Below are positions 1 through 64,000 of a stretch of DNA of 64,000 nt, in pieces; the stretch's first letter is position 1, and the number at the start of each line of letters is the position of its first letter. Position numbers and translations under genes: made by a program. The notes under the pieces are model-generated. The model did not search any database. It saw only the letters and a list, made by a program, of their open reading frames with translations, and was not told where the DNA came from. The DNA comes from Mobula hypostoma. Lineage: Eukaryota. The stretch lies in the NCBI RefSeq assembly GCF_963921235.1, contig NC_086108.1, positions 3,410,001 through 3,474,000 on the forward strand, written 5' to 3'.

Positions 1-51
1 AATTTTCAATTCAATTAAGTTTAATTGTCATTCAACCATGCATATCCCCTC

Positions 52-437
52 CAAGAGGACCACAACCTGTCGTAGGGTTTAGAGTCTTGCGTGCCTCAAT
101 GACCAGAGCACTATGTTGGCTGGAGTCAGGGCTTTATGCTTTGGCTCTTGGTAGGGTCACCCATGCCAAACAGGTCAAAGGGTAGAGGCCAGACTAAGGG
201 TGGCCCACCGGTCCTCAAGGCTTGGGAGCTTAACTCAGGGCTAACAACAAAACAGTACGGAAACAGCCATAAAGAATCCTATATCTGAGTGTGAGGGTAT
301 TCCTGAGCCTCTACCCAGGACTTGCATGACTGACAGTAGTGAAAACTGAGAGGAGGCTACTGACATGATGAAGGAAGCCCTGAACACCACCAGAGATGGA
401 GGACCTTCATTGCTGCCCTAAACGCCAGGAAGTAAGT
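52..437 (+). mobile_element. Short non-autonomous RTE-derived element, copy 1
   Basis: Collinear with 18807-19212. The 3' end encodes RTE-like RWRTFIAAL and ends in an agtaagt tail. Confidence 0.5.
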
Positions 438-625
438 CACCATACATGAATGCCCATTGGTACACCCAAACGAGACAGTGTTATTCCGGGGTCAAGATGC
501 CTAACACAGCACCAACACTCACCCACAGCACCAAGCACACACAGCACATGCAAGGTAGCAAGCACATCGAGACGCCGGTAAGACAGAGCCACACAAAAAA
601 AGTCCAGACTCGAGCCACAGTGGTT

Positions 626-1515
626 GGGGGCAGATTTTACAATTAGTTAATACTTCCTCTATTTGTGCTAAACATTCCCTAATTCAATTTAAAGTGGTGC
701 ATAGAGCACATATGTCCAAAGATAAGTTAGCGCGTTTTTACTCGCATATTAATCCTTTCTGTGATAGATGTTCGGGGCAGATAGCCTCTTTAACTCATAT
801 GTTTTGGTCTTGCCCTACTTTGGAAACTTTTTGGAGAGATATTTTCAATATTATTTCTAAGGTATTAAATATAGATATCTCTCCTCACCCTATTACTGCT
901 ATCTTTGGACTACCTAAAATTTCTAGTAATCTTTCCCCTTCAGCCCGTAGAATGATTGCATTTCTTACTTTAATGGCGAAAAGATGTATTTTACAACATT
1001 GGAAAGAGCTTAATGCTCCAACTACCTTTTTTTGGTTTTCTCAGACGATTTTATGTTTGAATCTGGAGAAAATTAGAAGTAACCTTTATGATTCTTCATT
1101 TAAATTTGAACAGATTTGGGGACCTTTTATTCGATATTTTCATTTAATGTAATATTTACCCTTCTTGTTCTTTTTTCACTGTTTTAATGGAGGTCGGGAT
1201 TGAGGACGTGATTTTAAGTTTAACTCTGTTTGGTTTCAAGTTAGCCCATTGCTTTGCTTTGCTTTTAGTTAGTTGCACGGTGGGTTTTTTTTGGGGGTTT
1301 TTTTTTTCTTTTTTTTCCATTGATATATATAAAATCTAGTATACTATTATGTTATCTTGGTTTCTTATGCTTAAATTACATTGTTTGTAGTATTTTCTTT
1401 TTGGTATTGTTATCTTTTGGAATTTTATTATACTTTAACATTGTATTAATGTTTATATGGCTTACCTTTTTTGTATACTTACTCAATAAAAAGATTTAAA
1501 AAGAAAGAAAGAAAG
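626..1515 (+). mobile_element. L1/Tx1-like LINE 3' fragment (ORF2 C-terminal zinc knuckle + 3'UTR + A-rich tail)
   Basis: ORF 694-1152 with CDRC...HMFWSC motif, AATAAA, then aaagaaagaaag tail. Near-identical to 2439-3310. Confidence 0.85.
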
Positions 1516-3312
1516 ACTAACTTTTTACCATTAATAGACCATATTATTCAACTTTCATCTAAATGGTTTTCTTTATATTTAACTTTGATTGGTCGTATTA
1601 ATACAGTTAAGATGTTTTTTTTGCCAAAATTTTTATATATATTTCAGGCATTACCAATCTTTGTTCCAAAATCTTTTTTTGACAAAGTTGACTCTAAAAT
1701 TGCTTCATTTATTTGGCAGAATAAAAACCCGAGACTGGGTAAAATACATTTACAGAAAGCTAAGAGAGATGGAGGCTTAGCATTACCTAACTTTAGATTT
1801 TATTATTGGGCAATTAATATTCGACATATGAAATTCTGGTTACTTGACCAGGATATACTATCCATTCCCAAATGGGTAGCATTGGAATTACAATCTGTTC
1901 AGGGTTTTACACTTGGCTCTATTTTAGGTTCCTCTCTTCCTTTTGATTTGAAACGCCTTAAACAGGTGTCTAACCCGATAGTTAAATATTCCTTGCGTAT
2001 TTGGTTTCAATTCAGAAAATTTTTTGATCTTAATCAATTTGGGTTAGCGATTCCTATTTTAGGTAACATATTTTTTCCTCCCTCTTTTATGGATCGTGCT
2101 TTTCAAATTTGGAAGACTAAGGGTATTTCACGGTTTTTGGATTTATTTTTAGATGGTTTCCTTATGTCTTTTGAACAATTATCTAATAAATATAACTTAT
2201 CAAGAATACATTTTTTTAGATATCTACAAGTTAGAAATTTCCTAAGTACTATACTTTCTTCCTTTCCAATGCTTCCTCCTACATACATTTTAGATACTAT
2301 AATTAACCTCAATCCATGTCAGAAAGGTGCATCGGCTATGATTTATAATATTATTATGAAACTTAGGAAAGCTCCATTTGATAAGATTAGGGTAGATTGG
2401 GAACAGGAATTGGGGTTTATCATTTCCGTGGATGACTGGGGGCAGATTTTACAATTAGTCAATACTTCCTCTATCTGTGCTAAACATTCCCTAATTCAAT
2501 TTAAAGTTGTTCATAGAGCACATATGTCCAAAGATAAGTTAGCGCGCTTTTATTTTCATATTAATCCTTTTTGTGATAGATGTCCGGGGCAGATAGCCTC
2601 TTTAACTCATATGTTTTGGTCTTGTCCTACTCTGGAAACTTTTTGGAGAGACATTTTTAATATTATCTCCAAGGTATTGAATATAGATATCTCTCCTCAT
2701 CCTATTACTGCTATCTTTGGACTACCTAAAATTTCCAGTAATCTCTCCCCTTCAGCCCGTAGAATGATCGCATTTCTCACTTTAATGGCGAAAAGATGTA
2801 TCTTACAACATTGGAAAGAGCTTAATGCTCCAACTACCTTTTTTTGGTTTTCTCAGACGATATTATGCTTGAATTTGGAGAAAATTAGAAGCAATCTTTA
2901 TGACTCCTCATTTAAATTTGAACAGACCTGGAGATCTTTTATTCAATATTTTCATTTAATGTAATATATACCCTTCTTGTTTTTTTTTACTGTTTTTAAT
3001 GGAGGTCAGGATTGAGGACGTGATTTTAAGTTTAACTCTGTTTGGTTTCAAGTTAGCCCATTGCTTTGCTTTGCTTTTAGTTAGTTGCACGGTGGGTTTT
3101 TTTTGGGGTTTTTTTTTCCTTTTCTCTATTGATATATATATAAAAATTAGTATACTATTATGTTACCTTGGTACGTTATGTTTAAATTACATTGTTTGTA
3201 GTATTTTTTTTGTATTAATATCTTCTGTAATTTTATTATATTCTAACAGTGTATTAGTGTCTATATGGCTTACCTTTTTGTATACTTATTCAATAAAAAG
3301 ATTTAAAAAGGA
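1516..3312 (+). mobile_element. L1/Tx1-like LINE 3' half of ORF2 (open frame) + 3'UTR
   Basis: ORF to 2964 has GRINTVKMFFLPKFLY, GGLALPN and CDRC-HMFWSC, typical of fish-type L1 ORF2. Ends with AATAAA and an A-rich tail. Confidence 0.9.
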
Positions 3313-3562
3313 AGACAAATACAATGATGACCATCTGTCTACATCACATGAAATCCTCTGCAATAATGGATCAAAATTTACCTTTACTACATCCTTCAGT
3401 TGACGGGGAAAATTAATACCTAAATATCGTATACCCTTCTTTGGCCAGTGAAATTGGCCTGGGTAAAAAGCAGGCGCAGGACAATATGCAGTCAACGATA
3501 GTGCTTCTGATTTTGTCCAATCGACCTGATTACCTGAGAATCTAGAGTAAGACTTTATAATA

Positions 3563-3636
3563 GATAGATAGATAGATAGATATACTTTATTGATCCCGAG
3601 GGAAATTGGGTTTCGTTACAGCCGCACCAACCAAGA
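3563..3636 (-). mobile_element. Extreme 3' tip of a Rex1/L2-type LINE with (TATC)n tail, inserted in L1
   Basis: (GATA)n followed by tactttattgatcccgagggaaattgg, also seen at ~21378. Interrupts the L1 ORF2 with an aatag duplication. Confidence 0.55.
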
Positions 3637-4902
3637 ATAGAAGAATGTTAAAAGACATGGCACCAATTGACAAGGGTCTGACACAAATAATAAAATACCA
3701 TCCTCATAGAGCATCAGTCTATGAACCTGTCCTCCCACAGATACCCCTATAAAGTTCTCATTCTCTCTGACAGCTGCTGCCAGGGGCTCCAAAGCTAGAC
3801 AGAACAACATTGGAGAAAGTGGGGAACCCTGTCGGGTACCCCTTCCGAGAGAGAAGTAAGGTGAAATGTAACAACTAGTTTGAACCACTGCTTCAGGGTT
3901 ATTATATAACAGCCTAATCCATTTTAAAAAGATGGGTCCAAATCCAAAAAAATTGAAGAATCTTAAACAGATAGCCCCATTCCACTCGGTCAAATGTTTT
4001 TTCAGCATCGAGTGAGATACCCGCTATAGGTGAGTGATTATCGGCCACCGACCACATAATATTCACAAGACGCTTTATGTTATCAGATGAGCTGCGGCCC
4101 CTGATATATCCCACCTGATCACTATGTATCAACCGTGTTATTACTGTGTCTAAACAGTTTGCAAGGATCTTTAATAACATTTTCACATCTATTGGGATTA
4201 GGGAAATTGGTCTATAATCCTTACATTCACACAGGACTTAACCCCCTTTCAGAATCAATGTAATTAGCACTTGTGATAAAGTAGGGGGTAAATTACCCCG
4301 CTCAATAGACTCGTGGTACATATTCAGCAGTAATGGAGCTAGCTCCTCCGCATAGCATTTTAAAAATTCCGCTGTAAATCCATCTGGGCCAGGAGCTTTC
4401 CCAGTAGGTAAGATCTTAATCACTGATATAATTTCTTCCAATGTTATAGCGGAATCAAGGTATTGTTGTTGTTCTTTCGTCAACTTGGGTAACCCTAATG
4501 GCCTCAGAAAGCTATCAATTTCTTCCTCACTAGAGTTGGAGGTTGATGTGTATAAGTCCTTAAAACTCTTGGAATGCATCATTAATATCTTTAGGTGTCA
4601 TCAAAGTATCACCTGTTGCTGATCTAATAGCTGGGATCATAGATATTGACTCTCTCTGTTTTATACACCTTGCCAGCTTTCTCCCCTGATTCAAATTGCC
4701 TTTGTCTTGCCCTGAAAAACCAAAATTCTACTTTCTGGGATAATATTAGATTGTATTGAAGTTTCAGCCATGTTAGTTCTTTCAAATATTTGGGTGACAT
4801 CCGCTGCTTCAATTTTGTCTCAATCTCTTTGATTTAATTTTCTAAGTTTGTAATTTTCTGATTATTCTGGTTTTTTTATATAAGAAGTTTGTTGAATAGT
4901 AT

Positions 4903-5023
4903 GTCGGGCAGCATCCGTGGAAACGATGAGTCGACGTTTCCACGGATGCTGCCCAACCTGCTGAGTTCCTCCAGCATGGTGTGAGTGTTGCTTTGACCTC
5001 AGCATCTGCAGATTATCTTGTGT
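4903..5023 (+). mobile_element. Penelope-like 3'-terminal mini-insertion with inverted 5' arm
   Basis: Flanked by 15-bp direct repeat tttgttgaatagtat (4888-4902, 5024-5038). Perfect 20-bp inverted repeat at 4906-4925/4935-4954. Confidence 0.75.
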
Positions 5024-5248
5024 TTTGTTGAATAGTATATCCCCTCAAAACTGCCTTCAGGGCTTCCCAGTCAGTCCCTGCCGAGGAGGCCGTAGGTGTA
5101 TTTACCTCTAAATACTCCTTGATTTGTCATCTCATAGCTTGCCTAAACATTGAATCTTATAACAAGGATGAATTTAATCTTCATCTATGTGACTGCATTC
5201 TCTCATACTGAGGTATTGTCTGTAGACAAACCCAAGCATGATCTGATA

Positions 5249-5935
5249 TTAGATTAGATTAGATGATGAGAACACTCAGTCCTCTTTTATTGTCATTTGG
5301 AAATGCATACATGCATTAAGAAATGACACAGTGTTTCTCTGGAGTGATAGCACAGAAAACAGGACAGACCAAAGAGTAACACTGACAGAACCACATAATT
5401 ATAACATATAGTTACAGCAGTGCAAAGCAATACCATAATTTGATAAAGAACAGACCATGGGCACAGTAAAAAAGAAGTCTCAAAGTCCCGAGTCGATTGA
5501 CTCCCGAGTCCCCGATAGCAGGCAGCAAAAGGGAGAAACTCCCTGCCATAAACCTCCAGGCACCGTCAACTTGCCGATGCCTTGGAAGCATCCGACCCTG
5601 AGTCCATCCGTCCGAAAACACCGAGCCTCCGACCAGCCCCTCCGATACAGACTCCCAAGCGCCATCCTCTGCCGAGTGCCTTTGACCTCTCCCCAGCCGC
5701 TGAAACATACAAAGCCGAGGATTTTGGGGCCTTCAGCTCTGGAGATTCCAGTTACCACACAGTAGCAGCGGCAGCGAAGCGGGCATTTCAGAAGTTTTCC
5801 AGATGTTCCTCCGTGCTTTCAAGTCTGTCTCCATCAAATCAGGATTGTGCACGGTCCCCTACTTGACAGATAACAGATATTCATCACCGGAGTGGCCCCG
5901 CGCGCTGCCGTCGCGCCGCCATCTTCTCCCCCCTC
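5249..5935 (-). mobile_element. ~690-bp non-autonomous retroelement with (AATCT)n tail, copy 1
   Basis: Collinear with 35205-35872. The minus-strand 5' end is AAGATGGCGG. Interrupts the L1 ORF2. Confidence 0.7.
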
Positions 5936-8319
5936 CTGGGGGGACAGACTGAATAAGTGACTTAGATATAAGGAAGAATTCAATCCTTGTGTATATTTTA
6001 TGAACTGCAGAAAAAAATGTGTAATCCCTCCCACTGGGATTCATAAGGCACCAAACATCCACAAGCCCAAGGGCTTTACACATTTTTTGCACAATCACAG
6101 TGAGTTTTGAGGTTCTATATGACAACATCTTACTATGGTCGATTACCAAATTAAAACCTCCCCCAAGTACGATATCATAAGCTCCAACAGAATGTAGCTT
6201 CCCTTCAAGATCAACAAAAAATCCTGCATCTTCTATATTCAGTGCATGTATGTTTGCTAAAATAATATGTTGCTCCTGTACTTCTGCGAAAATAATAAGA
6301 ATTCTCCCTGCTTCATCTTTGATCTATTTCTCACATCTAAACTGCAGCCGCCTATTGGTTAGTGTTATAACGCCCCTGCTCTTAGTTGATCCTGCACTGT
6401 AAAAAACATGATCTGTTAAAACCTCCCAGTAGCTTTACTGATTCCTCTGCTGATAAGGATGTTTCCTGTAGAAATACCACACCCCATTTTTGTCTCTTAA
6501 GCTTATTCATTACTTTTCTCCTTTTTATAGGATTCCCCAGACTGTTAACATTCCATGTGGTGAAACATATTTTATCTGAATTAAGAGAAGTCATAGTTAG
6601 GACAAACAAAACAAATACACTACAATATTTTGACACTGACTCATAAATCCCCATTTAAACTGAAAAGTAACAAAATGTCACGTAAAACTCTCCCGCACGC
6701 AACAGTGACAAAGAACACAGCCAAAAGTCCCTTCCGCAAAGGATTATGGTCCATGAAACACCCAGATCAGTTTTAACTGCTCAGAAACAACAGTATATCA
6801 GCCCTAGTGAGATTAAGGTAGCTTCAGTATAGTACAGTCTGGCAAGATTTTAAAAAATAACAAACACAACCTGACTCACATCTTGCTCAATTTAACTAGC
6901 GTAGTTAAACTCCCCATCTCCTCAATCAGTTTTCTTGCTTTACATGGGCACTCTAAAAACTTGAAACCATCCTTAGTCTCTATTCTTAGCTTGGCTGGGT
7001 AAAACAGCGCAAAGCTCACATTCCGCCCCCGAAGCATCTTCTTACATTCTTTAAACTTTCCTCGTTTTACTTGCGTGGGTCTGGAGAAGTCTGGGAAGAT
7101 CATAACATGATTGTTGTCCCAGGAAAACTTGCCCTTGACCCTCGCTGCTCGCAGCACAAAATCTCCATCCTTTGACCTGAGGAACCTTACAAGAATAGGC
7201 CGAGGCCCATCTCCAGTACTGGGCCTAGGGCCCAGCGCTCTGTGTGCGCGTTCTACTTCAAGTTTTTCTTCCCGATCGCCGACAAGCTCGGAGACTAGTT
7301 TATCCATGAACGCGAAGATATCCTGCCCCTCTTTTCCCGCTGGAATGCCGATGAATCGGAGATTGTTGCGCCAATTATGATTCTCCATGTCCTCCAGTTT
7401 ATCTGTTAGCTGGTCAATATCTGCTTTGGTAGTCAATGGGTTGACTTCTCATTCCCTTTCCGCCGCTTCTAGATAGTCAACCCGCTTCTCGACATCTGCA
7501 AGCCTGGTTATCAGTGATGACAGCTTTGCCTCCACTAACGATATAGATTGGTGTATATCTTCAAGGCCTACCAGGTTGTCTGAGATGTTTTTCAAAGCCG
7601 CATGTATGTCAGCCAAGTCATGACTCGCTTCTTGTTGTCTCCCTTGGACAATGGTCCACCGCCATTTTGATCAGAGGCCATCTGCCTGGAGCACTGTGAC
7701 CTCAGATGCCTCTTAATATCTCCGGAAGCCTCCGTTTTAAGTTGTTTTGGCATCTTACACAGACAGTAACACTTTAGAGCCACAACAGTGATAAAATAGA
7801 CCGTGAAAGTGAATTTTTAAAGGATAATTATATAGCACCGGCGCGGAGGACCGTTCTAAGCAGCCGTCTCTGTCATTGCGTCACGTGACACTCCCAGATT
7901 TGTACATTTTTAACAAATTTGTGTATCTTTCACACTCACTGGCAGAAAGCGGTAAAGCAGCTAAACTAACGGTTTATCACCTTTCTATTTTTCATTGACT
8001 AAGTATTATCCATGTGATGTAATTGTGTTCATTATGTGGACTATTAACTAATATATTCTTATCTTGGGAATTTCCCTTATCTATAAAAGTGATGGATTTT
8101 TCAGGGGCGCCATCTTGGCTTCTTTGTCTACACATCCATGCACCTCTCAGCATTGTTTCTCACACCCTTATTTCATTTGCTTAGTATTTGTATGTTTGTT
8201 TACATTCTAAAAGAAACAGAAATATTGAAATTAAGTCTGCTCATTATTCCTGACTCCCAGAAGTACCCTAAGGATCAGAAGATAAACAGAGGTCCAACAG
8301 TTGTAAACTCAGGAGCTCC

Positions 8320-8600
8320 ATCATGGACACTAGCCCCCCCCCCCCATGATCGAGGACATCTCCAAAAGGCGATGCCTCAAGAAGGGGGCACCCATCATTA
8401 AAGACCATCACCATCCAGGACGTACCCTCTTCTCGTTATCAAGGAAGTACAGGAGCCTGAAGACACACACTCAACACTTAAGGAGCGGCTTCTTCCCTCC
8501 ACCATCAGATTTCTGAATGGTCCATGAACACCACCTCACTATTTTGCTCCGTTTTTGCTCTATTTATTTATCTTTCTATATTTCCTATTGTAACATCTAT
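8320..8600 (+). mobile_element. Rex1/Babar-type LINE 3' fragment
   Basis: Degenerate match to the 3' end seen at 34800-35100 (ccatcattaaaga..., aggagcctgaagacacacactcaa). Confidence 0.6.
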
Positions 8601-8619
8601 TATATTTCTTACTGCTATA

Positions 8620-9100
8620 AGATGTAAACAAGGTTGAAAGATTACAGAGAAAGGTTACAAGGGTGTTGCCAGGTCTGGAGGACTTGAGTTATAAGAAAGG
8701 ATAGGACTTTATTGTTTGGAACGTGGAAGACTGAGAGGAGATTTGACAGAGGTATACAACATTATGATAGTTATAGATAGGATAAATGCAAGCGGGCTTT
8801 TTCCACTGAGATTGGATGGGGCTACAGCTGGAGGTCATGGGTTAAGGTGAAATGTTTAAGGGCGATATGAGGGGAAACTTCTTCACTCAGAGAGTTGCGA
8901 GAGTATGGAATGAGCGGCCAGCACAAGTGGTGTATGTGAGCTCAATTTCAATGTTTAAACGAAGTTTGGATAGGTTCATGGATGATAGGGATGGAAGGCA
9001 ATGGTCCTGGTGCAGGTGGATGGGCATAGGCAGGTTAAATGTTTTCAACAAGGACTAGACGGGCCAAAGGGCCTGTTTCAGTGGTGTCCCTTTCTATGAC
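8620..9100 (+). mobile_element. CR1 LINE 3' fragment
   Basis: MRGNFFTQRVARVWN motif and CR1-type 3'UTR. Confidence 0.75.
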
Positions 9101-9409
9101 TGTGACTTGTAGTAATTTCTTATGTATTGCACTGTACTGCTGCCACAAAACAACAAATTTCATGATATATATCGGTGATGATGAAGCTGATTCTGACATG
9201 GGAGGGAAATGGAACACAGGTAATCTGTACAAACATGACAGAGATGGTGCCTGTGTCTCTGTGGGCAGTGGCTCACAGCAGGGCACGGGGAAGTGTTGGC
9301 CTGCCAAGTGTCATGCCCTTCAGTGTGGCTGTACTGAGGCACGCTCTCTCCCCTCAGACGGGCAGAAAAGCTCTGGTGACTTTATCTTTAAGAAGAGCAG
9401 GAAATAAGT

Positions 9410-9930
9410 ATCTGAATCAGGTTAATATCATCGGCATATATCGTGAGATTTGTTGAGTTTGCAGCAGCACTATAATGCAATACATAATAACAGAGAAAAA
9501 GCTGTGAGTTATAGTAAATATATACATTAAATAGTAAAATTGAATAAGTAGTGCAAAAATTGAAATAAAAAAGTAGTGAGGTAGTGTTCATGAATTCAAT
9601 GTTCATTCAGAAAACAGATGACAGAGGGGAAGAAGCTGTTCCTGAATCAATGAATGTGTGCCTTCAGGCTCCTGTACCTCCTTCCTGATGAGGAGAGGGC
9701 ATTTCCTGGGTGATGGGGGTCCCTAACGATGGACACCACCTCTTTGAGCCATCGTTCCTTGAAGATGTCCTGGATACTACAGAGGCCAGTGCCCATGATG
9801 GAGCTGACTAACTTTACAACAACCGTCTGCAGCTTACTTTGATCCTGTGCGGTAGCACCCCCCTGCCCCCCCATACCAGACGGTGATGCAGCCGGTTAGA
9901 ATGCTCTCCATGGTACATCTGCAGAAATTT
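9410..9930 (-). mobile_element. Rex1/Babar-type LINE 3' fragment
   Basis: ORF 9647-9874 ...VRDPHHPG...SGRRYRSLKAH. Confidence 0.75.
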
Positions 9931-10549
9931 GTAATTTTCTTATTGTGATTTGTAATAATTTTTATGTCTTGCACTGTACTGCTGCCGCAAAACAACAAAT
10001 TTCATGATGTTCCCGAGATAATAAACGGGATTGCAATGCAATGATTTGCTGATGGGGGAGCTGGAGAAGGATGGGAAAGGATAGTGTGAAGTAGAGGGGC
10101 CAAATAGCCTGTTTCTATGCTCACTGTACTATTGTGTTTGGGCAGATGGGGCTCATCAGCCGTGGTTGTCAGCTCATCTGGAAGGAAAACTCTGATCTCA
10201 AACCTCTGCTGCGGCTGTACCCACTCGTGGGGAAGGATTCGGGAGTAAACTCCGAGGGAAAAAATCTGGAGCTGACGTCCCTAAGGCAGTCCCACGTTGA
10301 GTTCAATACTGACTGGCAACTCCTGCTGTTATGATTTGTAACTTCAAAACATTAAACTAATTCAATGGAAGATGTGGGAGTCAGAAATGTGGGTCTAACT
10401 CCACGCTGACCTTAAGTAAGTCGACACATACCACGTGGTAGTGTGACGCTTGCAATTCACGTGTGAATGAATTATGCACAGATAAACAAAATAAAGTGCA
10501 TAAATTAAATATTGTAGAGTACAGAACAAATTATCCAGTTACACTTCGA

Positions 10550-11030
10550 ATGCGATGCATCAAGGAGTTCATAAACCTAATGGCCTGAGGGGAGAAACTG
10601 TTTCCCATCCTGACCGTTCGTGTCTTTATGTATTGGAGTCTCCTGCCTGATGGTAGGATGTCAAAGAGGACGCTGGATGGTTAGGTGGTAGGACCCTTGA
10701 TAACACTAAGGGCTCTGCGTACACAGCGCTCCTGATAAATGTCCTGATGGATGGTAGGGAGACCCCTATGATCCTCTCATCCTCTCAGCTGTTCTCACAG
10801 TCCATTGCAGGGACTTCCAGTCCGATGCTCGGCTGCTCCCGTACCAGACGGAGATGTAGCTTGTCAGGACGCTATCAATGGTGCTCTTGTAAACTGCATT
10901 TAAGGTGGGGAGTGGGGTCGGTGAGGACCTCAGTTGCCTCAATCTCCTCAGGAAGTGGAGGCATTGCTGTGTCTTCTTGTTCAGGGAGGTGATATTGAGG
11001 GTCCAAGTGATGTGAGCTCCCAAGAACAAT
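10550..11030 (-). mobile_element. Rex1/Babar-type LINE fragment
   Basis: ORF 10766-11029 KKTQQCLHFLRRLR...YISVWYG...LQWTVRTAE. Confidence 0.7.
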
Positions 11031-11324
11031 TTTCTTACCTCTCCCAGTGATGGGGAGATAATTCTCTCCTATTGGCTCTCCAGCTCAGTGCAGGTGGTTG
11101 TTCAAAGCTGCCATAGAATCAGAGGGAGATACACTCCCTTTCAGACCTGGCTTGTTCTACCACCTATAATCAGAGGACATCTGAGACGCTGCTGTCACAC
11201 CATGATCTGATGGATTGTATCTCAGCCTGGTATGGCAACTACTCTGCTCCGGACTATTAGAACCTGCAGAAAGTCTGTCATAGGCTTGTCAAATCCTTCT
11301 CTGCCGTCGATTCTCACAGTGTAT

Positions 11325-11790
11325 CATAAACATGAGAAAATCTGCAGATGCTGGAAATCCAGAGCAACACACACAAAATGCTGGAGGAACTCAGCAGGTC
11401 AGACAGCATCTATGGAAAAGAGGAAACATTTGATGTTTCAGGCCAAGACCCTTCTTCAGGTCTGAGAAGGAAGGGGGAAGATGTCAGAGTAAAAAGGAGG
11501 GCGGAGAGGAAGGGGGCTAGCTGGAAGCTGATGGGTGAAACCAGGTGGGTGGGAAAGGCCAAGGGTGGAGAGGAAGCAATCTGATGGGAGAGTGGACCAT
11601 AGGAAAGGAGGAGGGGACTTAGGGGGAGGTGATAGGCAGGTGAGAAGAGGTAAAAGGCCAGTGTAGGCAATAGAAGAAGAGGGGAGGGGGAGGAATTTTT
11701 TTCTTTTTACTGGAAGGAGAAATCGATATTCATGCCATCATGTTGAATATCGAATATGGGTGTTGCCCTTCCACCCCGAGTGTGGCCTCA
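11325..11790 (-). mobile_element. Degenerate Penelope-like 3' fragment
   Basis: Same terminal motif family as 39300-39410, with a degenerate hammerhead core at ~11428-11462. Confidence 0.65.
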
Positions 11791-12684
11791 TTGCGAAACA
11801 GTATGCTGTCTCAGGAAGCTGAGCAGCATCATCCAGGATGCCTGCCACCCTGCCCCTCTCTTCTACCTGCCGGGAGCTTGAAAACGCAAATGACCAGACA
11901 CAAAATCAGCTTCTTTCCCACTGCTCTCAGACTTGTGAAATCAATCACCTCTTCCACATCCCCCTCTTGAGCCTTGATTCTGCCATTATTGTCAGTTCAG
12001 CATTTGTGTTTGCACTGCCTCCGTTTGCACACCCGTACTTCGCACCACTCCCTTGTTTTGCACTTGGCGCTGTGGTATGGTACTGTGGTAGTTAGTGTAA
12101 CACTATTCCAGCATCAGTGATCAGTGATTGGTTCACTTTAATATCAGAGAATATATACAGTATGCAACCTGAAATTCTTACTCTTCACAGACTTCCGCAA
12201 AACCGGGAAAAATCCCAAAAAGTGAATGACAGAAAAAGAATGTTAGTAGCCCAAAGCCTTCTCCCCCTGCCACTCACAAGCAGCAGCCAAGCATCAACCT
12301 TCCCCCTCCTCCCACTTGTTCCAGCAGGAAGCATCAGCCCTCTGCCCACCACCTTCACAAGCAACATCAAAGCCCCCAAAGAGGCCATTATCTGTAGACC
12401 ATCAAAAATAATTCCTGCCTCTGCCTGTAAGAAGCCTGTACGCTGTGGGCACGCTATGTCCGCACTGGAAGTGTGGTGGCCTGCCCCCAGCATGTCCTCA
12501 GCCTGTGTTGGTCGTTGACGCAAATGATGCATTTCACAGTTTCCATGCTCATGTGACCAATAAAAGCTAATCTCTCACTCTCTTTACTGTATTATTGCTA
12601 TGACAACGCATTTCAGGGTGTACACATTTCAGAGGGGTCACCCTGGAAACATTTCCTAGTCTCTTCACTGATGAAAGGGACGAC

Positions 12685-12884
12685 AGGTTTTTCAAAACCT
12701 CCGGTTACCCCGCACACACTACAATGCCCAACCGGCGTTTTCAGATTTACACACTCTGGAGAGCGTTTTAGAAAAGCTCCATTTTCGGGGGAGGAAAATG
12801 CCATTTCAGTGTGGACAGAGGGTCAAAACGAAGAGAAAAAGCTTCGGTTACGGATTTATCCGGTCTAGTATGGACGGAGCCTAA
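12685..12884. mobile_element. Probable PIF/Harbinger non-autonomous DNA transposon, one terminal half
   Basis: Ends tatggacggagcc followed by TAA, resembling Harbinger TIR + TWA TSD. Internal gtgtggac repeats. Opposite end not found. Confidence 0.45.
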
Positions 12885-14185
12885 GCCTGTCCCTTTACAT
12901 AACACTTGTCAGAGAACATTCTCAGCTTTAGCAGATCATTAGATGAAAGTCCTTGGGTCCACATTCAATTGTTCTGATTAAGTTATCCCACAGCAAGAAT
13001 CTGTTCAAGGAGTTCACAAAATGGGGGGGTGGAGGTGATTGCAAGGGCAGTCTCACAAAACGACCACCTCCAACTCCTTCAAGTACATGGCAAGATCAAG
13101 GACAATTGGTTTGTAGACTGTAGTTCTCTCTGGTCAGCTCTCTTGAGCGATGAAGGCTGAGGGGAGATCTGACAGAGGTTTATAAGATCATGAGAGGCAT
13201 TGACAGAATAGACAGGGAATATCTTGTCTCCCAGGGTCGAACTGTCTGATACTGGAGGGCATGCATTGGAGGTGGAAGGAGCAGGTTCAAAGGGGACATG
13301 AGGGGCAAGTTTTTTAGAGAGTGGTGGGTACTTGGAATGCCTCTATCTGGCGTGGTGGTAAAGGCAGATACATTAGGGGCATTAAGACCATAACACCATA
13401 TAATATAGGAGAAGAATTAGGTCATTTGGCCCATCGAGTCTGCTCCACCATTCGATCATGCCTGACCCTTTTTCCTCTCCTCAACCCCACTCCTGGGCCT
13501 TCTCCTTGTAACCTATGATACTAGTAGTAGTAGTAGTATGATGCCGTGGTCCAATCAATAACCTCTCAATCTCGGCCTTAAATACACCTAATGACCTGGC
13601 CTCCACAGCTGCCGTGGTAATAAATTCCACAAAATCTCCACCCTCTGGCAAAAGAAATTTCTCTGCATCTCTGTTTTAAATGGAAACCCCTCTATCCTGA
13701 GGCTGTGCCCTCTTTTTCTAGACTCCCCCACTGTGGGAAATATCCGTTCCACATCTACTCTGTCCAAGCCTTTCAATATTTGAAAGGTTTCAGTGAGATT
13801 CCCCCCTCATCCTTCTGAATTCCAGTGAGTACAGACCCAGGGTCATTAAATGTTCCTCGTATGATAACCTATTCATTCCTGGAATCATCCTTGTGAATCT
13901 CCTCTGGACCCTCTCCAATGCCAGCACATCTTTTCTAAGATGAGGGGCCCAAAATTGTTCACAATATTCAAGGTGAGGCCTCACCAGTGTCTTATAAATC
14001 CTCAGCATCACATCCTTGCTCTTGTATTCTAGACCTCTTGAAATGAATGCTAACATGGCATTTGCCTTCCTCACCACCGACTCAGCTTGCAAGTTAACCT
14101 TCAGGGTGTTCTGCACAAGGACTCCCAAGTCCCTCTATGTCTCAGATTCCTGGATTTTCTCCCCGTTTAGAAAACAGTCCACACA

Positions 14186-15306
14186 TTTATTTATAGAACT
14201 TAGAACATAGAATAGTACAGCACAGTACAGGGCTTTTGGTCCACAATGTTGTGCCGACCCTCAAACCCTGCCTCCATATAACCCCCACCTTAAATTCCTC
14301 CATATCCCTGTCTAGTAGTCTCTTAAACTTCACGAGTGTATCTGCCTCCACCACTGACTCAGGCAGTGCATTCCACGCACCAACCACTCTCTGAGTAAAA
14401 AACCTTCCTCTAATATCCCCCTTGAACTTCCCACCCCTTACCTTAAACCCATGTCCTCTTGTATTAAGCAGTGGTGCCCTGGGGAAGAGGCGCTGGCTAT
14501 CCACTCTATCTATTCCTCTTATTATCTTGTACACCTCTATTATGTCTCCTCTCATCCTCCTTCTCTCCAAAGAATAAAGCCCTAGCTCCCTTAATCTCTG
14601 ATCATAATGTATACTCTCTAAACCAGGCAGCATCCTGGTAAATCTCCTCTGTACCCTTTCCAATGCTTCCACATCCTTCCTATAGTGAGGTGACCAGAAC
14701 TGGACACAGTACTCCCAGTGTGGCCTAACCAGAGTTTTATAGAGCTGCATCATTACATTGCGACTCTTAAACTCAATCCCTCGACTTATGAAAGCTAACA
14801 TTCCATAAGCTTTCTTAACTACCCTATCTACCTGTGAGGCAACTTTCAGTGGACATATACTCCCAGATCCCTCTGCTCCTCCACACTACCAAGTATCCTG
14901 CCACTTACTTTGTACTCTGCCTTGGAGTTTGTCCTTCCAAAGTGTACCACCTCACACTTCTCCAGGTTAAACTCCATCTGCCACTTCTCAGCCCACTTCT
15001 GCATCTTATCAATGTCTCTCTGCAATCTTCAACAATCCTCTACATTATCCACAACACCACCAACCTTTGTGTCGTCTGCAAACTTGCCAACCCAGCCTTC
15101 TACCCCCACATCCAGGTCGTTAATAAAAATCATGAAAAGTGGAGGTCCCAGAACTGATCCTTTGTGGGACACCACTGGTCACAACCCTCCAATCCGAATG
15201 TACTCCCTCCACCACGACCCTCTGCTTTCTGCAGGCAAGCCAATTCTGAATCTACCTGGCCAATCTTCCCTGGATCCCATGCCTTCTGACTTTCTGAATA
15301 AGCTTA
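14186..15306 (-). mobile_element. Younger CR1 3' fragment nested in CR1
   Basis: ORF 14187-14801 LVRPHWEYCVQFWSPHYRKD. Same subfamily as 53140-54266. Confidence 0.9.
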
Positions 15307-15453
15307 CCGTTCTACTACCAAAGTACATGACCATGCATTTTCCAACATTGTATTTCATTTGCCACTTTCTTGCCCATTCTCCAAATCTGTCTAAGTCCTT
15401 CTGCATCCTATCTATTCCCACAACACTACCTGCCCTTCCACCGATCTTCATAT

Positions 15454-16122
15454 TGTTACGTACCAGCAGCAATAGATCACAAGTGAGTCAGGTTTTAATG
15501 TTAAAACCACTATCTTTATTAGTATCTACTCAATATATAGAAACTTAAATGAAAATAAACAGAAGCTAACAGTGTTATGTGTGTATATATGTAGCTCCCA
15601 AACTAACAAGCTCAGGAACAATTCTTAAAGTCTTAAGATTCAGATGGTAAAGTAGAAAAATTCAGTAATCCACAGAATAGACGATGGGAGAGAGATTTGT
15701 AATCCAGAATATAATGTAGAGAGAAGGTGATTATGTCGAATTCCACAAGTTCTACACTGGTAGAACAAAATAGCAGACGTTGAGTCGTTCTGAAATCCAC
15801 CTAGAGATATCACCAAAATGACAGTCACAGGAATATTGTCTTCAAGTGGTTAGCACGTAACACCCTGATTCCAGGTCAGGGCCAACAAAAGTGATACCAC
15901 AGGATACTGCAACAAATCCACACATATGGATTACACGAAGTGACAGTCACACATCCGTTGTGCACTGCGTGCCGATAAACAACCCAACCTTTTGGGCCTC
16001 CGAGAGTATGGAACTCCCCATCTTACAATGACAGCACCAAACTGAAGTTCCAACAGTCAGTCTCAGTCTCTCTCTCTCTCTTAAAGTGACACTCACAGTA
16101 CGAGCTTGCGTCCCTTGTAACA
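15454..16122. mobile_element. Solo LTR (Gypsy-like)
   Basis: Termini TGTTAC...GTAACA, 4-bp TSD ATAT (15450-15453, 16123-16126), cleanly interrupts a CR1 RT sequence. Confidence 0.8.
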
Positions 16123-16434
16123 ATATCATCTGCAAACTTGGCAACGAACCCATCTATTCCATCATCTAAATAATTTATACACGACATAAAAAGACGTGGT
16201 TCCAACACCAACCCCTGTGAAACACTACTAGTCACTGGCAGCAAACCAGAAAAGGATCATTTTATTTCAACATTTAAGAAATGTTTAGGCAGACACATAA
16301 ATGTTTGAAAAATACAAGGACATAAGGGATTACTTCAGTTGGCCATTAAGGCCTGTTCCTGTGCTGTACTGTCACTATAATCATATGAAGAAGCCTCACC
16401 AGGGAACACAAGAGTTTACTGGAGGAGATTGCAC

Positions 16435-17322
16435 TACCCCAGAGTACAGAGATACCCCTCTGTACACAGATTTCCCGCAGTACACAGATACCCCCAGTAC
16501 AGAACTCCCAGTACAGATACCCCTCAGTACACAGATATCCCACAGTACACAAATATCCCCTCAGTACAGAGATACCCCTCAGTATACAGATACTCCTCAG
16601 TACACAGATATCCCCTCAGTACAGAGATACCCCTCAGTACACAGATACCCCTCAGTACACAGATACCCCACAATACACAGATACAGAGATATCCCTCAGT
16701 ACAGAGATACCCCCAGTACAGATACCCCTCAGTACACAGATACCCCACAGTACACTGATACAGAGATATCCCTCAGTACAGAGATACCCCCAGTACAGAT
16801 ACCCCTCAGTAGACAGATACCCCACAGTACACTGATACCTCTAAGGACACAGATACCCCCAGTACACAGATACTCCTCAGTACACAGACTCCCTGCAGTA
16901 CACAGATACCCTCCAGCACAGAGATACCCCTCTGTACACAGATACCCCTCAGTACACAGATAACCCCTCAGTACAGAGATACCCCTGAGTACACAAATAC
17001 CCCTCTGTACACAGATACCCCTTCAGTACACAGATAATCCCAGTACATAAATACCCCTCTGTACACAGATACCCCTCAGTACACAGATACTCCTCAGTAC
17101 ACAGACTCCCTGCAGTACACAGATACCCTCCAGCACAGAGATACCCCTCTGTACACAGATACCCCTCAGTACACAGATAACCCCTCAGTACAGAGATACC
17201 CCTGAGTACACAAATACCCCTCTGTACACAGATACCCCTTCAGTACACAGATAATCCCAGTACATAAATACCCCTCTGTACACAGATACCCCTCAGTACA
17301 CAGATAGCCCGCAGTACAGAGA
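16435..17322. repeat. Minisatellite, ~18-bp unit CAGTACACAGATACCCCT
   Basis: Direct tandem repeats, including a 217-bp higher-order duplication. Confidence 0.95.
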
Positions 17323-17780
17323 TGCAGGAATTCTGCATGTGATAACAGGACGTGTCAGATTTTCCTGCCAGGAACTGGGCTTCCTAAAAGCGGTCCACAT
17401 GAGTCCCTGCAGATTTTCCCTGGTTACCGTCCCATTTCCTCCCTCTGTATACTCCACCTTTTCCGGGATATTTCTGCGTGTGTCCCGGCTTGCATAAGAT
17501 GCATTGAACCTGTGACCGATCTGCCTATTCCCCTGTGCTTACACAGATCCGATCTAAATATGCTCCACACCTTGCTTATATTGTATTGAGACGCTGTGCA
17601 GAATAGGCCTGGATACTGCTCCGGGACATCTCATGGCCCCACCACTGGTGTCTGTGCCTCCACATGCACATGGCCCTCAACTAGATTTCCCTCCCTAAAC
17701 TTCGACTCACCATCCCTGCCGTCCCTCCCCCACTTCTCTGCATGCATTTAACATGCTGGATTAAATACAAAGTCTTTGTC

Positions 17781-18031
17781 TTTCTTTCTTTTTAAATCTT
17801 TTTATTGAATAAGTATACAAAAAGGTAAGCCATATAGGCACTAATACACTGTTAGAATATAATAAAATTACAGGAGATATTAATACAAAAAAAAATACTA
17901 CAAACAATGTAATTTAAACATAACGTACCAAGGTAACATAATAGTATACTAATTTATATATATTTATCAATAGAGAAAAGGAACCCCCCCCCCAAAAAAA
18001 AACCCACCGTGCAACTAACTAAAAGCAAAGC
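17781..18031 (-). mobile_element. 5'-truncated L1/Tx1 3'UTR insertion with 14-bp TSD
   Basis: Reverse complement of ~3065-3310. TSD acaaagtctttgtc at 17767-17780 and 18032-18045. Confidence 0.9.
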
Positions 18032-18334
18032 ACAAAGTCTTTGTCAATAACTCTAATATTTTAGTTGGCTTGGTATCATATTTCCTTCGATAACATCATA
18101 AAAACATCTCAGGATATTTTATGCTGTTTTAAGGGATGGGTTATTAACAATTGAGGTTCTTGTAATGGAAATTCATAATGAAACTACCGCCTCTGCCCTT
18201 TCTGACAATGAATTCCGAAACTGTATTTATGGAGAAAAAATTTGCCTTGTCATCTTGCCTTGCCCAGTTACCTTGGAACTCTGTTCTCACCCCAGCTCCT
18301 GCCAGTGGAAGCAGTTTCCTCTTGTCATGAAGTC

Positions 18335-18665
18335 ACAGAGTCACAGAGAAGTACAGCTCAGAAACAGGCCCTTTGGCCCATCCAGTCCATGCTGAAAGCA
18401 TTTTAACTGCCTACTCCCATCGACCTGCACCGGGACCACAGCCCTCCAGACCTCTACCTATCCAAACTTCTCTTAAACGTTGAGATTGAGCTCGCACGCA
18501 CCAGCTCGTTCCACACTCTCACCAACCTCCGAGTGAAGAAGTTTCTCCTCACGTTTTCCTTAAACCTTTCACCTTTCACCCTTAACCCACAACCTCCGGT
18601 TTTAGTCCCACCCAACCTCAGTGGAAAAAGCCTACTTGCACTTACCCTATCTATACCCCTCATAC
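18335..18665 (-). mobile_element. CR1 3' fragment
   Basis: RRNFFTRRLVRVWNEL...FKRSLDR and CR1-type 3'UTR. Confidence 0.75.
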
Positions 18666-18806
18666 TTCCAAGAAGACCACAATCTTGAACAAGAGAAAAT
18701 CTGCAGATGGCCTGCCAAAGGGTCTCAGCCTGAAACATCGACTGTACTTTTTTTCCATAGACGCTGCCTGGCCCTGATGAGTTCCTCCAGGATTTTGTGT
18801 ATGAGA

Positions 18807-19212
18807 CCACAATCTTGTCGTGATTTGGAGGCTTGCAGCCTCAATGACCCAGGGAGCTATGTTGGCTGGAGTCAGGGCTTTATGCTTTGGCTCGTGGTAG
18901 GGTCACCCATGCCAAACAGGTGAAAGGGTAGAGGCCAGACTATGAGTGGTCCACCAGTCCTCCAGGTTCAGGGGTTCAGCTCAGGGCTAACAACCCTGAC
19001 TGGTCAAACAAAACTGTTATGGAAACAACAATGAAGAATCCTTCTACATCTGAGTGTGACGGTATTCCTGAGTCTCCACCCGGGACTTGTATGACTGACA
19101 GTAGTGAAAACCGAGAGGAAGTTACTGACATGATGAACAAAGCCTTGAACACCACCAGAGATGGAGGACCTTCATTGCTGCCCTAAAGCCAGTGGTGTAA
19201 CAGACAGTAAGT
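18807..19212 (+). mobile_element. Short non-autonomous RTE-derived element, copy 2
   Basis: Collinear with 52-437. Confidence 0.55.
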
Positions 19213-21604
19213 AATTATGAAGGCGGTTGCCTTCATAATTTTGTATGTCTCTACAAAATCTCCTCTCAATCTTCTACGCTCCAATGAATAAAGTCTTAAC
19301 CTGCTCATTCTTTCCTTATAAGCCAGGTCCTCCAGACCTGGCCAAATCCTTGTACATTTTCTCTGTCTTCTCCATTCAGATAGTCCATGACTTTCCAAAA
19401 AAGCCATCAGCTGGAGAAGAGGAACTGAGCCAATCAGTTATCATCATACTGGATGGTAGGCAGGCTCAAAGGGCTGTGATTTACTCCTGATCTGTGACCT
19501 CTGACTCAGAGGCCCATGTTAAAACGTCCTTGAACAAGGAAGATGGCACCAGTGAACAAACCTACCAGAGGAGACATCCTAAAGATGGATCAGGAAGCAA
19601 CTCCTTTCATTTATTTTACATCTTTTTATTCCAGACGTGGTTCTGCTGCTGTTGGAGCCTGCTGTCTACATTCTGGCAGTGTATCTTCAGGCTGACCTAG
19701 CGATCTGGCGCTTCGCTGTCTCTGTGAGGGTTCCACGAGGCTGTGAGCAAAGTGTGCGACGTGGAGGCATGGAAACGGGGCGTGACCCACCATCGACTCC
19801 ATCTCTCACCCATCTTGACCAGTAAAGTGCCGGGAAAGATTGAAATCGAGGCGGATGAGATGGGCGAGATGGACGAGTGAGTGTTCAGCACCATCCTGCT
19901 CCCTGCTGCTGGAGAAGGTGTTTGCATATGGCGGTCTCTCACTCACCACTGGTCCTTGTGTTTGAGTGATTTCGCTCTCTCTCTCGATGCTGTCAGCAGA
20001 TGTGGTCGGAGCATCCGCCGTGGTTTATAGATTTGTGCTCTGATTCACGTTTATGATGTTTTCTGATTTCTAGTTCCAGCTCTGGTCACTCTTTTTTGTT
20101 ACTAATTTTGGGCAGCTTTTGAATCAGGGTGGCCTGCAGATACAACCCTGAGCTGACCTGTGCTGAGATATGCCTGAGATTTCCCTGTTTTTTTGCTGTT
20201 TGCGCGTGGGGTTTGATGTTTGATGTTTTTCTTTGAATGGGTTGTTTCATGGCTGCCTGTGGGGAAGATGAATAGATAGTTGCAGACGTACTTTGCTAAC
20301 AAATGTCCTTTGAATTGAAAAGGGTGCGCTGTTACTCCTATGGTGTATCTGGCCAATACCAGCCAACTGGCTGGAGTGTTCATAAACATCGCCAACCTCT
20401 AGAAGTCAAGCTGAGTTTACTGCCATGTGCACAGGTACAGCAAGGTCACGGTAAACCCAGACAATTTCTTCCAGCTCATCCACACATTCTTCTTTAATCA
20501 TGCCTTTCTTTTCATTTCAGGGCGGCTGGGGTCCTGTCAGAGCCTGTGATCTACAGCTACAACTCCAGGTGTGGCCCTGGAAGAGGTGCACCTTCAGGGA
20601 GCAGCCCTGTAGACCATCCAGTTCATCACAGATCGCACCGACCGAAGCACTGAAACATCGAGACTGCAGATGGTCTGCGCTACTGTTGGAAGAAGATCCC
20701 TGTACTTGCCCTCTCTCTCTCTCTCTTTGATAGTGAGTGAGAGCCTGTCGGTCACTGCGTCGGGGTGGGGGGGGGGTGCTTAGAGCTCTGACGTGGAAGA
20801 TTGGAATATCGAAACAGCACTGCTCTTGTTGCAGGAGCAAACTCTCTCTCCCTTGCTGGTGTGAGAGAGGCTGTCTGCAGTACCTAAGTGCTGGGATATG
20901 GACTGTAGTTTTTGATGGACTCTTTGGGGGCTTTTGCTACTGCCTGTAGGGTGGGGGGATGGGGGCCAGTGCTTCTGCTGCTGGTGGTGAGGGGTGGGGT
21001 ACTTTGGTGGTGTGTGGGAGGGGTGGGGTACTTTGGGTTTCTGATGTTTCTGCAATTCATTCTTTGAGGTTTTTCACTTTGTGGACGTCTCTGAAGAGTA
21101 AGAATTTTAGGTTGTATACTGCATACATTTTCTGGGCCTCAATACCCCCTTGTGCTAATAGGTTCTGGATTTCCTCACTTGTAGACCCCAGTCAGTTCAG
21201 ATTTGCAAAATCCTCTCCTCCACAATCTCCACCAGCACAGAAACACCGCTGGGTGTGTACTTAGCTCCCTGCCCTACTCGTTTACACTTACAACTGTGTG
21301 GCTAAAGTAGAGCTACAACACCACATACAAGTTTTTTGACAACACCATTGTTATAGTCATGGTCACAGTCATAGTCATACTTTATTGATCCTGAGGGAAA
21401 TTGGTTTTCATTACAGTTGCACCATAAATAATTAAATAGTAATAAAACCACGAATAGTTAAATAGTGATATGTAAATTATGCCAGGAAATAAGTCCAGGA
21501 CCAGCCTATTGGCTCAGGGTGTCTGACCCTCCAAGGGAGGAGTTGTAAAGTTTGATGGCCACAGGCAGGAATGACTTCCTATGACGCTCTGTGCTGCATC
21601 TCGG

Positions 21605-22470
21605 TGGAATTGTTGAAGGTTGTATCAAAGGTGGTGATAAATCAGCATACAGGAGAGAGATTGAAAACTCGGCTGAGGGGTGTAATTACAACAACCTCTC
21701 ACTCAATGTCAATGAGACCAGGGAACTGACTGTGGACTTCAGGAGAGGGAAACCAGAGGTCCATGAGCCAGTCCTCATCAGAGGATCAGAGGTGGAGAGG
21801 GTCAGTAACTTTAAATTCCTGGGTGTCACTATCTCAGAGGAGCTGTCCTGGACCCATCATATAAATATTACTGTGAAGAAAGCACAACAGCGCCTCTCCT
21901 TCCTCAGAGGTCTACAGAGATCTAGCATGTCATCAAAAACCTCAGCAAATTTCTATAGATGTGTGTGGAAAGTGTGCTGACTGACCGCATTGCGGCCTGG
22001 TACGGGAGCACCAATGCCTTTGAGTGGAAAATCCTACAGAAGGTAGTGAATTCAGCCCAGTACATCACGGGTAAAACCCTCCCACAACTACATGAAACGT
22101 TGCTGTAGAAAAGCAGCATTCATCATCAGAGATCCTCTCCACCCTCTTTTCTCACTGCTGCCATCAGGTAGAAGGTACAAGAGCCTCAGTACTTACACCA
22201 CCAGGTTCAAGAAAGGTTACAACTCCTCAACCATCAGGCTCTTGAAAAAAAAATGGATAACTACACTCATTTAAGGACTCTTTTATCTTGTTATTTCATG
22301 CTCGTTATTTATTGCTATTTATTTATCTCTGCATTTGTCCATTGATCCTGTTTACTGTTACTGTTCCATAGATTTGCTGAGAATGCCCACAGATAAGTGA
22401 ATCTCAGGGATGTATGTGGTGACATTTATGTACTCTGATAATAATTTTTACTTCAAACTTTGAATTTTGA
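21605..22470 (+). mobile_element. Rex1/Babar-type LINE 3' fragment
   Basis: NNLSLNVNETRELTVDFRR, KKAQQRLSFLR, LFSLLPSGRRYKSL; (TTTGAA)-like tail. Confidence 0.85.
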
Positions 22471-22497
22471 ACCGATATTAAATAGAACCATTTGAAG

Positions 22498-23195
22498 TAC
22501 ATGCAAAAAATTCTGTGGAGTGAGAATGCTTTCAAAAATGAAGGAATGAGAAGTTTCCGAACATCAACAAAGTTACTATAAAGAGCAGTACGCAGTAAAA
22601 GACTAAATCACATCAATATTCGGTGTGACCACCCTTTGCTTTTTAAACTGCATCAATTCTCTTGGGTACGCCGCCATGCAGGTTTATAAGAAATTCGGCT
22701 GGTTGGTTGTTCCAAGCATCTTGGAGAACTTGCCACAGCTTTTCCACAGACTTTAGATGTCTTGCTTGCTTCTGTCTCTCTAGGTAACCCCAGGCAACCT
22801 CGACAATGTTGTGATCAGTGCTCTGTGGAGGCCACACCGTCTATCGCAGAGCTCCTTGGTCCTTTGTTTGAAGATCATCCTTTATGACCTTGGCCGTGAG
22901 TTTGAGATCATTGTTCTGCTGCAGAATGAAGTTGGAGCCAATCAGATTCCTCCCTGATGGTGTTGTGCGATGGATGAGAATCTGCTTGTACTTCTCAGCA
23001 TTGAGGATTCCATTAATTCTGACCAGAACAACAACTCAATTTGCAGAAATGCAGCCCCAAACCTGCAGGGAACCTCCACCGTGCTTCACTGTTGGCTGCA
23101 GACACTCACCTATGTAGCGCTCTCCTGCTCTTCTACGGACAAACTGCCTCCTGTTTGAGCCAAAAGTTTCAAATGTGGACTCGTCAGTCCAGAGT
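22498..23195 (-). mobile_element. Tc1/mariner transposase fragment (DDE domain), decayed
   Basis: WTDESTFE, TVKHGGGSLQVWGCI, FILQQNND and WPPQSTDHNIVE motifs across frameshifted ORFs. Confidence 0.85.
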
Positions 23196-24729
23196 AGCAG
23201 AGAGGGGGAAAAGAGCAGAATGAACAACTGCCCATGTGTGGTATTAAGGGTTTATCAGATCAGTGATTTCAGAAACAGGGCAACTTGAACACCCCATGAT
23301 CATGGAAGAGTTCTGCTAGCAAGTATTCTCACAAGCTTTAAGAAATTTCTAGACAAATTGGCAAGGTGTGGAAGGCTACCAACCACTTGCTGGTAAATAG
23401 AATTAGTGTGGATCAGTAATTACACTGGACAACAAAGATTTTCCTTCCCGAAAACGTTTGAGACTATTTAATGGTTGGCATGTATACGTGGAGCAAAGGG
23501 TCTGCCCCTGTTCCTTGTGGCTCTATAAATGAGAAAAGGAAAGTCCTTAGAGAAACTTGCAGATATAATCATCAACCTGAAATATTGTCAAAATTAGTCA
23601 TTTTTAAAAGAAAGAGAAGAGTTTTCTTTTAGTTAGCATGTGACAGTATTTTCCCAGTGTCACCTCATAATCTTTTATGTCTAATTGTTTGTCATCGGAC
23701 TAGCTCTGTGTTTCACTTTGTGTTGCAGGTGTCTCATTTGGGATCATGAAGATTGTTAAACTCCCTTTGTATTTTTCACATTTATTTAATTTGGGATAAT
23801 TTAATGAGATCAGTATTTTCAAATGTCCTGCATTATCACTGTTGCCTTTGGGGATTATTTCTTCATCTGGATACCTATGTTGTCTGATTGGTCCTGAATT
23901 CCTGTGAGCTCCAGGGTGTACTTCGGGGGGACATGCCAACTCCTTGTTGCTCGGTTGAGGTTCCTTGTCTGGTGAAACTCTGACCAAGTACTTCTGTGTA
24001 TCGTCAGTGATTTCAGTTCTTCAAGTTTCTGTATAGTTTGTCTGAGTTCTTGTTAGTTTTGCTGGTTAATTTACAGAATAAATCTTTTGTTTTGTTTTAA
24101 TTGCTGAAGTCTCCGTGAATCCTACACTTGAGTTCACTTGAGACCCTTACAAATACTAACTCTGTTCCTCTCTCCACAGATGCTGCCTGATCTGCTGAGT
24201 GATTCTGGCTCTTCCTGTTTGTTTTTTTTATGTTGGCATCTGTAGTTTTTCAGGTTTCTGCTACCACAGTGACACGGGCACAGAAGGCATACTCTAAAAG
24301 CAAAAGCCAAGCCTGTTTGGTACCTATTGTTCAACATAGAGTTCTGAACTGGAACCAAGATAAACAATAAGGCAAAAGAGAATCATGACTCCACTGGTGT
24401 CAGTGACTCTTATGAAAAGTTGCAGGAAAACTTGGAGCAGGGGGTTCTGAACAGAGGGAATGGGGAAAATCTACATTCCCTAGCAGGAGGAATGTAGGCA
24501 GAGCAAACAAATTCACCATAACCTGGCAAAAATCCAGAGGGAAATGACAAGACAGATTTCATTCTGCTTTGTAATTTATGATCTGGAATGTGCCAGAACA
24601 AGTGTGGGCTCCTGCAATTAGCAAATACTTTTACAATCATATTTAGTAAACACAATGATATTTCCCAATTTCCCAAGGCACTTCACAGGAAGATTATAGA
24701 AACAGCTTGATGTGGAGTTCCACCAGGAA

Positions 24730-24935
24730 ATTATAGAGGGGGTGGGATGGAGGGAGAGAGGGAAGGGGAGTGAAAGGAAGAGAGTGAAAGAGGGAGAGAG
24801 GGGAGAAGGAGAGAGGGAGGGGGTAGGAAATGGGAGAGAAAGAAAAAGAGGGAGGGAGAGGAGAGGGCAAGGAAGAGGGATAGGGAGAAAGAGAGGAAGA
24901 GGGAGATGGAGAGAGAGAGGTGGCGAGGGAGAGTG
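24730..24935. repeat. Polypurine (GA-rich) low-complexity tract
   Basis: Almost exclusively G and A for ~200 bp. Confidence 0.85.
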
Positions 24936-25272
24936 GGAGTTTTTTTTAGGAGGGAAGTTCCCAAGCTCGGGGCCCACAGCTGCCATTGATAGAGCGATGG
25001 TAAACAGTGATGCATTGTCAGATTGCAGAGACCTTGGGGAGGTGTGGGACTAAACACATCCACGTCGAACCCTACTATTGTTATTCTACCACCTAGCAAC
25101 AGACCGGGGCAATTAACTGACCAACAGGCTCATCTTTGGAACGTGGGAGGAAGCTCACTCCGGGGGGGGGGGCGGGGGGCACGCTAGCGTAGAGGTTAAG
25201 GTAATGCTGTTATAGCTCCAGTGATCGGGGTTCAATTCCCACTACTGTCTGTGTGGTTCAGGAGCAGTTATT

Positions 25273-25520
25273 AGAGAGAGGAAGAGGAGAGCCATCCGCA
25301 GTACCACCGATGCAGCAGAGAGGGCCTCAAGATGGCTGTGGCTCAAAAGAGGGGAGCCATGGAGTCATAAGTAGCTAGTCATCTGGACACAAGCTGGGGT
25401 CTGATCAGCCCCGGCTGGGTCACCTGGAGGAGGTTGTATGATGTTGAAAGACCCGAAACACCGGATGATTCCAGGAACATCACTGAGGATGTGTCCAGAA
25501 GCATCAATAGATGTATGTAC
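25273..25520 (+). mobile_element. 3' end of a HERO-like (REL-endonuclease non-LTR) retrotransposon
   Basis: Encodes RRAIRSTTDAAERASRWLWLKRGEPWSHK* followed by a 3'UTR containing gttgaaagacccgaaacacc. Family assignment is from recall. Confidence 0.55.
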
Positions 25521-25789
25521 ACAGCAGACCCCACAACCATCAGTCTCCTGAACTACACTCACTTACCCATCCACTGAGATCTTCCCACAACCAATGATCT
25601 CACTTTAAAGACTCTTTCATCTTGTTATTTCATGTTCTCATTATTTATTTATACTGGCATTTGCACAGTTTGTTGTCTTCTGCACTCTGGTTGATCTTTC
25701 ATTGATCCTGTTATAGTTACTATTCTGTAGATTTACTGAGTATGCCCAGAGGAAAATGAATCCCAGGGTTGTATATGGTGACATATATA

Positions 25790-27620
25790 TATAGAACATA
25801 GAAATCTACAGCGCATTACAGACCCTTCAGCCCACAATGTTGTGCCGACCATGTAACCTACTCTAGAAGCTGCCTAGAATTTCTCTACCGCATAGCCCTC
25901 TATTTTTCTAAGCTCCATGTACCTCTCTAAGAGTCTCTTAAAAGACCCTAATTGCATCTGCTTCCAACACCAACGCTGGCAGCCCATTCCACACACCCGC
26001 CACTCTGTGTGTGGAAAAACTTACCCCCGACATCCCCTCAGTACCTATTTCGAAGCCCCCTCTAAAACTATGCCCCCTCATGTTAGCCATTTCAACCCTA
26101 GGAAAAAGCCTCTGACTTTCCACATGATCAATGCCTCTCATCATCTTATACACCTCTATCGAATCACCTCTCATCCTCCATTGCTCCAAGGAGAAAAGGC
26201 CAAGTTCACTCAACCAAGGTACACCCTACAATCCAGGCAACATCCTCGTAAATCTCCTCTGCACTCTCTCTATAGTATCCACATCCTTCCTGTAGTGAGA
26301 TGACCAGAACTGAACACAGTACTCCAAGTGGGGTCTGACTAAGGTCTTATATAGCTGTAACTTTACCTCACGACTCTTGAATTCAATCCCACGGTTGTTG
26401 AATGCCAACACATCATACTACTTCTTAACAACACTGTCAACCTGTGCAGCAGCCTTGAGTGTCCTATAGACACAGACCCCAAGATCTCTAAGATCCTCCA
26501 CACTACCAAGAGTTTTGCCTTTAATACTATATTCTGTCATCAAATTGGACCTATGAAAATGAACCATTTCACACTTATCTGGGTTGAAATGCATCTGCCT
26601 GCCATGGTCCTGTCCGTGAACTCCGCATTCCGGTTCATGGTCCGGTCCACCGATCCTTATTCCAGGTTTTCCGGTTTTCCCCTGTTCGGTTGAGACACCT
26701 GATTCTCGTTTCGGGCTGGACATAGATACCTCTGCAAACCAGGAATTGGTTGCTGGACTGTTTTCTCTCTCTCTCGCTCCCTCTCCCCTCCCATCTGAAT
26801 CCCCGTCTGAAACCTCGCCTGCGACCTTCGTCTGCAACTTCGTCAGTACCCCCATCAAGTTCAACTGCTGGAGTGAGACCAGAGCCTTGCCACGTCAAGA
26901 TAAGGAACTATCTACCGTTGGGTTTGGAACTATCTCTTTGCGTCCCCGTGTTTAGTGTCCGTGTCAAAGAAGAGTCACGGCCCTATGTCCTGTTCCCAAG
27001 GAGGGGTCCTGGTTCTGTGTTCCGTGCTCCTGTGCCCAAGTCCGGGCGCCAAGTTCCAGCCCTGTCCAAGTCTGAGTTTCATGTCCTCATTCAGTTCTGG
27101 TGCCTCTTCCAGTCCATGGTCCTCACCCAGCCCAGTGCTGGAGATTCCTCATCCTGTGCTGGAGTACCTCGTCCTGTGCTGGGGTACCTCGTCCTGTGCT
27201 GGAGTACCTCGTCCTGACCTGTAGCCACGTCCTGTCCTTGCCAAGATCCTAGTCCCGAGTCCCAGCCTAAACCTGGGTTCCGGTTCCGAGTCAAGACCCG
27301 GGTTCCAGGTCCTTGTCCAGGGTCTGGTTCTGGGGTTCCAAGTTCCTAGTCCATGGTTCTCGTTCCTAGTTCCACATCTGGGTCCCGTGCTTCTAGCCCA
27401 AGTCCTTGCCCAGGCCCTGAATCCTAGTCTCGTCCAGGGCCTGCGTCAATGTCCAGCGTCATTTCTTCCTGACTCACCTTGCTATCTCGATAATCCTAGT
27501 CCTGTTCCTAGAACTTCGGTGTCTGTGTCTTGCATTTGGGTCCGCCATCAACACGCGCCCCCCCCCCCCATAACACTGCCACTTCTCAGCTCAGTTCTGC
27601 ATCCTATCGATGTCCTGCTG
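25790..27620 (-). mobile_element. CR1 3' fragment interrupted by a solo LTR
   Basis: LVRPHLEYCVQFWSSHYRKD. CR1 text resumes at 27576. Confidence 0.85.
26600..27575 (+). mobile_element. Solo LTR (~976 bp) with internal short tandem repeats
   Basis: TG...CA termini; 5-bp TSD CTGCC at 26595-26599 and 27576-27580. Confidence 0.85.
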
Positions 27621-27887
27621 TAACCACTGCAGTTGTTACCGACTTCATTAAAACCTGTGTGGATGAGTGTGTGCCCAAAGACTTACTGTACATTCCCAAA
27701 CCAAAAGCCGTGGATGAACCAGGAGGTACGTCGTCTGCTGAAGACCAGATCTGTGGCATTCAAGTCTGGCGACCCAGGCCTGTACCAGAAAACCAGGTAT
27801 GATTTGTGGAGGGCTATTTCAAGGGTGGACCCGGCTGGTGGTGCAGTGGCATCAGCGTTGGACTTTGGGATGAAAGGTCCCTGGTTA

Positions 27888-30800
27888 ATTCAGCCTTGTT
27901 CTTTTCCACGGGCGCCTCTGTCATCATTAATCGGTTTTAAGTCTCTACCATCTGTGTGGTATTAGAAGCAACATTTCGCTTCACCTCCGACATATTGTTT
28001 TCCAAGGCAGCGACAGAGCTGGCCATCTTACCCAGGTGGTCATCTATACTCGCAAACACGAGGAATTACACAGATGCTGGAAATTCAAGCAACACACATC
28101 AAAGTTGCTGGTGAACGCAGCAGGCCAGGCAGCATCTCTAGGAAGAGGTACAGTCGAGGTCTCAGCAACAACCTGGCACTCAACTTCAGTATGACAAAAT
28201 AGCTGATTGTGGACTTCAGGAAGGGTAAGATGAAGGAACACATACCAATCCTCATAGAGGGATCGGAAGTGGAGAGAGTGAGCAGTTTCAAGTTCCTGGG
28301 TGTCAAGATCTCTGAGGATCCAAACTGGTCCCAACATATCGATGTAGTTATAAAGAATACAAGACAGCGGCTATACTTTATTAGGACTTTGAAGAGATTT
28401 GGCATGTCAACTAATACACTCGAAAACTTCAATAGTTGTACCATGGAGAGCATTCTGACAGGCTGCATCATTGTCTGGAATGGGGTGGGCTACTGCACAG
28501 GACCGAAAGAAGCTGCAGAAGGTTGTAAAACTAGTCAGCTCCATCTTGGGCACTAACCTACAAAGTACCCAGGACATCTTTAGGGAGCGGTGTCTCAGAA
28601 AGGCAACATTCAGCACCCAGGGCATGTCCTTTTCTCACCATTGCCATCAACTAGGAGGTACAGAAGCCTGAAGCCACACACTCAGCGATTCAGGAACAGC
28701 TTCTTCCCCTCTGCCATCCGATTCCTAAATGGACATTGAACCCTTGGACACTACCTCACTTTTTTTTAATATACAGCATTTCTGTGTTTTGCATGTTTTA
28801 AAATCTATTCAATATACGTACATTGTAATTTATTTATTTATGATTTTATTTACTATTATTTTAGTTTTTAAAATCTACATTATGTATTGCATTGAACTGC
28901 TGCTACATGCTGGTGATAATGAACCTGATTCTGATTCTTGAACAAGAGAACAACATTTGCAACCCCTCAATCCTCCGGTATTCCCTATTGATGATGCAAA
29001 GATCATCGCAAGAGGCTCAGCCATCTCCTCCCTCACTTCCCACAGTAACCTAGGGTATATCTCGTCTGCTCCCAGCGACTTATCTAACTTAATGCTTTTC
29101 TAGCTTATCCGACTTAATATTTGTACATTGATAATAAAGTTTTATTTGCACCTTGTACGTAACGTCTCCCCATGACTGTATGTGTTTCCTTTGGGTGCCC
29201 TGGTTTCCTTTGGGTGCTCTGGTTTCCTTCCACAAGGTTGTGTGGGTTAGTAGGACTAGAATATAAAAGCAAACATGTACTGTTGAGGCTTTATAAAGCA
29301 CTGGTGAGGCCTCACTTGGAGTATTGTGAGCAGTTTTGGTCACCTTACCTAAGAAAGGATGTGTTGACATTGGAGAGGTTTGAAAGGAGGTTCGTGAAGA
29401 TGATTCCAGGATTGAAAGGCTTGTCACATGAGGAGTGTTTGATGCTCCGGGGCTCTACTCACTGGAATTCAGAAGAATGAGGGGGAATCTCATTGAAATC
29501 TATTGAATGTTGAAAGATCTTGATAGACAGGACATGGAGAGGATGTTTCCGATGGTTGGTGAGCCTAAGACTAGAGCACGGAGCCTCAGTATGGAGGGGC
29601 ATCCTTTTGGAACAGAGATTAGGACAGCTGAGGAGGCCAAGTCGTTGGGACTATTTAAGGCAGAGGCTGATAGATTCTTTATTAGTCAGGGCATGAAGGG
29701 ATACGGAGGGGGTGGGGGGAAGGCAGGAGATTGGGGCTGAGAGGGGAAATGGATCAGACATGATGAAATGGCGGAGCAGACTTAATGGACCAAATTCTGC
29801 TCCTGTATCTTATGCTTCTATGGTGTGTTAATTGATTCCATGGGTGTAATTGGGCACTGCAGGCTCGTGGGCCAATAAGACCTGTGATTGTGCTGAATCT
29901 CTTTTTTACAATAAGAAACTCTATGCCATCACAGGGAGATTTTGCTAGTACCGAACCCTGGAAAAGTCTCAAAGTTGAATGGTGGTATATGGTGACATTT
30001 ATATATGTACTTTGATAATAAATTTACTTTGAACTTTGAAATTTGGAGGAGGTGGCAGAGGCAGGGAGTGGGAAGGGAGAATTTGCAAACACTTGCATAA
30101 CTAAATCAGGAGCTGATGTGGCTGATCAAGCTGAGGGGCACCAGGGAAAATGTAGAACACGCAACAGTAGATGCATAGGCCCTTTAGCTCACGATATCTC
30201 TGCAAAGCACATGCAAATTTAAAACAAATCTCTTCTGTCTACATATGATTCATATCTCCCAATATATTTGCTGTCTGCATGTGTGAGTGGGTGACTGGTA
30301 GGGATGGAAAAGGAGCTTATTTTCTTGTTGTTTTGTTGTAGCTGCTGAACATTGTGGGTGCCAGAATTTTATTTATTTATAAAACTCTGGCTAGGCGACA
30401 TCTGGAATATTGCATATAGCTCTGGTCACCCCATTATAGGAAGGATGTTGAGACTTTGCTGAGGGTCCAGCTTTGCTGAATATTTTTTGATTTGTTTTTT
30501 AGCTGGGTCAGCACGACATTGCGGGCCGAATGGACTCTTCTGTTTATTTATTGAGATTCAGCGTGGAATTGGCCATTCCGCCCCTTTGAGCCTCGCCGCC
30601 CAGCAATCCCATGACATAATCTGAGCCTAATCACAGGACAATTTACAACGACCAATTTACCTACCAACCAGTCCATCCTTGGACTGTGGGGAAGGCCGCT
30701 CCGGCAGTTTTTGAAGGGATTTTGGGAACCGGGCTCCGTCGCGATCATAGGGAGTTTTGGGGAAATGGCGCTCCGAGGAGTTGCTAGGATGTTGGGGAAC

Positions 30801-31190
30801 ACGGTCTGGTGAGTTCAAATGGAGGTTGCAGGACAGAACTCTGGCGAGTTCGATGGGAGTTTGGGAAATGGAGCTCTGGAGAATTTGAAGGGAGTTTGGG
30901 GAACGGAGCTCTGGAGAAATTGAAGGGAGTTTGGGGAACGGAGCTCTGGGGAATTTGAAGGGAGTTTGGGGAACGGAGTTCTGGGGAATTTGAAGGGAGT
31001 TTGGGGAACGGAGCTCTGGGGAATTTGAAGGGAGTTTGGGGAATGGAGCTCTGGAGAATTTGAAGGGAATTTGGGGAACGGAGCTCTGGAGAGTTTGAAG
31101 GAAGTTTGTGAAAGGGAGCTCTGGAGAATTTGAAGGGAGTTTGGGAAATGGAGCTCTGGCAAGTTTGAAGGGAGTTTGGGAAACGGAGCT
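27888..31190. repeat. Local tandem duplication, copy A
   Basis: Same order of L1-ORF1 piece, Rex1, CR1 pieces, unique spacer and 35-bp minisatellite as copy B (33815-41740). Confidence 0.8.
28163..28937 (+). mobile_element. Rex1/Babar-type LINE 3' fragment (duplicate A)
   Basis: DFRKGKMKEHIPILIEGSEVERVSSFKFLG; (CTGATT)n tail. Confidence 0.85.
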
Positions 31191-31192
31191 CT
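30860..31192. repeat. 35-bp minisatellite GAAGGGAGTTTGGGGAACGGAGCTCTGGAGAATTT, array A
   Basis: About nine tandem units; abuts the truncated L1 at ~31193. Confidence 0.9.
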
Positions 31193-34100
31193 GTCAGGGT
31201 CTGGAATTGAAACTGATCAAGAAATGTGTCCCATTCTTCTGAGGCTTGGGGGCATTCTGATCTAGATAAATGTTCATAAAATTCTCTAAAACTGTTATTA
31301 ATTTCCAATGGGTCTACCGTTAGCCTTCCTGAAGAGGTCATCATACTGTTAATTGCTCTATCAGATTGTATTTTTTTTAATTCTCCATGCCAAGAGTTTC
31401 CCAGCTTTTTCTCCTTGATCGTAATAAGATTGCTTCAGCCACATTAAACTTTTTGTAGCTTTATCAGCAGATAATTTATTATATTTGGCTCTCAAAAGTA
31501 GCAGATCTCTTTGTTTTGTTGGATCTCTAAAGATTTAATTTGTTTTTCCAAAGTTTCCATCTCTTTTTTTTTGTTGTTTGGACTTTGAGCTTGTATAACT
31601 AACTATTTATCCTCTATTATACGCCTTGAATGCCTCCCATCTTGTGCTGGCACTAGTTTGATCTGTATTAAACTCAAAATAACTATCTATTTTAGTTCCC
31701 ACAAATTTAACAAAGTCTGGGCTTTGTAGCCATCTCACCTGAAATCGCCAGTTAGGGGGACTGTGAATAAATTTCTCTACATGAATACTTAATGAAATAG
31801 CAGCATGGTCGCTTATTACTATGCTATCATACCAGCAACTTTAAATCTTTGATACGAGTTCTCTTGAGATAAGAACATAATCAATACGAGGATGAGATTT
31901 ACATGTACTTGAATGACAAGAGTATTCTATTTTGCCAGGGTTTTGTTCTCTCCATACTTCAACCAAATTTATATCCACAATGTATTGTTTTAGTAATTTT
32001 CTAGTTTGTGCCTTATAGGTATCACAGCCTGTAGAGCGATCCATTGCTGGGTTTAAAGTGCAATTAAAGTCTCCTCCAATGATATGAAAGCCTCGTAAGG
32101 TGGACAAAGTAAGGAAGAAATCCTCAAAAAATTTAGGATTGTCCTCATTTGGGCCACATATACTGACTAGGTTTAATGTGAAAGAGAGGATATTACCTTG
32201 AACAATAACACACCTTCCGGCTGAGTTGTTTTCATAATTTGAAATGGTATCGTTCTATGAATAAGGATAAGTACGCCTCGACCACAGTTGTTGTATGTTG
32301 CATATATTACTTGGCCAGGCCACCTATTCCATACCAATTTAATATCTGAAACTGTCAGACGGGTTTCCTGAAGAAAAATTATTTTGGACTTAAACTGTTT
32401 GATCCTATTTATAACCCATTTCAATTTGGTTAACTTCTTTAGTCCCCTAACATTCCAGCTCATGACTTTTATATTAAAGATATTCAGAGTGCTTGTCTGT
32501 TCCATATATAGTACATGTTAATTATACCAGAAAAAGGAGTAAGAAATATTACTGCTCTGTTGGGTGCATGGCATACATATAGAAAAACAAAAAACACATA
32601 TACATTTACACATACAACACAACGAAGGGTCTCGGCCTGAAACGTCGACTGTACCTCTTCCTAGAGATGCTGCCTGGCCTGCTGCGTTCACCAGCAACTT
32701 TGATGTGTGTTGTTACATTTACACATATAGACATTTGAACTCTTGAATCCCCCCTCCCTTACTCAAAACAAAGAACTATAGAGCTTGTGCTGATCCACTG
32801 TACGGAGGAGCAGTTAAACTATGCCAAACTAACTCCATAGGCAACTAGTGGTGTCCATCAACCATGCACCTTATTATATCTGGAACATTATATACTCAAC
32901 CCACTTAACATAAAAATAAAATCAAAGTAGCCACTGAACTGTATGCCAGTACTGCCTATTATAAATGTCCATTCAGGTCCATGGAGTCCCATCTCAATAG
33001 AATTAAGGTTTCAACAAATAAAAATGTTGTAAATAATAAAAATAGGCAAAATGATAAAGCTATTCTGGCAGTATAAACAACCTCTTAAATACAGCATCTT
33101 TTCAAGAATGGAATAAAAGGGGCTAAAGTAGCAGTTCTAGTAAAAGAAAAATAAAGGAAGAGAAAAAAGTTGTCTTCTGGGACTCATTGTAGGCTCACAC
33201 CTGTTAAGCAGTCAGTATCAGCCAATTCTCATGGGTATGGAAGTGAACAAATCTCACCACTGCCTTAATCAGACCCCTCCGGCCTCAGGCGTGTCCTCGA
33301 TGGAAATCTTCCGCCTCTTTTGGTGATGAAAGCAGGTGTATTTTCCCATTGTGGAGGACTCTCATCTTGCATTGATTATGTTGAAATCCGCGGAAAGTTC
33401 CTTTTTCGACGAACACTCTTCTGGCCGTGTTAAACTCGTTTCGCTGTGGCATGGTCTCAGCTGAGAGGTCCTGAGTGAAGAAAAGCTTGTTTCCCTTATA
33501 CGTGATATTACGCTGTTTAGTTGAGCGGTAAACAAACTCCCAATCTTGAAATCTCAGAAACTGAATGAGAACCGCTCTGTTCTGCTTTGGTTTCGATGGT
33601 GCTAGAGTTCGGTGAACTCTTTCTAGGACGAAGGATCTGTCGGTGTCCAGCTCCAGCCAGCGCGGCAGCACATTTTGTATGAACTCCAGCAGTGGATGGT
33701 TTCCCCCAGCGCCCTCCCAGAGGCCAAGCAACTGCAAGTTTTTCCTTTCACTCCGATTCTCCAGGTCTTCAGTCTTGGATTCCAGGTGGGTGATACGTTT
33801 CATGGCATCGGTTAGTTCAGCCTTGTTCTTTTCCACGTGCTCCTCTGTCGTCATTAATCGGTTTTAAGTCTCTACCATCTGTGTGGTATTAGAAGCAACA
33901 TTTCGCTTCACCTCCGACATATTGTTTTCCAAGGCAGCGACAGAGCTGGCCATCTTACCCAGGCAGTAATCTATACTGTCCAGTTTGGATCCAAACGCAG
34001 AGCGAAGTAACTTTAATTCAGCTAGCACCGCCGTTAGCTCCACCATGTTGCTGGAAACTTCCTCGTCTTGCTTCATCGACAGAGTGTTGATATTCGATTT

Positions 34101-34262
34101 TTTGGAGCCGCATTTTTGGGTGAAGATATCACAGTCCTTGATTGTAGTCATTTTTGACATAGCCCGAGTTCAGTTGGTATTGTTAACTTAGGGTTTTAAA
34201 GTTGTTTAGTGCAAGGTTGTACGGAGCCTCCATGTTAAGCTGCCATCTTGGTTCATGGCTCC
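31193..34262 (-). mobile_element. Decayed L1 LINE 5' half: 5'UTR, ORF1 (34160-33285), ORF2 APE endonuclease
   Basis: ORF1 LERVHRTL...FTQDLS; ORF2 SWNVRGL...FLQET, GGDFN, RIDY. Starts with CAAGATGGC. Confidence 0.9.
32615..32713 (+). mobile_element. Penelope-like terminal mini-insertion
   Basis: 14-bp TSD tacatttacacata (32601-32614, 32714-32727); short inverted arm caacaca. Confidence 0.8.
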
Positions 34263-34279
34263 ATAGCCTACCATCTATC

Positions 34280-35196
34280 AAGTTGCTGATGATACAACCA
34301 TTGTGGGTAGAATCTCAGATGGTGACGAGAGGGCGTACAGGAGTGAGATATGCCAACTAGTGGAGTGGTACCACAGCAACAACCTGGCACTCAACATCAG
34401 TATGACAAAAGAGCTGATTGCGGATTTCAGGAGGGGTAAGATGAAGGAACACATACCAATCCTCATAGAGGGATCAGAAGTGGAGAGAGTGAGCAGTTTC
34501 AAGTTCCTGGGTGTCGAGATCTCTGAGGATCCAAACTGGTCCCAACATATCGATGTAGTTATAAAGAATACAAGACAGCGGCTATACTTTATTAGGACTT
34601 TGAAGAGATTTGGCATGTCAACTAATACACTCTAATCTTCTATAGTTGTACTGTGGAGAGCATTCTGACAGGCTGCATCGCTGTCTGGTATGGAGGGGCT
34701 ACTGCACAGGACCGAAAGAAGCTGCAGAAGGTTGTAAATCTCGTCAGCTCCATCTTGGGTACTAGCCTACAAAGTACCCAGGACATCTTTAGGAATCGGT
34801 ATCTCAGAAAGGCAGCGTCCATTATTGAGGGCATCCAGCACCCAGGTCATGCCCTCTTCTCATTGTTACCATCAGGGAGGAGGTACAGGAGCCTGAAGGC
34901 ACACACTCAGCGATTCAGGAACAGCTTCTTCCCCTCTGACATCCGATTCCTAAATGGACATTGAACCCTTGGACACTACCTCACTTTTTTAAATATATAA
35001 TAGCATTTCTGTTTTTTGCATGTTTTTTAAATCTATTCGATATATGTATACTGTAATTTATTTATTTATTTATTTATTGTTTTACTTATTATTATTTTGG
35101 TTTTTTAAATCTATATTATGTATTGCATTGAACTGCCGCTGTTAAGTTAGCAATTTTCACATCACATGCTGGTGATAATAAACCTGATTCTGATTC
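34280..35196 (+). mobile_element. Rex1/Babar-type LINE 3' fragment (duplicate B)
   Basis: ADDTTIVG, HPGHALFSLLPSGRRYRSLKAHTQRFRNSFFP. Confidence 0.9.
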
Positions 35197-35204
35197 TTTT
35201 TTTT

Positions 35205-35872
35205 TAGATTATGAGGACACTCAGTCCTCGTTTATTGTCATTTAGAAATGCATGCATTAAGAAATGATACAATGTTCCTCCAGAGTGATATCACCAAAAA
35301 AAACAGGACAAACCAAAGACTAACTCTGACAAGACCGCATAATTATAACATACAGTTATGGCAGTGCAAAGCAATACCATAATTTGATAAAGAGCAGACC
35401 ATGGGCACGGTAAAGAAAAAGACTCAAAGTTCCGATCAACTCCCAATAGTCCCGATAGCAGTCGGCAAAAGGGAAAAACTCTCCCTGCCATAAACCTCCA
35501 GGCACCGACAACCGCCGATGCATTGGAAGCACCCAACCACAGCCGACTCTGAGTCCGTCCAAAAACTTTGAGCCTCCGACAAGCCCCTCCGATACAGCCT
35601 CCTGAGCACCGTCCTCTGCCGAGCGCTTCAACCCCACCCCGGCCGCCGAGCAACAAGCCAAGCCGAGGACTCGGGGCCTTCCCCTCCGGAGATTCTCGAT
35701 CGCACAGTAGCAGCAGCAGCGAAGCAGGCATTTCAGAAGTTTTTCCAGATGTTCCTCCGTGCTCTCATGTCTGTCTCCATCAAATCAGGATTGTGCACAG
35801 CACCCTACTTGACAGATAACAGACATCATTCACCGGAGTGGCGGCTGCACACTGCGTCACGCCACCATCTTC
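35205..35872 (-). mobile_element. ~670-bp non-autonomous retroelement, copy 2
   Basis: Collinear with 5249-5935; absent from duplicate copy A. Confidence 0.7.
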
Positions 35873-37557
35873 CCCTCCTCCTCTTTGAACAAGAGAACAA
35901 CATTTGCAACCCCTCAATCCTCCGGTATTCCCTATTGATGATGCAAAGATCATCGCAAGAGGCTCAGCCATCTCCTCCCTCACTTCCCACGGTAACCTAG
36001 GGTATATCTCGTCTGCTCCCAGCGACTTATCTAACTTAATGCTTTTCTAGCTTATCCGACTTAATATTTGTACATTGATAATAAAGTTTTATTTGCACCT
36101 TGTACGTAACGTCTCCCCATGACTGTATGTGTTTCCTTTGGGTGCCCTGGTTTCCTTTGGGTGCTCTGGTTTCCTTCCACAAGGTTGTGTGGGTTAGTAG
36201 GACTAGAATATAAAAGCAAACATGTACTGTTGAGGCTTTATAAAGCACTGGTGAGGCCTCACTTGGAGTATTGTGAGCAGTTTTGGTCACCTTACCTAAG
36301 AAAGGATGTGTTGACATTGGAGAGGTTTGAAAGGAGGTTCGTGAAGATGATTCCAGGATTGGAAGGCTTGTCACATGAGGAGTGTTTGATGCTCCGGGGC
36401 TCTACTCACTGGAATTCAGAAGAATGAGGGGGAATCTCATTGAAATCTATTGAATGTTGAAAGATCTTGATAGACAGGACATGGAGAGGATGTTTCCGAT
36501 GGTTGGTGAGCCTAAGACTAGAGCACGCAGCCTCAGTATGGAGGGGCATCCTTTTGGAACAGAGATTAGGACAGCTGAGGAGGCCAAGTCATTGGGACTA
36601 TTTAAGGCAGAGGCTGATAGATTCTTTATTAGTCAGGGCATGAAGGGATACGGAGGGGGTGGGGGGAAGGCAGGAGATTGGGGCTGAGAGGGGAAATGGA
36701 TCAGACATGATGAAATGGCGGAGCAGACTTAATGGACCAAATTCTGCTCCTGTATCTTATGCTTCTATGGTGTGTTAATTGATTCCATGGGTGTAATTGG
36801 GCACTGCAGGCTCGTGGGCCAATAAGACCTGTGATTGTGCTGAATCTCTTTTTTACAATAAGAAACTCTATGCCATCACAGGGAGATTTTGCTAGTACCG
36901 AACCCTGGAAAAGTCTCAAAGTTGAATGGTGGTATATGGTGACATTTATATATGTACTTTGATAATAAATTTACTTTGAACTTTGAAATTTGGAGGAGGT
37001 GGCAGAGGCAGGGAGTGGGAAGGGAGAATTTGCAAACACTTGCATAACTAAATCAGGAGCTGATGTGGCTGATCAAGCTGAGGGGCACCAGGGAAAATGT
37101 AGAACACGCAACAGTAGATGCATAGGCCCTTTAGCTCACGATGTCTCTGCAAAGCACATGCAAATTTAAAACAAATCTCTTCTGTCTACATATGATTCAT
37201 ATCTCCCAATATATTTGCTGTCTGCATGTGTGAGTGGGTGACTGGGAGGGATGGCAAAGGGGCTTATCTTGCTGTTGTTTTGTTGTAGCTGCTGAACATT
37301 GTGGGTGCCAGAATTTTATTTATTTATAAAACTCTGGCTAGGCGACATCTGGAATATTGCATATAGCTCTGGTCACCCCACTATAGGAAGGATGTTGAGG
37401 CTTTGAAGAGGGTGCAGAAGAGGTTTACCAGGATGCTGTCTGGTTTAGAGGGCATGTGCTATCATGAGAGGCTGGATAAACTTGGGTTGTTTTCTCTGGA
37501 GTGTCGGAGGCTGAGGGGAGATCTGATCGAGGTTTATAAGATTATGAGAGGCAGAGA

Positions 37558-39410
37558 TTGTCACAACCACGGATTCGGCAGCACAGCAGGTATGTCTTCT
37601 CACGCTCTTAAACTTTTCGATGATTTTAAGTTCCCTGGCCCCCACCGCTTTATTTTCACCATGGATGTCCAGTCCCTATATACTTCCATCCCCCATCAGG
37701 AAGGTCTCAAAGCTCTACACTTCTTTTTGGATTCCAGACCTAATCAGTTCCCCTCTACCACCACTCTGCTCCGTCTAGCGGAATTAGTCCTTACTCTTAA
37801 TAATTTCTCCTTTTGCTCCTCCCATTTCCTCCAAACTAAAGGTGTAGCTATGGGCACCCGTATGGGTCCTAGCTATGCCTGCCTTTTTGTTGGGTTTGTG
37901 GAATAATCTATGTTCCGTGCCTATTCTGGTATCTGTCCCCCACTTTTCCTTCGCTATATCGACGACTGCATTGGCGCTGCTTCCTGCACGCATGCAGAAC
38001 TCGTTGACTTTATTAACTTTGCCTCCAACTTTCACCCTGCCCTCAAGTTTACCTGGTTTATTTCCGACACCTCCCTCCCCTTTCTAGATCTTTCTGCCTC
38101 TGTCTCCGGAGACAGCTTATCCACTGATGTCTACTATAAGCCTACTGACTCTCACAGCTATCTGGACTATTCCTCTTCTCACCCTGTCTCTTGCAAAAAC
38201 GCCATCCCCTTCTCGCAATTCCTCCGTCTCCGCCACATCTGCTCTCAGGATGAGGCTTTTCATTCTAGGACGAGGGAGATGTCTTCATTTTTTAAAGAAA
38301 GGGGCTTCCCTTCCTCCACTATCAACTCTGCTCTTAAACGCATCTCCTCCATTTCACGTACATCTGCTCTCACTCCATCCTCCCACCACCCCACTAGGAA
38401 TAGGGTTCCCCTGGTCCTCACCTACCACCCCACCAGCCTCCGGGTCCAACATATTATTCTCCGTAACTTCCGCCACCTCCAACGGGATCCCACCACTAAG
38501 CACATCTTTCGCTCCCCCCTCTCTGCATTCCGCAGGGATCGCTCCCTACACAACTCCCTTGTCCATTCGTCCCCCCCATCCCACCCCACTTATAACCCTC
38601 CTGGCACTTATCCGTGTAAGCGGAACAAGTGCTACACATGCCCTTACACTTCCTCCCTTACCACCATTCAGGGCCCCAAACAGTCCTTCCAGGTGAGGCA
38701 TCACTTCACCTGTGAGTCGACTGGGGTGATATACTGCGTCCGGTGCTCCCGATGTGGCCTTTTATATATTGGTGAGACCCGACGCAGACTGGGAGATCGC
38801 TTTGCTGAACATCTACGCTCTGTCCGCCAGAGAAAGCAGGATCTCCCAGTGGCCACACATTTTAATTCCACATCCCATTCCCATTCTGACATGTCTATCC
38901 ACGGCCTCCTCGACTGTAAAGATGAAGCCACACTCAGGTTGGAGGAACAACACCTTATATTCCGTCTGGGTAGCCTCCAACCTGATGGCATGAACATTGA
39001 CTTCTCTAACTTCCGCTAGGCCCCACCTCCCCCTCATACCCCAGCTGTTACTCATTTTTATGCACACATTCTTTCTCTCACTCTCCTTTTTCTCCCTCTG
39101 TCCCTCTGAATATACCTCTTGCCCATCCTCTGGGTCACCCCCCCCCGTCTTTCTTCCTGGACCTCCTGTCCCATGATCCTCTCGTATCCCCTTTTGCCTA
39201 TCACCTGTCCAGCTCTCGGCTCTATCCCTCCCCCTCCTGTCTTCTCCTATCATTTTGCATCTCCCCCTCCCCCTCCAGCTTTCAAATCCCTTACTCACTC
39301 TTCCTTCAGTTAGTCCTGACGAAGGGTCTCGGCCTGAAACGTCGACTGCGCCTCTTCCTATAGATGCTGCTTGGCCTGCTGCGTTCACCAGCAACTTTGA
39401 TGTATGTTGT
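37558..39410 (+). mobile_element. Penelope-like element, 5'-truncated: RT + GIY-YIG endonuclease + 3' terminal repeat
   Basis: MDVQSLYTSIP, GVAMG, LRYIDD, LPFLD, then GVIYCVRCSRCGLLYIGET...RFAEH. One in-frame TAA at 37904-37906. Confidence 0.95.
39312..39347 (+). ncRNA. Minimal type I hammerhead ribozyme motif in Penelope 3' end
   Basis: AGTC-CTGACGA-AGGGTCTCGGCCT-GAAA-CGTC-GACT: core boxes, stem I AGTC/GACT, stem II, palindromic ACGT stem III. Confidence 0.7.
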
Positions 39411-40812
39411 TTCACAATACTCCAGGTGTGGTCTCACCAAGGCCTTGTACCACTACAGTAGTACCTCCCTGCTCCTGTACTCGAATCCTCTCGCTATAAA
39501 TGCCAGCATACCATTCGCCTTTTTCACCGCCTGCTGTACCTGCATGCCCACTTTCAATGACTGGTGTATAATGACACCCAGGTCTCATTGCACCTCCCCT
39601 TTCCTAATCGGCCACCATTCAGATAATAATCTGTTTTCCTATTTTTGCCACCAAAGTGGATAACTTCACATTTATCCACATTAAATTGCATCTGCCATGA
39701 ATTTGCCCACTCACACAACCTATCCAAGTCACCCTGATCCTCTTAGCATCCTCCTCACAGCTAACACTGCCACCCTGCTTCGTGTCATCTGCAAACTTGG
39801 AGATGCTGCATTTAATTCCCTCATCCAAGTCATTAATATATATTGTAAACAACTGGGGTCTCAGCACTGAGCCTTGCGGTACCCCAGCTAGTCACTGCCT
39901 GCCTTTCTGAAAAGGTCCCGTTTATTCCCACTCTTTGCTTCCTGTCTGCTAACCAATTCTCTATCCACATCAATACCTTACCCCCAATACCGTGTGCTTT
40001 AAGTTTGCACACTAATCTCCTGTGTGGGACCTTGTCAAAAGCCTTTTGAAAATCCAAATATACCACATCCACTGGTTCTCCCCTATCCACTCTACTCGTT
40101 ACATCCTCAAAAAATTCTATGAGATTCGTCAGACATGATTTTCCTTTCACAAATCCATGCTGACTTTGTCCGATGATTTCACCGCTTTCCAAATGTGCTG
40201 TTATCACATCTTTGATAACTGACTCCAGCAGTTTCCCCACCACCGACGTTAAGCTAACCGGTCTATAATTCCCCGGTTTCTCTCTCCCTCCTTTTTTAAA
40301 AAGCGGGGTTACATTAGCCACCCTCCAATCCTCAGGAACTAGTCCAGAATCTAACGAGTTTTGAAAAATTATCACTAATGCATCCACTATTTCTTGGGCT
40401 ACTTCCTTAAGCACTCTAGGATGCAGACCATCTGGCCCTGGAGATTTATCTGCCTTCAATCCCTTCAATTTACCTCACACCACTTCCCTACTAACATGTA
40501 TTTCTCTCAGTTCCTCCATCTCACAGGACCCTCTGTCCCCTACTATTTCTGGAAGATTATTTATGTCCTCCTTAGTGAAGACAGAACCAAAGTAATTATT
40601 CAATTGGTCTGCCATGTCTTTGCTCCCCATAATCAATTCACCTGTTTCTGTCTGCAGGGGACCTACATTTGTCTTTACCAGTCTTTTCCTTTTTACATAT
40701 CTATAAAAGCTTTTACAGTCAGTTTTTATGTTCCCTGCCAGTTTTCTCTCATAATCTTTTTTCCCCTTCCTAATTAAGCCCTTTGTCCTTCTCTGCTGGA
40801 CTCTGAATTTCA
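39411..40812 (-). mobile_element. CR1 RT fragment
   Basis: KSPGPDGLHPRVLKE, NYRPVSLTS, YLDFQKAFDKVPH, KFADD. Same subfamily as 47955-49347. Confidence 0.9.
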
Positions 40813-40939
40813 GCTCTGGCAGTTTTTGAAGGGAATTTGGGAACCCGGCTCCGTCACGATCATAGGGAGTTTTGGGGAAATGGGGCTCCGAAGAGTTGCT
40901 AGGATGATGGGGAACGGGGGTCTGGCGAGTTCAAATGGA

Positions 40940-42095
40940 GGTTGGGGAACAGAGCTCTGGAGAGTTCGAAGGGAGTTTGGTGAACGGAGCTCTGGGGAGT
41001 TTGAAGGGAGTTTGGTGAACGGAGCTATGGAGAGTTCGAAGGGAGTTTGGGGAACGGAGCTCTGGAGAGTTTGGAGGGGATTTGGAGAACGGAGCTCTGG
41101 AGAGTTTGAAGGGAGTTTGGGGAACGGAGCTCTGGAGAGTTTGGAGGGAATTTGGAGAATGGAGCTATGGAGAGTTCTAAGGGAATTTGGGGAACGGACC
41201 TCTGGAGAGTTTGAAGGGAGTTTGGGGAACTGAGCTCTGGAGAATTTGAAGGTAATTTGGGGAACGGAGCTCTGGAGAATTTGAAGGGAATTTGGGGAAC
41301 TGAGCTCTGGAGAATTTGAAGGTAATTTGGGGAATGGAGCTCTGGAGAATTTGAAGGGAATTTGGGGAACAGAGTTCTGGAGAATTTGAAGGGAACTTGG
41401 GGAACGGAGCTCTGGAGAGTTTGAAGGGAGTTTGGGAAACGGAGCTCTAGAGAGTTCGAAGGGAGTTTGGGGAACGGAGCTCTGGAGAATTTGAAGGGAA
41501 TTTGGGGAACTGAGCTCTGGAGAATTTGAAGGTAATTTGGGGAATGGAGCTCTGGAGAATTTGAAGGGAATTTGGGGAACAGAGTTCTGGAGAATTTGAA
41601 GGGAACTTGGGGAACGGAGCTCTGGAGAGTTTGAAGGGAGTTTGGGAAACGGAGCTCTGGAGAGTTTGAAGGGAGTTTGGGGAATGGAGCTCTGGAGAAT
41701 TTGAAGGGAGTTTGGGGAATGGATCTCTGGAGAGTTTAGAGTTTGGCGAGCGAGGTTTTGGCTAATTTCGAGGGAATTTGACGAATGGTGCTTTGGCGAA
41801 TTTGGAGGGAGTTTGGAAACGGGGCTCCCAGCAAATTTAGGGGGAGTTTGGGGAACGTGGCTTTGGCGAGTTTGGTGAGAAATTGGAGAATAGAGCTCTG
41901 GCGTGATGGAATGAAACTTGGGCAGCGGGGCTCTGGCAGGTTTGAAAGGAGCTTGGGGAACAGGGCTCTAGTGAGCTTAGAAGGAGTTTGGGGAATGGGC
42001 TGTGGTGAGTTTAGATGCAGTTTATGGAACGTGTCTTGGCGAGTTTGTAAGGAGTTTATGGTGTTCTGGCAAATTTGGAGGGCGTTTGGGGAACA
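40940..42095. repeat. 35-bp minisatellite, array B (homogeneous core to ~41735, degenerate tail)
   Basis: More than 20 tandem units of the same consensus as array A. Confidence 0.9.
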
Positions 42096-42107
42096 GTGCC
42101 CTAATGA

Positions 42108-42736
42108 CGCAAACACGAGGAAATCTGCAAATGCTGGGAATCCAAGCAACCCCACAAAATGCTGGTGGAATGCAGCAGGCCAGGCAGCATCTATACAAAG
42201 AAGTACAGTCGACGATTCAGGCCAAGACCCTTCGTCAGGACTAACTGAAAGAAGAGATGGTTTGAAAGTGGGAGGGGGAGGGGGAGATCCGAAATGATAG
42301 GAGAAGACAGGAGGAGGAGGGATGGAGCTAAGAGCTGGAAAGTTGATGGGCAAAAGGGATACAAGGCTGGAGAAGGGAGAGGATCATGGGACAGGAGGCT
42401 TAGGGAGAAAGAAAGGGGTAGGGGAGCACCAGAGGATGATGGAGAGCAGGCAAGGAGTTATTGTGAGAGGGACAGACAGAGAAAAAAGAGAGAAAAAAGG
42501 GAAAAAGCAGTAAATAAATAGATAAATAAGGGATGGGGTAAGAAGGGGAGGAGAGGCTTCATCCCTCCCCCTCCTGTCTCTCCTATCATTTCAGATCTCC
42601 CCCTCCCCCTCCCACTTTCAAATCTCTTACTAGCTCTTCTTTCAGTTAGTCCTGATGAAGGGTTTCGGCCCGAAACATTGACTGTACCTCTTCCTAGAGA
42701 TGCTGCCTGGCCTGCTGCGTTCACCAGCATTTTGTG
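42108..42736. mobile_element. Penelope-like inverted double 3' end with 13-bp TSD
   Basis: Minus arm 42108-~42555, plus arm ~42556-42736. TSD agtgccctaatga at 42095-42107 and 42737-42749. Confidence 0.85.
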
Positions 42737-43689
42737 AGTGCCCTAATGATCTGATTTTGTTTCGGTACATCGGTATAATTAAATGATCTGTACGAATGGC
42801 ATGCAAAACAAGTTTTTTCACTGTTCCTTAGTACAGGTGACAATACATAAATTTAGAAATGTAAGGCGTGCACTGATATGCCTTGTGAGTTTAGGCGATC
42901 TCAGTAAGACATAAAATAGAATCAATGAAAAACAACACCCAAAGACTGGCAACCAGTGTGTGAAAAAATGCAAGCAAGAGAGAGTCTGCAGATGCTGGAA
43001 ATCGGGCTCACTGTGATTCAGTGCTTTTCTCTATAATTATCCATTGTGTCATACTGCTGCTGCAAGGACAACAAATTTCACGACGTGTGCCGGTGGTATT
43101 AAACCTGATTCTGAAATGGCTCCTTCAACAACTGTGCGGGTTTGAGGTGTTTGATGAGGACAGAGTGGGGCTTGCAGGTGTCAGTATTGCTATCCCCCGT
43201 CCAACATCTTCATGCGATTATGACGAAGGCATGCTGCTGTTATATTTCATTGGGCGTTTGAGGATATTTAGGGATGTTACCAAGGGGCTGCAGCAGATTT
43301 CTACAGCTCCATTGAGAGCAACCGGACTGGTGTGGAGGGGCCGCTGCACAGGATTGGGGACAGCTCTTCAGGGTTGTGAACTCAGCCAGCCCCATCACGG
43401 GCATCAGCCTCCCCAGCGGCGAGGACATCTTCAGTAGGGGATGCCTCAAACAGCAGCATCCATCACAGGCATCCCACCACTCATGACGTGGCCTCTCCTC
43501 ATTACTTCCTCAGGGAGGAGGGATATGAGCCTGCGGACACACTCAATGTTTTAGGAACAGCTTCTTCCTCCCTGCCATCAGATTTCTAAACAGAACATGA
43601 ACCCATGAACCCTGCCTCGCTTTCTGCTGTACTTTTTTTTATATGCATTCTTATTGTCTCTCACTCTCACACTCGCACTCTCATGCTCT

Positions 43690-44258
43690 CAGCTGGGTGT
43701 GGTGATGGGGATAAGCTCCCACTACCTATAAAGTGCTCCACATGGCGTGCGTCTCTAACAGCCTCTGATAACCAAGTCCGACTCTCGGCCTTCCCATGTG
43801 GCTCAGCTACTAGGCCTGGCAGAACAGTTCCTACTGATAAGAGAAGGGGCAAAGGCGGGCCATTGGCGCCTCAAAACCAGTTGCTTCTGGCAGGTCGGGC
43901 TCGACAGCCTGCCTAGGAGAAGGAAAACTCTGATTTTAAACCTCTGCTGCCTTGCAGCCATACCCACCCACGGGAAAGGCCTTGGGAGTAAACCGTGAGG
44001 AAGAAATCCGGAGCCAGGGTCCCTGAGGCAGTTCGATGTTGTTTACAACTTCACTCTGGCAACCTCTGCGATGACACTGATGCCAAGCTGTATCCTGCTT
44101 GCCCTTCCCTTGGACTACATCAGTGATGTGGAGAGGGGGAACCCACTGCATGGGCAACAGCCGGTTCTTCAAATCTTCCCGCCCAGGCTTGTGCCCTGGA
44201 GAGGACACAGTCCACCAGAGGCGCAAACCCATGATCCCCGGGATCGACGCTGCCTACT
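43690..44258 (+). mobile_element. Non-autonomous interspersed repeat (RTE-related?)
   Basis: Partial diverged copies at ~10135-10325 and ~54910-55150; no coding capacity. Confidence 0.45.
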
Positions 44259-44719
44259 ATATGTTCTCATTGTAACTTATGGGGTGCATGGGGCATCCAG
44301 GAAGGGGTAGCACATCTGGTGAAGGGTCTTGTCGTGTCCATTCTGAGGTAGCTTGTTCATCTTTGATCCCCACCAGATAGTCAGGTCTCTTCCCGTGGCT
44401 CCAAGTAGCTGTTTGCTCCGACAGCAGCCACACCTCCTGTACATCGCTTCAACAGGAGAGGGTAGCCGGTGAGCCTCATACCCCAGTGAGGTAGGGACAT
44501 GCCTCTCCCAGCATGTTACGTCGCCTCTGGCGGACTGGGCGAATGAGATCTACAGTGAGCTCCGACAGCCGGGAAGGTGGGACTGTAACACTCCACAGAG
44601 AGCGAAGGGCACCATAAGGCACCGAAGACGTCCTGGTTATCCACTGCAACCAGGGAAGACCCCAGTTTGTGACGCTTGTTCGTGCCTCTGGACCCGGCGC
44701 AACTGCTTTTCTTCTTTAA

Positions 44720-46320
44720 GAACTCTTCCACACAGGTTCCATTCTGCAACAAGCCCTCGCCAGCCAGGGCTCCCTCCTGGGTCAGCATGATCAACTTCTC
44801 TGAGATGTCATGGAGAACCTCCATTCCCTGTCTGCTAATGTAACGAAGATCGGTGACCAGGTGGACTGTGTATCCACTCATTTTACCCCATCCACTCCTG
44901 GAACTCTGCCTAATCAGCCCAGACAGCCTGCAGTGGCAACCTCCTACGTGTCAGCAACACCCCTGCCAAGAGAGCCACACGTACCTGAACCAGAACACTA
45001 CGCTGGGGTTTTGTGGAAGTGCCGGGCCTTCCTTCTGCAATGCTTCTTGGTGTTCGAACAGCAGTCATCCACATTCTCCATGGATATGTCGAAGGTAGCT
45101 TATATCATGGGGTTGTTGCGGGGAAGTGCCTTAGCGCGGGCTACAGCTGTTTGGGATAATGAACCGGATATCTGCTCTTCTTTCCCCACCTTTATTGTGG
45201 AAATGAGAAAGACCTTTGACCACCCCATCCGTGGTAAAGACGCCGCTAAGCATCTACTCGCTGTCTATCAGGGCTCGTGCAGTGTTGCCAAATATTCTGT
45301 GGAGTTCCAGACGTTAGCGGTCGACTCGGGGTGGAATGATGAGGCACTCCAAGAGGTATTTCGGAATGGTCTCAATGTCATGGTGAAAGACGAGTTGCAG
45401 CAAGGGATGACACCGACAGCCTGGATGCATTGATCTCCCTAGTCACCAGGTTGGACAATCATCTTCGAGAATGCCACAGGGAAAGAACTGGTTGTCCACC
45501 ACCTTTGGCCACTCCATGGCACTCATTACCATCTCCCACCAGCACAAGCCTCTCTTCTCTTCCTGCTCCTAGAATAGCTCCCAGCCCGGCCGTCTCCACC
45601 GCCCCGGGAGAGGAACCCATGCTGCTGGGACGGAACTGTCTTTCTCCCCCAGAGCGACTCCGGAGATTGAGAGCGGGGAGCGTCTCTATTGCGGCCAGTC
45701 CGGCCACTTTCGTGCTACCTGCCCCCTTCGGCCAAAAGGGAAGGCTCGCCAGTAGAAAGGGGGACCCTGGTGAGCCAGACAACATTCCCTTCCGTCGCCC
45801 GAACCTGGATGCAGATCCAAGCTACTTTACATTACAACCAACAGTCCCGGCTTCTGTCAGCTCTAGTGGACTCCAGCACTGACGGAAACCTTTTGGATGA
45901 AAACATAGCTTACCAGGCCGGAATTCCTCAGGATCGGTTGAGTACCCCTCTGGAATCCCGGACACTGGACGGTAGACTTCTGGCCCAAGTCACACTCTGC
46001 ACATTCATCCCACATTCCACGTCTCCCAATTGAAACCAGTATCTGTCAGCTCTTTGTGCCCTCCTGCCGAACCCCTCCACCCGCCCGGGTCATTGAGGAC
46101 CACCCAGAGTACACTGTCCGGCGAATACTGGATGTGCGCCGCTGAGGCAGGGGCCTCCAGTACCTGGTCGATTGGGAGGGATACGGCCCGGAGGAACGCT
46201 GCTGGATTCCCCGCTCCTTCATCCTGGACCCTTCCCTCATCCGTGATCTTCATCGTGACAATCCAGACAAGACTAGTGGTTGGCCTGGAGACTCTTGTTG
46301 AGGAGGGAGGGGTACTGCCA
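44720..46320 (+). mobile_element. Ty3/Gypsy chromovirus (sushi/Tf2-like) with internal deletion: gag, protease, chromodomain, PPT
   Basis: Gag CRAFLLQC...KVAYIMGLLRGSAL; knuckle LYCGQSGHFRATCP; protease [18 protein letters not shown]; chromodomain [19 protein letters not shown] 46300-46312 then TG. Confidence 0.9.
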
Positions 46321-46321
46321 C

Positions 46322-49300
46322 TGTCCCGATCAGCGGGAGAGTTTAAAAAGCGAGCAGATTGAGAAGAGGCGGTCATTTCTTCGGTAGTTTGAACGGGGCA
46401 TGACTGAGCAAGTGTGTGAAAGTCGGCCTGTGAGACAGCGGGAGAGTTTAAAAAGCGAGCAGATTAACGGAGCGGGCGACGGAGTAGTGGGAGACAGAGT
46501 AGAAAGGCTTTGGCTCCAGGGGCTTCGGCGAGCAGAGGCTGAGGACGAGCTTGTTCCCAGTGAGGTAAGGCCAGGTAAGTTCCTTTAATAACTCTAAATA
46601 ACTTAGGAGTAGGTAAGGAGGCAGCAGTGAGGGCAGCCGAGTGCTCCGTTTGCAGTATGTGGGAAGTCAGGGTGGGCACGATTGTCCCTGATGACTACAT
46701 CTGTAAAAGGTGCATCCAGCTGCAGCTCCTGACAAACCGAGTTAGGGAACTGGAGCTGGAGCTGGAGCTGGATGAACTTCAGATCATTTGGGAGGCAGAG
46801 GCAGAAATAGACAGGAGTTACAGGGAGACAGTCACCCCTAAGAGTCAGGAGACAGGTAGCTGGGTGACTGTCAGGAGAGGGAAGGAGAATAGACAGAATG
46901 AGCAGAGCACCCCTGTGGCCGTTCCCATCAATAATAAGTATACTGTTTTGGATACTGTTGGTGGGGACGATATACCACGGATAAGTTGCAGTGGTTGCGT
47001 CTCTGGCACTGAGGCTGGACCCTCAGCTCAGAAGGGAAGGAGGGAAAAGAGGAGAGCAGCAGTGATAGGGGATTCGATAGTTAGGGGGACAGATAAGAGG
47101 TTCTGTGGAAGAGATCGAGAATCCCAGATAGTCTGTTGCCTCCCTGGTGCCAGGGTCCGTGATATCTCGGATCGAGTTCTCGGTATTCTCAGGAAGGAGG
47201 GTGAGCAGCCAATGTAGTGATCCATGTAGGGACCAATGATATGGATAGGAAGAAGGAGGAGGTCCTGCAAAGAGAATTTAGGGAGTTAGGTGCAAAGTTG
47301 AAGGACAGGACATCCAGGGTTGCAATCTCAGGATTTCTACCCGTGCCACGTGCTAGTGAGGCTAGAAATAGAAACATAGAAGCATAGAAAATAGGTGCAG
47401 GGGTAGGCCATTCGGCCCTTCGAGCCTGCACTGCCATTCAGTATGATCATGGCTGATCATCCAACTCAGAACCCTGTACCTGCCTTCTCTCCGTACCCTC
47501 TGATCCCTTTAGCCACAAGGGCCATATCTAACTCCCTCTTAAATATAGCCAATGAACTGGCCTCAACTGTTTCCTGTGACAGAGAATTCCACAAATTCAC
47601 CACTCTCTGTGTGAAGAAGTTTTTCCTCATCTCAGTCCTAAAAGGCTTCCACTTTATCCTCAAACTGTGACCCCTCGTTCTGGACTTCCCCAACATCGGG
47701 AACAATTTTCCTGCATCTAACCTGTCCAATCCCTTTAGAATTTTATACGTTTCAATAAGATCCCCCCTCAATCTTCTAAATTCCAGATAATCTAATTTAA
47801 TCTAATCTAATCTAATTCCAGCGAGTATAAGCCTAGTCGATCCAATCTTTCTTCGTATGAAAGTCCTGCCATCCCAGGAATCAATCTGGTGAAACTTCTT
47901 TGTACTCCCTCTATGGCAAGAATGTCTTTCCTCAGATTAGGGGACCAAAACTGCACACAATACTCCTGGTGTGGTCTCACCAAGGCCTTGTACAACTGCA
48001 GTAGTACCTCCCTGCTCCTGTACTCGAATCCTCTTGCTATAAATGCCAGCATACCATTTGCCTTTTTCACCGCCTGCTGTACCTGCATGCCCACTTTCAA
48101 TGACTGGTGTATAATGACACCCAGGTCTCGTTGCACCTCCCCTTTTCCTAATCGGCCACCATTCAGATAATAATCTGTTCTCCTGTTTTTGCCACCAAAG
48201 TAGGTAACTTCACATTTATCCACATTAAATTGCATCTGCCATGAATTTGCCCACTCGCCTAACCTATCCAAGTCACCCTGCATCCTCTTAGCATCCTCCT
48301 CACAGCTAACACTGCCGCCCAGCTTTGTGTCATCCGCAAACTTGGAGATACTGCATTTAATTCCCTCGTCTAAATCATTAATATATATTGTAAACAACTG
48401 GGGTCCCAGCACTGGGCCTTGCATACCCCACTAGTCACTGCTTGCCATTCTGGAAAGGTCCCGTTTATTCCCACTCTTTGCTTCCTGTCTGCCAACCAAT
48501 TCTCTATCCATATCAATACCATACTCCCAATACCGTGTGCTTTAAGTTTGCACACTGATCTCCTGTGTGGGACCTTGTCAAAAGCCTTTTGAAAATCCAA
48601 ATATACCACATCCACTGTTTCTCCCCTATCCACTCTACTAGTTACATCCTCAAAAAATTCTATGAGATTCGTCAGACATGATTTTTCTTTCACAAATCCA
48701 TGCTGACTGTGCCCAATGATTTCACCGCTTTCCAAATGTGCTGTTATCACATCTTTGATAACTGACTCTAGCATTTTCCCCACCACCGATGTCAGGCTAA
48801 TCGATCTATAATTCCCCAGTTTCTCTCTCACTCCTTTTTTAAAAAGCGGGGTTACATTAGCCACCCTCCAATCCTCAGGAACTAATCCAGAATCTAAAGA
48901 GTTTTGAAAAATTATCACTAATGCATCCACTATTTCTTGGGCTACTTCCTTAAGCACTTTGGGATGCATCTGGCCCTGGGGATTTATCTGCCTTTAACCC
49001 CTTCAATTTACCTAACACCACTTCCCTACTAACATGTATTTCCCTCAGTTCGTCCATCTCACTGGACCCTCTGTCCCCTACTATTTCCGGAAGATTATTT
49101 ATGTCCTCCTTAGTGCAGACAGAACCAAAGTATTTATTCAATTGGTCTGCCATGTCCTTGTTCCCCATGATCAATTCATCTGTTTCTGACTGTAAGGGTC
49201 CGACATTTGTCTTAACCAATCTTTTTCTTTTTACATATCTATAAAAGCTTTTACAGTCAGTTTTTATGTTCCCTGCCAGCTTTCTCTCATAATCTTTTTT

Positions 49301-52300
49301 CCCTTTCCTAATTAAGCCCTTTGTCCTCCTCTGCTGGACTCTGAATTTCTCCCAGTCCTCAAGTGTGCCGCTTTTCCTGGCTAATTTGTATGTTTCCTCT
49401 TTGGAATTGATACTATCCCTAATTTCCCTTGTCAGCCACGGGTGCACTACCTTCCCTGGTTATTCTTTTGCCAAACTGGGATGAACAATTGTTGTAGTTC
49501 ATCCATGCGATCTTTAAATGCTTACCATTGCATATCCACCGTCAACCCTTTAAGTATCATTTGCCAGTCTATCTTAGCTAATTCACGTCTCATACCTTCA
49601 AAGTTACCCTTCTTTAAGTTCAGAACCTTTGTTTTGGAATTGACTATGTCACTCTCCATCTTAATGAAGAATTCCACCATATTATGGTCACTCTTACCCA
49701 AGGGGCCTCTCACGACAAGATTGCTAATTAACCCTTCCTCATTGCTCAATACCCTGTCTAGAATAGCCTGCTCTCTAGTTGGTTCCTCGACATGTTGGTT
49801 CAGAAAACTATCCCGCATACGTTCCAGGAAATCCTCTTCCTCAGCACCCTTACCAATTTGGTTCACCCAATCTATATGTAGATAGAAGTCACCCATTATA
49901 ACTGCCGTTCCTTTATTGCACGCATTTCTAATTTCCTGTTTAAAGCCATCCCCAACCTCACTACTAATGTTAGGTGGTCTGTACACAACTCCCACCAGCG
50001 TTTTCTGCCCCCTAGAGTTATGCAGCTCTATCCATATCGATTCCACATCCTCCCGGCTAACGTCCTTCCTTTCTATTGCATTAATCTCCTCTCTAACCAG
50101 CAATGCTACCCCATCTCCTTTTCTTTTATGTCTATCCCTCCTGAATATTGAATATTCGTGAATGTTGAGCTCCCATCCTTGGTCACCCTGGAGCCATGTC
50201 TCTGTGATCCCAACTATATCATAATCATTAATAACAATCTGCACTTTCAATTCATCCACCTTGTTATGAATGCTCCTTGCATTGGCACACAAAGCCTCAG
50301 GCTTGCTTTTACAACACTCATAGCCCTAATACAATTATGTTGAAAAGTGGCCCTTTTTGATTTTTGCCCTGGATTTGCCGGCCTGCCACTTTTACTTTTC
50401 ACCTTACTACTTTTTGCTTCTACCCTCACTTTACACCCCTCTGTCTCTCTGCACTTGTTCCCATCCCCCTGCCACATTAGTTTAAATCCTCCTGAACAAC
50501 AGTAGCAAACGCTCCCCCTAGGACATTGGTTCCAGTCCAGCCCAGGTGCAGACCGTCCTGTTTGTACCGGTCCCACCTCCTCCAGAACTGGTTCCAATGC
50601 CCCAGAAATTTGAATCCCTCCCCCTTGCACCATTTTTCAAGCCACTTATTCATCTGAAATATCCTCCTATTTCTACTCTGACTAGCATGAGGCACTGGTA
50701 GTAATCCAGAGATTATTACCTTTGTGGTCCTACTTTTTAGTTTATCTCCTAACTCCCTAAATTAACCTTGTAGGACCTCATCCCATTTTTCTCCTATATC
50801 GTTGGTACCTATGTGCACCACGACCACTGGCTGTTCACCCTCCCACTCCAGAATGTTCTGCAGCCGCTCAGAGACCTCCTTGACCCTTGCACCAGGGAGG
50901 CAACATACCCTCCTGGAGTCTCGTTTACGACCGCAGAACACCTATCTACTCCCCCTACAATCGAATCCCCTATCACTATAGCTCACCTACTCCTTTTCCT
51001 TCCCTCCTGTGCCGCAGAGCCACCCATGGTGCCATGAACTCGGCTGAAATAGGAAGATAATGCAGCTAAATACGTGGCTAAGGAGTTGGTGCAGGAGGGA
51101 GGGCTTCATGTTTCAGGACAATTGGGCCTTGTTCCAGGGAAGGTGGGACCTGTTCCAACGGGATGGGTTGCACCTGAACTGGAGGGGGACTAACGTCCTT
51201 GCGGGAAGGTTTGCTAGCGCTGCTCCCGGGCGTTTAAACTAGATTTGCAGGGGGAGGGGAAGCAGAGTGTTAGAGCAGATAGTGAGGTGGAGAAGGATAA
51301 AGGTCATGCGAGAACTGCAAGTATAGTGCATGGAGTAAAGCCACGTACAACATATAAAGAGGCTTTGAGAAAAGAGAAGCAGAATAAAGGGTGTAAAGGT
51401 AGTAAGGTAGAAGGGCTAAAGTGCGTGTACTTCAATGTAAGAAGCATGGGGAACAAAGGTGATGAACTGAGAGCTTGGATACATACAGGGAATTATGATG
51501 TAGTGGCCATTACAGAGACTTGGCTGGCACCAGGGCAGGAATGGATTCTCAATATTCCTGGATTTCAGTGCTTTAAAAGGGATGGGGGCGGGAGGGGAGG
51601 AGGGGTGGCATTACTGGTCAGGAATACTATTATAGCTACAGAAAGGGTGGGTAATATAGCAGGATCCTCTTTTGAGCCAGTATGGGTGGAAGTCAGGAAC
51701 AGGAACGGAGCAGTTACTCTACTGGGAGTATTCTATAGGCGATCTGGTAGCAGCAGAGATACAGAGGAGCAGATTGGGAGGCAGATTTTGGAAAGGTGCA
51801 AAAATAACAGGGTTGTTATTCATGGGTGACTTTAACTTCCCTGATATTGATTGGCACCTGATAGGTTCCAATGGTTTAGACGGGGCAGAGTTTGTTCAGT
51901 GCGTCCAGGACTTTTTCCTGTCACAGCATGTTGACAGGCCGACAGGGGGAATGCCATACTAGATCTAGTACTAGGTAATGAACCGGGTCAGGTCACAGAT
52001 GTCTCAGTGGGTGAGCATCTGGGGGACAGTGACCACCGCTCCCTGGCCTTTAACATTATCATGGAAAAGGATAGAATCAGAGAGGACAGGAAAATTTTTA
52101 ATTGGGGAAGGGAAAATTATGAGACTACAAGGCTAGAACTTGTGGGTGTGAATTGGGATGATGTTTTTGCAGGGAAATGTACTATGGACATGTAGTTGAT
52201 GTTTAGGGATCTCTTGCAGGATGTTAGGGATAAATTTGTCCTGGTGAGGAAGATAAAGAATGGTAGGGTGCAGGAACCATGGGTGACAAGTGAAGTGGAG

Positions 52301-54266
52301 AATCTAGTCAGGTGGAAGAAGGCAGCATACATGAGGTTTAGGAAGCAAGGATCAAATGGGTCTATTAAGGAATATAGGGAAGCAAGAAAGGAGCTTAAGA
52401 AGGGGCTGAGGAGAGCAAGAAGGGGGCATGAGAAGGCCTTGGCGAGTAGGGTAACGGAAAACCCTAAGGCATTCTTCAATTATGTGAAGAACAAAAGGAT
52501 GACAGGAGTGAAGATAGGACCGATTAGGGATAAAGGTGGAAAGATGTGCCTGGAGGCAGTTGAAGTGAACGAGGTCCTCAATGAATACTTCTCTTCAGTA
52601 TTCACCAATAAGAGGGAACTTGATGACAGTGAGGACAATATGAGTGAGGTTGATGTTCTGGAGCATGTTGATATTAAGGGAGAGGAGGTGTTGGAGTTGT
52701 TAAAATGCATTAGGACGGTTAAGTCCCCGGGATCTGACGGAATATTCCCCAGGCTGCTCCACGAGGCAAGGGAAGAGATTGCTGAGCCTCTGGCTGGGAT
52801 CTTTATGTCCTCGTTGTCCATGGGAATGGTACCGGAAGACTGGAGGGAGGCGAATGTTGTCCCCTTATTCAAAAAAAGGTAGTAGGAATAGTCCGGGTAA
52901 TTATAGACCAGTGAGCCTTACGTCTGTGCTGGGAAAGCTGTTGGAAAAGATTCTTAGAGATAGGATCTATGAGCAATTAGAGAATCATGGTCTGATCAGA
53001 GACAGTCAGCATGGCTTTGTGAAGGGCAGATCATGTCTAACAAGCCTGATAAAGTTCTTTGAGGAGGTGACCAGACATATAGATGAGGGTAGTGCAGTGG
53101 ATGTGATCCACATGAATTTTAGTAAGGCATTTGACAAGGTTCCACATGGTAGGCTTATTCAGAAAGTCAGAAGGCATGGGATCCAGGGATGTTTGGCCAG
53201 ATGGATTCAGAATTGGCTTGCCTGCAGAAGGCAGAGGGTCATGGTGGAGGGAGTACATTTGGATTGGAGGGTTGTGACTAGTGGTGTCCCACAAGGATTG
53301 GTTCTAGGACCTCTACTTTTTGTGATTTTTATTAACGACCTGGATGTGGGGGTGGAAGGGCGGGTTGGCAAGTTTGCAGACGACACAAAAGTTGGTGGTG
53401 TTGTGGATAGTGTGGAGGATTGTCGCAGATTGCAGAGAGACATTGATAAGATGCAGAAGTGGGCTGAGAAGTGGCGGATGGAGTTCAACCCGGAGTAGTG
53501 TGAGGTGGTACGCTTTGGAAGGACAAACTCTAAGGCAGAGTACAAAGTAAATGACAGGGTACTTGGAAGTGTGGAGGAGCAGAGGGATCTGGGGGTACAT
53601 GTCCACAGATCCCTGAAAGTTGACTCACAGGTAGATGGGGTAGTTAAGAAAGCTTATGGAGTGTTAACTTTCATAAGTCGAGGGATAGAGTTTAAGAGTC
53701 ATGGGGTACTGATGCAGCTCTATAAAACTCTGGTTATGCCACAATTGGAGTACTGTGTCCAGTTCTGGTTGCCTCACTATAGGAAGGATGTGGAAGCATT
53801 GGAAAGGGTACAGAGGAGATTTACCAGGATGCTGCCTGGTTTAGAGAGTATGTTTTATGATCAGAGATTAAGGGAGCTAGGGCTTTACTCTCTGGAGAGA
53901 TGGAGGATGAGAGGAGACATGATAGAGGTGTACAAGATAATAAGAGGAATAGATAGAGTGGACAGCCAGTGCCTCTTTCCCAGGGCGCCACTGCTCAATA
54001 CAAGAGGACATGGGTTTAAGGTAAGGAGTGGAAAGTTCAAGGGGGATATTAGAGGAAGGTTTTTCACTCAGAGAGTGGTTCGTGCGTGGAATGCACTGCC
54101 TGAGTCAGTGGTGGAGGCAGATACACTAGTGAAATTTAAGAGACTACTAGACAGGTATATGGAGGAATTTAAGGTGGGGGGTTATATGGGAGGCAGGGTT
54201 TAAGGGTCAGCACAACATTGTGGGCCAAAGGGCCTGTATTGTGCTGTACTGTTTTATGTTCTATGT
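46322..54266 (+). mobile_element. Near full-length CR1 LINE (5'UTR, ORF1 zinc finger/esterase, ORF2 APE-RT), decayed and split by a nested CR1
   Basis: ORF1 CSVC...CKRC + leucine zipper + VIGDSIVRG, resuming at 51053 (DGLHLN). ORF2 VAITETW, GDFN, NYRPVSLTS, KFADD; (TTCTATG)-like tail. Confidence 0.92.
47372..51045 (-). mobile_element. Nested CR1 LINE (ORF1 C-terminus + complete but frameshifted ORF2)
   Basis: NARSI...ITETWL, SDHN, KAFDKVPH, KFADD. Flanked by GAAATAG direct repeat (47365-47371, 51046-51052). Confidence 0.92.
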
Positions 54267-54644
54267 TAATTCCCTATCTTTCTCCTAATTTCCTTTGATT
54301 GTGCCACGGTTCCAACTGTTAATTTCCCATTTGCTTCTAATTCTCTTTGATGACAGCACACCTGGTTTCCATCAAGGCCTGCAGCATATGAACCCCGGTG
54401 TTTCAACCACTGGTCGCCAGATCGTTGGTTTTGCCTGTGTGGTGATTAACATTTCCTGGCCGCTAAGTTTTGCTGCAGTTTCCAGGTTTACCTATGAAAC
54501 TCTGTCTCTCTGTGCCAAGGCTCCGAGTCCAGATCTCTCCTGTTTGCTGTTTGCTGTTCAATGTTCACGTCTGTGTAAGCATCCTAACTCAATCTCCGTG
54601 CCTGTGCCCTGCACTTGGGTTTGCTTCATTCGCTTATTGCAACA
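54267..54644 (+). mobile_element. Probable remainder of the chromovirus 3' LTR
   Basis: Ends ctgcacttgggt...GCAACA, like the solo LTR end at 27520-27575. Follows the CR1 that starts just after the PPT+TG. Confidence 0.55.
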
Positions 54645-57179
54645 GGTGGTGAATCTCTGGAACTCTCAACTCCAGGGGGCTGCAAAGGCTAGATCATTGG
54701 AGGTATTTAAAGAAGTGGTTAGATTTTTGAAACATCAAGGAACTGGGGGCTTATGGGGAACCAGCACAGAGAAAGATGTGAGCCCTGAGGCAGACTGACA
54801 ATGATCATATTGATTGGAGGGGCAACTCAAGGTGCTGAGATGCCTAACACTGCTTCTAGTTTCCTCATGTTCTTAACATCTTATGTACTAACATCAAGAA
54901 GGAGCCTTAGGTCCAGAGCTGGAATCCCTAAGGCACTCCTACATTGAGTTCAATGCTGACTGACAAATCCTGCAATGCTCCTGATACCAAACTGTATTGA
55001 TAGCTGCCATTCTTTTGGGTTCAACAGATGTGTGGAGAAGGGGAGATTGCTATATGAGCAACAGCTTGCTCTCCATATCCTACTGCCCAGGCTTTCTTAT
55101 CTAGACAGCTAGGATGCAATGTGCGTGGTCATCCCTGAATGATGTAGGCCCTCACCTCACCATCTCTGTAAAAAGCATATATAAATGGTCTGTTTGAGCA
55201 ATAAGATTGAAGCTATTCTCCAATAATAATATGCGGAGGTAGTTTCCCTTGCAAATAAAATAATACAATGCGTCTATAATTTGATCCACTCTGAATTAGT
55301 TGTGGTTTGTTTCTGTATATTCGAAGACCTGGCTGGATGGGTCACGACAGTTGCTTGTTGGTGTTTGTGTGTAGATTTGCATTGAGTCTATTGTATTACT
55401 TTCTTCTACGGTGGCATGAAAATGAGTCACAGGGTGGTTTATGGTGACTCATGAGTACTTTGAACATTGAACTTCACCTCTCCACTTGTCCTGAAAAAGG
55501 ACCTCTGACTGTTTATTCATCTCCATAGATGCTGCCTGACCTGCTGAGTCTCCCCAGCATTTCACCTCTCCACGTATTCTGTAGCCATTCTGCACTGTTG
55601 AAGACTCTATGAATGAATTGATTTATGTATTGAGATACAGCCCCATGTAGCCCCTTTCAGCCCCTCGAGCCACGCCACCCAGCAACAGCCCAATCACAGG
55701 ACTGTTTACAATGACCAATTAACTACTGAACAGTCCATCTTTAGACTGTGAGAGGAAACCCACATGGTCACGTGGAGACTATCGAAACGCTGGAGATGCC
55801 ACCTTGCGTGTGAGTTTGTTGGACAGCACCCACCTGCTTAGATAGAAGAGATTCCACTGCAACAGATGACTAAATTCAAGGAGCAACGTTCATGCACAGA
55901 GCATGAATGTACAAACAAGAGCATTGAGCCTGCTCTTTATTATTAAACGTGTTGAGGAGACATAATTTGTGTACTTTACTTGTATGCTAAATGTTTAAAT
56001 TCCTCAGTGCACACAAGCAAGAAGTTAAAAGAAAAAAAAACTTTAATTTATTTGGTACAATTTGAGCAATTTTTCCCTCATTCCTCATTCAGACAACATC
56101 TATGAGAGTCAGTGAGATGTTCATCTGTGTGTACAGTATTGTACTGCTTCAGCACTGTCCCTCCAACAATGCAGTCCTTCCTCAATACTGTCCCTCTAAC
56201 TCTGCAGCAGTTCTTAATTGTTGTAACTGTGAACAAGTCACTGGATGAGATACTGAAGCTAGTGGATATAGAAGTGTTTTATTCCGCAAAAACCAGGAAC
56301 AGGCATGATATTGAGCACTCTTGGAAGAAGAGGCCAATCTGACCCAATATTATATGACATGTTATATGCTAAAGATCAAAGTTAACAACAGCAGGTCAAT
56401 TCTATAGTTACAAAGTATCTACAATACTTCCTTTGAATTACATATAGTTTTCCACACACCTCCTTCTTCACACCCACAGTCCAGACACCCAAAACGGATG
56501 TTAACACCCTCTGACTCACAGCTGCATTCATGCATATGCAGGCATCTCAGGTCCAAGTGAAATGATTCTTTGTTTGTGATTGAGCCCAGCCTGCAGCTCC
56601 AGGAAGCCCATTATTCTGAGCTGTTTTAAATTCAATCTGCAATCCACATTCAAATCTGAAGAATGGCTGCTTTTGAACTTAATATTTGCTACATACCCTA
56701 ACTCCAGTATGTGTTCTAACACTTAGTACTGTCCCTCTGGTGGTGCAGAGCTCCCCCAGTTCTGCTCTTCTGAAAGTGCAGCACCCCGGTTGCAAAGTGC
56801 CCCCCATACAACTGATTTTATTGCCCCTTTCAGCATAGTAGAGTTTCCAATCCAGAAATATCTTATCTCTGCAATGAACTACCACCTCCTGGCCATTCTC
56901 AGGGGACCATTTGCAGTTCTTGCTGGTAGATGAATCAAAAGTCTCTTCACAGGTATCAATTATGGCAGGCGTCAGGACAATGCAGACTCTTGGACAGTTG
57001 TCTGTCAGGCCTTGTCTGAGAAACACTACCTTTGCAGGGTCTGCAAGATCTTCAACATAGATTTTCCTGCAACATCTTTTCTGTTGCATAGGTGCTTTGG
57101 GTCCAGGTTAATGGACATAAGGGGGCAGTGATCACACAGTCTTTGACACTTGTTGTATATATAGGCATCTATTCATCTC

Positions 57180-58030
57180 CTTGTATGATGGACAGTGTGT
57201 TGACTGGCTGCATCATGGCCTGGTATGGAAACACTAATGGCTTTGAACAGAAAATCCTACAAAAGTAGTGGATTGGGCCCTGTGCATCACAGGTAAAGTC
57301 CTCCCAACCATTGACTACATCTACATGAAACACAGTCATAGGAAAGCAGCGTCCATCATCAGAGATCCCCACCATACAGGTCATGCTCTCTCCTTGCTGC
57401 TGCCATCAGGTAGAAGGTAAAAGAGCCTCTGGACTCACATCACTGGGTTCAAGTACCCCTCAGGCATCAGGCTCTTGAACAAAGAAGATAACTACACTCA
57501 CTTGCCCATCCATTGAGATGTTCCCACAACCAATGATCTCACTTTAAGGACTCTTCATCTTACATTTTCGGTATTGATTTATATTGGCATTTGCACGGTT
57601 TGTTATCTTCTGCATTCTGGTTGACCTTTCATTGATCCTGTTTACAGTCACTATTCTATAGATTTGCTGAGTATGCCCGCAGGAAAATAAATCTCGCAAA
57701 TTTCTACAGATGTACCGTGAAGAGCATTCTAACTGGCTGCATCACCACCTGGTATTCGGGGTGGGGGGGGAGAGTTGCACAGGATCAAAGTAAGCTGCCA
57801 AGAGTTGTGATAAACACAGCTCCATCACGGGCACTAGCCTCGGTAATATCCAGGTCATCTTCAAGGAACAATGCCTCAAAAAGATGGTGTCCATTATTAA
57901 GGACCCCCATCACTCAGGACATGCGCGATTTTCACTACTACCATCAGGGAGGAGGTACAGGAACAACTTCTTCCCCCTCTGCCATCTGATTTCTGAATGG
58001 ACATTGAACCCATGAATGCCACCTCACTAT
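57180..58030 (+). mobile_element. Two adjacent Rex1/Babar-type 3' fragments
   Basis: SILTGCITTWY and related motifs; same 3'UTRs as other copies. Confidence 0.75.
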
Positions 58031-58033
58031 ATT

Positions 58034-58719
58034 CAAGCAACACACATCAAAGTTGCTGGTGAACGCAGCAGGCCAGGCAGCATCTCTAGGAAGAGGTACA
58101 GTCGACGTTTCGGGCCGAGACCCTTCGTCAGGACTAACTGAAGGAAGAGCTAGTAAGAGATTTGAAAATGGGAGGGGGAGGGGGAGATCCAAAATGATAG
58201 GAGAAGACAGGAGGGGGAGGGATGGAGCCAAGAGCTGGACAGGTGATTGGCAAAGGGGATATGAGCGGATCATGGGACACGAGGCCCAGGGAGAAGGAAA
58301 AGGCGGGGGGGAACCCAGAGGATGGGCAAGGGGTATAGTCAGAGGGACAGAGGGAGAAAAAGGAGAGAAAGAAAAAGAATGTGTGTGTATAAATAAATAA
58401 AGGATGGGGTACGAGGGGGAGGTGGGAGAAGTTAGAGAAGTCAATGTTCATGCCATCAGGTTGGAGACTACCCAGACGGAATATAAGGTGTTGTTCCTCC
58501 AACCTGAGTGTGGCTTCATCTTTACAGTAGAGGAGGCCCTGGATAGACATATCAGAATGGGAATGGGATGTGGAATTAAATGTGTGGCCACTGGGAGATC
58601 CTGCTTTCTCTGGCGGACAGAGTGTAGATGTTCAGCAAAACGATCTCCCAGTCTGCGTCGGGTCTCGCCAATGTATAGAAGGCCACATCGGGAGCACCGG
58701 ACGTGTTTGCGTTTTTAAA
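58034..58719 (-). mobile_element. Penelope-like 3' fragment (GIY-YIG C-terminus + terminal repeat) with 13-bp TSD
   Basis: Reverse complement of ~38740-39410. TSD acctcactatatt at 58021-58033 and 58720-58732. Confidence 0.9.
58100..58135 (-). ncRNA. Minimal hammerhead ribozyme motif (intact core)
   Basis: Minus strand reads AGTC-CTGACGA-AGGGTCTCGGCCC-GAAA-CGTC-GACT. Confidence 0.72.
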
Positions 58720-59019
58720 ACCTCACTATATTATTTCCTTTCTTGCACTACTTATTTAATTCAACTATTATATATATATATATATACTCACTGCCTCTGT
58801 TGCATCGTACAACTGCCGCAACGTAAGCCGTTGATATTAAACCTGATTCTGGTGAATTGTATGTCTTTTGATAATGAAATATACTTTAAACTTTAGATAA
58901 TGTGGACAGCCCTGTCGTCTCTCATTATGGCATTGCATATAGTCTATCAGGTGTTAGCAACTGGACAGAGTGGACTGCATTGGCGTGTTTTCTGCCCTTC
59001 TTTCCCAATGTACACAGTT

Positions 59020-59830
59020 GCTTGATAGCACCCCAGCGAACGACACCAGATCCTGTCATATCTGAAGTCCGCGGTTGCAATTCTTAACTAGGACTGTACC
59101 AGTCACGAATGGAGGGGTGAACAGATGCAATAACATACGCTATAAAAATCAGTCTGATAATTAAAAAACAATTAACTGCGTTCGATTGTACTTAAAAGCA
59201 TTCAAGTTAATTTCGGGAGATTGTATTGTCTGGAGGTAGAAATATGGTTTTCAGGGAGATGGGAACGCCCAACTGCGCCTTTTTCTTTCTCTCCCTCCCC
59301 CTTCCCATCGGGCCGCTCGCCGTTATTTATGATGTTGAAACGTTCAGTTTCTAGGTTAGTTTGGTGCTGGTTGCAGAGTTACCCAGAACAGCCCGCAATT
59401 CGCAGAGGGCGGTCGCAGCGCTACTCTGCCGCAAACATGGTTCTCCAGATTGAAGTATCGTACTGGTAAGATCTTAATGGCGCAGTGTAATACTCTTCCC
59501 CCACTCCTCAACTCATCACTAAGTCCAGGAGTTCTTCATCCCAGCACCGCAGACCCCCAAATCCCAATTCTATCCGCTTTTTTTCCTGCGTTTCTTACGC
59601 TTTATAGATTTAGAACGCCTCTTTTTATTTCTTGTAAACTCCTGGTCAGTTTGCTGCCGAGTTCCTTCGGCTGGACGCATTCTATTTTAGTGGGGGTGTA
59701 GTTCACTGGTTGTGGTTGAGTGAACCTTGGAAAGCTTTGGATAGCTCGGAATCCAATGAACTGCGTTGTTTACGCGAAGAGTGCGTTTGTATTTGAGTTA
59801 ACATTTGTGATACAGTGCTGTTACACAACG
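59020..59830 (+). promoter_or_regulatory. CpG-enriched unique region: probable promoter/5' end of the SELENOW-like gene
   Basis: Visibly more CG dinucleotides than neighbouring unique sequence, surrounding the ATG exon. TATAAAA at 59141-59147 (function unproven). Confidence 0.5.
59437..59465 (+). CDS. SELENOW: Selenoprotein W-family (Rdx) gene, first coding exon (MVLQIEVSY + TG of Cys codon)
   Basis: ATG in good Kozak context (gcaaacATGG), 29 coding nt, then GTAAG donor at 59466. Lies in unique CpG-rich sequence. The peptide resembles the SelW N-terminal strand (human MALAVRVVYC). Confidence 0.8.
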
Positions 59831-60460
59831 CGCAACACACACAAAATGCTGGAGGAATTCAGTATCTATGGACAAGAGTACAGTCGACGTTTCGGGCCGA
59901 GATCCTTCATCAGGACTAGAGGGGGAAAAAAAAAGATGTGTGTTAGAAGGTGGGGGGAGGAAGGAAGAAACACAAGGCGATAGATGGAACCGGGGGGGGG
60001 GGTGAAGTCAAGAGCCGGGAAGTTGGTGAAAGAGATACAGGGCTGAAGAACGGGAATCTGATAGGAGAGGGTAGAAGACTATGGAAAAAGAGAAGGGGAG
60101 GTGTACCAGAGGGAGGTGAGAAGATACGGTGAGAGAGGGAAAAGAGGAATGGTGAAGGTGTGGGGGGGGGCATACCGGAAGTTCGAGAAATCGATGTTCA
60201 TGCCGTCAGGTTGGAGGCTACCCAGACGGAAAGTAGGTTGGGAGACCGCTTCGCTGAACATCTACACTCCGTCCAGTGGCCACCCATTTTAATTCCACTT
60301 CCTATTCCCATTCTGACATGCCTGTCCATGGCCACCTTTACTGTCACAATGAGGCCACACCTTGGAGGAGCAACACGTTTTCCTTCTGGTTGGGTTGCTT
60401 CCGACCTGATGGCACGATCATCGATTTCTGGACCTTCCGGTGATGCCCCTCCCCCTTAGT
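59830..60460 (-). mobile_element. Penelope-like 3' fragment with internal inversion, in SELENOW intron
   Basis: Minus-strand terminal repeat to ~60230, then plus-strand GDRFAEHL... piece. Confidence 0.75.
59882..59917 (-). ncRNA. Minimal hammerhead ribozyme motif
   Basis: Minus strand reads AGTC-CTGATGA-AGGATCTCGGCCC-GAAA-CGTC-GACT. Confidence 0.62.
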
Positions 60461-60505
60461 TAAATTACTGTTGCTGGAGTTCGTCAGAAGTCAACATAAA
60501 ATGCA

Positions 60506-60681
60506 AAGCAACACACACACAGAAGGCTGGAGGAACTCAGCAGCTCAAAGCGGTCTCAGCCCGAAACGTCAACTGTTTATTCTCCTTCATAGATGCTGCC
60601 TGACCGGCTGAGTTCCTCTAGCATTGTGTGTGTGTTGCTCAGGATTTCCAGCACCTGCAGAATCTCTTGTGTTTGTTGTAC
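60506..60681 (+). mobile_element. Penelope-like terminal mini-insertion with inverted arm
   Basis: 12-bp TSD acataaaatgca (60494-60505, 60682-60693). Confidence 0.75.
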
Positions 60682-61149
60682 ACATAAAATGCAGCCAGGC
60701 TGGATACTTTGTGACAACGCCATATTTCAATTGACGCGGGTCCTTTCTCCCCCCGTTACTACCTTTCTCAAGCAAAGGCAGTGACTTCAGAATTGATTTA
60801 AGGAGGACAATCTTTCAATAGTTCAAGGCGTTTCTTTGGGAACTGTCTTCTCTTTCTCGGGGAGGTCAATTCTGTTTTGTTGTGTTGAGAGAAGGTTTAA
60901 GTAATTATGAACTAATTCGAGTTTCCCAGTGCGGCAGTACAGTATGCCATCAACAAGCGTTACCGAGTTGATCGTAACCTTCACAGCACAACAACAATAA
61001 CGAAAATAAAGACTCTACATATACAGTAGTTTTAGAGAACTATATTGAATCGGAACGTATTCTGTGGCCTTCAGTTTCTGCATCATTGCTTGCACGTTTA
61101 TATTGGGATTTGAAACTTTAAAGAGTTTGCTCATAATATGGGGGCACCA

Positions 61150-61375
61150 TGGGCGTGTAGCGGTTAAAGCGACGCTATTACAGCTCGGGGGGGCGTCGGA
61201 GTTCAATTCCTTCCTGTACGTCCTTCCTGAATCCGCTGGTTTCCTCCCACATTCTAAAGGTAGGTTAATTGGTCACTGTAAATTGTCCAGTGATTAGACT
61301 AGGGTTAAATGGATGAGTTGCTGGGCGGCGCTGCCCATTGATCTGGAAAAATCTGTTCCCAGCTGTATTTCTAAA
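61150..61375 (+). mobile_element. tRNA-derived SINE (V-SINE/HE1-like)
   Basis: A/B-box-like gtagcggtta...gagttcaattcc; ggtttcctcccacatt; ggttaattggtcactgtaaattg. Confidence 0.6.
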
Positions 61376-61464
61376 AATAAACTTTGCTTTCACTTTGATG
61401 CGTTTATTTCTAACATGGCATGACCGAGTGAAGTGTTGAATGATCAGTCTCCTATCTATAGCGA

Positions 61465-61695
61465 TACAGTTTGGAATAGGCTCCTCCAGCCCTTTGAGCA
61501 ATCCCTCGATTTAATCCTAGCCTAATCACGGGACAATTTACAGTGACCAATTAACCTACTGACCGGTACATCTTGGACTGTGGGAGCAGACCCACAGGGT
61601 CACCAGGAGAACGTACAAACTCCCTGCAGACAGCTGCAGGAATTGAACTCGGGTAGCCTTTACTATAAAGCGCTGTGCTAACCACTACGTTGCCA
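61465..61695 (-). mobile_element. tRNA-derived SINE of the same family, opposite orientation
   Basis: 61509-61560 is the reverse complement of 61259-61310. Other fragments at ~30545-30690 and ~55640-55770. Confidence 0.6.
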
Positions 61696-61815
61696 TCCTG
61701 CCCTCTGAAGCAACAGTGCTAGGGAACAGAAGATAATTTGGTGGTGTGATTCTGTAGTGAAGTATCAAGTACTAATTTATTAAATGTACTAATCCCCTTT
61801 TTCTTTTACCTTTAG

Positions 61816-61840
61816 TTCTTCCTGAGGTTACCGGAGCCGG
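61816..61840 (+). CDS. SELENOW: Selenoprotein W-family gene, 25-nt second coding exon with in-frame TGA (Sec): C-S-S-U-G-Y-R-S-R
   Basis: Branch-point-like TACTAAT (61787-61793), polypyrimidine tract, TTTAG acceptor, exon T TCT TCC TGA GGT TAC CGG AGC CGG, GTAAGC donor. Phase is compatible with the previous exon and gives CxxU-GY (human CGAUGYKSK). Confidence 0.82.
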
Positions 61841-61924
61841 GTAAGCAAAAATGGTTGCATTAATATTGTTCTTTTCACTCCAGAGTCTAAACCAGGCAGA
61901 TATTTAGACGTATATACTATCTGG

Positions 61925-62320
61925 AGAGGCTAGATAAACTGGGGTTGTTTTCTCTGGAGCGTCAAAGGCTGAGGAAAGATCTGATGGGGGTTTATAAGAG
62001 GTGTAGGTAGACTAGACAAAGTATCCGTTTCCCAGGGTTGAACTGACAAATACCAGAGGGCATGCATTGAAGGTGAGAGGGTACAGTTTTTTACTCAGAG
62101 AATGGTGGATGCCTGGAATGTGCTGCCCGGTATGGTGGTAGAGGCAAATACATTAGCGGTTTTTAAGAGACGGGCACATGGATGTGAGGAAGGTGGAGGG
62201 ATATGGACATGGTGTAGGGAGGAGGGAATAGTATTTAGGTATTTTTGATCTGCTTTTTAGCTGGTTCAGCACAATATTGTGGGCCAAATGGCCTGTTCCT
62301 CTACTGTACTCTTCTATGTT
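61925..62320 (+). mobile_element. Degenerate CR1 3' fragment
   Basis: tttttactcagagaatggtggatgcctggaatg and CR1-type 3'UTR. Confidence 0.7.
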
Positions 62321-63094
62321 ATATTTGTTATAGGTCCTTTGGAAGTCAAAGAATGAGGCAATACAACTTACTGCTTACAGCCATTTCATTAAATATTACA
62401 AGAGCGGAAAGCAAATGGGAGGAGCTCAGAGAACAAAGAAAAAGGAAAAAGCAGTCTTGTACCAGACCAATGATAACAAAATTCCAGTGATAAGAATTAA
62501 CCAATAAAATGGCCAGGTCGAAGCAGTGCAACACCTGCTACTAGAATTTAAGAAGTTTCTAGAAGTAACTGTACTGTAATTGCTGGAAAATTCACTGAGC
62601 AATTGCATATAGGTGACTGTCAGAATTGGGTTTAATACCACCAGCATATGTCGTGAAATTTGTTGTAATTGTGGCAGCAGTGCAATGCAATACATAATAG
62701 CAGTGAGGAGAAAAACTGAATGAAAGTAAGTTTATTAAATAGTTAAATAAGTAGTGTAAAAAAAAGAAATCAAATAGTGAGGTAGTGCTTATAAAATATA
62801 TGCATAGCAAAGTTAAATTACAAGAAAAATAATAATTTTAAACCCCAGTCCGACAATGAAATGTTTTGCTAGTGTTCATCATTGTGGTACATTTAGAAAT
62901 GTGACAATCAATTTGTAGCGTGCTTCTACAGAAGCTATGGCCCAAAGATACCAGCAAGAGCTCTTTGCTGTTATTGCTACAGGGACTTGGCCTAGGGTCC
63001 CTTGAGAAGAAGCAGCAGAGAGTCTCATCCAAAGGACAGCATCTCTGAGCAAACAATACTGGCATGCTGGCCTGGATTTTTGTCATTTAATAAC

Positions 63095-64000
63095 CATATA
63101 ACAATTACAGCACGGAAACAGGCCATCTCAGCCCTTCTAGTCCGTGCCGAACTCTTACTCTCACCTAGTACCACCGATCTGCACTCAGCCCATAACCCTC
63201 CATTCCTTTCCTGTCCATAGAGCTATCCAATTTAACTTTAAATGACAACATCGAACCTGCCTCAACCACTTCTGCTGGAAGCTCATTTCACACAGCTACC
63301 ACACTCTGAGTAAAGTTCCCCCTCATGTTACCCCTAAACTTTTGCCCTTTAACTCTCAACTCATGTCCTCTTGTTTGAATCTCCCCAACTCTCAATAGAA
63401 AAATCCTATCCACGTCAACTCTATCTATCCCCTTCATAATTTTAAATACCTCTATCAAGTCCCCCCTCAATTTTATCCCTCACTATCCTTTTGCTATTAA
63501 TATAATTGTAGAAACCCTTTGGATTTATTTTCACCTTACTTGCCAAAGCAACCTCATATCTTCTTTTAGCTTTTCTAATTTCTTTCTTAAGATTCTTTTT
63601 ACATTCTTAATATTCCTCGAACACCTCATTTACTCCAAGCTGCCTATATTTATTGTAGGTCTCTCTCTTTTTCCAAACCAAGTTTCCAATATCACTTGAA
63701 AACCATGGCTCTCTCAAACTTTTAACCTTTCCTTTCAACCTAACAGGAACATAAAGGTTCTGTACCCTCAAAATTTCACCTTTAAATTACCTCCATTTCT
63801 CTATTACATCCTTCCCATAAAACAAATTGTCCCAATCCACTCCTTCTAAATCCTTTCGCGTCTCCTTAAAGTTAGCCTTTCTCCAATCAAAAATCTCAAC
63901 CCTGGGTCCAGTCCTATCCTTCTCCATAATTATATTGAATCTAACGGTATTGTGATCACTGGACCCGAAATGCTCCCCAACACATACCTCTGTCACCTGC
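63095..64000 (-). mobile_element. CR1 fragments (3' end joined to an upstream ORF2 segment, internal deletion at ~63472)
   Basis: MRGDLIEVFKIMKG and GSSDHNTVRF motifs; runs off the window. Confidence 0.8.

What the first reader, a model, noticed from the sequence alone, without database searches (positions are those of the whole stretch)
59437..61840. Hidden selenoprotein W-family gene with UGA-encoded selenocysteine on a 25-nt microexon
Seen: a 29-nt ATG exon ending TAC TG|GTAAG and a 25-nt exon AG|T TCT TCC TGA GGT TAC CGG AGC CGG|GTAAG splice to MVLQIEVSYCSS*GYRSR. Established: SelW/Rdx-family selenoproteins begin with a beta strand followed by CxxU-GY (human MALAVRVVYCGAUGYKSK). From memory, human SELENOW has the same 29-nt/25-nt split. 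Inference: the TGA at 61823-61825 is recoded as Sec. The ORF track misses the gene entirely, and automated annotation may truncate it or call it non-coding.
Basis: partly seen in the sequence, partly recalled or inferred. Interest (0 to 1): 0.9.

Follow-up and report, generated by a model that had tools for sequence, protein, structure and literature searches.

The report
Expressed selenoprotein W gene in ray
This is a real, spliced and highly expressed selenoprotein W gene whose UGA codon sits on a 25-base exon; it is an ordinary kind of gene, but it lies in a cartilaginous-fish-type genome, a group for which a recent survey reported this gene as lost.

Summary
Transcriptome-sized contigs from 3 of 4 runs carry the 59465^61816 GT..AG junction, and all 4 run from exon 3 into exon 4. 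I found the rest of the gene beyond the window: exons 3-5 complete an 87-codon frame with one UGA (codon 13). A sixth, 3'UTR-only exon holds a type-2 SECIS candidate 41 nt from its start, below Rfam's threshold. This matches the published mammalian SelW architecture (PMC3316567). Sequence, intron pattern and linkage to OTX/CRX, NOP53, EHD and BICRA homologues point to SELENOW1. Two paralogues elsewhere carry CTSU (next to a TRPM6/7-type gene) and CGAU (annotated 'MIEN1-like' with the Sec codon skipped). The kind is well known. The new point is that the nearest named proteins are from rays, and a 2026 survey (PMC13134290) infers SELENOW1 loss in Chondrichthyes. No database protein contains exon 4. 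Sec insertion itself is inferred, not shown.

The parts
59368..59436 (+). 5'UTR of exon 1, as far as the longest RNA contig reaches
   Evidence: X2 record 9 (1316 nt) lies on L018:368-464 and then continues into a 26-nt sequencing adapter, so the contig's 5' end is at window 59368. There is no upstream ATG.
59437..59465 (+). Exon 1 coding part, 29 nt: MVLQIEVSY plus the first two bases (TG) of the Cys codon; donor GTAAGA
   Evidence: The junction is confirmed by contigs in X2, X3 and X4. [quoted passage not shown]
59466..61815 (+). Intron 1, 2350 nt, GT..AG, full of repeats
   Evidence: One search reports 'skips 2350, GT..AG (cut +1)'. Many repeat-derived contigs lie on it at high depth (table 2).
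61816..61840 (+). Exon 2, a 25-nt microexon: T TCT TCC TGA GGT TAC CGG AGC CGG, giving (C)SSUGYRSR; acceptor ttttacctttAG, donor GTAAGC
   Evidence: The shorter side of the junction in the contigs is 26 nt.
61823..61825 (+). In-frame TGA, codon 13, the inferred selenocysteine codon of the CSSU motif
   Evidence: It is the only TGA in the 87-codon spliced frame, which ends in TAA. It aligns with the Sec-to-Cys position of mouse SelW chain 2npb_A (read by eye).
61841..64000 (+). First 2160 nt of intron 2 (6572 nt in all). The rest of the gene lies beyond the window, given here in window coordinates continued past 64000 (C50 coordinate minus 3,410,000). Exon 3 is 68413-68466. Exon 4 is 72885-72965 (L002:8885-8965). 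Exon 5 is 74289-74390 (L003:289-390, stop TAA at 74361-74363). Exon 6 is 78469 to about 79397 (L003:4469 to about 5397, AATAAA at L003:5380-5385). The SECIS candidate is 78502-78568 (L003:4502-4568).
   Evidence: No SelW-like frame occurs in 61841-64000. The exons were found. The exon 3 end joined to the exon 4 start in 4 of 4 runs. The poly(A) signal is.

Best explanation
The window holds the first two exons of a functional six-exon selenoprotein W gene of the SELENOW1 type. It spans about 20 kb (C50:3,469,368 to about 3,489,397, + strand). The roughly 1.29-kb mRNA encodes an 87-residue thioredoxin-like (Rdx-family) protein. The redox motif Cys10-Ser-Ser-Sec13 straddles the exon 1/2 junction. 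The UGA on the 25-nt microexon is read as selenocysteine because a type-2 SECIS stem-loop in the 3'UTR recruits the Sec-insertion machinery (SBP2, eEFSec, tRNA-Sec). That stem-loop lies in a separate sixth exon, 41 nt from the exon start and 68 nt after the TAA stop. Shown here: the sequence, the splice sites, the exon 1-2 and exon 3-4 junctions in abundant RNA-type contigs, the single open 87-codon frame, and the linkage to homologues of the human SELENOW neighbours. Inferred: Sec insertion, SECIS function, and the biochemical role. That role would be a glutathione-dependent oxidoreductase and 14-3-3 partner, by homology to mammalian SELENOW as described in PMC13134290 and in the abstract of PMC8508763. 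A further inference from the architecture is that the UGA lies upstream of four exon junctions, so termination at it (for example under selenium shortage) should expose the mRNA to nonsense-mediated decay. This is reported for mammalian SelW, but that is recalled and not checked here.
For: All five introns are GT..AG with polypyrimidine acceptors, and the exon phases are compatible. The coding exons are 29+25+54+81+75 = 264 nt, which is 87 codons plus TAA.

Runs X1-X4 hold 0.95-1.00 of the 60 sampled words of exon 6. The exon 1-2 joint appears in 3 of 4 runs at depths of 828-3862. X1 shows the exon 1 tail as a loose end. The loose end behind exon 3 equals the first 30 nt of exon 4 in 4 of 4 runs. 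The X2 contig is 1316 nt: a 26-nt adapter plus 1290 nt, against 1289-1290 nt for my exon model. The implied 3' end falls 12-13 nt after AATAAA.

The only SECIS_1 match in 7.75 kb downstream is on the + strand inside exon 6, with AUGA, a 12-nt helix side, AAA, a 5-bp mini-stem and AGAU. The MFE fold reproduces this shape (-30.2 kcal/mol, z -2.15, 6 of 200 shuffles as stable). There are 0 SECIS_1 matches at E<=10 in the 64-kb window and 0 in 23 kb of other loci.

The architecture equals that of published mammalian SelW: 6 exons, CDS in exons 1-5, 9 residues from exon 1, and exon 6 consisting of 3'UTR with the SECIS core on average 38 nt from its start (PMC3316567 section read).

Exon 4 alone hits only Pfam Rdx (12.5 bits). 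The spliced model aligns with Rdx-bearing ray MIEN1-like proteins at 32-34% identity over 70-75 residues. By eye it matches about 28 of 57 displayed residues of mouse SelW 2npb_A and is collinear through residues 11-38.

One of 3 TF_Otx loci lies 265 kb downstream. The only NOP53 hits, one of 5 EHD_N loci and one of 2 GLTSCR1/BICRA loci sit together at C50:8.90-9.04 Mb. PMC8872157 lists the human genes as BICRA, EHD2, NOP53, SELENOW, TPRX1, CRX.
Against: The SECIS match is below Rfam's gathering score (22.3 against 35 bits, E 1.1 over all families), and nothing reached gathering in 60 kb downstream. I had no orthologous SECIS to test for covariation.

The exon 2-3, 4-5 and 5-6 junctions were not displayed by any tool. 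Only 15 of 44 joints were listed. These junctions rest on splice signals, depth arithmetic and the contig length.

The runs are labelled 'RNA?' (a guess) and are contigs, not raw reads.

The full spliced protein could not be given to Pfam, to structure prediction or to a database search. Exon-wise PDB searches found no SelW, and the atlas gave no usable hit (best score 0.81).

The identity to mouse SelW was counted by eye. EHD lies 5.5 Mb away, not within the 300 kb used as the criterion in PMC13134290. No Radial_spoke (RSPH) hit is on C50. No tree was built. Sec insertion has not been demonstrated.
Confidence: 0.88

Rival explanations
1. The gene is a real Sec-encoding SelW-family gene but is not the SELENOW1 orthologue. 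It would be a SELENOW2-type gene or a lineage-specific paralogue, so the published loss of SELENOW1 in Chondrichthyes would stand.
For: No phylogeny was made. EHD2-type synteny within 300 kb is not met (5.5 Mb). The xx of the CxxU motif is SS rather than the GA shown for mouse SelW. PMC13134290 analysed several batoids and reports loss.
Against: The genome already has a SELENOW2-type gene beside a TRPM6/7-type gene (C52). It also has a MIEN1-type gene with a CAAX-like tail (C91). Both of these have a single long Sec exon and the LVFSKL..FPY core, unlike the C50 gene. The C50 gene has the mammalian SelW exon plan, including the 3'UTR intron and the SECIS position. It is closer to mouse SelW (about 49% by eye) than to ray MIEN1-like proteins (32-34%). 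It is linked to OTX/CRX, NOP53, EHD and BICRA homologues.
Confidence: 0.08
2. The UGA is a true stop. The transcript would then be a non-coding or decaying remnant (a unitary pseudogene) that yields at most a 12-residue peptide.
For: The SECIS candidate is sub-threshold. No protein evidence exists. No database protein contains exon 4.
Against: After the UGA, 74 further codons spread over four exons stay open and in phase, and they read as a SelW-like sequence to the end. The contigs have depths of 828-3862. All splice sites are intact. A SECIS-shaped element sits at the position expected for SelW. Words from the 3'UTR exon are shared at 0.25-0.45 with runs labelled organisms B, C, D and G.
Confidence: 0.03
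3. The match is a chance resemblance: two short open segments with splice-like edges inside repeat-rich DNA.
For: The exons are only 29 and 25 nt long, and the surrounding window is mostly retroelement debris.
Against: The exact junction is present in independent contig sets. Three further exons and a poly(A) signal fit a single 1290-nt transcript.
Confidence: 0.01

Closest known systems
Mammalian selenoprotein W (SELENOW / SelW1; solved mouse structure 2npb)
   Same: An N-terminal beta-strand is followed by CxxU-GY. Sec is at codon 13. The protein is a small single Rdx domain (87 codons here). The gene has six exons with the CDS in exons 1-5, 9 residues from exon 1, and a 3'UTR-only exon 6 carrying the SECIS about 40 nt from its start (41 nt here, average 38 nt in PMC3316567). 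Shared motifs seen are LK.KLE..FP..LDI, TG.FEV and GKL.HSK. Homologues of the human neighbours CRX, NOP53, EHD2 and BICRA lie on the same contig.
   Different: The motif is CSSU, whereas the mouse chain displays GA at the xx positions. There is a two-residue shift in the loop before TG.FEV and a two-residue insertion (KKSG) before GKLLHSK, both by eye. The introns are much longer (1.3-6.6 kb). The EHD-NOP53-BICRA block is 5.4-5.6 Mb away rather than adjacent. The 3'UTR is about 957 nt against an average of 358 nt in mammals (PMC3316567).
SELENOW2 (TRPM7-linked clade; candidate in this genome at C52:97190196-97191440)
   Same: It belongs to the same Rdx family, has a CxxU motif, and has the Cys codon split by an intron at the same phase.
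   Different: The C52 gene has CTSU, one long Sec exon with no 25-nt microexon, and the core GSFEVTVNNKLVFSKLQSNAFPY. It lies 15 kb behind the alpha-kinase exon of a TRPM6/7-type gene. No such domains occur on C50.
MIEN1 / Rdx12 (human structure 2ljk; candidate in this genome on C91)
   Same: It has the Rdx fold and a CxxU/CxxC motif. The C50 model is 32-34% identical to the ray MIEN1-like proteins over 70-75 residues.
   Different: MIEN1-type proteins end in a CAAX-like PPC(I/V)IL and have the LVFSKLE..GFPYE core. The C50 protein ends in AALGK and has no such tail. Ray MIEN1-like P0001 scores 89.5 bits against human MIEN1 but only 14.5 bits against mouse SelW.
SELENOV
   Same: It has the same six-exon plan and similar exons 2-5 (PMC3316567).
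   Different: SELENOV is specific to placental mammals and has an exon 1 of about 261 residues. The gene here has 9 residues from exon 1.

Membership tests
SelW/Rdx family (Pfam PF10262) | CxxU (or CxxC) redox motif directly after an N-terminal hydrophobic strand | tested here: met
   The sequence VLQIEVSY-C-S-S-TGA-G-Y is read from the DNA and the confirmed exon 1-2 junction.
SelW/Rdx family (Pfam PF10262) | Match to the Rdx profile above its gathering score | tested here: inconclusive
   Only single exons could be submitted. Exon 4 scored 12.5 bits (cut-off 22.6, E 0.18), with Rdx as the only family hit at profile positions 39-57. Exon 5 had no hit. The genome-wide profile search did not list this locus. 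Indirect support: the spliced model aligns with three PF10262-bearing proteins at 30-31.6 bits and 32-34% identity over 70-75 aa.
Eukaryotic selenoprotein gene | In-frame UGA with a continuing conserved reading frame | tested here: met
   There is one TGA at codon 13, and 74 further open codons across exons 2-5 end in TAA. The exons resemble mouse SelW.
Eukaryotic selenoprotein gene | SECIS element in the 3'UTR: core motifs and shape | tested here: met
   AUGA, a 12-nt helix side, AAA, a 5-bp mini-stem and AGAU are present on the + strand at L003:4502-4568. The MFE fold gives the type-2 shape.
Eukaryotic selenoprotein gene | SECIS element reaching the curated Rfam SECIS_1 score | tested here: not met
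   The match scores 22.3 bits against the gathering score of 35. There were 0 matches at gathering in 60 kb. SECISearch3 was not available.
Eukaryotic selenoprotein gene | Selenocysteine actually incorporated | not testable with these tools
   This needs 75Se labelling, mass spectrometry or ribosome profiling.
SELENOW1 clade | Six exons, CDS in exons 1-5, 9 residues from exon 1, and exon 6 consisting of the 3'UTR tail with the SECIS core about 38 nt from its start (PMC3316567) | tested here: met
   Exon 1 gives 9 codons plus 2 nt. The SECIS core lies 41 nt into exon 6. The exon 1-2 and exon 3-4 junctions are in RNA contigs. The other junctions rest on splice signals and contig-length arithmetic.
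SELENOW1 clade | EHD2 in the near neighbourhood (within about 300 kb, the criterion of PMC13134290) | tested here: not met
   The nearest EHD_N exon is at C50:9,015,606, 5.5 Mb away.
SELENOW1 clade | Linkage to homologues of the human 19q13.33 neighbours (BICRA, EHD2, NOP53, SELENOW, TPRX1, CRX; list in PMC8872157) | tested here: met
   A TF_Otx locus (1 of 3) lies 265 kb downstream. NOP53 (both hits), EHD_N (1 of 5 loci) and GLTSCR1/BICRA (2 of 3 hits) lie at C50:8.90-9.04 Mb. Whether the C50 OTX-type gene is the CRX/OTX5 orthologue was not tested.
SELENOW1 clade | Groups with SELENOW1 rather than SELENOW2 or MIEN1 in a gene tree | not tested
   No SELENOW1 sequences could be obtained as tool objects. 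The only evidence is a by-eye count of about 28 of 57 identities to mouse SelW, against 32-34% identity to ray MIEN1-like proteins.
SELENOW2 clade | Lies beside TRPM7 (PMC13134290) | tested here: not met
   No Alpha_kinase or LSDAT_euk hit is on C50. That neighbourhood belongs to the C52 paralogue.
MIEN1 / Rdx12 | C-terminal CAAX-type tail and the LVFSKLE..GFPYE core, as in 2ljk and P0001-P0003 | tested here: not met
   The C50 exon 5 ends in ...IEAALGK-stop. The core reads GKLLHSKLGGEGHV.

The most novel reading that the evidence does not exclude
SELENOW1 was not lost in Chondrichthyes. At least this ray-type genome keeps all three SelW-family clades as Sec-encoding genes: SELENOW1 with CSSU on C50, SELENOW2 with CTSU beside a TRPM6/7-type gene on C52, and MIEN1 with CGAU on C91. 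On this reading the reported absences are detection artefacts. The likely causes are 25-29-nt exons, kilobase-long repeat-filled introns, a Cys codon split by an intron, and a rearranged neighbourhood that no longer places the gene next to EHD2.
Probability: 0.72. Interest if true: 0.5.

Novelty: new member of a known kind. Interest (0 to 1): 0.4.

Why it matters
Selenoprotein W is a textbook selenoprotein, so the mechanism is not new. The value lies in three corrections.

First, a 2026 reconstruction of vertebrate selenoproteomes (PMC13134290) maps an independent loss of SELENOW1 to Chondrichthyes. It also does not list chondrichthyans among SELENOW2 holders. An intact, highly expressed SELENOW1-type gene, plus a SELENOW2-type gene, in a ray-type genome would remove at least one inferred loss. 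It would agree instead with the older statement that SelW1 occurs in all vertebrates (PMC3316567).

Second, it is a concrete case of why selenoprotein genes escape annotation (the theme of PMC12822975). The Sec codon sits on a 25-nt exon, the Cys codon is split, and no exon exceeds 27 codons.

Third, the paralogue's database proteins ('MIEN1-like', three ray species) appear to skip their Sec codon. This shows the same problem in public annotation.

Tried and rejected
- **Protein database with exon 4:** The contiguous open frame around exon 4 found no candidate among proteins of 33-105 aa. Among proteins of 106-2000 aa, 2 candidates shared words and none scored.
- **PDB with single exons:** exon 4 gave only chance beta-trefoil hits. 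Exon 3 (23 aa including intron codons) and exon 5 gave nothing at E<=10.
- **Protein atlas** on the exon 4 part: the best score was 0.81, below the usable range. One row at 0.78 had 15% Rdx members and is a lead only.
- **Genome-wide Pfam Rdx search** did not list the C50 exons. A search of the own genome with exon 4 found only exon 4 itself, so no retrocopy or close paralogue is detectable this way.
- **Earlier scan notes:** none exist for this genome.
- **Pfam scan of the window:** I scanned 51 of the 94 window open frames of >=110 aa (those of about 140 aa or more). Only retroelement domains turned up (11 frames with hits), and no host gene usable for synteny.
- **N-terminal exons of the C91 and C52 genes:** they were not found within 10 kb by the first two motif scans. 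The first exon of the C91 gene is still unresolved.
- **SECIS for the C52 and C91 genes:** no SECIS_1 match at E<=10 in L020, L022 or L027.
- **Radial_spoke (RSPH):** hits are on C40 and C2, not on C50, so that anchor gives no support.
- **Structure prediction and complex prediction** were not attempted, because the spliced protein is not a contiguous translation of held DNA.
- **Parts of L018 without contig cover** are not used as evidence.
Full report
**Observation.** The coordinates are exact.
- ATG is at 59437. Exon 1 CDS 59437-59465 is 29 nt, ends TAC TG, and has the donor GTAAGA.
- After a 2350-nt intron comes a 25-nt exon, 61816-61840. It is preceded by a polypyrimidine tract and AG and followed by GTAAGC.
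- The join reads MVLQIEVSY-C-S-S-TGA-G-Y-R-S-R, with the Cys codon split TG|T and the TGA at 61823-61825.
- The start context is GCAAACATGG, and the 69-nt 5'UTR has no upstream ATG.

**Where the window lies.** The window is G000:C50:3410001-3474000 in a 3.48-Gb genome of 200 contigs. The gene runs off the window end, so I fetched 60 kb downstream. Below, 'extended' coordinates continue the window numbering past 64000, so they equal the C50 coordinate minus 3,410,000.

**The rest of the gene.** Motif and splice-aware scans found three more coding exons, all in phase 0 with AG/GT boundaries.

| Exon | Extended coordinates | Locus coordinates | Peptide | Boundaries |
|---|---|---|---|---|
| 3 | 68413-68466 | L002:4413-4466 | FNSLKQKLEDVFPNELDI | ...ttttctAG / GTAAGT |
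| 4 | 72885-72965 | L002:8885-8965 | FGTPVSGNTGCFEVKIKKSGKLLHSKL | ...cttcAG / GTTAGT |
| 5 | 74289-74390 | L003:289-390 | GGEGHVEEIHLKKIIKGIEAALGK, then TAA | donor AAG\|GTGAGA, 27 nt after the stop |

- The coding exons sum to 29+25+54+81+75 = 264 nt. That is 87 codons plus the stop, with a single TGA at codon 13.
- One search used an exon 5 that was one base too long. The donor seen puts the exon end at L003:390.
- A sixth exon begins at L003:4469, behind tttttttttgtccgttccAG.
- An AATAAA lies at L003:5380-5385.

**SECIS.**
- At Rfam's gathering thresholds nothing was found in the 60 kb downstream.
- With the permissive threshold on L003:250-8000, the only SECIS_1 match is at L003:4502-4568 on the + strand. 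It scores 22.3 bits against a gathering score of 35, with E 1.1 counted over all 4227 families and both strands.
- It has the hallmarks of a type-2 SECIS: AUGA (4510-4513), a 12-nt helix side, unpaired AAA, a 5-bp mini-stem, and AGAU on the 3' side.
- The unconstrained MFE fold reproduces this shape: -30.2 kcal/mol, z -2.15, and 6 of 200 shuffles fold as well.
- As controls, the same permissive search gave 0 SECIS_1 matches in the 64-kb window and 0 in 23 kb around the paralogues.
- The core lies 41 nt from the start of exon 6 and 68 nt after the stop.
- The score is below the curated threshold, and I had no orthologues to test for covariation. The SECIS is therefore a well-placed candidate, not a demonstrated element.

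**Transcript evidence.** Four runs of one organism (X1-X4) hold 0.95-1.00 of the sampled words of exon 6. They are labelled 'RNA?', and their contig sets are 89-170 Mb for a 3.5-Gb genome. Runs labelled as other organisms hold 0.25-0.45. Laid on L018, which is window 59001-69000:
- The joint 464>2815 'GT..AG (cut +1)' is exactly 59465^61816. It appears in X2, X3 and X4, one contig each, at depths of 828, 1104 and 3862.
- X1 has a 14-nt loose end before 2815 that is the tail of exon 1.
- In 4 of 4 runs the loose end behind L018:9466 (the end of exon 3) is the first 30 nt of my exon 4.
- The exon 2-3 joint is not among the 15 of 44 joints listed. However, the bin depths over exon 3 fit the same contigs.
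- The X2 contig of 1316 nt consists of a 26-nt adapter plus 1290 nt. My six-exon model gives 1289-1290 nt, and the implied 3' end falls 12-13 nt after AATAAA.
- One search lists no base differences at exons 1-3.
- These are contigs, not raw reads, so they say nothing about strand or expression level.

**Family.** The spliced protein could not be handed to Pfam, fold prediction or database tools, so the tests are partial.
- Exon 4 alone hits only Pfam Rdx (12.5 bits, below the cut-off).
- Inside a script, the 87-residue model aligns to three Rdx-bearing ray proteins (P0001-P0003) at 32-34% identity over 70-75 residues, covering exons 2-5.
- A PDB search with P0001 printed residues 10-67 of mouse SelW (2npb_A). 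By eye the model is collinear with it through residues 11-38, and the exon 2/3 and 3/4 boundaries fall at residues 18/19 and 36/37. About 28 of 57 positions match.
- P0001 itself scores 89.5 bits against human MIEN1 (2ljk) and only 14.5 bits against mouse SelW.

**Architecture.** PMC3316567 (section 'SelV and SelW', read whole) describes mammalian SelW as follows:
- It has six exons.
- The coding region lies in exons 1-5.
- Nine residues derive from exon 1.
- Exon 6 holds only the 3'UTR tail with the SECIS, whose core is on average 38 nt from the exon start.

The gene here matches every item, with the SECIS core at 41 nt.

**Paralogues and orthology.** The genome-wide Rdx search found two other strong loci.
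- **C91 (minus strand).** It matches database proteins named 'migration and invasion enhancer 1-like' from three ray species. Those proteins have three unrelated N-termini, have no CxxC or CxxU, and converge only from YE.RYQ. The genome shows an exon ...caccgcAG|T GGC GCC TGA GGG TAC..., giving (C)GAUGYEVRYQELANN.... The annotations therefore seem to skip a Sec codon.
- **C52.** It has ...ccccAG|T ACC TCC TGA GGA TTC..., giving (C)TSUGFLARFLFLATEIKEQ.... This exon is 1.1 kb before its Rdx core exon. It also lies 15 kb behind an alpha-kinase exon and 80-90 kb behind LSDAT exons of a TRPM6/7-type gene.

PMC13134290 (section read whole) gives TRPM7 as the synteny mark of SELENOW2 and EHD2 as that of SELENOW1. 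For the C50 gene:
- One of three TF_Otx loci lies 265 kb downstream.
- The only NOP53 hits (8.898-8.921 Mb), one of five EHD_N loci (9.016 Mb) and a GLTSCR1/BICRA locus (9.034-9.044 Mb) form a block 5.4-5.6 Mb away on the same contig.
- A passage of PMC8872157 lists the human genes as BICRA, EHD2, NOP53, SELENOW, TPRX1, CRX.
- The strict criterion of EHD2 within 300 kb is not met, and no Radial_spoke hit is on C50.

Taking exon plan, sequence and linkage together, I read C50 as SELENOW1, C52 as SELENOW2 and C91 as MIEN1. All three have a UGA and the same split Cys codon. Only C50 has the extra intron that makes the 25-nt microexon. No tree was built.

**Comparison with the literature.**
- PMC3316567 states that SelW1 was found in all vertebrates and that SelW2 was found in elephant shark (passages).
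- The part of its supplement that is held shows that its chondrichthyan set includes four batoids.
- The SELENOW tree, the presence map and the loss-validation table are not held. I therefore cannot tell whether this gene was missed, filtered out or placed elsewhere.
- The nearest named proteins of this genome's paralogue are from rays. The present gene therefore conflicts with the inferred loss, at least for this lineage.
- PMC12822975 (listing and passages) documents widespread flaws in selenoprotein annotation. This fits the absence of any database protein containing exon 4. It is weak evidence, because I could not see the genome's own annotation.

**Mechanism.**
- Shown: a spliced, abundant transcript; an 87-codon frame with one UGA; and a SECIS-shaped element at the family-typical place.
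- Inferred: SBP2/eEFSec/tRNA-Sec-mediated insertion of Sec at codon 13. The product would be a thioredoxin-like protein with a Cys10-x-x-Sec13 redox centre that acts like mammalian SELENOW. That protein is described as a glutathione-dependent oxidoreductase in PMC13134290 and as binding 14-3-3 through the U of CXXU in the abstract of PMC8508763 (search listing only).
- The UGA precedes four exon junctions, so failure to decode it should trigger nonsense-mediated decay. This rests on recalled mammalian data.

**Verdict.** The gene is an ordinary member of a well-known family. It is notable mainly because it contradicts a recently inferred lineage loss and because it illustrates, together with its two paralogues, how microexons and UGA defeat annotation.

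Noticed in passing
G000:C91:68819050-68819157 (minus strand; L024), TGA at C91:68819145-68819143: A second SelW-family gene has an exon reading (C)GAUGYEVRYQELANNILKSFPDADVSGDVGRN, with the Cys codon split as in the window's gene. Its database products from three ray species ('MIEN1-like', P0001-P0003) have unrelated N-termini, lack CxxC/CxxU, and start to agree right after the UGA-G. The annotation therefore appears to skip the Sec codon. The tail PPCIIL resembles the CAAX end of human MIEN1 (2ljk).
   Followed up: partly
G000:C52:97190196-97191440 (+ strand; L021, L009): A third family member has a Sec exon reading (C)TSUGFLARFLFLATEIKEQVPEARITG, followed 1.1 kb later by GSFEVTVNNKLVFSKLQSNAFPYHEDV (Pfam Rdx 28.5 bits). 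It lies directly behind a TRPM6/7-type gene (LSDAT exons at 97.10-97.11 Mb, alpha-kinase exon at 97.176 Mb). It fits SELENOW2, which PMC13134290 does not list for Chondrichthyes. I have no RNA evidence for it and found no SECIS.
   Followed up: partly
G000:C91:68832418 downward (minus strand; L026): The annotated first exon of P0001 reads ...NGLYCGALESEG. Its DNA (TAC TGT GGC GCC TTG GAG) shares a run of about 9 nt (TGGCGCCT) with the true Sec exon 13 kb downstream (T GGC GCC TGA GGG). This could be chance, an old duplication or an alternative first exon. The real first exon of this gene was not identified.
   Followed up: partly
window 559-2961, 37907-39016, 39836-40474, 44804-45430, 47810-54200: The 59 kb upstream of the gene consists mostly of retroelement remains. 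These include reverse transcriptase and endonuclease frames (LINE-like) on both strands, a GIY-YIG frame (Penelope-like), a retrotransposon gag frame and zf-RVT frames. No host gene was recognised among the 51 frames scanned.
   Followed up: partly
window 59669-60670, 63009-63676 and 66015-66348 (L018:669-1670, 4009-4676, 7015-7348): Repeat segments inside introns 1 and 2 attract very many RNA-type contigs (summed depths in the thousands, 95-99% identity) and many spurious 'joints'. They look like members of abundant transcribed repeat families rather than part of this gene.
   Followed up: no
window 1228-1290 and 3040-3102 (+); window 4896-4962 (-): Two stretches 1.8 kb apart give identical sub-threshold Rfam scores (rdlD, 24.2 bits), so they are copies of one repeat. 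There is also a weak mir-1791-like hairpin (30.6 bits, gathering score 75). Both are probably repeat-derived.
   Followed up: no
L003:4469-5100 (exon 6 / 3'UTR): Runs labelled as four other organisms (B, C, D, G) hold 0.25-0.45 of the sampled 31-mers of this 3'UTR exon. This suggests that near-identical orthologous transcripts exist in related species.
   Followed up: no
G000:C2:125920666-126352629 and C36:147.88-149.08 Mb: Other EHD loci pair with a weak Radial_spoke exon (C2) and with an alpha-kinase gene (C36). These may be paralogous blocks of the SELENOW neighbourhood left by ancient genome duplications.
   Followed up: no
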